From an uncultured Clostridia bacterium (lineage in GTDB: Bacteria > Bacillota > Clostridia > TANB77 > CAG-508): 59,785 nt of DNA. The stretch is from the NCBI GenBank assembly GCA_947589835.1, contig CANQCT010000002.1, positions 1 through 59,785 on the forward strand, given 5' to 3'. The position numbers and the translations under genes are program-made. Of the stretch, positions 1-59,785 are shown in pieces. Positions within the stretch are counted from its first letter, which is position 1. Every line of letters begins with the position of its first letter. The notes under the pieces were generated by a model, which saw only the letters and a program-made list of their open reading frames with translations, made no database searches and was not told the origin of the DNA.

Positions 1-83
1 ATTATTTTTAGCTTCTCCCCGGTAGCTTAAAATAGTTTCATATAGATAATGTTTTGAAAAATGAATGGAGGATATGAATTACC

Positions 84-521
84 ATGAATAATACAACTTA
101 TAGTGTAAAAAAGAATGAAATTCAAAGTAAATGGTACATAATTGATGCTACTGATAAACCATTAGGTAGAGTAGCTGCTGAAGCTGCTAAATTATTAAGA
201 GGAAAACATAAACCAACTTATACAACTCATATGGATGTTGGTGACCATGTAATAGTTATTAATTGTAGCAAAGTTAAATTAACAGGAAAAAAATTAGATC
301 AAAAAGTTTATAGACATTTCTCTGGCTACATTGGAGGAATGAAAGAAACTACTGCTAGAGAATTACTAGCAAAAAGCCCAGAAAAAATGATGACACATGC
401 CATTGTTGGTATGCTTCCTCATACAAGACTTGGTAGACAAATGGCTAAAAAATTAAGAGTATATGCTGGTAGCGAGCATGAAAATATGGCTCAAAAACCT
501 GAAGTTTGGGAGGTAAAGTAA
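84..521 (+). CDS. rplM: 50S ribosomal protein L13
   Basis: 145 aa ORF with typical L13 sequence (WYIIDA..LGR.A...A..LRGKHKP.YT.H.D.GD.VIVIN). It is followed 1 nt later by rpsI, the canonical operon arrangement. Confidence 0.97.
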
Positions 522-522
522 A

Positions 523-927
523 ATGGCAAAAAAATCTGATAAAATTGTTTTTTTAGGAACAGGAAGAAGAAAAAAATCAATTGCTAGAGTTAGATTAGTA
601 GAAGGTAAAGGAACTATTACTGTTAATGGTAAAGCATTAGATGAATACTTTGGAACTGATGTATTAAAAGTTATTGTAAAACAACCTCTAGTTGCTACTA
701 ATACTCTTGATAAATATGATGTTATTTGCAAAGTAACAGGTGGTGGATTCACTGGTCAAGCTGGTGCAATTCGTCATGGTATTGCAAGAGCATTAAATGA
801 AGCAAATGCTGAATATAGACCAGCTCTTAAATCTGCAGGTTTCTTAACAAGAGATCCTCGTATGAAAGAAAGAAAGAAATATGGTCTTAAGAAAGCTAGA
901 AAGGCTCCACAATTTAGTAAGAGATAA
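523..927 (+). CDS. rpsI: 30S ribosomal protein S9
   Basis: 134 aa ORF ending ..[17 protein letters not shown], the typical S9 C-terminus. It lies directly downstream of rplM. Confidence 0.97.
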
Positions 928-973
928 TCACATATTTTATATAAAAAATTTAAAAATATCTTTTTATATGTTA

Positions 974-1006
974 AAAACCAGAAATTTCAAAATTTCTGGT
1001 TTTTTA
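974..1006. terminator. Bidirectional rho-independent terminator between rpsI and yunB
   Basis: Perfect hairpin aaccagaaatt-tcaa-aatttctggtt, flanked by an A-run on the left and a T-run on the right. Confidence 0.7.
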
Positions 1007-1028
1007 ATTTATAATTTTTTTGTAAATA

Positions 1029-1748
1029 TTATTCTACAATATCTACTGCATTGTTTGTATCTAGCCCATCTAAGTTATAATAGCTGTTTGGCACATCTCC
1101 TACAATTACACCTTCTGCTAGTAATACTTGATTTACAATTTCGTCTTCAATTGTTTCATAAGGTGTTAATATAATTATGTTACAGCTTATTTCTAAGTAT
1201 ATTCTATGAAGTGTTTGATTAATTCCTGTACTTATAAACTCCGATTTTAAGTCTGTATCTAAGTTGCCTATTAATTGCATTTTTATATTTACATTTGGTC
1301 CCCTACCTGCAAATAAATTACTTCCTAGAAAACTGCCTAGTTTAATAGCAAAAGTGTTATTTTCTGTTTTTTCCATTTGCTCTTGTATATTTATTGGAAT
1401 TTGTGAAATTATTTCATTTATTGTAACTATGTTTGCTTCTACCATTTTCACATTTCCTTTTTCATCTTTTGTAATATTTAGCATATCATTATAACTGTAA
1501 TTTTCCATTACTTTTGTTGCTTCATTGTTTGAAATTTTAGTAGCTATTGATTTGGCCATATTTTTACATTGTTTTTCTATTATTGGCTCTATTGCTTCAA
1601 TAGAAAAATATGCAAAGGTGAAAGCTATTATAAGTATTGATAGTATTTTAATTAATTTATAATATTCTTTCTTTTGTTTATTATTTTGCATTTTAGGAGA
1701 AAATTTTGGTAACCTTATTTTATTTCGGGTGTATATTTTAGCATCCAT
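1029..1748 (-). CDS. yunB: Sporulation protein YunB-like
   Basis: 239 aa with one N-terminal TM segment. The body resembles the YunB family (..NIKMQLIGNLDTDLKSEF.S.GINQT.HRIYLEI). It sits in a sporulation gene neighbourhood and overlaps the upstream gene by 11 nt. Confidence 0.7.
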   Translation of the reverse strand: MDAKIYTRNKIRLPKFSPKMQNNKQKKEYYKLIKILSILIIAFTFAYFSIEAIEPIIEKQCKNMAKSIATKISNNEATKVMENYSYNDMLNITKDEKGNVKMVEANIVTINEIISQIPINIQEQMEKTENNTFAIKLGSFLGSNLFAGRGPNVNIKMQLIGNLDTDLKSEFISTGINQTLHRIYLEISCNIIILTPYETIEDEIVNQVLLAEGVIVGDVPNSYYNLDGLDTNNAVDIVE

Positions 1749-3276
1749 GGTATCTAGGAATAAATAATTGCTTTCCTACTGGCAAATTATTTACATCTTC
1801 TATTGAATTTATTCTTACAATATCTTCTACTGTGCTGTTAAATTTTTTGGCAATTTTCCATACTGTATCTCCTGGTTTTACAAAGTAAATTACCATACTA
1901 TATTGGCTTTGAACTTTGTTTTGTTCATCTTGCTGTATTTCATCTATAATTGATATACTTGTGTCTTTTCCACTAATTGCTGTAAAGTTTAAGTCTATTT
2001 TTACATCAATGCTTTCATCGGGCAATACAACAAAGTCTTGTAAGGTTATTTCAATAACTGTATCTATATGACTGTTTTGCGTAATTCCGTCAAAGTCCAT
2101 TGTAAAATTGAATGGAAGTGAAACTTTTTTGGTATCTACTCCTACTCCTCCATTTGATGCAAAAATATAATTTAAGCTTATTTCTCCACTATACATTATT
2201 TTATTGCTAAGCAGTGTTTGCTCTTCTATTACTGGCATAACTTCTACGTCATATATTTTATTAGAGCCTATTTCTGGAATTGTCATTTTTTCTCGTATGT
2301 TACATACTTCACTTTTGTTTTCCTTTTTTTGCATTACTTTTATTTTTCTTTGTGAAAAATTTAAAACTGCTGTTGGGCTATATAAGTCTTGTATCATTTG
2401 TAATTCTTTGTTTTCATACGCTTCTGCGCATACTTCTATTTCCGCTTCTACATAAATTGAGTGTTCTTCTACATTGTTTGGCTTTATAATAAGATTTTTA
2501 ATTTCGTATTTTATATCGCATATATGGTCTTCGCTTATGTTTGGCATATCTATAAAGCCTACTATTGGTATTGTAGCTTCTTTTATATTAATGCGATTAT
2601 CTGATGTTAAATAAATGAGTTTTACTTGTAAATCTGCTTTTATTAATATTTTGTTATAACTAATTTTTGCATCTCTGTTTATAACTTTTATGTCTGTTTT
2701 CATTACTTCTACTAGGTCATCTGCTTCGTTTATTGATATAGTATCTTTTGCATAAACTTTTGTACAACCTGTTCCAACTAAGGAATTAATTTGAAAATCT
2801 TCATTTAAAAATTGAATGTCTTTTAAGTTAGATACCTCCTTTATATATTCTACTGTTTCATTTGATGATACTTTGCTTTCTACTTCTAATATTGCTTTTA
2901 TATGAACTTTTCTGCCGTTTAATACTTTGCAGTCTATGCTTTTTAATACTACATTTGTTTCTAAGCTCATTCCACTTTTTGCTTTTTCTACATCTATTAT
3001 TTGTGTAAAGTCTAAATTTGTGTTTAAGCTTCTTACTTCATTTTCTTCTGAATCTGCTAAATACATAATGTAAGTATTTACTGTACCATCTAGCCTAATT
3101 TTTCCGTCTAGAATTTCTTTTTTGTAAATGCATACTATGCCACTATTGCTAATAACATTTAATATATCTGGCTTTATATCTGGAACAATGCAGTCATCTT
3201 CTACCATAAATGTATCTGTTTTTTGACTAATAATTTGATTTAACACTAAGCTGTCTTTTGCTGTTTCGAGCGTCAT
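1738..3276 (-). CDS. DUF3794-repeat protein with C-terminal LysM domain (spore coat/cortex-associated type)
   Basis: 512 aa. The C-terminus YFVKPGDTVWKIAKKFNSTVEDIVRINSIEDVNNLPVGKQLFIP is a LysM motif. A strong SD (gggagg) precedes the ATG. Confidence 0.7.
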   Translation of the reverse strand: MTLETAKDSLVLNQIISQKTDTFMVEDDCIVPDIKPDILNVISNSGIVCIYKKEILDGKIRLDGTVNTYIMYLADSEENEVRSLNTNLDFTQIIDVEKAKSGMSLETNVVLKSIDCKVLNGRKVHIKAILEVESKVSSNETVEYIKEVSNLKDIQFLNEDFQINSLVGTGCTKVYAKDTISINEADDLVEVMKTDIKVINRDAKISYNKILIKADLQVKLIYLTSDNRINIKEATIPIVGFIDMPNISEDHICDIKYEIKNLIIKPNNVEEHSIYVEAEIEVCAEAYENKELQMIQDLYSPTAVLNFSQRKIKVMQKKENKSEVCNIREKMTIPEIGSNKIYDVEVMPVIEEQTLLSNKIMYSGEISLNYIFASNGGVGVDTKKVSLPFNFTMDFDGITQNSHIDTVIEITLQDFVVLPDESIDVKIDLNFTAISGKDTSISIIDEIQQDEQNKVQSQYSMVIYFVKPGDTVWKIAKKFNSTVEDIVRINSIEDVNNLPVGKQLFIPRYHGC

Positions 3277-3303
3277 TTTTTAATACCTCCCTATTAATTT
3301 TTT

Positions 3304-3384
3304 CTAGAAAACAAGGTTAATGTACCTATGTTTGCCAGTGCAAAGCACGTGGCAGTTGTTTGCGAGGCAAACGATTTTCTTATT
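3304..3384 (-). repeat. GC-rich ~80 nt palindromic extragenic element, family B, copy 1
   Basis: The reverse complement is near-identical to 17249-17329. It contains two short GC stems (gtttgc..gcaaac and cgtgc..gcacg). Confidence 0.75.
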
Positions 3385-3404
3385 AATTTAAGTATATTGA
3401 CAAG

Positions 3405-3442
3405 GTCAAAAAAAAATTCCTAAAATTAGGAATTTTTTTGTA
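3405..3442. terminator. veg terminator hairpin
   Basis: aattcctaa-aat-ttaggaatt flanked by A and T runs, just downstream of the veg stop. Confidence 0.6.
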
Positions 3443-3449
3443 ATATTTT

Positions 3450-3746
3450 TTAGGCTAGGTTCTTTTGTTTTTTTGTTTGAACTATTGGTGGTACTAAAGG
3501 ACTATAATTTGTTCCGTCAAATACATCTACTTCAACTGTTCTTGTTAAAATATCTGTATAACTGTATGTTACATTTCTATTCTCTTCCTCATATTTTATA
3601 ACAAAAATATTAGGATAAGCTTTTTCTATTGTAGCTTCTTTTTCAAAAGATTTACTTCTTCCAAGTGATCCTTTGACTATTATCTTTTGTCCGATCATAT
3701 CATTGATGTCTGTTTTTAAATTTGCTATATCGGTTGGACAAATCAT
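3450..3746 (-). CDS. veg: Veg protein
   Basis: 98 aa. The ..RSKSFEKEATIEKAYPNIFVIKYEEENRNVTYSYTDILTRTVEV pattern matches the Veg family. yabG-veg synteny is typical of Firmicutes. Confidence 0.85.
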   Translation of the reverse strand: MICPTDIANLKTDINDMIGQKIIVKGSLGRSKSFEKEATIEKAYPNIFVIKYEEENRNVTYSYTDILTRTVEVDVFDGTNYSPLVPPIVQTKKQKNLA

Positions 3747-3920
3747 ATTATCACCTACTTTTTTAAGATAGGCAAATTATATCATCGGATACAAAAATTG
3801 TCAAAAAAGAAATGTTTGTGTCACTTTTTTGTATTCTTACTGACTGTTGGTGTTTTAGGAATATTTTTGTAAATATTACAATTATATTACAATTGTGTTA
3901 CATGATTGTTACGGCAGTTT

Positions 3921-4760
3921 TTAGTATCTTATACAAGTAAGATTTTCTTTTTTCCTTGCCCTCCGAATTCCATTTATGCCCCTTGTGCCATCTCTTAGTT
4001 CTTCTTGTATATCTTGTATGGTAACAAATTTTTCTTCTTTTGTAGTTGCAATTTTTTCTGCTACAATAAGTGGATCCATAAAGTCTATTAAAATTCTTGC
4101 AGGTGAAGATGCAAAATTTGAGCCGGCCATCATTAGGCCTTCATAATAGCTTTGGCATGCTCCTGCAAAAATTACTAAATCTTTTTTTAAGGATTGCTTT
4201 CTTGCTTGTTCTACTGCTTTAATAAAGTATCTAGAGTTTCTATAATTATATAAATTATTAAATTGTGTGCCTTTTTTTATCATTCCATCGTGACCTGTTA
4301 ATACTAAAATATCTGGGTTATACCTTTGTAACATATTTGGTATTAATATGGCTTGTTTTCTTTCTGGAATGTTTTTTACAATAGCATTTAAGCCTATTTT
4401 TTTATAGTATCTATGTGATTTTTCAGCATATTTTCTGTCTCCATCTATGTGCAGAATTCTTCCAGTATATACAACTAATCTTTCACGAAAAAGGTAGCCA
4501 TTCTGTTTTAGCAATTTTTCTTGTTTTTCAATTCTTTTTATTACCCTTTCTTCAAAATTTCTTACATGTTCTTCTATGGTTTTGTTTTCTATTAGTTCTA
4601 AATCTTCTACTGGGCTATTTGCTTCTATTCGAATGGTAATTCCTTTTAATATTGCAATTTCTTCATTTGCTTTTGTTTTTATTATTCTATCTACAACAAA
4701 TATTATATCTTTGTTATATGATAGTCTTCCTACTATGTCACCTTTTTTTATTTTTTTCAT
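3921..4760 (-). CDS. yabG: Sporulation-specific protease YabG (C-terminus may continue in +1 frame from CGG at 3963-3965, ending at 3929)
   Basis: 279 aa with the YabG hallmarks ..PDILVLTGHD..VIFAGACQS..AGSNFASSP. There is an in-frame CGG 14 codons before the stop. The +1 reading gives ..GINGI-GGQGKKKILLV*. Confidence 0.85.
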   Translation of the reverse strand: MKKIKKGDIVGRLSYNKDIIFVVDRIIKTKANEEIAILKGITIRIEANSPVEDLELIENKTIEEHVRNFEERVIKRIEKQEKLLKQNGYLFRERLVVYTGRILHIDGDRKYAEKSHRYYKKIGLNAIVKNIPERKQAILIPNMLQRYNPDILVLTGHDGMIKKGTQFNNLYNYRNSRYFIKAVEQARKQSLKKDLVIFAGACQSYYEGLMMAGSNFASSPARILIDFMDPLIVAEKIATTKEEKFVTIQDIQEELRDGTRGINGIRRARKKENLTCIRY

Positions 4761-5012
4761 ATTTTCATCCTTCCTTATAGAAAGAATTTAGCATTTTATA
4801 ATATTTTATGTTGAATTTTGTAAAAAAGTGACAATTTTTACTTTTTGACTTGCTTTATTTAGTTTACTATGTTACAATAAAGCTGGCTTTGAAAAGAAGC
4901 TTAAATGAATTTAATTATTGTAGACTATTCCCTCTTATTTATTTAGATATTTAGAGAAGGTTCAATGGGTCAAAAATATTAAATATCAGAAATAATGTAG
5001 GAGGTATTTATA

Positions 5013-5174
5013 ATGGCAGACAAAACTTTAACTTGTAAAGATTGTGGAGCAGAATTTGTTTTCACAGAAGGTGAACAACAATTTTATGCTGAAAAAGGTT
5101 TTACAAATGAACCTCAAAGATGTCCAGCTTGCAGAAAAGCAAGAAAAGAACAAAGAAGAAATAATAATAACTAA
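5013..5174 (+). CDS. Small zinc-ribbon protein (zf-trcl-like, CxxC...CxxC)
   Basis: 53 aa MADKTLTCKDCGAEFVFTEGEQQFYAEKGFTNEPQRCPACRKARKEQRRNNNN. It has an SD (aggagg) 8 nt upstream and a terminator downstream. It is not in the ORF track because it is under 60 aa. Confidence 0.75.
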   Translation: MADKTLTCKDCGAEFVFTEGEQQFYAEKGFTNEPQRCPACRKARKEQRRNNNN

Positions 5175-5179
5175 AAAAT

Positions 5180-5204
5180 TTCCGGCGCTATGCCGGATTT
5201 TTTT
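5180..5204 (+). terminator. Terminator of zinc-ribbon gene copy A
   Basis: tccggc-gcta-tgccgga hairpin followed by a T-run. Confidence 0.75.
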
Positions 5205-5380
5205 AGTTACATTTTAGCATATCAATTGTAAAAAAGCATAAAAAAACTACTCCTGCATTTAGGAATAGCTTTTTATAATTTGTTCATCTACGCATTTATT
5301 TGTCGCAAGTAGAGTTACGAGTTACATTTTTTCACCTTTGTATTTATATTCCGCAAAACAGGGTTGCGGATAACATTTGC

Positions 5381-5584
5381 TTAATTCAATTCTTCTCTTA
5401 AAAAATTTTGTAAATCTTCTTTATCTAAATTTTTTAAATTTTCTCTTCTTTCTTTTGTATAGTCTCCCTTTCCATCACTGTACATTTGTATAAATTTTAT
5501 CATACCTTCAACACCTAATTTTTCCTTTAATGCTTTAAGACCATCTCTTCTTATTTTTTCTAATTCTCTAACTGTTACTGCCAT
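5381..5584 (-). CDS. Small acidic partner protein of the PIN gene (putative antitoxin-like), copy 1
   Basis: 67 aa. Its start abuts the stop of the upstream PIN ORF. It is a paralogue (roughly 45 percent identity by eye) of 7010-7210. Confidence 0.55.
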   Translation of the reverse strand: MAVTVRELEKIRRDGLKALKEKLGVEGMIKFIQMYSDGKGDYTKERRENLKNLDKEDLQNFLREELN

Positions 5585-6026
5585 TTACATCACCTCCATA
5601 ATAAATTCAATTGGATTTATAACTTTAATTTTTAAATTTGCTTTTTTTGAAGTATTTATCAATTGCTTATCGACTGTTATTAAATAGTCTACTTCCGTAC
5701 TTTCTGCATAAGCTATATGGTAAGCATCCATATAATGAATATTATATTTTTCTAATTCTTCTACTCTTTTATCCAATTCATATGAATATGGAATATTTTC
5801 TAATTCTAGTCCATCATATAAATCTTCTACTTGTCTCCTTTTATCTTCATCTGGAATTTTACTTATTTCATAATCAATAGCTCTACTCTTATATATGATA
5901 ATTTTATTATTCACATACATATTAATAATAGAATCTATTGCTCCGCGATTCTAAGTTTATTTTTTCCTGTGTTAAATCATCAAACGGTCTATTATAACAA
6001 CAATTATCTAAATATAATTTTAACAT
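5585..6026 (-). pseudogene. PIN-domain protein, reading frame broken at in-frame CGG (5943-5945); continues in +1 frame
   Basis: The ATG at 6026 encodes MLKLYLDNCCYNRPFDDLTQEKINLES-R(CGG), then a stop after 6 codons. Skipping the C gives GAIDSIINMYVNNKIIIYKSRAIDYEI..., colinear with the intact paralogue at 7211-7654. Confidence 0.8.
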
Positions 6027-6347
6027 TAAACTAACCTCTCTTTTTATTATACTACATTTTACTGATTTTATCTATATTTCAAAAAAAGTTTGTTTACATT
6101 TCATAAATCTTATCATATTTTTCTTTTTTATTCAATTGATTTTTCTAATTTTTTACAATTCTTATCCTGCAATTTTTATTTTTTATCTTAATTTATTTTA
6201 CTATGCTACAATAAAGTTGGCTTCGAAAAGAAGCTTAAATGAATTTAATTATTTGTAGACTATTCCCTCTTATTTATTTAGATATTTAGAGAAGGTTCAA
6301 TGGGTCAAAAATATTAAATATCAGAAATAATGTAGGAGGTATTTATA

Positions 6348-6509
6348 ATGGCAGACAAAACTTTAACTTGTAAAGATTGTGGAGCAGAATTTGTTTTCAC
6401 AGAAGGTGAACAACAATTTTATGCTGAAAAAGGTTTTACAAATGAACCTCAAAGATGTCCAGCTTGCAGAAAAGCAAGAAAAGAACAAAGAAGAAATAAT
6501 AATAACTAA
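6348..6509 (+). CDS. Small zinc-ribbon protein (zf-trcl-like), second identical copy
   Basis: Same 53-aa product as 5013-5174, with the same SD and terminator. Confidence 0.75.
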   Translation: MADKTLTCKDCGAEFVFTEGEQQFYAEKGFTNEPQRCPACRKARKEQRRNNNN

Positions 6510-6515
6510 AAAATT

Positions 6516-6538
6516 TCCGGCGCTATGCCGGATTTTTT
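6516..6538 (+). terminator. Terminator of zinc-ribbon gene copy B
   Basis: Same tccggc/gccgga hairpin plus T-run as copy A. Confidence 0.75.
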
Positions 6539-6616
6539 AGTATATAAATAATTTTTATGAAATGTTTAAAAAGTAAACTTTTAAATTTCCTTTAGTTTCT
6601 TTTTTAAGTATATACT

Positions 6617-6889
6617 TTATATTGCTTTTGATTGGTTATTGTGGCTATATTTTAGTTTTGTTGCCATACCTCCTCTTATGTGTCTTTCTGCTTTGTTTTC
6701 ATTTAATATTTCTCTTACCTCGTGGGCTAAAATTGGGTTTATCTTTAGTAGTCTTTCACTAACGTCTTTATGTACTGTGCTTTTACTTACACCAAATTTT
6801 TTTGCTGCTCCACGTACTGTGTCTTTGCTATCTATTATATATTGTGCTAAATGAACAGCTCTTTCTTCTATTAATACATTTCTTTCCAA
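6617..6889 (-). CDS. spoIIID: Sporulation transcriptional regulator SpoIIID
   Basis: ..IEERAVHLAQYIIDSKDTVRGAAKKFGVSKSTVHKDVSERLLKINPILAHEVREILNENKAERHIRGGMATKLKY closely matches SpoIIID. I place the start at the TTG at 6889, which has the SD gaggggg 7 nt upstream. The ORF-track start at 6934 is an upstream extension. Confidence 0.9.
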   Translation of the reverse strand: MERNVLIEERAVHLAQYIIDSKDTVRGAAKKFGVSKSTVHKDVSERLLKINPILAHEVREILNENKAERHIRGGMATKLKYSHNNQSKAI

Positions 6890-7009
6890 ATGAAAAACCC
6901 CCTCTAAATACGCTGTTTTGTACATTGTATTCAAGGGGAGTTTGTATTATGATAAACTTTTAGAGGTGAAGGAAAAAAGTTTAGAATGTAGGTCTGCAAG
7001 TAACATTGA

Positions 7010-7210
7010 TTAGTTGTTTTCTGCTAGATATTTTTTGAAATCTTCTATAGTAATATCTTCATCATTTTCATATTTTTCTTTTGTATAATCTCCTTCTCCT
7101 ACACCTAGCATTTGTAAAAACTGGACTAATTCTGCTGGACTTAGGTTTTCCTTTAATACAGCAAACCCTTTATTTTTAATTCTCTCTAACTCTCTTAAAT
7201 TTGTTCCCAT
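7010..7210 (-). CDS. Small acidic partner protein of the PIN gene, copy 2
   Basis: 66 aa. The ATG immediately follows the PIN stop (..ATGTAAATG..), implying translational coupling. Confidence 0.55.
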   Translation of the reverse strand: MGTNLRELERIKNKGFAVLKENLSPAELVQFLQMLGVGEGDYTKEKYENDEDITIEDFKKYLAENN

Positions 7211-7654
7211 TTACATCACCTCCATAATAAACTCTATTGGGTTAGTAACTTTTATTTTTAAATCTTTTACTTTAGATGTAGCATTTATCAATATTTTATC
7301 AACTGTTATAAAATAATCTAAATTTCCATACTCTGCATATGCTATATGTAAAGCATCTTTTTCCTTTATATTATATTTTTTTAGTTCTTCTGCTCTATCT
7401 ATTATTTCATTTGTTGTATCTATATAATTTGATTGTATAGAACTATAAACATCTAATATTTTGCTTTTCTTTGTAATACTCTTCATTTGGTTTATTTCAT
7501 AATCTAAAATTTTACTTTTATATATATCCAGTTTATCCTTTTTATATAAATCCAAAATTACAATTATTGCTTGTGATTCGATATAATTTTTCTGATTTGT
7601 CAAATCATCAAATGGTCTATTATAGCAACAGTTATCTAAATATAATTTTAGCAT
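7211..7654 (-). CDS. PIN-domain protein (VapC-like ribonuclease fold)
   Basis: 147 aa. The N-terminal LYLDNCCYNRPFDD and the central DALHIAYAE..DYFITVD motifs carry the PIN acidic residues. Confidence 0.7.
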   Translation of the reverse strand: MLKLYLDNCCYNRPFDDLTNQKNYIESQAIIVILDLYKKDKLDIYKSKILDYEINQMKSITKKSKILDVYSSIQSNYIDTTNEIIDRAEELKKYNIKEKDALHIAYAEYGNLDYFITVDKILINATSKVKDLKIKVTNPIEFIMEVM

Positions 7655-7779
7655 TAAAATGTCCTCTCTTTCTATTATACTATATTTTTCTAAATTTATC
7701 TATATTTTAAAAAATTTATAAAAGAAATGTGATAATGTCTTAAGTAAAGAAATGAGAAAATGTCCCAACCAAAAAATAT

Positions 7780-8612
7780 TTAATTATATTCTTGTATATT
7801 TTTACTTTCTCCTGTTAAATCAAGCAATTCTTCATTATTTTTTCTATAGAAAATAACCATAAATCCATTTTTTCTAATTTCGAATTTTACTTTGACATTT
7901 GCTTTTTCGCATTCTTCTGTAATTATTCTAAAACCAGAACCCTATTTTTCAATATCTTTTGATAAGTATAAAGTATTTGCAATTAATGGATTCCTTGGAA
8001 TAGAACTTGCATCTTCTATAAAATCTTCTGGCTTATATCCTTCTGGAAATTCTCCAGGATTAAATATCTCCACTCTGTCTTTATATATTGCAACTTCATT
8101 ACTTTTTGGATTTTTAAAATCTCTGTGAATAAGCGAATTTATTATTGCCTCTCTTATAGCTTCTAAAGGTATTTCTGGTATTTCAACCCTTTCCATACTT
8201 CCACTTTTAAAATTAACAGGCCATTTAATATTTTTTCTTATATAACTTTCTCCAGTTTCTATTAATTCAAAAACATTTCCAAAAACCTGATCTATATCTA
8301 AAAATGTTAGTTTTGTTTCAGTTGCAAAAATAGTCATTTGCATTTCAAGCTTTGACTCTTTTGCAAATAAAATACTGGATATATTTTAGGCTCTATATTT
8401 TCTGATATTGCCTTTGAAACTTCTCTTATAGTTTTACTTGATACATCTTGTCCAACTATTTCTCCATTATCTTTTATGCCAAAATATAGCTTTCCACTTT
8501 GATGTTTATTTAATATAGATACTATAGAAATTATTGCTTCTTTTAGTTCTCCTGTTGTTTTCTTAAATTCAATAACTTCGTTTTCTAAAAAATTTATATT
8601 TGACATTAGCAT
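7780..8612 (-). pseudogene. AlbA_2 (Schlafen-like) + HATPase_c_4 putative DNA-binding protein, decayed
   Basis: The N-terminal ORF at 8334-8612 has the AlbA_2 signature (E..EFKKT...L.EAI.SIVSILN...GKLYFGI.DNGEIVG). The second ORF at 7942-8343 is in the -1 frame and carries REAIINSLIHRDF..NPG..RNP.IA. It is followed by an in-frame TAG where the family has W (IEK-TAG-GSGF), and the frame continues to 7780. Confidence 0.75.
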
Positions 8613-8806
8613 TATCTCCTATAAAAAATTAATTTTACTGGATTATATCACAAAAACAATGAAAATTAAATATACTCTTTTATCAAATTCCATTTTTTTA
8701 CATTTCTGGTTAATCTTCTATTTGGAAGCGAAAAACTTTCAACCCGACCATTTATATACCACATATCGGTCAGTGGTTAACTTTCTATTTATTATTGCTA
8801 CTTTTA

Positions 8807-11800
8807 TTATTCAAATAAGTCTAAAATATCTTCCTTAGATAATTTGTTAATAAATGTTTCTTCTGTTGATAGTATATCTTTTGAAAGTTTTTCTTTTCTT
8901 TCTTGCATTTTATTTATTTTTTCTTCTATTGAATCGCTTGTAATAAGTTTATATACTTGAACACTATTTTTTTGTCCTATTCTATATGCTCTATCTGTTG
9001 CTTGATTTTCACTTGATACGTTCCACCATGGATCATAGTGAATTACAACATCTGCTGAAGTTAAATTTAGTCCTGTTCCACCTGCTTTTAAAGAAATTAA
9101 AAATACTTTTACAAATTCGTTATTGTTAAACTCATCTACCATTTCAATTCTTTTGCTTACTGGTGTATCTCCTACTAATTTAAAGTATTGTATATTTAGC
9201 TTATTAAATTCATTTTCAATTATGTCAAACATAGAAGTATAACTTGAAAATATTAGTATTTTATGACCTGATTCTATTGCATCTTTTACTAAGTCTAAGC
9301 ATTGGTCTAGTTTTCCACTGCCACCATTATAATTTTCTATAAATAAACTTGGGTGACAGCATATTTGTCTTAGCCTTGTAAGTAGCATAAGTATTTTAAA
9401 TTTGCTTTTTTCAAAACTGTTACCATTTAGTTCTTGTGCTACTTCTTTTTTGGTTTGAAGCAAGTATGACAAATATATTTTTTGCTGTTCACTTTCCATT
9501 TCGTTTTTCATTATTGTTATATTTTTTTCTGGTAGTTCTGTTAAAACATCTTTTTTTACTCTTCTTAATATGAATGGACTTATTAGTTTTTTAAGTCTAT
9601 TTAATGCTTCTTTATCTTCTAATTTTAATATTGGTTCTTCAAATTTTTTCTTAAATTTATTGTAATTATATAAGTAACCTGGCATTATAAAGTCAAATAT
9701 AGACCAAAGTTCTGCTACTGAGTTTTCTATTGGTGTACCGGTTAATGCAAACTTTATTTCACCTTTTAAGCTTTTTAAAGATGTTGCATTTTGAGTGCTT
9801 GAATTTTTAATGTATTGTGCTTCATCTGCTATTATGTATTTGAAGTCCTTGTCTTCGTAGTTTTCTATATCTCTTTTTAATAGGTCATACGATGTAATTA
9901 ATAAGTTATAGTCTTTATAATTATTTATTTTCTCTTTTCTTTCTTCTGCTGTTCCATTAATTATTAATACTTTTATAGAATTGCACCATTTTTCAACTTC
10001 GGCTTTCCAGTTAAGTACTAGTGTGCTTGGGCATACTACAATTGATGTGCTTTTGCTATTTTTTTCTATTTCTGATTTTATTACTGCTATAATTTGAATT
10101 GTTTTTCCAAGACCCATATCATCTGCTAAAATTCCACCAAATTTATATTTTTCTAATGTTTTTAGCCATTTGTATCCTACTTTTTGGTAATCTCTAAGTT
10201 TTTGTTCAAAGCTTTTATCTATTTCAATGTTCATTTCGGAGTTTGCTATGGAGTCAACTAATTCTGTATATTTTTCATTTTTAGATATATTTATGTTTTT
10301 TTGGTTGCTTATTAATCTTTCTAAGTAAAAGCTTCTATTTATAGGAATATTAACTAGTCCTTTTTCCATTTTACTATAATCTATATCAAGAGTTGTGCTT
10401 AGTTCTTCTAGTAAATTCAAATCTTCATTATTGCTTAAGTCTATAAAGTCTCCATTTTTTAATTTATAATATTTTTTCTTAATTGTATAATCTTTTAAAA
10501 TATTTTTTATTTCATTAATGTCTATGTTTATTTTTGAAATATCTAATTCTAATAGTCCATTGTCTATTTTTATTCCAATATTTGAAATTTTAGGTTGCCT
10601 TATTTGTTTATTTTTAAATTTATCTGTTACTAAAACTTCAAAGTCGTTCATATATCCTTGAATTTTTTGTGACAAAAATTCATAAATATCATCTGTGTTT
10701 TTCATTAAGAAGTGTGTTCTGCCATTAATAGGTTCAAATCCGTCAAAAAATATTCTTTTTATAACTTCGGTTTCTGCTGGTATGTCTCTTACAATGTTAT
10801 TTTGTTTAACATATTCTTTGTGATTTTTTTCTAATATGTTAAATTCATAGTTTGAATAGCAAAATTTAAGTTCTAGCATAATGTTTCCTTGGTCATCTGC
10901 ATCTAATAGAACTTTTGATGCTAGCTTATCAACTATTAGGCCTTCTTTTGCTACTTCTGCTGGTAGATTATCAGTTCTCATATTTATTTTTGGCATAACA
11001 AATTTAGTAAATTCATCTAGTTTATCTTCTGGAATTAGCACATAATTATCACGTTCTAATGTCCTTAATAGTTTAAGAAGATTACCTTCCTTTGCTTTTT
11101 TATATATTTTATTTTCGTAAAGAATGTATATATTTTGGTTTGTATAAAACATAATATAATTAGAAATATTCATTCTTAATACGTATTCTTCAGATATTTT
11201 TTCATGTTCATTATCCCAATAATAGTAACTATATGTTTTTATTTTTTCTTTTTGAATAGTACATGAAATTTCTAGTTCTTCATCTGTAATTGTGCATACT
11301 TCGTTTTCTTTTTTATAATTGTCTTCATAGCAATTAAATAATATTTTTTTATCTGGAATTAAATTAAAAAATTCATCTATTTTGTCGCCTTTAATGTAAA
11401 TTTCTTTTTCTAGGAAATTGTTTCCACCATACTTATCAAGGCTATCATAGTAGTTCACCATTTGGGCATATTGTATAATATAGTCAAATAGCCATTTTGA
11501 ATCTTCAGCGAAGTTTTCTCTTTTAGGAATAAATCTTAATTGTTTCCCATAGTATATTTCTGTGCCATTTTTGTATGCTTCATATAAACTGCTAATGCTA
11601 TTTAATACATACATACGGCTTTGACCTATTTTTAATTTAATTGCTAATGTTTCGTCATCATATAGTTCTGCTGTAAATTCTAATTTTATATTAGTTGCAA
11701 GTTCTGATGGTTGCGTATGTTTGGCAATTAAGGTTTCATCATATAGTTCTGATAAATTAATTGTATCTGCATTTTGGTTATATCTATTATTTGTTTTATA

Positions 11801-12265
11801 TATGCCTATCATATAAAGGCCACTACTGTATTTATCTTGATATTCACGTTGTTTTCTTTCTTGTTCTTGCCTGATTCTAGCTTCTTCTAGCCTTCTTTTT
11901 CTCTCTTCTTCCTCTTTTTCGGCTAGCTTTTTTTGTCCTTGTAAAGTGCTAGCATAATGCGGATTTATTGCTTCCATAGAAGTAGCAATTATATGTTTGC
12001 ACAAATTGCCTTTGTAATAATCTTGACAAGTACAAGTGCATTCTGTAATAATATTACCACTTATTGTTAATGTTGTAGAATAGTTATCGTAATTCCCTTG
12101 TACTTCTCCTTCTATGTAATAATTATTTTCATCAATTTTATTAACTTCTTTAATTTCTGCAAATCCTCTTCTAAATATTTCTCTTCCTCGTGAAAGTCTT
12201 TCTTGTGTATAGCTTCTTGTAAATTGAAGCTTTTCTAAATTTAAATCTACTACGTCAATAATCAT
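8807..12265 (-). CDS. SNF2-family helicase with N-terminal SWIM zinc finger (YwqA-like)
   Basis: SWIM motif CTCQDYYKGNLCKHI. SNF2 motifs GGILADDMGLGKT, DEAQYIKN, ALTGTPIENS, and the helicase C motifs LISLKAGGTGLNLT and QATDRAYRIGQ. Start placed at M37 of the ORF (aggaga SD). Confidence 0.9.
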   Translation of the reverse strand: MIIDVVDLNLEKLQFTRSYTQERLSRGREIFRRGFAEIKEVNKIDENNYYIEGEVQGNYDNYSTTLTISGNIITECTCTCQDYYKGNLCKHIIATSMEAINPHYASTLQGQKKLAEKEEEERKRRLEEARIRQEQERKQREYQDKYSSGLYMIGIYKTNNRYNQNADTINLSELYDETLIAKHTQPSELATNIKLEFTAELYDDETLAIKLKIGQSRMYVLNSISSLYEAYKNGTEIYYGKQLRFIPKRENFAEDSKWLFDYIIQYAQMVNYYDSLDKYGGNNFLEKEIYIKGDKIDEFFNLIPDKKILFNCYEDNYKKENEVCTITDEELEISCTIQKEKIKTYSYYYWDNEHEKISEEYVLRMNISNYIMFYTNQNIYILYENKIYKKAKEGNLLKLLRTLERDNYVLIPEDKLDEFTKFVMPKINMRTDNLPAEVAKEGLIVDKLASKVLLDADDQGNIMLELKFCYSNYEFNILEKNHKEYVKQNNIVRDIPAETEVIKRIFFDGFEPINGRTHFLMKNTDDIYEFLSQKIQGYMNDFEVLVTDKFKNKQIRQPKISNIGIKIDNGLLELDISKINIDINEIKNILKDYTIKKKYYKLKNGDFIDLSNNEDLNLLEELSTTLDIDYSKMEKGLVNIPINRSFYLERLISNQKNINISKNEKYTELVDSIANSEMNIEIDKSFEQKLRDYQKVGYKWLKTLEKYKFGGILADDMGLGKTIQIIAVIKSEIEKNSKSTSIVVCPSTLVLNWKAEVEKWCNSIKVLIINGTAEERKEKINNYKDYNLLITSYDLLKRDIENYEDKDFKYIIADEAQYIKNSSTQNATSLKSLKGEIKFALTGTPIENSVAELWSIFDFIMPGYLYNYNKFKKKFEEPILKLEDKEALNRLKKLISPFILRRVKKDVLTELPEKNITIMKNEMESEQQKIYLSYLLQTKKEVAQELNGNSFEKSKFKILMLLTRLRQICCHPSLFIENYNGGSGKLDQCLDLVKDAIESGHKILIFSSYTSMFDIIENEFNKLNIQYFKLVGDTPVSKRIEMVDEFNNNEFVKVFLISLKAGGTGLNLTSADVVIHYDPWWNVSSENQATDRAYRIGQKNSVQVYKLITSDSIEEKINKMQERKEKLSKDILSTEETFINKLSKEDILDLFE

Positions 12266-12415
12266 ATTTTTTAGTTCTCCTATTAATATATTTAAAATTT
12301 TAAAACTTTTATGAATAATATAGCTGTTCACATAATATTTATATATTATTGCATATAATTCAAAAATAGTCAACTTTTTAAGTGTTTTTTTCGTATAATA
12401 TGTAATTATATAAAA

Positions 12416-13135
12416 TTATAATAGCAATAAGTATTTTCCATTTTTTATTTTTTGTATTACATTTAGTTTAATAAATTCTTTGAAAGCTTTGTTAACAGTA
12501 TATATTGAAATTTTTAAGGTAGTTGCGATTTCGTTTTGTGTTTTTAGTATAAACTTTTCTTCATTTGAAATTTGTAGTAAATACGCTATAATTTTATATT
12601 GATTTGCTTTATTGCTTTGTAATAAGTTTAAAAATTTTTTTATTTCTGATAATGAAATGTTGTTTTCATTTTCTTTCATTTTTATTTTTTTGAAGGCATT
12701 GTATGAATATTTATGGGCTGTTTTATTTGATTTTCTTGAAATCCATTGTAATTCAAAATGTGAGTTTTCTTTATTTAATTTTGTTTTTACTTTGTGATAA
12801 GATTTTTTTATATCACTTAATAATTTTATATTGTTATTAAATAATTTTGTATTATTATTTTTTTTAAATATTGGTATTGCAACATTGCAATCTGTTCTTA
12901 TATAAAATTTTTGAGCTATATTACTTTTTATTAAATTAGAGTTTATTAAATTTAGTACTTGAAATATTGCAAATATTTCACATTCTGTTGAATTTTCTAA
13001 TTTAATTTTGCACTTTTTGCCAAATGCTTTAATAATTTTGTTTTCTTGTGTAATAACAATAGCATAAGTTCCTATTTTAGTTTTATCATCAAAACTTGCA
13101 TCTGTGTAGATTTTGAATGCTTTATTATAGTCCAT
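12416..13135 (-). CDS. RNase H-like (RVT_3/RNase HI fold) domain fused to a C-terminal winged-helix DNA-binding domain
   Basis: The N-terminal KIYTDASFDD..GTYAIVI..STECEIFAI..IRTDCN..NKTAHKYS matches the D-E-D-(H) RNase H pattern. The C-terminal ..TQNEIATTLKISIYTVNKAFKEFIKLNVIQKIKNGKYLL looks like wHTH. Start placed at MDYNK (ggaag SD 8 nt upstream). Confidence 0.6.
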   Translation of the reverse strand: MDYNKAFKIYTDASFDDKTKIGTYAIVITQENKIIKAFGKKCKIKLENSTECEIFAIFQVLNLINSNLIKSNIAQKFYIRTDCNVAIPIFKKNNNTKLFNNNIKLLSDIKKSYHKVKTKLNKENSHFELQWISRKSNKTAHKYSYNAFKKIKMKENENNISLSEIKKFLNLLQSNKANQYKIIAYLLQISNEEKFILKTQNEIATTLKISIYTVNKAFKEFIKLNVIQKIKNGKYLLLL

Positions 13136-13323
13136 TAACATCGCTTCCTTTTTTAAAACTTTTGTTCGATTATAAAACATTATTATTTACTTGTCAATAC
13201 TTTTTTACTATTTAATTTATTTTATTCCTTAATTTATTGCAAAATATTTACCAATTAGTCTCTTTGAACTTTTTAAAATAAATGTTATATATTACTTATA
13301 AATAAATATGGAGGGGAAAAAAT

Positions 13324-13650
13324 ATGGCGCTTGATTATACAATTATTGGTCAAAGATTAAAAAAAGCTAGAATTGATAAAAAAATGACTCAAGAAAATTT
13401 AGCTGAAAAACTAGATGTTTCAATTGCTTTTTTAAGTAGAATTGAAAGAGGTAGTTCACATGTTAATTTAAAAAGATTAACTGAAATTTGTGATATTTTA
13501 GGAGTTTCTGAAGGTTTTATTTTAAATGGTGTTTCTAGTAACTCTAGTAATTATTTAACTTCAGAATTTAATGATATTTTATCTTCTGTTTCTCCTGAAA
13601 AGCAAAAGTTAATTTATAAAATTGCAAAGGTGATTAGTGAAGAAGAATAG
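13324..13650 (+). CDS. XRE-family helix-turn-helix transcriptional regulator
   Basis: IGQRLKKARIDKKMTQENLAEKLDVSIAFLSRIERG is a classic HTH_3 motif. It is divergent from the RNase H/SNF2 genes. Confidence 0.85.
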   Translation: MALDYTIIGQRLKKARIDKKMTQENLAEKLDVSIAFLSRIERGSSHVNLKRLTEICDILGVSEGFILNGVSSNSSNYLTSEFNDILSSVSPEKQKLIYKIAKVISEEE

Positions 13651-13975
13651 TTTTTATTGATTATGGTTATATTAAAAGTAAGAATTTTATTTCTTACTTT
13701 TATTTTTTTGCATTATAATATTACTTGTTAATGATTTTAAAGCTCGAATAGCACTATTACTATAAAAATAATTATATTTTAAAAATTATTGCGAATTAAA
13801 ATGCACTATGATATTATATGTAGGATGCGTTTTTATATTCATTCAAATTATTTAAAATAAAGTAAGAAACATCTTATAATTAGCAAAGCTACTGTCACTT
13901 AGGCTTTGTTATATAAAATTTTAAAAAATACTTAAGGAAAGGAAAAAGTGTATTATTATACGAAGGTATTGTTAT

Positions 13976-16219
13976 ATGAATTTTGAACAATGGAATGGTT
14001 TTAATAAATTAGGTGAATGGACTAAAGAAATAGACGTTAGAAGCTTTATTCAAGCAAATTACACGCCTTATGAAGGAGATAGTTCATTTTTAGTAGGTCC
14101 AACTGAAAAAACTTCTAAGTTATGGAACGAGGTTTTGGACCTTTATAAAAAAGAAAAAGAAAACAATAATGTTTTAGATGTAGATACGAAAACACCATCT
14201 GGAATTAATCGTTTTGCTCCTGGATATATTGACAAAGATTTAGAGGAAATTGTTGGTTTTCAAACAGATAAGCCTTTAAAAAGAGCAATTATGCCAAATG
14301 GTGGTATTAGAATAGTAGAAAAATCTTGTGAAAGCTATGGGTATGAAATAGATAAAGATATTTCTCATATTTATCATAATTTAAGAAGAACTCATAATGA
14401 CGGTGTTTTTTCAGTTTATACACCTGAAATAAGAGCTGCTAGAAGTTCACATTTAATTACAGGTCTTCCAGATGGATACGGTCGTGGAAGAATTATTGGT
14501 GATTATAGAAGAGTTGCTTTATATGGTGTGGATGTTTTAATTGCATATAAACAAGATGAATTTGCTACTACAGATTCTGATGAAATGACAGATGAAATTA
14601 TTCGTATGCGAGAGGAAATTCACGACCAAATAGTAGCTTTAAATGAATTAAAAGAAATGGCTGCAAGTTATGGTTTTGATATTTCAAATCCTGCAAAAAA
14701 TGCCAAAGAGGCTTTTCAATGGTTATATTTTGGCTATTTAGGTGCTATTAAAGATCAAAATGGTGCTGCTATGAGCTTAGGTAGAACTTCTACATTTTTA
14801 GATATATATATTGAAAGAGATATTAAAAATGGTATTTTAACAGAAGAATTTGCTCAAGAATTAGTGGATCAGTTCGTTATGAAATTAAGAATGGTTAGAT
14901 TTTTGCGTGCTCCAGAATACAATGAATTATTTAGCGGAGACCCTGTTTGGGTTACAGAAAGCATTGGCGGTATGGGTATTGATGGTAGAACTTTAGTTAC
15001 TAAAAATTCTTTTAGAATTCTTAATACTTTAGTTAACTTAGGTCCTGCACCAGAGCCAAATTTAACTGTATTATGGTCTAAAAATTTACCAGAAGGATTT
15101 AAAAAATTCTGTGCTGAAATTTCTATAAAAACATCTTCTATTCAATATGAAAATGATGATTTAATGAGGGCAACTTTAGGAGATGATTATGCTATTGCTT
15201 GCTGTGTTTCTGCTATGAAGGTTGGCAAGCAGATGCAATTTTTTGGTGCAAGAGCAAATTTAGCAAAAGCACTTTTATACGCTATTAATGGCGGTAGAGA
15301 TGAAAAAACTGGAAAACAAGTTACTCCACGTTTTGAGCCTATTACTTCTGAATATTTAGATTATGATGAAGTTATGGCTAAGTTTGATAATATGATGGAA
15401 TATTTAGCAAAAATTTATATTAAAGCTCTTAATATGATTCATTATATGCATGATAAATATTCTTATGAGGCTCTAGAAATGGCTTTGCATGATTGGCAAA
15501 GGGATGTTTTAAGAACTATGGCTTGTGGAATTGCTGGTTTATCTGTTGTTGTGGATTCTTTATCTGCTATAAAATACGCAAAAGTAAAAGTTATACGCGA
15601 TGATACAGGCTTAGCAGTTAATTATGAAGTTGAAGGAGATTTTCCTAAATACGGAAATGATGATGACAGAGTTGATGATATTGCAGTTAATTTAATAAAA
15701 ACTTTTATGAAAAAATTAGAAAAACACCATACTTATAGAAATTCAAGAGCTACCCTTTCTATTTTAACTATTACTTCTAATGTAGTGTATGGTAAAAATA
15801 CAGGTAATACTCCTGATGGAAGAAAAGATGGTGAACCTTTTGGACCAGGTGCTAATCCTCTTCATGGCAGAGATACTAACGGAGCTTTGGCAGTTATGAA
15901 TACTATTGCAAAACTTCCTTACGAATATTCAGAAGATGGTATTTCTTATACTTTTTCTATAACACCTGCTACTTTAGGTAAGGATGATGCTTCAAAAGTA
16001 AATAATTTAGTTACTATGTTAGATGGCTTTTTTACTCAAACCGGACATCATATTAATGTTAATGTTTTTGATAGGCAATTGCTATTAGATGCAATGGATC
16101 ATCCTGAAAAGTATCCACAGCTTACTATTCGTGTTTCTGGCTATGCTGTTAACTTTACCAAATTAACTAGAGAACAACAGCTAGACGTTATTAATAGAAC
16201 AATTCACGAGTCGATTTAG
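13976..16219 (+). CDS. pflB: Formate C-acetyltransferase (pyruvate formate-lyase)
   Basis: 747 aa with active-site CCVSAM and glycyl-radical motif [11 protein letters not shown] near the C-terminus. Confidence 0.97.
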
Positions 16220-16222
16220 GAA

Positions 16223-16519
16223 TTGTCGCTTTGGAGACGTTTCTTCACGCGACAACTTGTAGTTTTTGGGACAGATGTTTCTTTTTTATGTCAAGCTAAA
16301 GTATAATACATCTTGTGCCTTGCTTGTCGCAGCCAATCCAATGATTGGTAGGCTGCTCCACTCGCGCTCCGCACCAATGCTTGGTGCTCTCGCTTAATCG
16401 CTGCGCGGCAACTGCGATTGTATTATACTTTAGTTTGACAAATATATAAAATTTTATATTTAAAAATGTGTCCCCAAGGCGACAAGTTGTCGCGTGAAGA
16501 AACGTCACAAAAGCGACAG
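16223..16519. repeat. ~300 nt GC-rich nested inverted repeat (candidate structured RNA or MITE) in the pflB-pflA spacer
   Basis: Outer arms at 16224-16260 and 16481-16518 are about 37 nt and nearly perfectly complementary. Second-tier arms are ctaaagtataataca / tgtattatactttag. The GC-rich core has hairpins gcagcc..ggctgc and gcaccaa-tgc-ttggtgc. Confidence 0.8.
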
Positions 16520-16530
16520 AAAGGTAAAAA

Positions 16531-17250
16531 ATGGAAAGTTTAAAAGCTAGAATTCACTCATTTGAATCTTTTGGAACTGTTGACGGGCCTGGAATAAGGT
16601 TCGTAATATTTATGCAAGGATGTAGCTTAAAATGTAAATATTGTCATAATAGAGATACATGGGATTTATGTGGTGGTACAGAGTATTCATTAGAAGAAGT
16701 GTTAGAAAAAATAGAAAAATATAAAAACTATTTTATGCCGTCAGGTGGTGGTGTTACTGTTAGTGGTGGCGAGCCTTTGTTGCAATTGGGTTTTGTTACT
16801 GAACTTTTTAACATTTTAAAAGAAAAAAATATTCATACTGCTGTTGATACTTCTGGTAATTTTTTTATTACTGAGGATATTAAAAAATTAGTTGATTTAA
16901 CTGATTTGTTTTTGTTGGATATTAAATGTATTAATGATGAAATTTGTAAAAGTTTAACTGGTGTTTCTAATAAGCTGGAACTTAACTTTGCTAGATATTT
17001 AAGTAGTATAAAAAAAGATATGTGGATTAGGCAAGTTATAGTTCCGGGAATAACTGATAAGGAAGAAGATTTGCTTAAATTAAGGGAGTTTATTAATTCT
17101 TTAGATAATGTTCGAAATGTAGAGTTTTTGCCTTATCATGATATGGGTCGCTATAAGTGGGAAAACTTAGGGCTAAAGTATCCATTAGATGGTATTAAAC
17201 CAGCTAATATAGATGATGTTAAAAGGGCAAGAAAAATTGTTTTAGAATAA
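16531..17250 (+). CDS. pflA: Pyruvate formate-lyase activating enzyme (radical SAM)
   Basis: 239 aa. It has the GPGIRFVIFMQGCSLKCKYCHN radical-SAM CxxxCxxC motif and lies directly downstream of pflB. Confidence 0.95.
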   Translation: MESLKARIHSFESFGTVDGPGIRFVIFMQGCSLKCKYCHNRDTWDLCGGTEYSLEEVLEKIEKYKNYFMPSGGGVTVSGGEPLLQLGFVTELFNILKEKNIHTAVDTSGNFFITEDIKKLVDLTDLFLLDIKCINDEICKSLTGVSNKLELNFARYLSSIKKDMWIRQVIVPGITDKEEDLLKLREFINSLDNVRNVEFLPYHDMGRYKWENLGLKYPLDGIKPANIDDVKRARKIVLE

Positions 17251-17329
17251 TAAGAAAATCGTTTGCTTCGCAAACAACTGCCACGTGCTTCGCACGGGCA
17301 AACATAGGTAGATTAACCTTGTTTTCTAG
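17249..17329 (+). repeat. GC-rich ~80 nt palindromic extragenic element, family B, copy 2
   Basis: aataagaaaatcgtttgcttcgcaaacaactgccacgtgcttcgcacgggcaaacataggtagattaaccttgttttctag. This is the reverse complement of 3304-3384 with a few substitutions. Confidence 0.75.
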
Positions 17330-17365
17330 GAAAATGCATTTTAAAAATGCATTTTCCTAGAAAAT

Positions 17366-17410
17366 AAAAAAGCCTAGCAATGTTAGTTAACATATCGCTA
17401 GGCTTTTTTT
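17366..17410. terminator. Bidirectional terminator (pflA / small minus-strand ORF)
   Basis: agcctagc...gctaggct stem flanked by A-run and T-run. It is preceded by a perfect 18-bp palindrome at 17325-17361. Confidence 0.65.
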
Positions 17411-17413
17411 GTG

Positions 17414-17626
17414 TTAAGCAGTCTTTCTCACTTTCTTGTGATGGCGGACCGCCCTCCACTTGCCGTTAGGCAGCTGCTCGACAAATCCTTCGATTTCTAC
17501 CCAGCCACTGCTGGCGGGGTGTGCATCGCGGATTGCTTGCAGGGTTTTAAGGGCATCGCCCTTAGTTTCCTTTTGGTACGGAGACTCAAATATCTCCTCG
17601 TAGTCTTTTTCATTGTTGCTATACAT
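17414..17626 (-). CDS. Small hypothetical protein with strongly atypical (high) GC content
   Basis: 70 aa from MYSNNEKDYEE.. with the SD ggaaggag. Codon usage (GCC, CTG, CGC, GGC) is unlike the rest of the window. No family recognised. Confidence 0.55.
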   Translation of the reverse strand: MYSNNEKDYEEIFESPYQKETKGDALKTLQAIRDAHPASSGWVEIEGFVEQLPNGKWRAVRHHKKVRKTA

Positions 17627-17760
17627 TTTAAAATCTCCTTCCAAAAAATAATATAATTAGGTATAATTATATTATACTACTTTTACGGGTTAAAATCAAA
17701 TTAAGCTTTTGTTTAAATAACAATAAAAAAGGTTATTTGAACAAAAGCTTTGTATTTTTT

Positions 17761-18604
17761 TTACTCTTTTACTAGTTTTCTTAGCCCAAATGTTATAAAG
17801 TAAATTGCTCCTGAAATTAATACAATCATTGGTCCTGTAGGTATATTCCAGTAATAAGATATAATTAAACCAGCTATTCCAGAAAATAAAGAAAATATTA
17901 CCGAAAATAAATGATAGCTTCTCATACTTTTGGCAATGTTTCTACTAGATGCAGCTGGTAAAATAAGTAATGAATTAATTAATAATATTCCTATCCAGCG
18001 AATTGATATCATAACAATAATTGCAATTAATACTACAAAAACATTATCTATTAATTTTGTGTTAACTCCCCTACTTTTTGCAAGTGCCTCGTTTACACTA
18101 AGCACATTTAATTTGTTAAATGTAAAATACCAAAATACGAATACTGCAATAAATGCTAAAAATAAGTATAATATTTCTGTGTTGCTAATGCTTAGTATGT
18201 CGCCTACAAGATAGCTAGAATATTTATTAAAGTTTCCGCCGTGTGGCAAGCATTGCTAAGCCTAAAGCAATTGCGATTGATGAAAATACACTAATAATTG
18301 TATCTGCTCCATAAGTGGTTTTGTTTTTTACAAAATTTAATAATAATGCAAAAACAACTGCAAAGAAAATCATAGAAATATTCATATTAGTTATTCCAAG
18401 TACCATTCCAATTGCAATTCCTGTTAATGCTGAATGACCTAATGCATCTGAGAAAAATGCCATTTTGTTATTTACAATCATAGTTCCTAATATTGCAAAA
18501 ATTGGTGTTGATAGAATTATGGCAATTAGTGCATTTTTCATAAATGTATATTGCATAAAATCAAATGGTAAAATTGTTTCTAATAAATTATATATTAATT
18601 CCAT
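17761..18604 (-). CDS. znuB: Metal (Zn/Mn) ABC transporter permease, ZnuB-like; frame continues only after +1 shift at CGG (18239-18241)
   Basis: Two ORFs (18227-18619 and 17761-18249) together make a colinear ABC-3 family permease. The 0-frame reads ACA CGG CGG AAA CTT TAA. The +1 frame reads ACA c GGC GGA AAC TTT.. (..LAT-GGNFNKYSSYLVGDIL..). Confidence 0.85.
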
Positions 18605-19337
18605 TGTTCTCACTTCCAAAACGTTTTTTAAATTCTAAGCTATTAAATACCTCTTCTGGAGTGCCTTCTTTAATAACTTCTTTATCTAATAAAATTACTT
18701 TATCTGCATATTTTTTAGCTAATTCAAAATCGTGTGATACTAGTAAAATAGACATATCATAGTTTGTTTTTAGGTTATTTACTAGTTCATAAAAATCTCT
18801 TGTGCCATTTTTATCTATGCCTGAAACAGGTTCATCTAATATTAATAGGTTAGGAGCTGGTTTTGTAGCAATTGCTAATAATACTCTTTGAAGCTCTCCA
18901 CCTGATAGATCTCCTATGCTTTTATCTATTAATTTTTCTGCTCCAAATATTTTTAGCTGTTCTTTTATTTCTTGATATATTTTTTTGTCCTTTTTTAAAA
19001 ATACTGGTACATAGCAAATGCATGATGCAAATAAGTCATATACTGTGGTTGGCATATGCTTTTCTATATTAATTGATTGTGGTACATAGCCAATTTTTAT
19101 TCTTTTGGTAATATTTTCTTTTATGTCCATAAAAGTTATGTTTCCTGTGTGTTCTACTTCTCCTAAAATAGCTTTTAGTAATGTAGATTTACCGGCACCA
19201 TTTCTACCAATAATTACGGTTAACTCTCCACAGTGAATGTGAATATTTACATTTTTTAATACAACTTCTTTTCCAAACTTCACACTTATATTATTTATTT
19301 TCGTGCAGTGAAGTCCACAAGCTACTGATTTTTCCAT
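18588..19337 (-). CDS. znuC: Metal ABC transporter ATP-binding protein, ZnuC-like
   Basis: Walker A GRNGAGKST, signature LSGGELQR, Walker B LLILDEP. Confidence 0.9.
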   Translation of the reverse strand: MEKSVACGLHCTKINNISVKFGKEVVLKNVNIHIHCGELTVIIGRNGAGKSTLLKAILGEVEHTGNITFMDIKENITKRIKIGYVPQSINIEKHMPTTVYDLFASCICYVPVFLKKDKKIYQEIKEQLKIFGAEKLIDKSIGDLSGGELQRVLLAIATKPAPNLLILDEPVSGIDKNGTRDFYELVNNLKTNYDMSILLVSHDFELAKKYADKVILLDKEVIKEGTPEEVFNSLEFKKRFGSENNGINI

Positions 19338-19618
19338 TATTTTTTCACCTAGTTTCTTTTTTATTATAATTTTAAATTTAGTTTAATTTTTTCTATGCCT
19401 ATCCCTTTGTTGTTTTGACTTTTATTGCTTAGCTTTTTATTAGTTTTATTTGTAATTGGCTTAATATTTTATTGATTTAGCTTTTCGTTTGCTTAGCTCT
19501 TTATTAATTGAACTTTTCGTTGGCTTAGTTCATTTAAAATTCCATTCCTTTCTCGCTTCGCTCGCAAGGCACACATAGTTATGAAATATTATGTTCTTTC
19601 AAACTAATTCTTGCCCTA

Positions 19619-20518
19619 TTAATTTACGCTTAGTTTGCTTAAAATTTCTAAGTTTTCTGCCATTTTATTTAAGTATTCGTTTTTGTTAAATTCACCTGAT
19701 AATAATGAATTTAATTTTATAATTTGTGCTCCTGTTTCATTTGCTAAAGTTTGTGCATTGTTTAAGTTATTTTCTTCACCTATAAAAATTAATTTTATAT
19801 TTTCTTTGTTCATTTTTTCTATTATGTTTTTCATAGTATCTGCTGATAGTGTGCTTTCTTCGTGGTTTGTTTCAATATATGTAACATCCATTTTTATACT
19901 ATTTGCTAAGTATACTAAAGCTTCATCTAGGCAAATTACTTTTTGTGAATTTAGCTTTGCTAATTGTTCTGTATAATTTGAATTTAACTCATTTAAAGCC
20001 TGTACATATTTTTCACAATTTGCTGTATAAATAGAGCTATTTTCAGGATTGTATTCACATAACTTTTGTGAAATTGTTTCTACTTGATTTATATAATTTT
20101 TAATATCTGTCCATATATGAGGATTTACATTTTCATTATTTTGCAAAGTATTTGTAATATTTATACTACTATCAATTATTTTTAAATTTTGATTTGCCTG
20201 TAATATTTTGTCCATAAATTCTTCTAATCCTAAACCATTTTGTATAAAAATATTCGCTTTTTCTATTTTTCGCATATCTAAAGTAGAAAGTGTGTAATCA
20301 TGCAAGCATCCTACGTCATTTTGTGTTAAACATACATTTTCTATATTTTGCGCACCTTCTACTAAGTTCATAGTTATTATATGAATTGGATAAAATGAAC
20401 TTACTATTTTTAAATTATTGTTTTCCTCTTTTGGCTTATTTTTTTGAATGGCAAATACGGCCATTAGTATAATTATAATAAGTAATATAGTAAAAGTAAT
20501 TTTTACTTTTTTATTCAA
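19619..20518 (-). CDS. znuA: Metal ABC transporter substrate-binding lipoprotein, ZnuA/TroA-like
   Basis: 299 aa with an N-terminal TM/signal segment and family-9 SBP features (..NPHIWTD..). It lies upstream of znuC and znuB. Confidence 0.8.
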   Translation of the reverse strand: MNKKVKITFTILLIIIILMAVFAIQKNKPKEENNNLKIVSSFYPIHIITMNLVEGAQNIENVCLTQNDVGCLHDYTLSTLDMRKIEKANIFIQNGLGLEEFMDKILQANQNLKIIDSSINITNTLQNNENVNPHIWTDIKNYINQVETISQKLCEYNPENSSIYTANCEKYVQALNELNSNYTEQLAKLNSQKVICLDEALVYLANSIKMDVTYIETNHEESTLSADTMKNIIEKMNKENIKLIFIGEENNLNNAQTLANETGAQIIKLNSLLSGEFNKNEYLNKMAENLEILSKLSVN

Positions 20519-20662
20519 TGTACTTTCCCCTTTTCTACATTAATTTCATTTAATAATAACATAATATTTAATGTTTTTCAATATGTAACATTTTTTAAAA
20601 TTTGACTTTTTTTGCTAATTACTGTATAATCAAAATAAATTTTTTATAAAGGATGTGTTAAT

Positions 20663-20932
20663 ATGCTTTCCGCACAGGTATGTTCTAATTGTGAATATTG
20701 TACAGACTGTTCTAAGCGGAAAGTCTGTGCAATAAGAAAAATGTTCTATTCGGATTCTGAATATGCAAAATGGAGAAAGGAAGCTATAGATTCTGCTAAT
20801 GCATTATCTAGTTTAGTATTTCCAGGTTCTCTTTATTATGAAGTTACTCAAGTAGCTCGAATAGAATTACAAGCTATGGATGCAAGAAGAAAGCAAGAAC
20901 TTAAGCTTCATCCTACTTATTCGCAAGACTAA
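20663..20932 (+). CDS. Hypothetical protein with N-terminal Cys cluster (contains an in-frame CGG at 20717-20719)
   Basis: 89 aa ORF with moderately elevated GC. CxxCxxCxxC-like N-terminus (CSNCEYCTDCSKRKVC). No family recognised, so coding status is uncertain. Confidence 0.4.
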   Translation: MLSAQVCSNCEYCTDCSKRKVCAIRKMFYSDSEYAKWRKEAIDSANALSSLVFPGSLYYEVTQVARIELQAMDARRKQELKLHPTYSQD

Positions 20933-21010
20933 CATTTCCTATTGCCATTTATAGTATGTTTGGCAAATCATAGAGGGTGTCCTAAAATAGGGTCCCTCTT
21001 TTCATTTCAC

Positions 21011-21049
21011 AAAAAAACTACTAACTCTTTTTTGGTTAGTAGTTTTTTT
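21011..21049. terminator. Bidirectional terminator downstream of rpsR
   Basis: aactactaac-tctttttt-ggttagtagtt with flanking A and T runs. Confidence 0.7.
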
Positions 21050-21051
21050 AA

Positions 21052-21330
21052 TTATTCTTGTGTATATGGAAGGATAGCTATTTGTCTAGCTCTTTTTACT
21101 GCTAGAGTAATATCTCTTTGATGAATTGCACATGCACCAGTTGCTCTTCTTGGAAGTATTTTTCCTTTATCATTAATGAATTTTTTTAATTGGTCTGCAT
21201 TTTTATAATCTAATTTTAAGTTTTTGTCTGCACATAATGGGCATACTTTTTTTCTAACTTTTCTAAATTTAGGATTATAATCTTCATCATTATTTCTAGT
21301 ATTTCTTTTATTGTTTTTCTTATCTGACAT
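21052..21330 (-). CDS. rpsR: 30S ribosomal protein S18
   Basis: ..KVCPLCADK....DYKN...LKKFI...GKILPRR.TG.CA.HQR....A.KRAR..A.LPY matches S18. Confidence 0.95.
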
Positions 21331-21399
21331 TTTATTTACCCCCTATCTTTTTGGTTTTCCATTTTCTATAGCTTAATTTACAATAAAATTGTTTTTTAC

Positions 21400-21828
21400 T
21401 CAGAATGGTAAATCATCTCCTGATGAAATTTCAAAGTCTGAACCAGAGTTAGCATTAGGCATTGTTCCAAATGTTGCATCAAAGCTTGCTGAGCCTGAGT
21501 CACCATCTCTTTTGCTATCTGCAAAATATGCTTCTTCTGCTACCACCTCTGTAACATAGTGTTTTTGTCCTTGGTCATCATCCCAGTTTCTAGTTTGTAT
21601 TCTACCAATTATACCAACTTGTTGACCTTTTTTAAAATATTTACTGCAAAATTCTCCAAGTTTGCTCCAAGCAACAATATTTATAAAGTCTGCTTGTCTT
21701 TCTTCGCCTTGTCTAACAAATCTACGATTTACTGCTAAACTAAAAGAGGCTACTAGAGTATTATTTGTTTGTGTGTATCTTACTTCTGGATCTCTTGTTA
21801 AACGACCCATTAAAATTACTTTGTTCAT
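21400..21828 (-). CDS. ssb: Single-stranded DNA-binding protein
   Basis: MNKVILMGRLTRDPEVRYT.. is an OB fold. Acidic tail ..DDLPF. The rpsF-ssb-rpsR operon order is conserved. Confidence 0.95.
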   Translation of the reverse strand: MNKVILMGRLTRDPEVRYTQTNNTLVASFSLAVNRRFVRQGEERQADFINIVAWSKLGEFCSKYFKKGQQVGIIGRIQTRNWDDDQGQKHYVTEVVAEEAYFADSKRDGDSGSASFDATFGTMPNANSGSDFEISSGDDLPF

Positions 21829-21897
21829 TTTTTTAACCTTACCTTTCTATTAATTAAGCCCCGTATTTATCTTTTTGTTTTGCCAAAGTATTTTTAA

Positions 21898-22179
21898 CTA
21901 CTCTGCTTTTACAGTAATGAATTTAATTACTTCATCAATGATTCTGTAATTTCTTTCTAGTTCTGCAATTAAACTTGGGTTTGCTTCAAAGTTTATTACT
22001 ACATAGTAGCCTTCTTTGTTTTTCTTAACTTCATAAGCAAGTTTCTTTTTGCCAAGTTCTTCTACTTTTTCTACTTTTCCGTCATGATTGATTATTTCTG
22101 TGAATTTTTGAGATAAGTCTTTAACTTTTTCTTCTTCTACAGATGGATCAATAATGACAACACTTTCGTATTTGTTCAT
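21898..22179 (-). CDS. rpsF: 30S ribosomal protein S6
   Basis: MNKYESVVIIDPSVEEE..LAYEVKK..EGYYVVINFEA matches S6. Confidence 0.95.
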   Translation of the reverse strand: MNKYESVVIIDPSVEEEKVKDLSQKFTEIINHDGKVEKVEELGKKKLAYEVKKNKEGYYVVINFEANPSLIAELERNYRIIDEVIKFITVKAE

Positions 22180-22350
22180 TATATTTCACCTCCTTATGGA
22201 TATAAACCTGCAATTTATTTGCAAGTAAGGAATTTATTTCCTTTTTCAACGTTACTATTTTACCATAGTTTTGGCTAAAGTGCAAGAGAAATTTTAAACA
22301 ATTTTTCGTAAACTAATTTGTACTTTTCAGCTATTATTCCTAAATAAGTT

Positions 22351-23239
22351 TTATTCATTTGTTTGAAGCTTTTTTATTTCTTCTTCTGATAAGCCTGTTA
22401 CATTCATAATAACGTCTATTTCTATTTTTCTTTCTAGCATTTTCTTTGCAATCTCTAATTTACCGCTCTAATTTACCTTCTAGCTTTCCATCTCGCTTTG
22501 CTTCATATAATAATTGTTCTTGGTCCATTCTTTCTAGTTCTGCTTTTAATGCCATTCTCCTTAATATATCATCTTGACTTATTTTTTCTAATTCATCTTT
22601 TGCTTCTTTTATATTCTCATTGTTTTCCATAATTTTAGCCACCTCCTTATTTTCAGGGTTTTCTAGAAACATCATCCATTGAAGTACTTCATTTTGTTTG
22701 TTATTTTCGTATTCTTTTATAGCCTTTGGTAGTTCAATTATATCAATTTGTAAATATGGAGTCAATAGTTTAGTTAAATATTCTTCTTCTCGTATTTGCC
22801 ATTTCGTATGGCTTTTTGTTATTTCTTTAAAATCTTCTATTTCATCATCTAATATTATTATACTTATTGTCTTTTTTAAACAACTATATTTATTTCCTAT
22901 TTGTAAATTTGCTGCATACATTTTTGACCAATAGTATAAAAATCTTTCTAACATTTTTTCATGTGAACTTAGCTGTATTTCTATATCACATTCTATGTTA
23001 TCATTTATTACTGCCCTTAAGTCTAGTCTGCCATTTTTATCTTCTGTATTGTCATTTAATAAATCTTTGCTTTTGTCTAATTCTAGGCTATGTACTTTTA
23101 TATTTAGTATGTCTTCTATTAATGCCTTAGTTATACTTTCTTTTCCCCTTGTAAATAACGCTTGAAATACTACATCATTTTTTGGTTGTAATATTCCATT
23201 TTCTTCTTTTGTTTCTTCTGTTAATTGTTTTTTTGTCAT
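22351..23239 (-). CDS. Rpn-family recombination-promoting nuclease / PD-(D/E)XK putative transposase; C-terminus reached only by +1 shift at CGG (22463-22465)
   Basis: The N-terminal KNDVVFQALF..LDLRAV..IECDIEIQL is typical of Rpn/YhgA-like proteins. The 0-frame ends GKLE-CGG-TAA. The +1 frame continues G-KLEIAKKMLERKIEIDVIMNVTGLSEEEIKKLQTNE*, the usual family C-terminal helix-turn-helix tail. Confidence 0.8.
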
Positions 23240-23560
23240 AATTTGTTTTCCTTCCTTTCGCATATTGCATAAAAACTGAATAATATTTTTGGGTCTTAAA
23301 ATATTACTTGGTTTTTTATGCTTTTTTTAAATTTTATATTATTAGCTAGAAGGCTTGTTTTTTTATAGTGCTTTTATAATTTGCTTTTAATTCTTTTTTA
23401 ATATTTTTATTTGGATTTTTAATATTAAGATATACTAAATTATTTTTGATTTTAATATTAAGATATACCTAAATCACTTTTGATTTTTTAAATATTTTAA
23501 ATTATTTTAATAACTAAGTAGCCTATAAATTTTCATAAATTGACTTTAATTTTAATTTAA

Positions 23561-23664
23561 CATATTTTTCGCAGTTTTGAGAGGCCTTTGACTTACACAT
23601 TTTTCCTTAAACTTGCTTACTTTGGTGGGCATTTGAAAAACAAGAAAACTAGTATTATTTAAGT
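23561..23664 (+). repeat. 113-116 nt hairpin repeat family A, degenerate copy 1
   Basis: Shares tttttcgcagttttgagagg ... gggcatttgaaaaacaagaaaactagtattatttaag with the other copies. The left end is degraded. Confidence 0.65.
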
Positions 23665-23842
23665 TTTAACGTAATTATAATTATTATGTAGTAACCATAT
23701 TCTAAGATTAAATAAAGTTTTATTTTAAAAGCATATAATAAATTTGATAAAAATAGCTTGCCTTTCGGCTAAGAATATAATACTTTAATTATATAGCATT
23801 TTTTCTATTTTGCAACATTTTTCGTATGACAAATTTCGACAT

Positions 23843-24046
23843 TCACACTTTTTGCAAATATTCTGCAAAATCTTTTAGTTCTTGTTCTTTTGCATCGTTT
23901 GTTCTTTTTGCTACCTCTTTTGCCATATCTAATATTCCACCTTCACCTAGCACTAGTGTTATAGTTACACCTGCTAGTATTAGCAAGACTACTATGGTTA
24001 CAACTAACGCTATTAACGTAATTCCGCTTGTTTCACTTTTTTTCAT
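23843..24046 (-). CDS. Small prepilin-like protein (N-terminal cleavage/methylation-type hydrophobic segment)
   Basis: MKKSETSGITLIALVVTIVVLLILAGV.. resembles the class III signal/pseudopilin N-terminus but lacks Glu at +5. 67 aa. Confidence 0.5.
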   Translation of the reverse strand: MKKSETSGITLIALVVTIVVLLILAGVTITLVLGEGGILDMAKEVAKRTNDAKEQELKDFAEYLQKV

Positions 24047-24287
24047 TCTCCTATTTCCTCCTCTTATGTTTTTTATTCTTTCTTCTCTTCTATTTTTTTC
24101 TCATACATAACTTTTTTCACATTGACAGTTTTTATGAATTTAATTATTTATTTTTCAATGTGCTGTAAGTTATGTTTTTAGCTATATGAACTAAATATAG
24201 AAAATAATAAAGTGTTAACACTTACAAGTTTACCACAAAAAAATATTAAAATCAATATAATAAATAAAAAATTATGGGGTGGTAAAT

Positions 24288-24548
24288 ATGTCATTGATTA
24301 CAAAATATAATGGTAATATGAATGTAACTGGAAGATTACTAAAAAATTACAGAATAAAAAAGTCTTTATCTTATGAAAAATTATCTGCTAAGTTAGAACT
24401 TATGGGAATTAGTATTCACAAGCAAAGTTTATATGATATTGAGAATAATAAAAGAACTGTAAAGGACTATGAATTATTTGCTATTGCATATATTTTAGGA
24501 ATAGATGTTAATGATTTGTTTGCAGATATAAAAAAAAAGTATAAATAA
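24288..24548 (+). CDS. XRE-family HTH transcriptional regulator
   Basis: ..LLKNYRIKKSLSYEKLSAKLELMGISIHKQSLYDIENNKR is HTH_3-like. ATG at 24288 with a ggggtgg SD. Confidence 0.7.
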   Translation: MSLITKYNGNMNVTGRLLKNYRIKKSLSYEKLSAKLELMGISIHKQSLYDIENNKRTVKDYELFAIAYILGIDVNDLFADIKKKYK

Positions 24549-24587
24549 AAACTACTACCAACACATTAGTTAGTAATAGCTTTTACA

Positions 24588-25238
24588 TTATAAGTCTATC
24601 ATACATGCTTCATATATTTTCTTTTTCATAGTATATTGTTTTTCATTTTTTATAACTAAGAACCATAAGTACATAAGTATTATTATAAAGGCTATGTTAT
24701 GTATGCGTAAAATAACGATGCTTGTTATTATTGTTAGTATTATTACTGTGATTTTTGATACTTTATTTGTTATTCTATAGGCTTCATGTTTTCCTTTTTG
24801 AATATGCACTATTTCGTGCAAAAATCTTCCGCCATCTAATGGGTAAATTGGTAATAAATTAAATATTGCAAGTAATAAGTTTGTGTATATTATTATTGCT
24901 AAGTTTTTATAATGTGATGCTATTAATAAGCAAATAATTGCAATAAATAAATTTGTTACTGGTCCTGCTAATGCAATTATTATTTTTTTAATGCAAAGTT
25001 TGTTTCCATTTTTTATTTTTTTATTATAGTCGTTAGTGTTTATTTTAAAATGGATTTGAAAGCCAAATGGGGTTATTTTAATGTTGTTTGGTTTAAATCC
25101 AAGTACTAGTCCGAATGAATAGGTGGCCTAATTCATGTATTAATGCAAATATCATTAATATGGCATAGATTTTAATTTGTGATGTTAACCAAAACAAAAT
25201 AATAAATAAAAATATTTTTAAGTCTATTTTTATACTCA
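24588..25238 (-). pseudogene. spoIVFB: SpoIVFB-like M50 intramembrane metalloprotease, two frame disruptions
   Basis: The ATG at 25238 (aggaga SD) gives MSIKIDLKIFLFI.., and the frame is then offset by -1 within a T-rich run (about 25192-25215). The next frame carries ..LIHELGHLFI-CGG (25111-25113). After skipping the C it continues GLVLGFKPNNIKITPFGF....LLPIYPLDGGRFLHEIV.. to 24588. Confidence 0.75.
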
Positions 25239-25347
25239 TGCTTTTCTCCTATTAATTAGTAACTTTTATTACTTATAAAGTTTAAACTTATAAATAATAG
25301 AAAACCTAAATTTATAACTGCGTATAAATATATATTATATAACTTTA

Positions 25348-26454
25348 CTAGGTCCAACTTAATATTAATTCTGGGTCTACGGTTCTTTCGCTTCTTCTTA
25401 TTTCAAAGTGCAAATGTGGTCCTGTTGTATTTCCTGTATTGCCAGATAAGGCTATTTTTTGCCCTTTTTTTACTTTATCTCCTTCTTTTACTAGAATTTT
25501 ACTGCAATGTGCATAAATAGTTGTAACATCTTTATTTACTATTTTTACATGTGTTCCGTAGTCTCCAACATTTGAAACTACTGATACAGTTCCTTCCATT
25601 GCAGCAACTACTGGTGTTCCTACTACTACGCCAATGTCTATTCCTTGGTGATTTTCTGATACTATTTCTGTTGGTTCTCTTTTTCCATAGGGTGATGTGA
25701 TTTTAGCTTTTGCTGGAAGGGTCATACTGAAGTTTTGCTTTATATATTCTGCATCTATTTGCATTTGAGTTTTTTGAGTTGTATCTTTTGCTGATACTTG
25801 TACTGTTTTTACATCTTCATTGCTTCCGCCTATGCCAATTTCTTCATTATTTGTAGAAGCTTGCTTACTTTCGCTGTTTTCATTTTCCAAATTTTGTGCT
25901 TGCTCATTATTTTGCTGATTACTGTCACTTTGATTGTTTTCACTATTTTGCTGGTTTTGATTGTTTTCTTCACTATTTTCTTCACTATTTTCGTTACTAT
26001 TTTGCTGAGTATTTTCTCCTTCTTCATTTTGGTTTGCATTTTCTTCTGTATTATTTTCGCTTTGATTATTTTCTTCTTTGTTTTCAGAAGTTTCTTCTTT
26101 GTTCCATAGTTTTGTTAAAAATCCGAATTTATCTTGATTATTTTGAAAAAATTCTCCTACAGAACTCGATATTTGTGCAAAGTTAATGTCTGTGCTTAAA
26201 AATTCTTTGGTTTTATTTAAAACACTTTCAGAGAATATGTAATTGGTTTCTTTTATAAGTGAAAATATAAGATAAATAAATACACAAATTAATATTTGTA
26301 AAATCATTTTTTTGTACAGAGAAAACTGCCTATTTTCTCTTCCTTGTTTTACTTGAGAACTAGGCATTCTAACATTGTTATTATTTAATTTTCTACGATA
26401 ATATATTTCCTCTGCTCTTTTTATTCTTTCTTCTGGAGAAATTATTTTTTCCAC
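25348..26454 (-). CDS. spoIVFA: M23/LytM-domain protein, SpoIVFA-like (upstream partner of spoIVFB)
   Basis: C-terminal M23 motifs HQGIDIG...GNTGNTTGPHLHFEI. One TM segment. A long N/E/Q/S-rich low-complexity linker. Start placed at the GTG at 26454 (gaggtg SD). Confidence 0.7.
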   Translation of the reverse strand: MEKIISPEERIKRAEEIYYRRKLNNNNVRMPSSQVKQGRENRQFSLYKKMILQILICVFIYLIFSLIKETNYIFSESVLNKTKEFLSTDINFAQISSSVGEFFQNNQDKFGFLTKLWNKEETSENKEENNQSENNTEENANQNEEGENTQQNSNENSEENSEENNQNQQNSENNQSDSNQQNNEQAQNLENENSESKQASTNNEEIGIGGSNEDVKTVQVSAKDTTQKTQMQIDAEYIKQNFSMTLPAKAKITSPYGKREPTEIVSENHQGIDIGVVVGTPVVAAMEGTVSVVSNVGDYGTHVKIVNKDVTTIYAHCSKILVKEGDKVKKGQKIALSGNTGNTTGPHLHFEIRRSERTVDPELILSWT

Positions 26455-26580
26455 AAAAATACACCTCTTCCTTTGTAGCAATCTTTTTTTTAATGTATAT
26501 GTTTTTAAGAGGTGTTTTATTCTTAAAATTTTTATAATTTTTTGTTTAATTTTTAGCTTTTTGTTCTTTGCTATATAAGA

Positions 26581-26693
26581 GCTTAAATAGTACTATTTTT
26601 CGCAGTTTTGAGAGGTCCCGTTCTGAGTTACTTCTATGAACTGGCTCCTGCAACGGGCAATTTGAAAAACAAGAAAACTAGTACTATTTAAGC
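26581..26693 (+). repeat. Hairpin repeat family A, copy 2
   Basis: gcttaaatagtactatttttcgcagttttgagaggtcccgttctga...ctgcaacgggcaatttgaaaaacaagaaaactagtactatttaagc. The termini are exact inverted repeats. Confidence 0.85.
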
Positions 26694-26730
26694 TAATAAC
26701 TCTTTTCAATCAAAATCTTTACATTTATAA

Positions 26731-27102
26731 CTATATTATAAACTGAATTATAGCAATAAGTATTAAACCCGCTACTAATATATGGTTTACAGTTTTTAAT
26801 TTTTTACATTTCTTTTTTAATGTTTGAATAGATTGATTTTCCATTTTGTTTTTATTTTCAATTTTAGATATATAGTCTGATATTAACATTTGAGCTTCTT
26901 TTATAATGTAATCTTTTGACTTTTGCTCTTGTTCTTCTATGTTTTTAGCTTGATCTCGCTCTTTACTTTGCTTTTTTGATTTATCTATTAACTCTAGTTT
27001 TTGTATTTTTTGATTTTCTTTTAACACTACAATTGCCTCTTCTACTATGTTAGATGGCAAATCTTTTAACACAACAATATTTTTCAAACTACTTGTATCC
27101 AT
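26731..27102 (-). CDS. Hypothetical coiled-coil protein with C-terminal TM anchor
   Basis: Start at MDTSSLKN (ggaggg SD). Lys/Glu-rich. The C-terminal LVAGLILIAIIQFII is hydrophobic. Confidence 0.5.
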   Translation of the reverse strand: MDTSSLKNIVVLKDLPSNIVEEAIVVLKENQKIQKLELIDKSKKQSKERDQAKNIEEQEQKSKDYIIKEAQMLISDYISKIENKNKMENQSIQTLKKKCKKLKTVNHILVAGLILIAIIQFII

Positions 27103-27232
27103 TTTAAATTCCCTCCACTTTTTATTTCTATTAATAAAATTTTTTCCAGTTTTTATTTTTTTATACAATATTTTTAATACAAGTAATTTTTATTTTATTG
27201 TGCAATATTCTTTATTAAGCAATTTAAATGTT

Positions 27233-27664
27233 TTAATTAAAATTGTAGTCTTTAATATAATTTGATACTTTTTCTGCAAGCATATCAATTTTTTGTATAT
27301 TCCAGTTTGGTAAATAGTTTTGGGCTCCTATTACAGTTTTTATATTTAAACTAGCTGGAAAGTAAAACCCGCTTCCATAGGCGTTTCCTATTTTTATGCC
27401 CCCTAATGTTACAAAGCTTTTACCAATATGTTCCCTTTTTCCAAATGCAGAATCTATTAATATTATTTGATTGTTATTATACTTTTTTAAATGGCGACTT
27501 AGAATTTGTGCATTTTTTAAATGCACAGGAAATTCCATTGTGCCATATATTTTTACATTGGAGTATGTTTGTAATTTGCTTTTTAATTTTTGCCCAACTC
27601 TTGGGCCAAATGAGTCTGTTAAGATTTTATTTGTTCCTATACAGACAAATATATATTCTTCCAC
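27233..27664 (-). CDS. yyaC: Spore protease YyaC
   Basis: MEEYIFVCIGTNKILTDSFGPRVGQKL.. matches the YyaC family N-terminal motif (CIGTD....D..GP..G). Confidence 0.8.
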   Translation of the reverse strand: MEEYIFVCIGTNKILTDSFGPRVGQKLKSKLQTYSNVKIYGTMEFPVHLKNAQILSRHLKKYNNNQIILIDSAFGKREHIGKSFVTLGGIKIGNAYGSGFYFPASLNIKTVIGAQNYLPNWNIQKIDMLAEKVSNYIKDYNFN

Positions 27665-27754
27665 TAATTTTGCTTACCTTCTTATATATAATTTAGATTT
27701 TTTTTAATTGGATATACCTATAAAACCATTCTAATTTTTATATATTTATCTGTA

Positions 27755-28009
27755 TTAATCTTTATTAAAAGAAATGACTATTTTTACATTTTTATTGTTT
27801 TTATATTTTTTTATAATATCTTCTGAAAAGCCTGCCACTTCGTTTGAAATTATAATTGTATCATAGTTTTGTTTTATTAAGTTTTTCATCGTTTCATCTG
27901 TTTTTTCTAAATCAGATAAAGAAAAAACATCAAATCCTAAAGCTTGTGGCAAACGAAAACTTTTGTTATCTTTTTCATATTTTATCCAAGATATTTTCAT
28001 TTTTACCAT
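27755..28009 (-). CDS. Hypothetical small protein (weak V-type ATPase subunit F-like pattern)
   Basis: 84 aa ORF. ..GFDVF......E..E.....I.QNYDTIIISNEVA resembles subunit F topology, but there are no other V-ATPase genes nearby. Confidence 0.4.
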   Translation of the reverse strand: MVKMKISWIKYEKDNKSFRLPQALGFDVFSLSDLEKTDETMKNLIKQNYDTIIISNEVAGFSEDIIKKYKNNKNVKIVISFNKD

Positions 28010-28173
28010 TAGTCCTTTTAGTTACAAATTTGCTTAAAAAGTTTTTAAGCATCGTAACTAAGCTTAGTTTTTGATGTTTTTATAATTTTTATTCACTTTT
28101 ATTATTCTTATTCACTATTGTTTTATATTATTTTTTGCTGGTTTTAGCACTCTCTTCTAAGTGTGTAAAGCAA

Positions 28174-37658: not shown

Positions 37659-39416
37659 CTATACTTCGTCACTACTGTATCTTGCTTCTGTGTACCATGC
37701 ATTGACTTTATAGTATTTTCCTAAAAAGCTTGGTTGATACCAATCTAGTTCATAAGTTGGCTCTTGAACTACCTCTCCGTTTTGATTTATTACTCCCCAT
37801 TTGCCATCATCTTTTATACCTGCAAATCCATATTCGTTAAAATCTGTAATCATTTCATAGTTTGCTTGTACTTTTATATTTCCTTCTCTATCAACAAATA
37901 CCCATTTATTATTTATATTTTTTGCTAAAAGGGTATTGTTTGGAAATACATCTTTTGCTTCTAATTTGTTTCCGTTTTCATCATAGTATAAAAAATTATT
38001 TTCTGACGCTAACATAATGTATTTTTTAGGATTTATGCTAGAAGCCTTATATTCTCCAATTACTGCATTATTCATACTAGCTACTTTTTCTATTTTCATA
38101 TTGTATAGCTCAATAGTTTTTGTATCTGACATTTCTGCTTGAATTAAATTTGTGTCATTAAATTTAAAAATACTTGTGTATTTAATTTCTACTACAACTT
38201 CACCTTTACTATTAATAATTCCATTTTTTCCTTCTTTAGCAACTATAAAATAGTTTCCTGGTAAGTATCCAATGTATGAATAGTTGTCATCTATAATTTT
38301 ATTTCCGCTAGCATCTACCACAGTATATATATCGTTTTTATCTATTGCAATATAATAATTTGGATTATCTGTTTGTGTTATACTAATACTTTCAGTTTGT
38401 ATTTGATTTCCTTGTAAGTCAAACATAAGGCTTTCATCACCTTTAATAGCATTTAAGTAAATTCCTCCAGATAGAATTCTATCATATTCTGAATGTAAAA
38501 TTGTTTGGCCTTCTTTTTTAACAACTCCTTGCTTTCCATTACGTGTTGTAATGAAAATATCGTCAACAGCATAATAAGAAATTTCTTGGTATTCATAATT
38601 TAATATTACTTGTTTGTTTTTTAATAATCCAGCTTGTCCTTCTTTATAGGCTATAAAATAAATGTCTTTTTCACTAGGAATTTGTGTAACTCTTTTTAGC
38701 TGAGTATATTCTGTATTTAGTATGGTATGTCCGCGAAAATCTATATAACCATATCTAAATCCGTTTTCTGTTTTTTTGCTTACAATGAAGCCTGTTGTTT
38801 TATTTTTAGTGGTTTCATTATAGTAATTATCAGAAGTGATTGTTTCGTATTCATTTTTGATAATTACTTTTCCTTTCATATTAATAACTCCAGCTTTTCC
38901 ATCTTTTTTAACTAAAAATGTTCCTTCTTTATAATTAATACTGCTTATTTCATCATAAATTGGTTTTGTTACAACTTTTCCTTCTAAAGTAATTAAACCA
39001 TATTTTCCATCTTTTTGATATGATAGTACACTTTTTTCATAAGGGCTAGAATCTATGTTAGTGCTAATAGATATTGCTTGTACTCCTTCATAATCTGTAA
39101 ATATTTGTGTGCCACTATCGTTAAATACTGTTGTTTCGTAAGTTTTGTTTTCTTGGTTATAGCTACTTACACATATAAAAACTGGTTTAGAAGGGTTTGG
39201 AATTTGAATAGCTATATAATTAGGCTCAATAATAACATTTCCGTTTTTATCAATAACGCCATACTTAGATTTTTCAGTAAGTACAAAATAGTTATATTCT
39301 TTAATTTCTTCTATGTCATATTGCATACTTAATTCGTTTATTACTATAATAGCTGTAACTACTGCTATTAGTAGAATAATAACTGCTAAAATAATCCATT
39401 TTAATTTTCCCTTCAT
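37659..39416 (-). CDS. WG/KWG-repeat membrane-anchored protein
   Basis: N-terminal TM segment, then many repeats of the form ..KYGVIDKNGNVIIEPNY.. / ..KAGVINMKGKVIIKNEY.. / ..KWGVINQNGEVVQEPTY. Confidence 0.75.
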   Translation of the reverse strand: MKGKLKWIILAVIILLIAVVTAIIVINELSMQYDIEEIKEYNYFVLTEKSKYGVIDKNGNVIIEPNYIAIQIPNPSKPVFICVSSYNQENKTYETTVFNDSGTQIFTDYEGVQAISISTNIDSSPYEKSVLSYQKDGKYGLITLEGKVVTKPIYDEISSINYKEGTFLVKKDGKAGVINMKGKVIIKNEYETITSDNYYNETTKNKTTGFIVSKKTENGFRYGYIDFRGHTILNTEYTQLKRVTQIPSEKDIYFIAYKEGQAGLLKNKQVILNYEYQEISYYAVDDIFITTRNGKQGVVKKEGQTILHSEYDRILSGGIYLNAIKGDESLMFDLQGNQIQTESISITQTDNPNYYIAIDKNDIYTVVDASGNKIIDDNYSYIGYLPGNYFIVAKEGKNGIINSKGEVVVEIKYTSIFKFNDTNLIQAEMSDTKTIELYNMKIEKVASMNNAVIGEYKASSINPKKYIMLASENNFLYYDENGNKLEAKDVFPNNTLLAKNINNKWVFVDREGNIKVQANYEMITDFNEYGFAGIKDDGKWGVINQNGEVVQEPTYELDWYQPSFLGKYYKVNAWYTEARYSSDEV

Positions 39417-39456
39417 ACCCTTTTTCTTCCTTTCATTTTTTATATATTTCTTTTGT

Positions 39457-40773
39457 TTATTCTTCAGGTTCTTCTATTTTTTCTTGTCCGTTTTTACATA
39501 TTTTAACCCATTGTATTCTTTTATCTTCATATTTTTCAATGTGATATGTTAATTGCTCATCTTCAATGGTAGGATTTTCATTTTCTTCAGGTAATCTGCC
39601 TAGTTTATCTATTAAATACCCTGATAGTGTTTCATAGTCTCCTTCTGGAATTTTTATATCTAAAATTCTTTCTAATTCATAAAGGCTCATATTTCCTTCT
39701 ACTAAGTATGTGTTGTTATCAATTTTTTTGTATTCTACTTCTACTTCATCGTACTCATCAAATATATTGCCTACTAGTTCTTCTAAAATGTCTTCCATTG
39801 TAAGTAAACCAGAAGTTCCGCCATATTCATCTACAACTATTGCCATTTGCATTTTATTAGTTTGTAGTTCTTTAAATATTTCATCTATTGGTTTTGTTTC
39901 TGGAACAAAATATGCTTCTCTTAAAATGTTTTTTATTTCAATTTTTTCTCCTGAACTAACAAATTTTAAAATATCTTTTAAAAATAAAATGCCTTTAATA
40001 TCGTCTATTGTTTCTTCATATACGGGTATTCTGCTATATTTGTATTCATCTATTTCATCTAGAATTTCATATAAATTTTGATTTATTTCAATTGCATACA
40101 TTTCTGTACGGTGTGTCATAATTTCTGAAGCAACAATGTCATTTAATTCGAATACATTGTTAATTAATTCTTTTTCTGCTTCTTCTATTGAGCCTTTTTC
40201 TTCACCTTCATCTACCATCATTTTTATTTCTTCTTCAGTAACAACTTCTTCATCTTGTTCACTTACTCCAAATATTTTAGAAATTACAGTAGTTGCACTT
40301 GTTAATAATTTTACAAAAGGTGCTGTTAAAATAGATATTGTTCTAATAGCTCCAACTGTACCAAATGAAATTTTTTCATAATATTTCATTGCTAATCTTT
40401 TAGGAACAAGTTCACCGAATACAAGTGTAAAAAATGAAAGTATTAATGTAATAATTACTATTGAAATGCTTCTCCATATTGAAATACTTAAAAATGGCAT
40501 TAAATTATTTAATGCTGGTGCTAATACATCTGCAAATGCATCTGATGCAAAAGCACTTGATAAAAATCCTGCTAAGGTAATTCCTATTTGGATTGTTGCT
40601 AAAAATTTGCTTGGGTTTTTTAGCATTTTTTGAATTTGTTTTGCTTTTTTATTTCCTTCCCTAACTTGTTTTTCTATTTTGGCATCATTTAATGATATAA
40701 AAGCGATTTCTGTTGCTGCAAAATAGGCATTAAGTAAGATTAAAATTGCTAAAAAAAGTATTTGTGAAATCAT
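39457..40773 (-). CDS. HlyC/CorC (CNNM/DUF21-CBS-CorC) family transporter
   Basis: DUF21 TM region, a CBS pair and a CorC_HlyC C-terminal domain (..YETLSGYLIDKLGRLPEE..). Start at MISQILF (aaggaga SD). Confidence 0.85.
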   Translation of the reverse strand: MISQILFLAILILLNAYFAATEIAFISLNDAKIEKQVREGNKKAKQIQKMLKNPSKFLATIQIGITLAGFLSSAFASDAFADVLAPALNNLMPFLSISIWRSISIVIITLILSFFTLVFGELVPKRLAMKYYEKISFGTVGAIRTISILTAPFVKLLTSATTVISKIFGVSEQDEEVVTEEEIKMMVDEGEEKGSIEEAEKELINNVFELNDIVASEIMTHRTEMYAIEINQNLYEILDEIDEYKYSRIPVYEETIDDIKGILFLKDILKFVSSGEKIEIKNILREAYFVPETKPIDEIFKELQTNKMQMAIVVDEYGGTSGLLTMEDILEELVGNIFDEYDEVEVEYKKIDNNTYLVEGNMSLYELERILDIKIPEGDYETLSGYLIDKLGRLPEENENPTIEDEQLTYHIEKYEDKRIQWVKICKNGQEKIEEPEE

Positions 40774-40900
40774 ATATTCTCCTTTTTGGTTTGTGACCGC
40801 ATTATATGGAATAATTATATATTTTCTCTGCTTGTATGTCAATAAATGTGCCATATTTTAATTAAGAAACCGTACTAGTTAATAGTCATAATTATATTAA

Positions 40901-41016
40901 CGCTCGAATAGTACTATTTTTCGCAGTTTTGAGAGGTCCCGTTCTGACTTTACTTCTCTGAGCCTACTACTGCAACGGGCAATTTGAAAAACAAGAAAAC
41001 TAGTACTATTCGAGCG
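40901..41016 (+). repeat. Hairpin repeat family A, copy 4
   Basis: cgctcgaatagtactatttttcgcagttttgagaggtcccgttctga...ctgcaacgggcaatttgaaaaacaagaaaactagtactattcgagcg. Confidence 0.85.
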
Positions 41017-41074
41017 GCTTAGCTATAAATCCATTAATTAGTAACTAGAAAACGTTACTAGTTAGTGTTTTTAC

Positions 41075-41095
41075 CCGAATAGTACTATTCGAGCT
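41075..41095. repeat. Core-less palindrome identical to the fused ends of family A (cgaatagtactattcg)
   Basis: cccgaatagtactattcgagc is the left and right termini of copy 4 without the ~95 nt core. A similar site lies at 32162-32185 (cttaactagtactatttaag). Confidence 0.7.
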
Positions 41096-41121
41096 TTAAT
41101 ATAATTAACTTATATACTAAC

Positions 41122-42387
41122 TTAAAAGCCTGTTGCAGGAAGTCTCTTATTGCTAAAATGCTGTTCTTTAGGTTCTTCTGGAACTACTTTTTCTCCTTCG
41201 TCTATAAAATTATCTACCTTAATTTCTACTATTTCTTGATTAGTAGTATCTACTTTAATTAATTCATTGTATCCATAATAACCGTTTGGAGCAATTGCTT
41301 CTTCTAGATAGTATGTTCCAGGTGCAAGGCCTGAAATTTCTATAATGCCTTCTTTATTTGTTATTAATTCAGAATAAAGTATGGATTTATTTTGGTCTAA
41401 TAAATTAAATACTGCTCCTTGCAATGGTTTTTGGCTATCTCCATCTTGTTTTAAAACTTTTATTTTTGTTGTATTTATTTCATAATTTTGATTATAAATG
41501 CCTTCTACTTTTTCATATTCTCCTGCTGTAATAGCGTAATCTTCATATTTGCCTTCTAAATCTTTTGCATGATAGATTGGATATGTTTGCAAAGAAGATG
41601 TTGCATGAATAGCAAATTCCCCAGAAATAGGTAAACTTGATACAGGTATTACAATTTTAAATTTTTCGTTTGGTAAAAAGTCAGGATCTGATACATTATT
41701 CATTCTTCTTGCTTCAACTTTTGAAAGATTTTTTCCTGTAAGGCAAATTTCATAGTTTTTGTTTGGCGCTGATGAAGTTACAGTATAAGTTTTGCTAACA
41801 TAATTTCCATCTACATCATCTACTTTCCACTTTGAAGCTTCTTTAATTTCTAAGGTTCCTATTGTTTTAGATTTTTCGGCTTTTCTAGCTTTTTCAATAA
41901 TTGATTTTGCAGCAGCTACAGTAGATGCATCTTCTTCATTTACCTGAGTTAATTTTTTTAAATCATAATTATAATAAGCATCATATACTGCTATTTGCGT
42001 TGCTGCATAGGCTCTTTCTATTGTGCTACAGCCTAAATCTTCTGCACTCACAAAAGGATATCCATTAGTAATTGCTCTCCAAACTTTTTGATTAGTTACT
42101 AAGCCATCTATTCTTACTTTATAGTCGTTAGATTCTGAAAAACCAGTTTTTTCTTTATTTAAGCCGTAGGCTGGATATTCAATATCTTTTTTATAAAAAA
42201 CAAGTTCCATTTCAATTGGGCTACCTTTATATTTAAAGTATGTAGCTTGTCCTTTAGAATATAAATCTGGGTCGTCATCTGGTAGTACAGTAGCATTTGT
42301 TTTACTTTGCCATAAGAAAATTGAAAAATTAGCTATTATCATTGTTATTATCATTAGTATGTATATTATTTTTTTTGTTTTAAACAT
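41122..42387 (-). CDS. Sortase-substrate surface protein: thioester-domain-like N-terminal part + CnaB/SpaA-type domain, LPATG motif but no membrane anchor
   Basis: Signal peptide, a TQIAVY motif (TQxA[IV]W-like) and a CnaB-type segment ..GAVFNLLDQNK...TNKEGIIEISGLAPGTYYLEEAIAPNGY. It ends ..KRLPATGF*. Confidence 0.75.
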   Translation of the reverse strand: MFKTKKIIYILMIITMIIANFSIFLWQSKTNATVLPDDDPDLYSKGQATYFKYKGSPIEMELVFYKKDIEYPAYGLNKEKTGFSESNDYKVRIDGLVTNQKVWRAITNGYPFVSAEDLGCSTIERAYAATQIAVYDAYYNYDLKKLTQVNEEDASTVAAAKSIIEKARKAEKSKTIGTLEIKEASKWKVDDVDGNYVSKTYTVTSSAPNKNYEICLTGKNLSKVEARRMNNVSDPDFLPNEKFKIVIPVSSLPISGEFAIHATSSLQTYPIYHAKDLEGKYEDYAITAGEYEKVEGIYNQNYEINTTKIKVLKQDGDSQKPLQGAVFNLLDQNKSILYSELITNKEGIIEISGLAPGTYYLEEAIAPNGYYGYNELIKVDTTNQEIVEIKVDNFIDEGEKVVPEEPKEQHFSNKRLPATGF

Positions 42388-42464
42388 TTTTTTCCTCCTT
42401 GTATATGTTTTCTATTTTTTTAGTAATTTTTTCATAAATTACTTTTATTTTTTAACATATTTTT

Positions 42465-43373
42465 TTATTTTATTATATTATTTGCAACTTCTACTGCTTG
42501 CACGCATCTTCTGTAATCTTTTCTATTTTCTTCACAAGTAATTAAAGTAATGCGGTTATCTTTTGTACTTTGCAAATAACTCCAATCGGTTTGCAGAATA
42601 ACTTTGTTAGTTTGTACTTTATACACTCTTTTATTATTTGCAGTAGTATAAATTATTTCATCTCCTATTTCTAGATTTTTTATATCTTGAAAAAAGTTAC
42701 ATTTATAGCCTCTGTTATGTGCTGCTAAGCCTACATTTCCTTGCCATTTGCTAGTTTCTTCAAAATGCCCAATAGATGTTAATAAAACTGATGATGTAAT
42801 TCCTTCTGATATATGTGCATCTAAGTTTATTTTAGGTATTTGAATTCTCCAAGTTTTTTCTTTATTTTCTTCAAGCACCTGTGTTTGAGTTTTTTCGTTT
42901 GTGTTTTGTTCTAAATTTGGCTCTTGCGAAGAATTTGATTGTAAATTATTTTCTTCTAAAGTAGTTTGATTTGTGTTAAATTCTTTGCTAGGTTCATTTG
43001 CATTATTTGTGTTATTTTGATTAATATTTTCAATATTAGTAGTGTTTTGTGTTAAAGTATTTGTAGAATTTTTATTAGATTTTTCTAATAATTTTGTTGA
43101 TAATTTTAAAGTATTTTCACTAGTGTTTAATAAAGCTACATTTAGCTTGTTTTTTAATAGAAAATCGTTTTGAGTATTGTTTTCAGAATTTTCGTTATAA
43201 TAGTTTGGAACTTTTATTGAATAATTTGAAATTACTCTAGTATACAAATTATTATCTGGATTTTTTTCTTTTGAATTTTGAAAATATGAATAAATAATAC
43301 AAAATGATACAAACAAAGTTAGAGCCAGAACAAAGCTTAAAAAGCTTACATTTCTTTTTGTATAATTAATCAC
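42465..43373 (-). CDS. Sortase (TLxTC catalytic motif)
   Basis: ..VGLAAHNRG.. and ..RITLITCEEN..R.. motifs. An N-terminal TM segment. An Asn/Gln/Thr-rich low-complexity linker. Confidence 0.85.
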   Translation of the reverse strand: MINYTKRNVSFLSFVLALTLFVSFCIIYSYFQNSKEKNPDNNLYTRVISNYSIKVPNYYNENSENNTQNDFLLKNKLNVALLNTSENTLKLSTKLLEKSNKNSTNTLTQNTTNIENINQNNTNNANEPSKEFNTNQTTLEENNLQSNSSQEPNLEQNTNEKTQTQVLEENKEKTWRIQIPKINLDAHISEGITSSVLLTSIGHFEETSKWQGNVGLAAHNRGYKCNFFQDIKNLEIGDEIIYTTANNKRVYKVQTNKVILQTDWSYLQSTKDNRITLITCEENRKDYRRCVQAVEVANNIIK

Positions 43374-43739
43374 ATATACTGCACCTGCCTTTTTTAATAT
43401 TGAATTTAGTTTTGAAATTTAATTTAAGAAATTAATTTTTCATATTTAGAATAATAATGTAAGTTATTGCTGAATTAATTTTTTATGCTTAAAATAATAA
43501 TGCTTAAAATTATTAAGGATTTAATTTTATAATAAAAATGCCTTTGATAAAATTTTATTGATATAAGGTAAATTAATATTGCTTAATATGAATAATTTTG
43601 AACTTTCTTATAAATTAAAAAAATTGCAATTTTTAAAACTGCAATTATAATACACCAATTTTATTAATTTGTAAAGAACTTTTCATCGACTTATTTCGAC
43701 ATTTGATACTGTATAATATGCATAATTAATTGCATTATG

Positions 43740-43853
43740 GCTTGAATAGTACTATTTTTCGCAGTTTTGAAAGGTCCCGTTCTGAACCTTCTTCTTTGAA
43801 CTTTACTCCTGCAACGGGCATTTGAAAAACAAGAAAACTAGTACTATTCAAGC
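43740..43853 (+). repeat. Hairpin repeat family A, copy 5 (first unit of a 162-bp tandem duplication)
   Basis: gcttgaatagtactatttttcgcagttttgaaaggtcccgttctgaacc...ctgcaacgggcatttgaaaaacaagaaaactagtactattcaagc. Confidence 0.85.
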
Positions 43854-43901
43854 TATTAACTATAAAACCATTAATTATTAACTGACTTTTGCTAATTAAT
43901 T

Positions 43902-44015
43902 GCTTGCATAGTACTATTTTTCGCAGTTTTGAGAGGTCCCGTTCTGAACCTTCTTCTTTGAACTTTACTCCTGCAACGGGCATTTGAAAAACAAGAAAAC
44001 TAGTACTATTCAAGC
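43902..44015 (+). repeat. Hairpin repeat family A, copy 6 (second unit of the tandem duplication)
   Basis: Nearly identical to copy 5. The 48-bp spacer (tattaactataaa.ccattaattattaactgac.tttgctaattaattgc) is also duplicated and overlaps the histidine kinase stop. Confidence 0.85.
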
Positions 44016-44057
44016 TATTAACTATAAAGCCATTAATTATTAACTGACATTTGCTAA

Positions 44058-45572
44058 TTAATTGCTCAAATTAATATCAAAATAAAATTCTACACCATTT
44101 TCCTTATTTGATACCCCATAACCATTTTTATAATTAGTTTGAATTGCTTTTACAATAGAAAGCCCTATTCCGCTTCCGCCATTTTCTCTATTTCTAGAGC
44201 CATCAACTTTGTAAAATCTACCCCAAACTCTATCTAAATCATCTTTGTCAATATTTTTTCCAGTATTAAATACAAATGCTCTTGCTTTATCGCCATTTTT
44301 CTCTATTCTAATTTGAATTTGTTTTTTTCCATCTGTGGTGCTTTCCGCATTTTTTATTGCATTTGTAAAGTAATTTGTTACAATTTGGTCAATGTAAAAG
44401 TCATCTGCATATACATAAACAGGCTCAGTTTGATTAAAAATAACTTCTATGCTATTTTCTTCAAGCATAACATTACATTTTCTAATTACTTCTTTTATTA
44501 GTTCATTTAAATCAAATTTTTTATCATTAAACTCTCTTTTACCATATTCTAGTTTCATTAATTCTAAAAGTTGTTTTACTAGCTGATCCATTTTATTAGA
44601 TTCATCTAAAATTACTTCTGCATAAAATTTTCTAGATTCTTCATCTTTGTTTACATTTTCTATTAAGCCTTCTGCATAGCCTTGTATTAAAGCTATTGGA
44701 GTTTTTAGCTCATGCGATACATCTGAAATAAATTGTTTCCTCATTTCATCAATTTTAGATTTTTCTTCAATATCCTTTTCTAGCTCTTTATTGTTTTCTT
44801 TTAATTGATTAATGGTAGATTCTAGCTTATCTGACATAGTATTAATATTTTTTCCAAGCTCGTTTATTTCATCATCTGAATCTGTAATTCTATATTTTTT
44901 GCTAAAGTCTAGCCTTGCCATTTGATTTGTAATTTCGCTCAGCTGTGATATAGGGTTTGTAAATTTGCGTGTAATAAATGATATTGCAAAAGATGCTATA
45001 ATAATAGTAAGAAGTCCTATTAAAATTAATGCTTCATTAGATATTCTAACGCTTTCTTCTATTGGTGCTATTGGAATTCTAATATATAGGTTATATTCAT
45101 TTACAAGCTTTCCGCTTAATAATATGTAATTTAAGTTATTTGTAGAATCTGTTATTTTTGTAATTTGCATATTTTCATCTTTATAAATTAAATTTGGACC
45201 TTTTATTTGTTCTTGCATATTTAGCAAATTAGTAATTTTTTCTACATTTTCTAGTAAGTCTCTATTAGTTGAAAACACTATTAAATTTGTATCTGCTTGT
45301 ATTAAAATATCAAAATTATTTTTATATGCAATTTTTTTAAGCTCGGTTTCTAAATTTTTGTCCAAGCTTGGATTTGCATAATAATCATTAATTTTTTGAT
45401 ATACTTCTTTAATAGTTTTTGTTTTGCTATACATATAAAAATTTTCTAGTACTAGCCTATTTATAGCAATTAAACAAAATACTAAAAACATAATAAAAAT
45501 ACAAAACGTAATAAATAGCTTAAATCTTACTGACTTAAATTTTTCTTTTATTTTTTTCATATTTTTGTTCAT
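44058..45572 (-). CDS. Two-component sensor histidine kinase
   Basis: Two TM segments, HAMP, the H-box FISDVSHELKTPI, and N/G boxes (..NAIKN.., ..GGSGIGLSIVK..). Confidence 0.9.
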   Translation of the reverse strand: MNKNMKKIKEKFKSVRFKLFITFCIFIMFLVFCLIAINRLVLENFYMYSKTKTIKEVYQKINDYYANPSLDKNLETELKKIAYKNNFDILIQADTNLIVFSTNRDLLENVEKITNLLNMQEQIKGPNLIYKDENMQITKITDSTNNLNYILLSGKLVNEYNLYIRIPIAPIEESVRISNEALILIGLLTIIIASFAISFITRKFTNPISQLSEITNQMARLDFSKKYRITDSDDEINELGKNINTMSDKLESTINQLKENNKELEKDIEEKSKIDEMRKQFISDVSHELKTPIALIQGYAEGLIENVNKDEESRKFYAEVILDESNKMDQLVKQLLELMKLEYGKREFNDKKFDLNELIKEVIRKCNVMLEENSIEVIFNQTEPVYVYADDFYIDQIVTNYFTNAIKNAESTTDGKKQIQIRIEKNGDKARAFVFNTGKNIDKDDLDRVWGRFYKVDGSRNRENGGSGIGLSIVKAIQTNYKNGYGVSNKENGVEFYFDINLSN

Positions 45573-45628
45573 TCCTTTTTTTGTATTAGATTATTTTTTA
45601 CATATTTTTGCACTCTAATTATTGTTTT

Positions 45629-46306
45629 TTATTTTATTTCAAATTTATATCCTACACCTCTCATGGTTTCTATGTATTTGCCTTTTTTACCTAGTTTATG
45701 CCTAATTTTTTTAATATGGCTATCTATGGTTCTTGAATCTCCATAATAATCATAGTTCCACACATTATTTAAAATTTTATCTCTAGATAGTGCGATGCCC
45801 TGGTTATCTACTAAATATTTTAGTAATTCATACTCACGAAGACTCATTTCAACTTGTTTGCCATCTACTTTTACAGTTCTTCCATCTGAATCTATGGTAA
45901 TTCCGCCATATTCTTGTACATCTTTTCTGTTTCCCATACTTCTTTTTAATATAGCTTCTACTCTTGCTACTAAAATTTTAGGGCTAACTGGTTTTGAAAT
46001 ATATTCATCTACTCCTAGCTCAAAGCCAAATAATTCATCTTGCTCTTCTCCTCTTGCAGTTAGCATAACAATAGGAACTTTTGAAGTTTGCCTAATTTGG
46101 CGAAGCACAGACCAACCATCTAATTTTGGCATCATAACATCTAATAAAATTAAGTTTATTTTGCTTTGATTTTCTTCAAATACTTTTAAAGCTTCTTCAC
46201 CATCTGCCGCTTCTAAAATAGAATAGCCCTTTTGCATTAAAAAATCCTTAATTAGCTTTCTCATTCTAGATTCATCATCCACAACTAATATTGTAATATC
46301 GTTCAT
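45629..46306 (-). CDS. OmpR-family response regulator
   Basis: Receiver ILVVDDE...LILLDVMMPKLDG plus a winged-helix C-terminus ..LSLREYELLKYL....G...SRD.IL..VW......SRTIDSHIKKIR.KL. Start at MNDITIL (aaggag SD). Confidence 0.9.
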   Translation of the reverse strand: MNDITILVVDDESRMRKLIKDFLMQKGYSILEAADGEEALKVFEENQSKINLILLDVMMPKLDGWSVLRQIRQTSKVPIVMLTARGEEQDELFGFELGVDEYISKPVSPKILVARVEAILKRSMGNRKDVQEYGGITIDSDGRTVKVDGKQVEMSLREYELLKYLVDNQGIALSRDKILNNVWNYDYYGDSRTIDSHIKKIRHKLGKKGKYIETMRGVGYKFEIK

Positions 46307-46421
46307 TTCATACTCCTTTTCAAAAGCATATTTTTTATTCACATTCATTATACATTATAACTATCAATTATGTCTAGAGTGTGAAGAATTTGTTAATAGT
46401 TAATAGTTATAATTGAATTTT

Positions 46422-47426
46422 TTATACAATATATTTAATTTCATTACTTGGAAAGTATTTTTGCATAAGGTCTCTTAAATAAATTTCTGCTTCTGCCCTT
46501 ACTTCTTTATTGTAGGTATATTTTCCTTTACCTCTACCTGTCATAATATTAGGGTCGTATAAGTTAAGCAAAGTTGGAAAAGCCTCTTCGTTTATTTTGC
46601 GATGTATATAACTATATGTCATAAAAATAATTTCAAAAAATACTTCTTCTTTTACTTTTTTACTTAAGTTTTCTGCTAAATACTCTACTAACTCTTTATA
46701 CTTTTCTCGCCAGTTTTCAACTAATATGATAGGAGCTATTAAAATTCCTATTTTATAGTCTGCATCTGCTAATTTGTTAATTGCCTGTACTCGTTTTTCT
46801 AAGGGAGATGTGCCTATTTCAATTGTTCTAATTATTTCTTTTGGATTTACACTCATACGTACAATTATTTTCCCGTTATGTTTTAAAGGCAAAATTGGGT
46901 CCACCATATCAAATTTAGTTGGGAATGTTAAAAACCCTTTTTCATTATTACAAAAATTTTCTATTGTCCAGTTTAAGTTGCCTGTAATTGTGTTTTCTAA
47001 AATCAAGTCACTATTGCTTCCTATTTCAAAAGTTAGGTTTTTTTCGGCTTTATTTGCTACTTTTATAATCTTTTCTAGCATTTGTTCTCTATTTACAAAT
47101 AGTCTTAAATATGCACATTTGTTATAGTTACAAACTAAATAGCAATAAAGGCACATTGCAATACAGCCAGATGATGTATATGGTACTAAAAAATCAGAAG
47201 TTTTATGGTTTGGAACAAAATTATGTGTTTTTCTAATTCCTATAATTAAGTTTTGCTTCATATTTGGAAATTCACTATTTTGCTTTTTTCGCATTTCTTC
47301 TATATTGTTATGGTTTTCTATTTCTATACAAGGAATGTTTTTTTCTCTATACTCCTGTAATAGCTTTTTTCCAAGTTCATAATTTTCGCTTTGCTTTTCA
47401 TAATAAACTGATTTAGGCAAAAACAT
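46422..47426 (-). CDS. splB: Spore photoproduct lyase
   Basis: 334 aa with the radical SAM cluster CIAMCLYCYL and typical SplB length and architecture. Confidence 0.8.
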   Translation of the reverse strand: MFLPKSVYYEKQSENYELGKKLLQEYREKNIPCIEIENHNNIEEMRKKQNSEFPNMKQNLIIGIRKTHNFVPNHKTSDFLVPYTSSGCIAMCLYCYLVCNYNKCAYLRLFVNREQMLEKIIKVANKAEKNLTFEIGSNSDLILENTITGNLNWTIENFCNNEKGFLTFPTKFDMVDPILPLKHNGKIIVRMSVNPKEIIRTIEIGTSPLEKRVQAINKLADADYKIGILIAPIILVENWREKYKELVEYLAENLSKKVKEEVFFEIIFMTYSYIHRKINEEAFPTLLNLYDPNIMTGRGKGKYTYNKEVRAEAEIYLRDLMQKYFPSNEIKYIV

Positions 47427-47526
47427 AAGTAATTTCTCCTTTCGAATTTACTTATATTCTTGCCTATTTAAGCTTTATTATTCAGACTTTTTATTTTATA
47501 AAATTTATTTTTTAAATATGTTTATT

Positions 47527-59785: not shown

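Follow-up and report, generated by a model that had tools for sequence, protein, structure and literature searches.

The pflB-pflA locus and its surroundings

The window analysed here is a 59,785-nt stretch of DNA from an uncultured Clostridia bacterium. Its + strand encodes pflB (13976-16219), a pyruvate formate-lyase of 747 aa with Pfam matches to PFL-like (E = 2e-223) and Gly_radical, followed by pflA (16531-17250), the 239-aa PFL-activating radical SAM enzyme with matches to Radical_SAM and Fer4_12. The spacer between the 2 genes is 311 nt and contains a composite repeat element of 296 bp (16223-16518) that begins TTGTCGC and ends GCGACA, its limits being drawn from its inverted repeats, from its fold score, and from the points where metagenome contigs diverge. 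The pflB stop codon, TAG at 16217-16219, lies 3 nt upstream of the element, and the pflA ribosome-binding site, read from the sequence as AAAGG at 16520-16524 on the + strand, starts 2 nt past its last base. An earlier note on this DNA had described a GC-rich, multi-tier inverted repeat between pflB and pflA, and that is what is found, with both genes now confirmed by Pfam.

SipL, YunB, YabG and ribosomal proteins are also encoded in the window, the closest PflA relatives are MAGs labelled uncultured Clostridia, and 31-mers of the region have matches only in rabbit-gut and related "gut metagenome" runs. On these grounds we take the host sequence to be the chromosome of an uncultured, low-GC, spore-forming Clostridia lineage. 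Two ENA metagenome contigs carry the same PflA protein together with an identical element, and represent independent assemblies of the species.

No sigma-70-like promoter was found on the + strand between pflB and pflA, and the sole terminator-like site in the interval is a weak 5-bp stem. The big hairpin formed by the element was considered as an intrinsic terminator, and this was ruled out because the T-run is absent after the hairpin. Judged from the sequence, co-transcription of the element with pflB and pflA is plausible.

Several features of the neighborhood deserve a record of their own. Upstream of pflB, the - strand encodes a 254-aa protein (12416-13180) with an RNase H-like N-terminal domain and a RepL/HTH-like C-terminal domain; it is conserved beside an HTH_3 regulator, with a homolog at 4285-5004 of L009, one of the relatives compared below. 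In one strain of the relative with 93% PflA identity (L008, 212-2213), genes for a Mob_Pre relaxase and an HTH_36 protein lie about 3 kb upstream of pflB and are missing at that place in L006, which looks like a small mobilisable element near pfl. Just past the pflA stop codon, at 17257-17367, are 3 tight hairpins, 2 of them with TTCG loops (GTTTGC-TTCG-GCAAAC and a CACGTGC-TTCG-GCACG-like form) and the third a 20-bp perfect AT-rich palindrome, TTTTCTAGGAAAATGCATTTT/AAAATGCATTTTCCTAGAAAA, that is a source of spurious miRNA and rox1 matches in Rfam. Downstream of pflA, a second GC-rich island (17251-17700, 46-58% GC) includes a 70-aa ORF on the - strand (17414-17623, MYSNNEKDYEEIF...HHKKVRKTA) with its own promoter-like and terminator-like sites and no Pfam or NCBIfam match. 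A homologous block is found at about 8345-8700 of L012, a relative with 85% PflA identity, and is missing in L009 and L006, the pflA and ABC-3 genes of L006 being 5 nt apart; by its appearance, the island is a small mobile gene cassette occupying a convergent intergenic hot spot. Two overlapping ORFs on the - strand, 17761-18249 and 18227-18619, of 162 and 130 aa, make up a split ABC-3 (ZnuB-like) permease gene. This gene is split also in L006 (162 and 125 aa), and L012 has a single intact gene of 280 aa. The split is a conserved frameshift, which may represent either a pseudogene or programmed frameshifting.

Anatomy of the element

The outer arms of the element, 16224-16280 and 16462-16518, are 57 nt each and 86% complementary. 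Arms of about 37 nt and nearly perfect had been claimed for them, which holds for the outermost 37 nt (35/37 complementary, 94.6%), but the arms are longer than that. Each arm can also fold on itself as had been noticed, with TTGTCGC at 16223 pairing with GCGACAA at 16249 on the left, and GCGACAA at 16479 pairing with TTGTCGC at 16487 on the right. The second tier that had been pointed out consists of the inner arms 16278-16310 and 16419-16451, 33 nt long and 82% complementary. The element folds with an energy of -141.3 kcal/mol on the + strand (z = -13.7), with 0 of 100 shuffles as good, and of -133.5 kcal/mol on the - strand (z = -12.4), with no shuffle equaling it.

GC makes up 27.6% of the window as a whole but 42.6% of the element and 57.4% of its core, so the block is indeed far richer in GC than its surroundings, though the genome figure of about 25% given in the earlier note is below the value measured for the window. 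Scanning by 108-nt segments, 50% GC is reached at just one other place, 17400-17600. The element is present as a single copy in the 60 kb, a 20-mer common to both of its arms has an expected chance count of 0 there, and 6 of the 9 TGTCGC/GCGACA hexamers in the window fall inside the element.

The outer arms are made of a 34-nt unit, TGTCGC-N5-GGGAC-GTTTCTTCAC-GCGACA-N3, which begins with TGTCGC and has an internal stem of 6 bp and a loop of about 19 nt. Where one unit adjoins the next, the junction is the palindrome GCGACA-N3-TGTCGC, a perfect 6-3-6. In the window, a single unit together with a half unit accounts exactly for each arm, and the two sides of the hairpin mirror one another. On the left, these are the full unit TGTCGC-N6-GACGTTTCTTCACGCGACA (16224-16254, + strand), recognized by regular expression and by blast against the units in L003 and L009 discussed below, and the half unit TGTAGT-TTTTG-GGACAGATGTTT (16258-16280, + strand), which is the inner end of the outer-arm module as marked by the divergence of solo-arm contigs at 16278-16280. 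On the right, unit comparison identifies the half unit TGTCGC-CTTG-GGGACACATTTTT (16462-16484) and the full unit TGTCGC-TTTTGT-GACGTTTCTTCACGCGACA (16488-16518), both on the - strand.

At the apex of the outer hairpin sits an inner module (16281-16461), delimited by spacer comparison and by arm-less core contigs, and consisting of AT-rich linkers, a 22-nt inverted repeat, and a GC-rich core. The left arm of the inverted repeat, TGTCAAGCTAAAGTATAATACA (16289-16310, + strand), is 21/22 complementary to the right arm, TGTATTATACTTTAGTTTGACA (16419-16440, + strand), in which a TTGACA (16433-16438) points outward. Facing into the core from the - strand is a promoter-like site, TTTATA-17-TATAAT (16422-16450), which is a consensus match only, at 10/12 positions. 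The core has 108 nt (16311-16418), with the top metagenome depth at 16313-16372. All 3 of the hairpins previously proposed for it are present, hairpin 1 as GCAGCC-AAT-CCAAT-G-ATTGG-TA-GGCTGC (16329-16356), seen in both sequence and fold, hairpin 2 as GCACCAA-TGC-TTGGTGC (16371-16387), and hairpin 3 as AATCGC-N12-GCGATT (16396-16419), which holds the weak terminator-like stem at 16404-16416. The longest open frame over the core, of 73 aa, has no relative among 5.8 billion predicted proteins.

The same site in relatives

Comparison of the pflB-pflA intervals of the closest PflA relatives finds the site in 4 states. In L012 and L013, whose PflA is 85% identical, the spacer is 23 nt with no element. 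The earlier note had called the block inserted and had suggested looking for relatives with an empty spacer, and L012 is such a relative. In L006, L007 and L008 (93% identical), the spacer is 66 nt and contains a minimal hairpin of 2 facing half units, in the form TTGTCGC-ctaat-GGACATATGC-aagctttaa-GCATATGTC-actaaa-GCGACAG, where half unit, 9-nt loop and inverted half unit together occupy 53 nt. In L009, L010 and L011 (92% identical), the spacer is 169 nt, and 2 units plus a half unit face a half unit plus 1 unit, with no core; the apex there reads GGGACAGATGTTT-AATAAG-ATGTGTCCC. The window, with its 311 nt, has a unit and a half unit per side and 181 extra bases (16281-16461) at the apex, which are the inner module, missing from that apex in L009 and L006.

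All 3 occupied sites end with GCGACAG right before the pflA ribosome-binding site, the junction in L006 and L009 being GCGACAG-(A/G)AAGG. A relative with 88% identity that is found in the same metagenome samples has a 34-nt spacer with TGTAGC-TTTTT-GGGGG, a decayed half unit, and other related pfl loci in those samples have short spacers. No direct repeat that could be a target-site duplication is seen at the ends of the element in the window, L006 or L009, the empty site of L012 being too diverged for base-by-base alignment. From the 4-state comparison, we conclude that the outer hairpin is ancestral to the 3 species and that its unit number changes fast, and that the core is an extra module at the hairpin tip, either inserted in the lineage of the window or lost in the other 2.

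These spacers bear directly on a proposal of the earlier note, that the pflB:pflA ratio is set by the element through processing or stability, taken here to mean a dedicated cis-acting pfl RNA under selection for that purpose. Its place inside the operon and directly before the pflA ribosome-binding site would suit such a role, as would the very stable hairpin with its sense-strand G.U bias and the identity of the element between independent assemblies of the species. However, relatives with 85-93% PflA identity have no element, or the 53-nt minimal hairpin, or arms only, from which it follows that the core is dispensable for pfl function, and in L012 pfl does without the element altogether. 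The same modules are, moreover, found at unrelated loci, as described in the next section. Since close relatives do without the core or without everything, the proposal is not supported, and we regard it as very unlikely.

Dispersal of the 2 modules

A scan of a genome collection with an arm 20-mer gave one real match, L003, from the uncultured Clostridia MAG Lapin-022 bin28; L003 and L009 come from one MAG. A second match, in a Polyangium MAG (L004), was dismissed as chance. In L003 the arm units sit between a priA-like ORF and def, where a degenerate partial unit precedes 2 tandem 34-nt units of the form TGTCGC-N5-GGGAC-GTTTCTT(C/T)AC-GCGACA-N3, with a terminal half unit TGTCGC-TTCT-GGGACACATGTTT. 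Throughout the approximately 145 kb of clade sequence examined, the motif TGTCGC-N5-GGGAC is confined to these elements.

On the 3' side of the arm units, L003 has an AT-rich stretch (1484-1625) containing 3 direct repeats of about 26-28 nt that end with ACATGTGAAA. After the direct repeats is a lone unit-like motif, ACGACAAATGTCGT-TTTAGGGA, which adjoins the def ribosome-binding site. It is possible that the stretch represents another type of inner module within this repeat system.

For a wider view, Logan contigs from 5 rabbit-gut or gut runs were aligned to the region. The points where contigs branch off into unrelated AT-rich flanks fall exactly at the ends of the element, at 16221-16224 (left) and 16518 or 16522 (right). 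At least 8 different flanks are seen on the left and 3 on the right; one is the reverse complement of the ribosome-binding site and start codon of another gene. Arms and core are found in these contigs each alone and together. The arm-only contigs diverge at 16278-16280, which is the same boundary as at the L009 apex. The arm-less core contigs have their left boundary at 16294-16298, or at 16317 where the upstream inverted repeat has diverged (AAAGTATATTACATCGTTTG), and other composite copies carry variant arm-core junctions such as GGGACACATGTTTAAATATAAAAC-TTTATGTCAAGC. The element is a composite of 2 repeat modules, both of which occur at other loci, and the outer one of which has been inherited at the pfl site.

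Read depth gives a similar picture. In run X4 the pfl flanks have a depth of 5-7, rising to 24-46 over the arms and 81-145 over the core segment 16313-16372, and runs X1 and X5 have a similar pattern. Compared with the pfl flanks, the element has 5-25 times the depth, a figure that may include other species. Segments identical to the window have just 1-5 times the flank depth, so the family consists of diverged members and not of many identical copies.

The search for other copies that the earlier note had suggested is answered by the arm units in the priA-like/def spacer of another MAG and by the many flanks in the metagenomes. Among the 3 roles it had listed, that of a MITE with 37-bp terminal inverted repeats fits best. 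At 296 bp the element is small, it is non-coding, and its terminal inverted repeats have 57 nt and 86% complementarity. It departs from a plain MITE, however, in that its arms are arrays of 34-nt units whose number differs between species at this site, its GC-rich core is a separate module occurring with and without arms, and its copies are diverged rather than identical. What the note had named as pointing to a plain MITE, namely many dispersed identical copies with target-site duplications, has come out in large part, because the copies are dispersed, but they are diverged and no duplication is seen.

The regular spacing of the units could also suggest a binding-site array for a DNA- or RNA-binding protein, acting as operator or sponge, with the GGA loops available to a CsrA-like protein. 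GCGACA-N3-TGTCGC recurs every 34 bp, which is about 3 helical turns, with perfect 6-3-6 junctions, and 6 TGTCGC/GCGACA hexamers are packed into 296 bp. The unit count differs, however, between sister species at one locus, and the copies stand in unrelated intergenic contexts. We know of no regulator that recognises such a motif, and we consider the binding-site array very unlikely.

Searches for known families and for a mobilising enzyme

The earlier note did not recognize the element as any named RNA family, and Rfam agrees, with 0 matches at gathering level in the whole window; searches of 1.7 kb and of 201 nt at E ≤ 10 likewise gave no credible match. The best Rfam score in the core is to c-di-GMP-II, at 16.4 bits versus a threshold of 53.5. 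Matches to mir-9457, rox1 and similar families were set aside because they belong to a separate hairpin downstream of pflA, at 17319-17367. ARAGORN found no tRNA or tmRNA, and a retron ncRNA was dismissed as no reverse transcriptase is encoded nearby.

Three probes (the arm 20-mer, a 22-mer from the core, and a degenerate unit) found nothing in viral contigs, and blastn in distant mode against plasmids and phages gave nothing beyond a 35-nt AT-rich chance match. A JGI metagenome scan with a core 21-mer had a lone match, to the high-GC contig L005, which was dismissed as chance. The element was also compared with the consensus sites for Rex, FNR/CRP, Spo0A (TGTCGAA), parS (TGTTNCACGTGAAACA), dif/Xer and the integron attC. 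All of these match partially at best, and they were rejected on that account and because such sites are incompatible with multi-copy dispersal and variable unit number. Our literature search found no paper on MITE-type intergenic hairpins in Clostridia.

As for an enzyme, no candidate transposase linked to the element was found in the window, a RAYT gene is absent among the window ORFs checked, and no IS with the ends of the element is present in the window or the compared loci. The sole transposase-like gene seen in the window encodes an Rpn-family PD-(D/E)XK recombination-promoting nuclease/putative transposase at 22460-23263 on the - strand (PF12784, E = 1.7e-34; TIGR01784), a gene whose link to the element is not evident.

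Is the core more than a passenger?

Hairpin 2 (16371-16387) is hypervariable. Six versions of it were read from loose contig ends or reconstructed from linked differences: GC-ACCAA-TGC-TTGGT-GC, GC-ACCA-TGC-TGGT-GC, GC-ACCT-TGC-AGGT-GC, GC-ACCT-TAC-AGGT-GC, GC-TCCC-TTT-GGGA-GC, and GC-TACCT-TAC-AGGTA-GC. Every one folds as a perfect stem with a 3-nt loop, a pattern that looks like that of a functional RNA or DNA hairpin. Next to it, the core is nearly invariant at 16349-16372, the exception being one X5 contig with 16353 C>T and one inserted T. Over 16313-16372 there are few substitutions, all of them in hairpin 1 and in a minority of contigs.

The arms have a bias of their own. In the predicted folds, G.U pairs number 6 on the + strand versus 0 on the - strand for the window, and 9 versus 0 for L009; put as arm mismatches for the 2 combined, there are 8 of the G.U type versus 1 of the A.C type on the mRNA-sense strand. 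The minimal element of L006 has the opposite bias, on 2 pairs. The bias toward G.U on the sense strand is suggestive in that it fits selection on a sense RNA hairpin, and mutation bias could be an alternative source of the asymmetry.

These patterns raise the question of whether the core, together with the short inverted repeat around it, might encode a mobile structured small RNA or serve as a structured signal at the DNA or RNA level, having a function of its own and landing preferentially in the tip of the outer hairpin. The GC-richness of the core in a 27.6% GC genome would be in keeping with that, as would the fact that its little-substituted part, 16313-16372, is also the deepest. A TATAAT or TATATT box is kept just upstream of the core in diverged, arm-less copies, the promoter-like site on the minus strand faces the core, and several independent composite copies hold the core at the apex of the arms. 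The 6 perfectly paired versions of hairpin 2 carry less weight than they might, as template-switch repair alone can keep small palindromes perfect in the absence of selection, and the variants of hairpin 1 mostly break pairs instead of compensating, only 16353 C>T keeping a pair by changing G-C to G.U. A clear terminator was not found, Rfam has no match on the 201 nt even at E ≤ 10, and the core alone folds about equally on the 2 strands (-34.7 versus -39.5 kcal/mol).

On balance, we consider the reading as a mobile RNA gene or signal unlikely, and give about the same low probability to the more general view of the core as a structured module, RNA or DNA, that has a function and prefers the hairpin tip. 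A more specific form, in which the inner module (16281-16461) is an undescribed mobile unit with a structured GC-rich RNA or ssDNA whose hypervariable hairpin always stays paired, homing to the apical loop of REP-like hairpins, is somewhat less likely again. If this last form were true, the composite would be a two-layer, parasite-on-parasite arrangement, and the core would have a biochemical activity of its own; it might be a guide, a ribozyme, or an RNA that recruits a protein.

Proposed origin and consequences

The element is probably not a dedicated pfl regulator but a member of a modular family of repeats dispersed in uncultured rabbit-gut Clostridia. It is best read as a repeat of the MITE/REPIN/BOX kind, composite and non-autonomous, which would be co-transcribed with pfl. 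In full, we think it probable that the block is 2 nested non-coding interspersed repeat modules, which are non-autonomous mobile DNA and a passenger in the pfl operon.

Under this reading, the outer module, in which 34-nt units and a terminal half unit face an inverted set so as to make a long hairpin, would have settled between pflB and pflA in an ancestor shared with the species that have 92-93% PflA identity to the window. Its unit number would afterward have gone up and down, which is the general behavior of tandem repeat arrays. The inner module, a 22-nt inverted repeat around the 108-nt core, is located exactly at the hairpin tip, and would either have been inserted there or have been lost in the sisters. 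For movement in trans, both modules would presumably depend on an enzyme whose gene is elsewhere in the genome.

The element would be transcribed within the pflB-pflA mRNA, where by analogy with other repeats its stem of about 90 bp might be a target of RNase III, a barrier to 3' exonuclease, or both. The stem could then uncouple the transcript levels of pflB and pflA, which would be a side effect and not the reason for the element. In other words, the pflB:pflA ratio could shift as a by-product if the stem behaves as an RNase III substrate or a 3'-exonuclease barrier, in the manner of Correia, ERIC and REP elements. A side effect on pfl mRNA is plausible.

Comparison with known repeat systems

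REPINs are inverted REP doublets forming hairpins in Enterobacteria and Pseudomonas (Bertels & Rainey 2011, PMC3116915; PMC3337134). The element resembles the REP, BIME and REPIN repeats in having short extragenic units that occur singly, in tandem, or as inverted doublets giving a long hairpin in ssDNA or mRNA. Like them, it is positioned between genes of an operon and apparently co-transcribed, and its cluster make-up varies among relatives; REP-type repeats show no obvious target-site duplication, and none is seen at the ends of the element. The inverted-doublet layout of REPINs is that of the minimal hairpin of L006, with longer versions in L009 and the window. In contrast, there is no sequence similarity. 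The 34-nt unit here has a stem of 6 bp closing a loop of about 19 nt, while REP is a tight, imperfect GC-rich palindrome whose conserved 5' tetranucleotide, GTAG, is recognised by the RAYT tyrosine transposase. GTAG occurs here only within the degenerate half unit (16259-16262). The element also differs in belonging to a low-GC Clostridia host and in having a second module of 181 bp at its hairpin tip. REPIN systems are furthermore defined by having this transposase as their partner, a Y1 enzyme with a single-copy gene that has REPs on its flanks; the window ORFs checked include no such gene.

BOX elements of Streptococcus pneumoniae have the composition boxA-boxBn-boxC (Croucher et al. 2011, PMC3049150). 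They are like the element in architecture only, as modular composite repeats in a Firmicute with terminal modules that pair, a stable RNA fold predicted on co-transcription, and an internal tandem module in variable number that changes between strains at a given locus. The variable units of the element, however, belong to the pairing arms and are mirrored, and its center is a GC-rich structured core rather than a boxB array.

The Correia (NEMIS) elements of Neisseria form an mRNA hairpin that is cut by RNase III, and the ERIC elements of Enterobacteria change mRNA stability; effects involving RNase III and RNase E have been reviewed (PMC3049150, PMC3184786). Both resemble the element in being 100-300 bp with long terminal inverted repeats and inserted within transcription units, some of them with promoter hexamers. 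Correia repeats, on the other hand, are 26 bp long and come with an IHF site and a duplicated TA target, and the present element shows none of these. The nesting has a parallel in insertion sequences of the IS1397 type, which insert specifically into the loops of REP/BIME palindromes, such that a mobile element lies in the tip of the hairpin of another repeat, as the inner module does within the outer arms. The difference is that the inner module is only 181 bp, without a transposase gene.

Interspersed hairpin repeats such as REP/BIME, REPIN, BOX, Correia and ERIC are well studied in Proteobacteria and streptococci, and to our knowledge are barely described in uncultured gut Clostridia. The pfl site offers a natural series in one place, from no element to a minimal hairpin, an arms-only array, and arms with core, which shows how such elements grow and nest, and which is a ready-made test of the effect of a 90-bp intercistronic stem on a two-gene operon. 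For annotation, the implication is that GC-rich structured blocks in AT-rich genomes are not to be taken as locus-specific regulatory RNAs until their dispersal has been checked. The conserved core, with its compensating hypervariable hairpin, is the only piece that could exceed selfish DNA. As it shares no sequence with the REP consensus, lacks the REP hallmark, and is like BOX by architecture alone, the element is placed in no named family; it represents a new repeat family of a known kind, with an unusual nested layout.

Follow-up and report, generated by a model that had tools for sequence, protein, structure and literature searches.

A REP unit is a palindrome of 20–40 nt, one end of which carries a conserved tetranucleotide, GTAG or CGTC (PMC3733652). 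What replicates in REPINs is an inverted doublet that, together with its spacer, forms a hairpin (PMC3116915). Some families of bacterial MITEs show a bias in orientation and changes of a compensatory kind (PMC3184786). Replication template switching can produce compensatory changes at DNA inverted repeats without selection (PMC8794818), and at such repeats it yields homogenisation of the arms as well as inversion of the spacer (PMC8604942).

The DNA analysed here (the window) is a stretch of 59,785 nt from an uncultured Clostridia bacterium. Its six repeats are genuine and belong to a family, not described before, of long-hairpin repeats in the intergenic DNA of uncultured gut Clostridia. The covariance model recovered six copies and no more: five are intact, one is degenerate, and all are intergenic and on the plus strand. 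The same six were obtained by repeat finding, by motif search (6 matches versus 0.02 expected) and by the covariance model with filters off, in full agreement with the six same-orientation copies of the original prediction. The copies and their relics in the window are as follows.

13714–13806, no strand assigned: decayed core-less unit, consisting of an arm, a half-eroded palindrome GCTCGAATAGCACTATT and a decayed arm.
23549–23664, plus strand: degenerate copy with a decayed apex and no left outer stem; the right stem is still present, as are the conserved inner motifs.
23665–23695, plus strand: right outer arm of the degenerate copy, TTTTAACGTAATTATAATTATTATGTAGTAAC, with a match to the terminal motif at 23683–23695.
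26581–26693, plus strand: intact hairpin copy of 113 nt with decayed arms; filled orthologues in two other species (L048, L071).
29513–29672, plus strand: intact copy (29543–29656) with outer arms, in 'class B' orientation; filled orthologues in L048 and L071.
32134–32215, no strand assigned: core-less unit with arm 32134–32163, palindrome 32164–32185 and arm 32186–32215; weak covariance-model match at 32164–32224.
40871–41045, plus strand: complete two-layer unit, 'class A', with left arm 40871–40901, hairpin 40902–41015 and right arm 41016–41045.
41054–41121, no strand assigned: core-less unit in inverted orientation, adjoining the filled unit 40871–41045, with arm 41054–41072, 22-bp palindrome 41073–41094 and arm 41095–41121.
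43737–44060, plus strand: tandem duplication with a period of 162 nt, each part being a hairpin (43740–43853, 43902–44015) and a 48-nt arm/spacer.
46392–46412, no strand assigned: arm remnant, GTTAATAGTTAATAGTTATAA; at the orthologous site, L033 has a full unit, whereas strains L083/L084/L086 have a fragment of an Rpn gene.
52644–52688, no strand assigned: arms-only remnant with neither palindrome nor core, GTTACTATATA..GC..TTTAATATAATTATTATATAGTAAC.

The degenerate copy scored 62 bits with the covariance model and 52.7 bits with nhmmer. The motif GTTTTGAGAGG, also said to recur at 32745–32755, is present there and is followed by CTATTTAAC on the other strand; it received no covariance-model score and may be a decayed fragment of the family.

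A typical copy is a hairpin of 114 nt, and the whole unit with its arms measures ~175 nt. The intact copies of the window all fold as a single long hairpin, with z-scores of −4 to −7. A perfect 15-bp inverted repeat, GCTnnAATAGTACTA / TAGTACTATTnnAGC, encloses an asymmetric core of 85 nt, in which two invariant 5-bp helices with invariant internal loops (TTTTCGCAGTTTTGARAGGT / GGGCA(A)TTTGAAAAACAAGAAAAC) are followed by a covarying 6-bp helix. At the tip of the core lies an unstructured, hypervariable apex of ~36 nt, CU-rich on the plus strand (70% pyrimidine). In the alignment of 69 copies the foot of the stem reads GCTnnAATAG / CTATTnnAGC, while TAGTACTA, which flanks the core, is itself palindromic and belongs to the palindrome. 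Paired arms of ~30 nt (25–30 nt on each side of most copies) make up an outer layer, a second palindrome with the ends GTTACTAGTTAAT...ATTAACTAGTAAC, which the original prediction had missed. The perfect 15-bp inverted repeat around the core, a 13-nt outer one around the whole unit and a length of 114–175 nt correspond to the terminal inverted repeats and the small non-coding size by which MITEs are recognised. The sole long ORF across the repeats, at 43735–44013, owes its existence to the tandem copy, and the polymorphic A insertion GGGCA(A)TTTG disrupts every reading frame; a conserved ORF is absent. Rfam gave no match at gathering thresholds over the whole window, and only chance-level matches (E above 3) at permissive thresholds over 40800–41200. 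A scan for promoter and terminator consensus sequences revealed no signal inside the copies and only -10-like AT-rich hexamers in the arms.

The family extends well beyond the window: at least 67 further full copies were found in loci of four related rabbit-gut Clostridia MAGs, at least 10–20 per genome. The identity of the window to these MAGs is 78–88%, which makes it a sister species. Diverged copies occur in five further, more distant MAGs (L028, L032, L050, L061, L066, L069), and no copies were found in phage, plasmid, viral and JGI metagenome collections. Copies are spread over many contigs and lie between syntenic housekeeping genes (nrdD, the region upstream of rpsF, spo0A, fba, cmk); these flanking genes stay in place with or without the element. 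Units start ~0–20 nt past the upstream gene's stop codon (from stem to stop the median is ~39 nt, ~30 nt of which is arm). Truncated copies adjoin ordinary genes, for instance the end of cmk in L073.

That the outermost stem differs between copies and yet remains complementary, as originally noticed, holds for the 69 copies, with 97.7% of cells in the outer stem paired and both-side changes in 10 of 15 pairs. Values of 98.5% of cells paired and 13 pairs with both-side changes were also obtained, and none of 500 shuffles reached them. The inner stem of distant copies changes in a compensatory manner, from CCGTT/AACGG to CCAAG/CTTGG and CCGAG/CTCGG. Orthologues differ at 3.2% of positions in the scaffold, 6.2% in the outer stem and 23.7% in the apex, the divergence of the inner scaffold being ~7-fold slower than that of the apex; ~60 nt are invariant while each copy has its own apex. 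Among non-orthologous copies within one genome, only the tandem pair of the window has an identical apex. Between orthologues and between strains, core and apex sequences are far more different than the flanks: strains of 98% identity show 6 differences per 16 nt in an apex versus 0 per 130 nt in the flank, and L070 and L041 differ at 10 of 25 apex positions with flanks 97–98% identical. These comparisons were all made on MAG and metagenome assemblies, in which variable apexes can be mis-assigned among repeat copies; independent assemblies concur (L083/L084/L086; L098/L099/L100). Because template switching also yields compensatory changes and spacer inversion (PMC8604942, PMC8794818), the covariation alone is no proof of RNA function. 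That the scaffold is nearly invariant where orthologous sites are old agrees with a host-level function, of RNA or of DNA, no less well than with transposition competence.

The core points against both of its flanking genes 40 times and in their direction 4 times (~28:4 with orthologues merged by hand), and this bias holds regardless of the orientation of the arms. The arms themselves are biased by 23:12 only, and relative to them the core is found both ways (35:17). The plus strand folds better in 58 of the 69 copies by virtue of G–U wobble, with one G/A polymorphism opposite a U. An exact inversion was observed in L035, where the inner 85 nt are the reverse complement of those in L027/L058/L020 with the same apex, the flanks and stems being identical. 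At a site downstream of a histidine kinase gene, the core is inverted in strains L083/L084/L086 compared with the window, L088 and L033, and the stems of the inverted allele became perfectly complementary. The allele of strain L083 is inverted and has a different apex as well, a combination not accounted for by a simple intramolecular template switch. The tandem site 43737–44060 is single-copy in strain L088 and species L033, and single-copy and inverted in strains L083/L084/L086. Inversion of a whole unit was observed in L037. Orientation differs in 2 of ~13 orthologous groups; independent samples of one strain type agree in it (three assemblies each way).

The core-less palindrome reported at 41075–41095 was located at 41073–41094, with AATAGTACTATT at 41078–41089, and its unit (41054–41121) has the same sequence in the 98%-identical strain L083. 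Another, reported at 32162–32185 as equal to the fused ends, is indeed present at 32164–32185, but it reads GCTTAA-C-TAGTACTATTTAAGC and its extra C is the one with which the core ends on the right in filled copies. As this core-derived C is retained, the palindrome arose by deletion and is no virgin target. The 'solo left end' at 13741–13762 proved to be part of the decayed core-less unit 13714–13806, whose palindrome is retained whole in the related strain L112; this unit is missing from L103-type strains and has an imperfect 14-nt direct repeat on its flanks. Since TAGTACTA is palindromic, it constitutes a direct repeat across which the hairpin can simply be deleted, and an apparent 8-bp duplication is expected for any hairpin so shaped.

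Filled and empty sites are polymorphic for whole units but not for the core alone. Whole-unit presence or absence was seen in five pairs: L070/L041 versus L001, L046 versus L060, window 40871–41121 versus L033, L033:5034 versus window 46412, and window 13714–13806 versus L103. The unit 40871–41045 is wholly missing at the orthologous site of L033, and cross-species gain or loss involves the whole ~175-nt unit, arms included; no pair of orthologous sites with palindrome only and palindrome plus core was found. Possible target-site duplications of the whole unit are the 8-nt AAAAAAAT (L070/L041) and the imperfect 14-nt repeat at 13714–13806, the other cases being uninformative; they are only suggestive and equally compatible with deletion. 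Tandem duplication, truncation and core-less forms all occur in the family.

Pfam scans of 30 window proteins found housekeeping genes and one Rpn (PDDEXK_2) pseudogene only, and among these proteins no transposase, recombinase or invertase was linked to the elements. A tblastn search of 0.8 Mb with the TnpA proteins of IS608 and IS200 gave no match, a weak test with approximate query sequences, and no longer element bounded by the same ends was found. The ends of Rpn gene units differ from those of the repeat family, and two other Rpn loci have their own ends with no hairpin element within 3 kb. Two rearrangement junctions adjoining Rpn genes lie 1–2 nt from the palindrome centre. As there are no identical dispersed copies, a recent burst is not visible and present-day mobility is putative only.

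Taken together, we favour, with a probability of roughly 0.55, clade-specific, non-coding, nested palindromic interspersed repeats of the REP/BIME, REPIN and bacterial MITE kind, reshaped as their hairpins promote inversion, deletion and the exchange of sequence between copies. Rearrangements would be driven by the long hairpin or cruciform via replication template switching and slippage: stems would thereby be homogenised, spacers inverted, hairpins deleted across the palindromic direct repeat TAGTACTA, and patches copied in from elsewhere in the family. The conserved core probably serves as the module that a putative strand-specific protein recognises; the invariant asymmetric scaffold would be kept for this candidate trans-acting factor, which may propagate or use the element as a single-stranded hairpin after the model of an IS200/REP-type HUH enzyme. 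A strand-specific step coupled to replication or transcription could set the core, not the arms, against the flanking genes ~10 times out of 11. Core-less palindromes would mostly be deletion products and not empty targets.

Of the two interpretations offered originally, each captures something and is partly supported, and neither is sufficient. In one, a core of ~91 nt is a mobile cassette or MITE that entered the middle of the outer unit, where a AATAGTACTATT palindrome already had its centre, with duplication of TAGTACTA, and that can be excised, which restores the palindrome, and re-enter either way by means of a putative transposase or site-specific recombinase acting on a symmetric site. 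The elements are indeed dispersed, non-coding and polymorphic in presence, the core sits at the exact centre of the palindrome flanked by TAGTACTA, and three states (core plus, core minus and core-less) are seen. The 35:17 ratio of core to arms, the histidine kinase site, where one strain type has a different core allele of opposite orientation between the same arms, and the junctions by Rpn genes also agree with this idea. Core-less palindromes are about as common as filled ones in the unbiased window sequence (3 versus 5), but in other species they are rare (1 versus ~8 extra filled copies in ~470 kb). Moreover, it is the whole unit that is gained or lost between species, no orthologous pair differs by the core alone, the terminal C of the core is kept at 32164, the duplication is expected anyway from a palindromic TAGTACTA, no enzyme was found, and two other Rpn loci lack a nearby hairpin element. 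These observations make an inserting cassette unlikely. The other interpretation, a hairpin selected for pairing, can be worded as a functional structured RNA with the DNA repeat family as its vehicle: either a cis element in intergenic or 3' untranslated mRNA (a stabiliser, processing or protein-binding site) or small RNAs in which a conserved scaffold carries a variable, pyrimidine-rich loop for targeting. Strong covariation, invariant internal loops and the slow scaffold at orthologous sites are what such an RNA predicts, and so are units starting just after the upstream stop codon, the orientation bias relative to transcription, the architecture of scaffold and CU-rich variable apex, and the G–U wobbles of the plus strand. 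However, compensatory change is possible through template switching without selection (PMC8794818), and the plus strand, which folds best, runs antisense to its neighbouring genes in ~90% of cases, its G–U pairs being A–C mismatches in the mRNA-sense strand. The apex lacks structure and changes more quickly than the flanks, with no hint that a target is conserved, dozens of copies lie beside unrelated housekeeping genes, no match to Rfam was found even at permissive thresholds, and neither a promoter-like nor a terminator-like site belongs to the element beyond the hexamers of the arms. A functional RNA is conceivable but doubtful.

Two recombination systems were also weighed. Invertons are invertible promoters flipped by Mpi, RecV, FimB/E or Hin-type recombinases, and the regulons of Bacteroides Mpi and Clostridioides RecV comprise many sites with the same inverted repeat. 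A dedicated invertase flipping the 85-nt core between the 15-bp inverted repeats, and so altering expression of the neighbouring genes, would agree with exact in-place inversion between perfect repeats at two sites and with one inverted repeat common to many sites. Yet orientation is stable within strain types and differs in few orthologous groups, no promoter lies inside the core, no invertase was found nearby among the window proteins scanned, and the inverted allele differs in sequence too, which a flip does not cause; phase variation is thus very improbable. The integron attC site, a folded single-stranded recombination site with a variable terminal structure that delimits gene cassettes, shares a superficial likeness: imperfect hairpins of ~60–140 nt with structure-conserved stems, unpaired bases and a variable apex, in the same orientation just after genes. 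Scattered on many contigs among syntenic housekeeping genes, with neighbours unmoved, the copies effectively refute this identity by their genomic context; they have no RYYYAAC/GTTRRRY boxes at the stem foot and no integrase, and their ~60 invariant nt are unlike attC sites.

The comparison with known systems can be summarised as follows. With attC sites the family shares foldability as a single strand, conserved structure, unpaired bases and a variable terminal structure, and differs in having no cassette array, integrase or R/L boxes and in lying among syntenic core genes. As in invertons, a short segment between perfect inverted repeats occurs in both orientations and one repeat sequence recurs at many sites; in contrast, the segment measures just 85 nt and forms a hairpin by itself, without inner promoter or nearby invertase found, and orientation is fixed within strains. 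Quasipalindrome template-switch mutagenesis (PMC8604942, PMC8794818, PMC7202029) accounts for perfect complementarity with apparently compensatory changes and for exact inversion, and it fits strain L083, whose stems became perfectly complementary together with the inversion of the core. Being a mutational process, it leaves the dispersal, the invariant asymmetric scaffold, the orientation bias and the replacement of the apex unaccounted for. The MITEs Correia/NEMIS (Neisseria), RUP and BOX (Streptococcus), bcr1 (Bacillus cereus group) and ERIC/RU are likewise 100–200 nt long and non-coding with terminal inverted repeats, intergenic, often just downstream of genes, polymorphic in presence and predicted to fold (PMC3184786). 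For the present family, however, no parent insertion sequence with matching ends is known and no clear target-site duplication is seen; its two layers, with the inner core inverted and exchanged independently of the outer arms, and its extreme contrast of invariant scaffold and hypervariable apex set it apart. From REP/BIME and REPIN-RAYT systems (TnpA-REP, Y1 HUH; PMC3116915, PMC3333891, PMC6006769, PMC3733652) it differs in its Firmicute host, its AT-rich sequence of 114–175 nt instead of 20–40 nt and the absence of a GTAG/CGTC tag at the hairpin foot, GTAG occurring in a few arm variants only (..ATGTAGTAAC). The hairpin is made of two inverted halves and a spacer, but the halves are not free-standing REPs, the copies form no cloud around an abundant master sequence, and no RAYT gene, in such systems a cognate single-copy Y1 HUH transposase gene with the repeats on either side, was found in the DNA searched (Pfam on 30 window proteins; approximate TnpA tblastn on 0.8 Mb). 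Nevertheless, like REPs and REPINs, these are dispersed extragenic palindromes that fold into long hairpins as single strands of DNA or RNA; they are mosaics whose modules are nested or adjacent, persist vertically, are retained at orthologous sites and decay to singlets and remnants, and a strand-specific, single-strand mechanism would account for the orientation bias seen here.

The six same-orientation hairpin copies of the original prediction were borne out by repeat finding, motif search and a covariance model. Direct-repeat finding grouped the six places together, and the 19-mer TTTTCGCAGTTTTGARAGG gave 6 matches in the window against 0.02 expected, on the + strand every time. A covariance model trained on 69 family members and applied to the entire window with filters off returned five full copies and one degenerate copy, and nothing beyond these. 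Each copy is a 114-nt hairpin with a 15-bp outer stem, an inner scaffold and a variable apex; the 85 nt between the stems are referred to as the core. The hairpin is usually flanked by arms of ~30 nt, and arms plus hairpin make up a unit of ~175 nt, which is called filled when the core is present and core-less when arms surround only the fused palindrome.

Family members and remnants in the window (covariance-model scores of the intact copies range from 124 to 138 bits)
23549-23664, + strand, degenerate copy, 62 bits
26581-26693, + strand, intact copy
29543-29656, + strand, intact copy
40902-41015, + strand, intact copy
43740-43853 and 43902-44015, + strand, intact copies forming a tandem pair
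13714-13806, core-less unit (arms and fused palindrome), decayed
32134-32215, core-less unit (arms and fused palindrome)
41054-41121, core-less unit (arms and fused palindrome)
46392-46412, arm stump
52644-52688, arms-only remnant

The pair at 43740-43853 and 43902-44015 is a tandem duplication with a period of 162 nt. A single long hairpin is predicted for each intact copy, with z-scores of −4 to −7 against shuffles, while the degenerate copy lacks such a fold. All six copies lie in gaps between − strand genes. The palindrome AATAGTACTATT, allowing at most one mismatch, has 13 matches in the window against 0.84 expected. Core-less palindromes had been reported at ~41073-41094 and 32164-32185, and both are present; the sequence at 13741 described as a solo left end also exists, but it belongs to the decayed core-less unit at 13714-13806. 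A coding role was rejected, as the 92-aa ORF at 43735-44013 owes its existence to the tandem copy alone and a common A insertion destroys a short ORF that begins with ATG. At 41032-41067, the outer arms with which the filled unit and its core-less neighbour face each other pair into a 14-bp hairpin; TTTTT follows on the + strand, and the scan scored the structure as terminator-like.

The anatomy was read from the alignment of 69 copies in + strand notation. Beyond the 15-bp outer stem (GCTnnAATAGTACTA/TAGTACTATTnnAGC) come a U-C mismatch and then two invariant 5-bp helices, TTTTC/GAAAA and GTTTT/AAAAC, separated by a GCA/AA internal loop. These are followed by an invariant 7x7(8) internal region, GARAGGT/CA(A)TTTG, in which tandem G-A pairs together with G-U, A-U and G-U pairs can form on the + strand, and by a 6-bp helix (CCCGTT/AACGGG) beneath the apex. 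The apex of ~36 nt is essentially unstructured (about −1 kcal/mol), is 70% pyrimidine on the + strand and is conserved only in its central CTTCTTTGAA. On this structure 98.5% of the cells are paired and 13 pairs have changed on both sides, values that were not approached by any of 500 shuffles or by slid registers, which bears out the predicted covariation of the stems. The covariation sites comprise 10 of the 15 outer-stem pairs and, in distant MAGs, the inner helix, which passes from CCGTT/AACGG through CCAAG/CTTGG to CCGAG/CTCGG. G-T wobbles (27) are commoner than A-C (10) outside the assumed G-U helix, and the + strand gives the more stable fold in 58 of the 69 copies. Evidently, the stems keep their pairing, the scaffold is asymmetric and invariant, and the apex is hypervariable. 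An apparent covariation between the left variable segment of the apex and the G/A of GARAGG was rejected by inspection because the two tandem copies share the apex yet differ at R.

A further layer had been missed in the original prediction. Most copies are surrounded by the conserved arms, ..GTTACTAGTTAATAGTTATAATTACATTAAA and GGGTTAACTATAAAACCATTAACTAGTAAC.., which are imperfect inverted repeats of each other and enclose the hairpin in either orientation (35 versus 17 among the matches listed).

A left-motif scan with one genome per species gave at least 73 loci, ~60 of them in four "uncultured Clostridia" rabbit-gut MAGs (CANQTQ, CANQUT, CANQAI and CANQPV) and a few in mouse-gut and other Clostridia MAGs, the remainder being chance matches. 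By profile search these loci hold at least 67 full copies in addition to diverged ones, so further copies exist outside the window, in related MAGs; lower bounds per MAG are at least 10-20 copies. The window has 78-88% DNA identity to three of the rabbit-gut MAGs and therefore represents a sister species. Exact-protein look-ups returned its own strain and strains 96-98.5% identical, in rabbit-gut assemblies, and around 55 kb its own strain alone. Only chance matches were obtained in IMG/VR with both conserved motifs and in JGI metagenome contigs with the right-hand motif, and BLAST of the full unit against phage and plasmid collections gave no match. Rfam gave no match at curated thresholds and only noise at permissive ones, and no description of the family was found in Rfam or the literature searched. 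Taken together, the copies form a palindromic repeat family that is dispersed, non-coding and built in two layers. In a Clostridium sp. MAG, one diverged copy (L061, 1694-1849) carries an extra ~45-nt hairpin inside the apex, which evidently tolerates insertions.

Where the flanking genes are co-directional, the core is oriented against them in 40 cases and with them in 4 among the matches listed, or ~28:4 when orthologues are merged; among the other contexts listed, the genes are divergent in ten and convergent in five. The median distance between the stop codon of the upstream gene and the stem is ~39 nt, so that the arm begins almost at the stop codon, and the next gene starts ~110 nt away. 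The orientation bias of the arms is just 23:12 among the matches listed; the strong bias is specific to the core. At the four exceptional loci, third-position GC skew, used to compare replication with transcription strand, is near zero and noisy.

Comparison with related loci (L numbers, from other MAGs or metagenome assemblies) revealed gain and loss of whole two-layer units, loss of the core to a fused palindrome, and inversion in place. The filled/empty polymorphism that had been predicted is thus seen for whole units; no filled versus palindrome-only pair was found. One whole unit is filled in L070/L041 and empty in L001, another is filled in L046 and empty in L060, and the filled plus core-less unit at 40871-41121 of the window has no counterpart at the orthologous site of L033. 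The filled unit at L033:5034 is represented in the window only by the arm stump at 46412. The core-less unit at 13714-13806 is shared with L111 and L112, with the palindrome intact in L112, and is absent from L103-type strains, where an imperfect 14-nt direct repeat borders the gap. The site at 32164-32185 reads GCTTAA-C-TAGTACTATTTAAGC, and in all filled copies the right-hand TAGTACTA is preceded by this same C. Because the site keeps that C, it is a deletion derivative of a filled copy rather than an unoccupied target. TAGTACTA is itself palindromic and therefore an inverted and a direct repeat at once; slippage across the hairpin at TAGTACTA yields exactly the "fused ends". Truncated copies adjoin ordinary genes.

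Inversion was observed at both levels. Loci from three species (L027, L058 and L020) and a fourth (L035) have common flanks and outer stems, while the inner 85 nt of L035, apex included, are the exact reverse complement of the others. Relative to L026/L042, the whole unit of L037 is inverted together with its arms. Strains L083, L084 and L086, which come from three samples and are 96-98% identical to the window, have downstream of the histidine kinase gene a single copy with an inverted core, a different apex and an extra 150-nt module alongside; its outer stems are perfectly complementary (GCTTGCATAG/CTATGCAAGC), whereas the window pair is mismatched. Strain L088 and species L033 have a single copy at this site in the window's orientation.

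Divergence is uneven, since orthologues differ at 3.2% of scaffold, 6.2% of outer-stem and 23.7% of apex positions. Apex differences between orthologues are bimodal (0-1 or 8-13). L070 and L041, with flanks 97-98% identical, have 10 differences in 25 apex positions; between the window and L083 there is no difference in 130 nt including the core-less unit, and 6 of 16 apex positions differ in the neighbouring filled copy. Apex halves recur, differently combined, elsewhere in the family, suggesting that patches are copied from one element to another, and no two dispersed copies of one genome share an identical apex among the matches listed. Apex mutation by single-strand cytosine deamination was discarded, transitions and transversions being nearly equal (60:64) and not diagnostic. 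These comparisons rest on short-read MAG and metagenome assemblies, in which apexes may be mis-assigned among copies. Several assemblies break inside the element or next to it: L080-L082 begin at window 29573, L085/L087 end at 43974 and L098/L099 start at 43866. As independent short-read assemblies end in or next to hairpin copies, the family fragments assemblies, and the tandem pair is spanned by the window's own assembly alone. The key alleles recur in independent assemblies (L083/L084/L086 and L098/L099/L100), and orientation should be resolved correctly because the 15-bp perfect repeat is shorter than usual k-mers.

The window, with 27% G+C, comes from the chromosome of a spore-forming anaerobic Firmicute, and its genes (among them nrdD, spo0A, spoIIID, yabG, rpsF-ssb-rpsR, recO, a sortase and pilin pair, a two-component system) are nearly all on the − strand. 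Several further features were recorded. Intergenic short tandem arrays at 35979-36146 (4 units of ~39 nt) and 56297-56427 (3 of 42 nt) both lie upstream of − strand genes. Duplicated segments (4853-5203 versus 6187-6538, 5703-6086 versus 7332-7714; 286 nt at 100%, others at 74-93% identity) surround the PIN-domain ORFs 5585-5920 and 7211-7654, between which spoIIID (6617-6934) lies, and look like paralogous toxin-type cassettes. L079, from another sample, equals the window over 6.4 kb except for 56 substitutions, all within 380 nt (30938-31318) in the 5′ part of nrdD, the signature of a short imported recombination tract. The ABC-3 (ZnuB-type) permease at 17761-18619 is probably a pseudogene with a frameshift, since it consists of two overlapping ORFs (18227-18619 and 17761-18249) and just a 125-aa product is called in other assemblies. 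A second dispersed repeat family of ~135 nt, module X, occurs at 32005-32140, partially at 59389-59433, at L083 7450-7581 and L024 6516-6649, and in L052, L073, L001, L016 and L015. The module contains an internal hairpin of its own (ATATATGTTTTTTC..GAAAAAACATAT) as well as a GC-rich block (GGTGCGTGGCGG), and it often directly adjoins the outer arms of hairpin units; in L083 it is inserted beside the inverted copy.

The proposed search for a cognate transposase or recombinase returned none among the 30 window proteins, all housekeeping except one Rpn pseudogene, and IS608 and IS200 TnpA queries, a weak test, had no match in 0.8 Mb. The shortened copies at L073, L036, L055 and L061 were dismissed as autonomous parents, being simple truncations or an apex insertion near ordinary genes, and the gene between an inverted copy pair in L059 is fructose-bisphosphate aldolase rather than a transposase. 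The Rpn-family PD-(D/E)XK gene (PDDEXK_2 and HTH_Rpn_C; 22375-23263, − strand) is apparently a frameshifted pseudogene; other Rpn loci are L083 4413-4805, L092 175-289, L101 and L102. Two intergenic hot spots are occupied by a hairpin unit in some strains and by an Rpn gene or fragment in others. Upstream of rpsF, L092 has a full unit and the window has the pseudogene beside a truncated copy; between the SPL and response-regulator genes, a full unit in L033 corresponds to an Rpn fragment in L083 and to an arm stump in the window. Both Rpn rearrangement junctions lie no more than 1-2 nt from the centre of the palindrome. Rpn is highly multi-copy in the clade (990 homologues, many on 1-3 kb contigs). 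Nevertheless, the link was set aside as unproven, because tblastn found no Rpn gene in the 73 listed element loci and Rpn forms a multi-copy unit with its own conserved ends, two such units having no hairpin nearby. The association is best regarded as a coincidence or a shared hot spot.

The rearrangements would be the normal behaviour of long DNA hairpins during replication: slippage would give deletions and tandem copies, and a template switch to another copy would give mosaic apexes. Where the template is switched, arms become homogenised and spacers inverted (PMC8604942), and hairpins can arise and persist with no need for selection (PMC8794818). Such processes cannot explain ~60 invariant asymmetric nucleotides at old orthologous sites, nor the ten-to-one orientation bias; both point to a protein partner and a strand-specific process. 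A trans-acting protein reading one hairpin strand would be the simplest account. On the lagging-strand template, Y1 HUH enzymes read one hairpin strand in this way at IS200/IS605 ends and REPs (PMC5027513, PMC6006769, PMC3333891). If the genes are co-oriented with replication, the − strand would be the one exposed on the lagging-strand template, and on it the conserved 7x7 region would be an open internal loop.

A role of the hairpin as RNA is possible; against it, the better-folding strand is antisense to the neighbouring genes and a promoter/terminator scan found neither belonging to the element. Rapid phase variation is unlikely because orientation is fixed within strain types, and attC identity is excluded by genomic context. 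Insertion of a cassette into a pre-existing palindrome, as in the original prediction, is possible and finds its main support in the L083 allele, against which stand the missing filled versus palindrome-only pair and the missing enzyme. In its boldest form, a long shot in our estimate, the 85-nt core would be more than the centre of a palindrome in decay: a self-contained cassette of hairpin form, made up of an invariant scaffold and a fast-evolving, possibly programmable apex, which a putative strand-specific enzyme inserts, excises, inverts and exchanges at the symmetric AATAGTACTATT and which selection keeps at each locus. If true, Firmicutes would possess a new system, either of site-specific single-strand recombination or guide-like, similar in logic to attC/IntI or IS200-REP/RAYT and unrelated in sequence.

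The family is of moderate interest for its nested architecture, its natural record of hairpin-driven rearrangements and its unexplained union of an invariant scaffold with a hypervariable apex and an orientation bias specific to the core. Across natural strains and sister species it displays side by side the outcomes predicted for long DNA hairpins, namely homogenised arms, exactly inverted spacers, deletions that leave a fused palindrome, tandem duplicates and patches exchanged between copies, and is a clean system to tell structural selection from template-switch mutation. In practice, the elements interrupt short-read assemblies at predictable places and are possible strain markers.

Palindromic interspersed repeats are well studied in Proteobacteria (REP/BIME, REPIN-RAYT) and in few Firmicutes (BOX, RUP, bcr1); to our knowledge they are almost unknown in the uncultured gut Clostridia, which dominate herbivore microbiomes. 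The present family works like a REPIN/BIME or a bacterial MITE. It differs from REPs in the defining features, having no GTAG/CGTC tag, the wrong size and no RAYT found in the DNA searched. With MITEs it shares terminal inverted repeats, small size and presence/absence polymorphism, but it has no parent IS and no clear target duplication.
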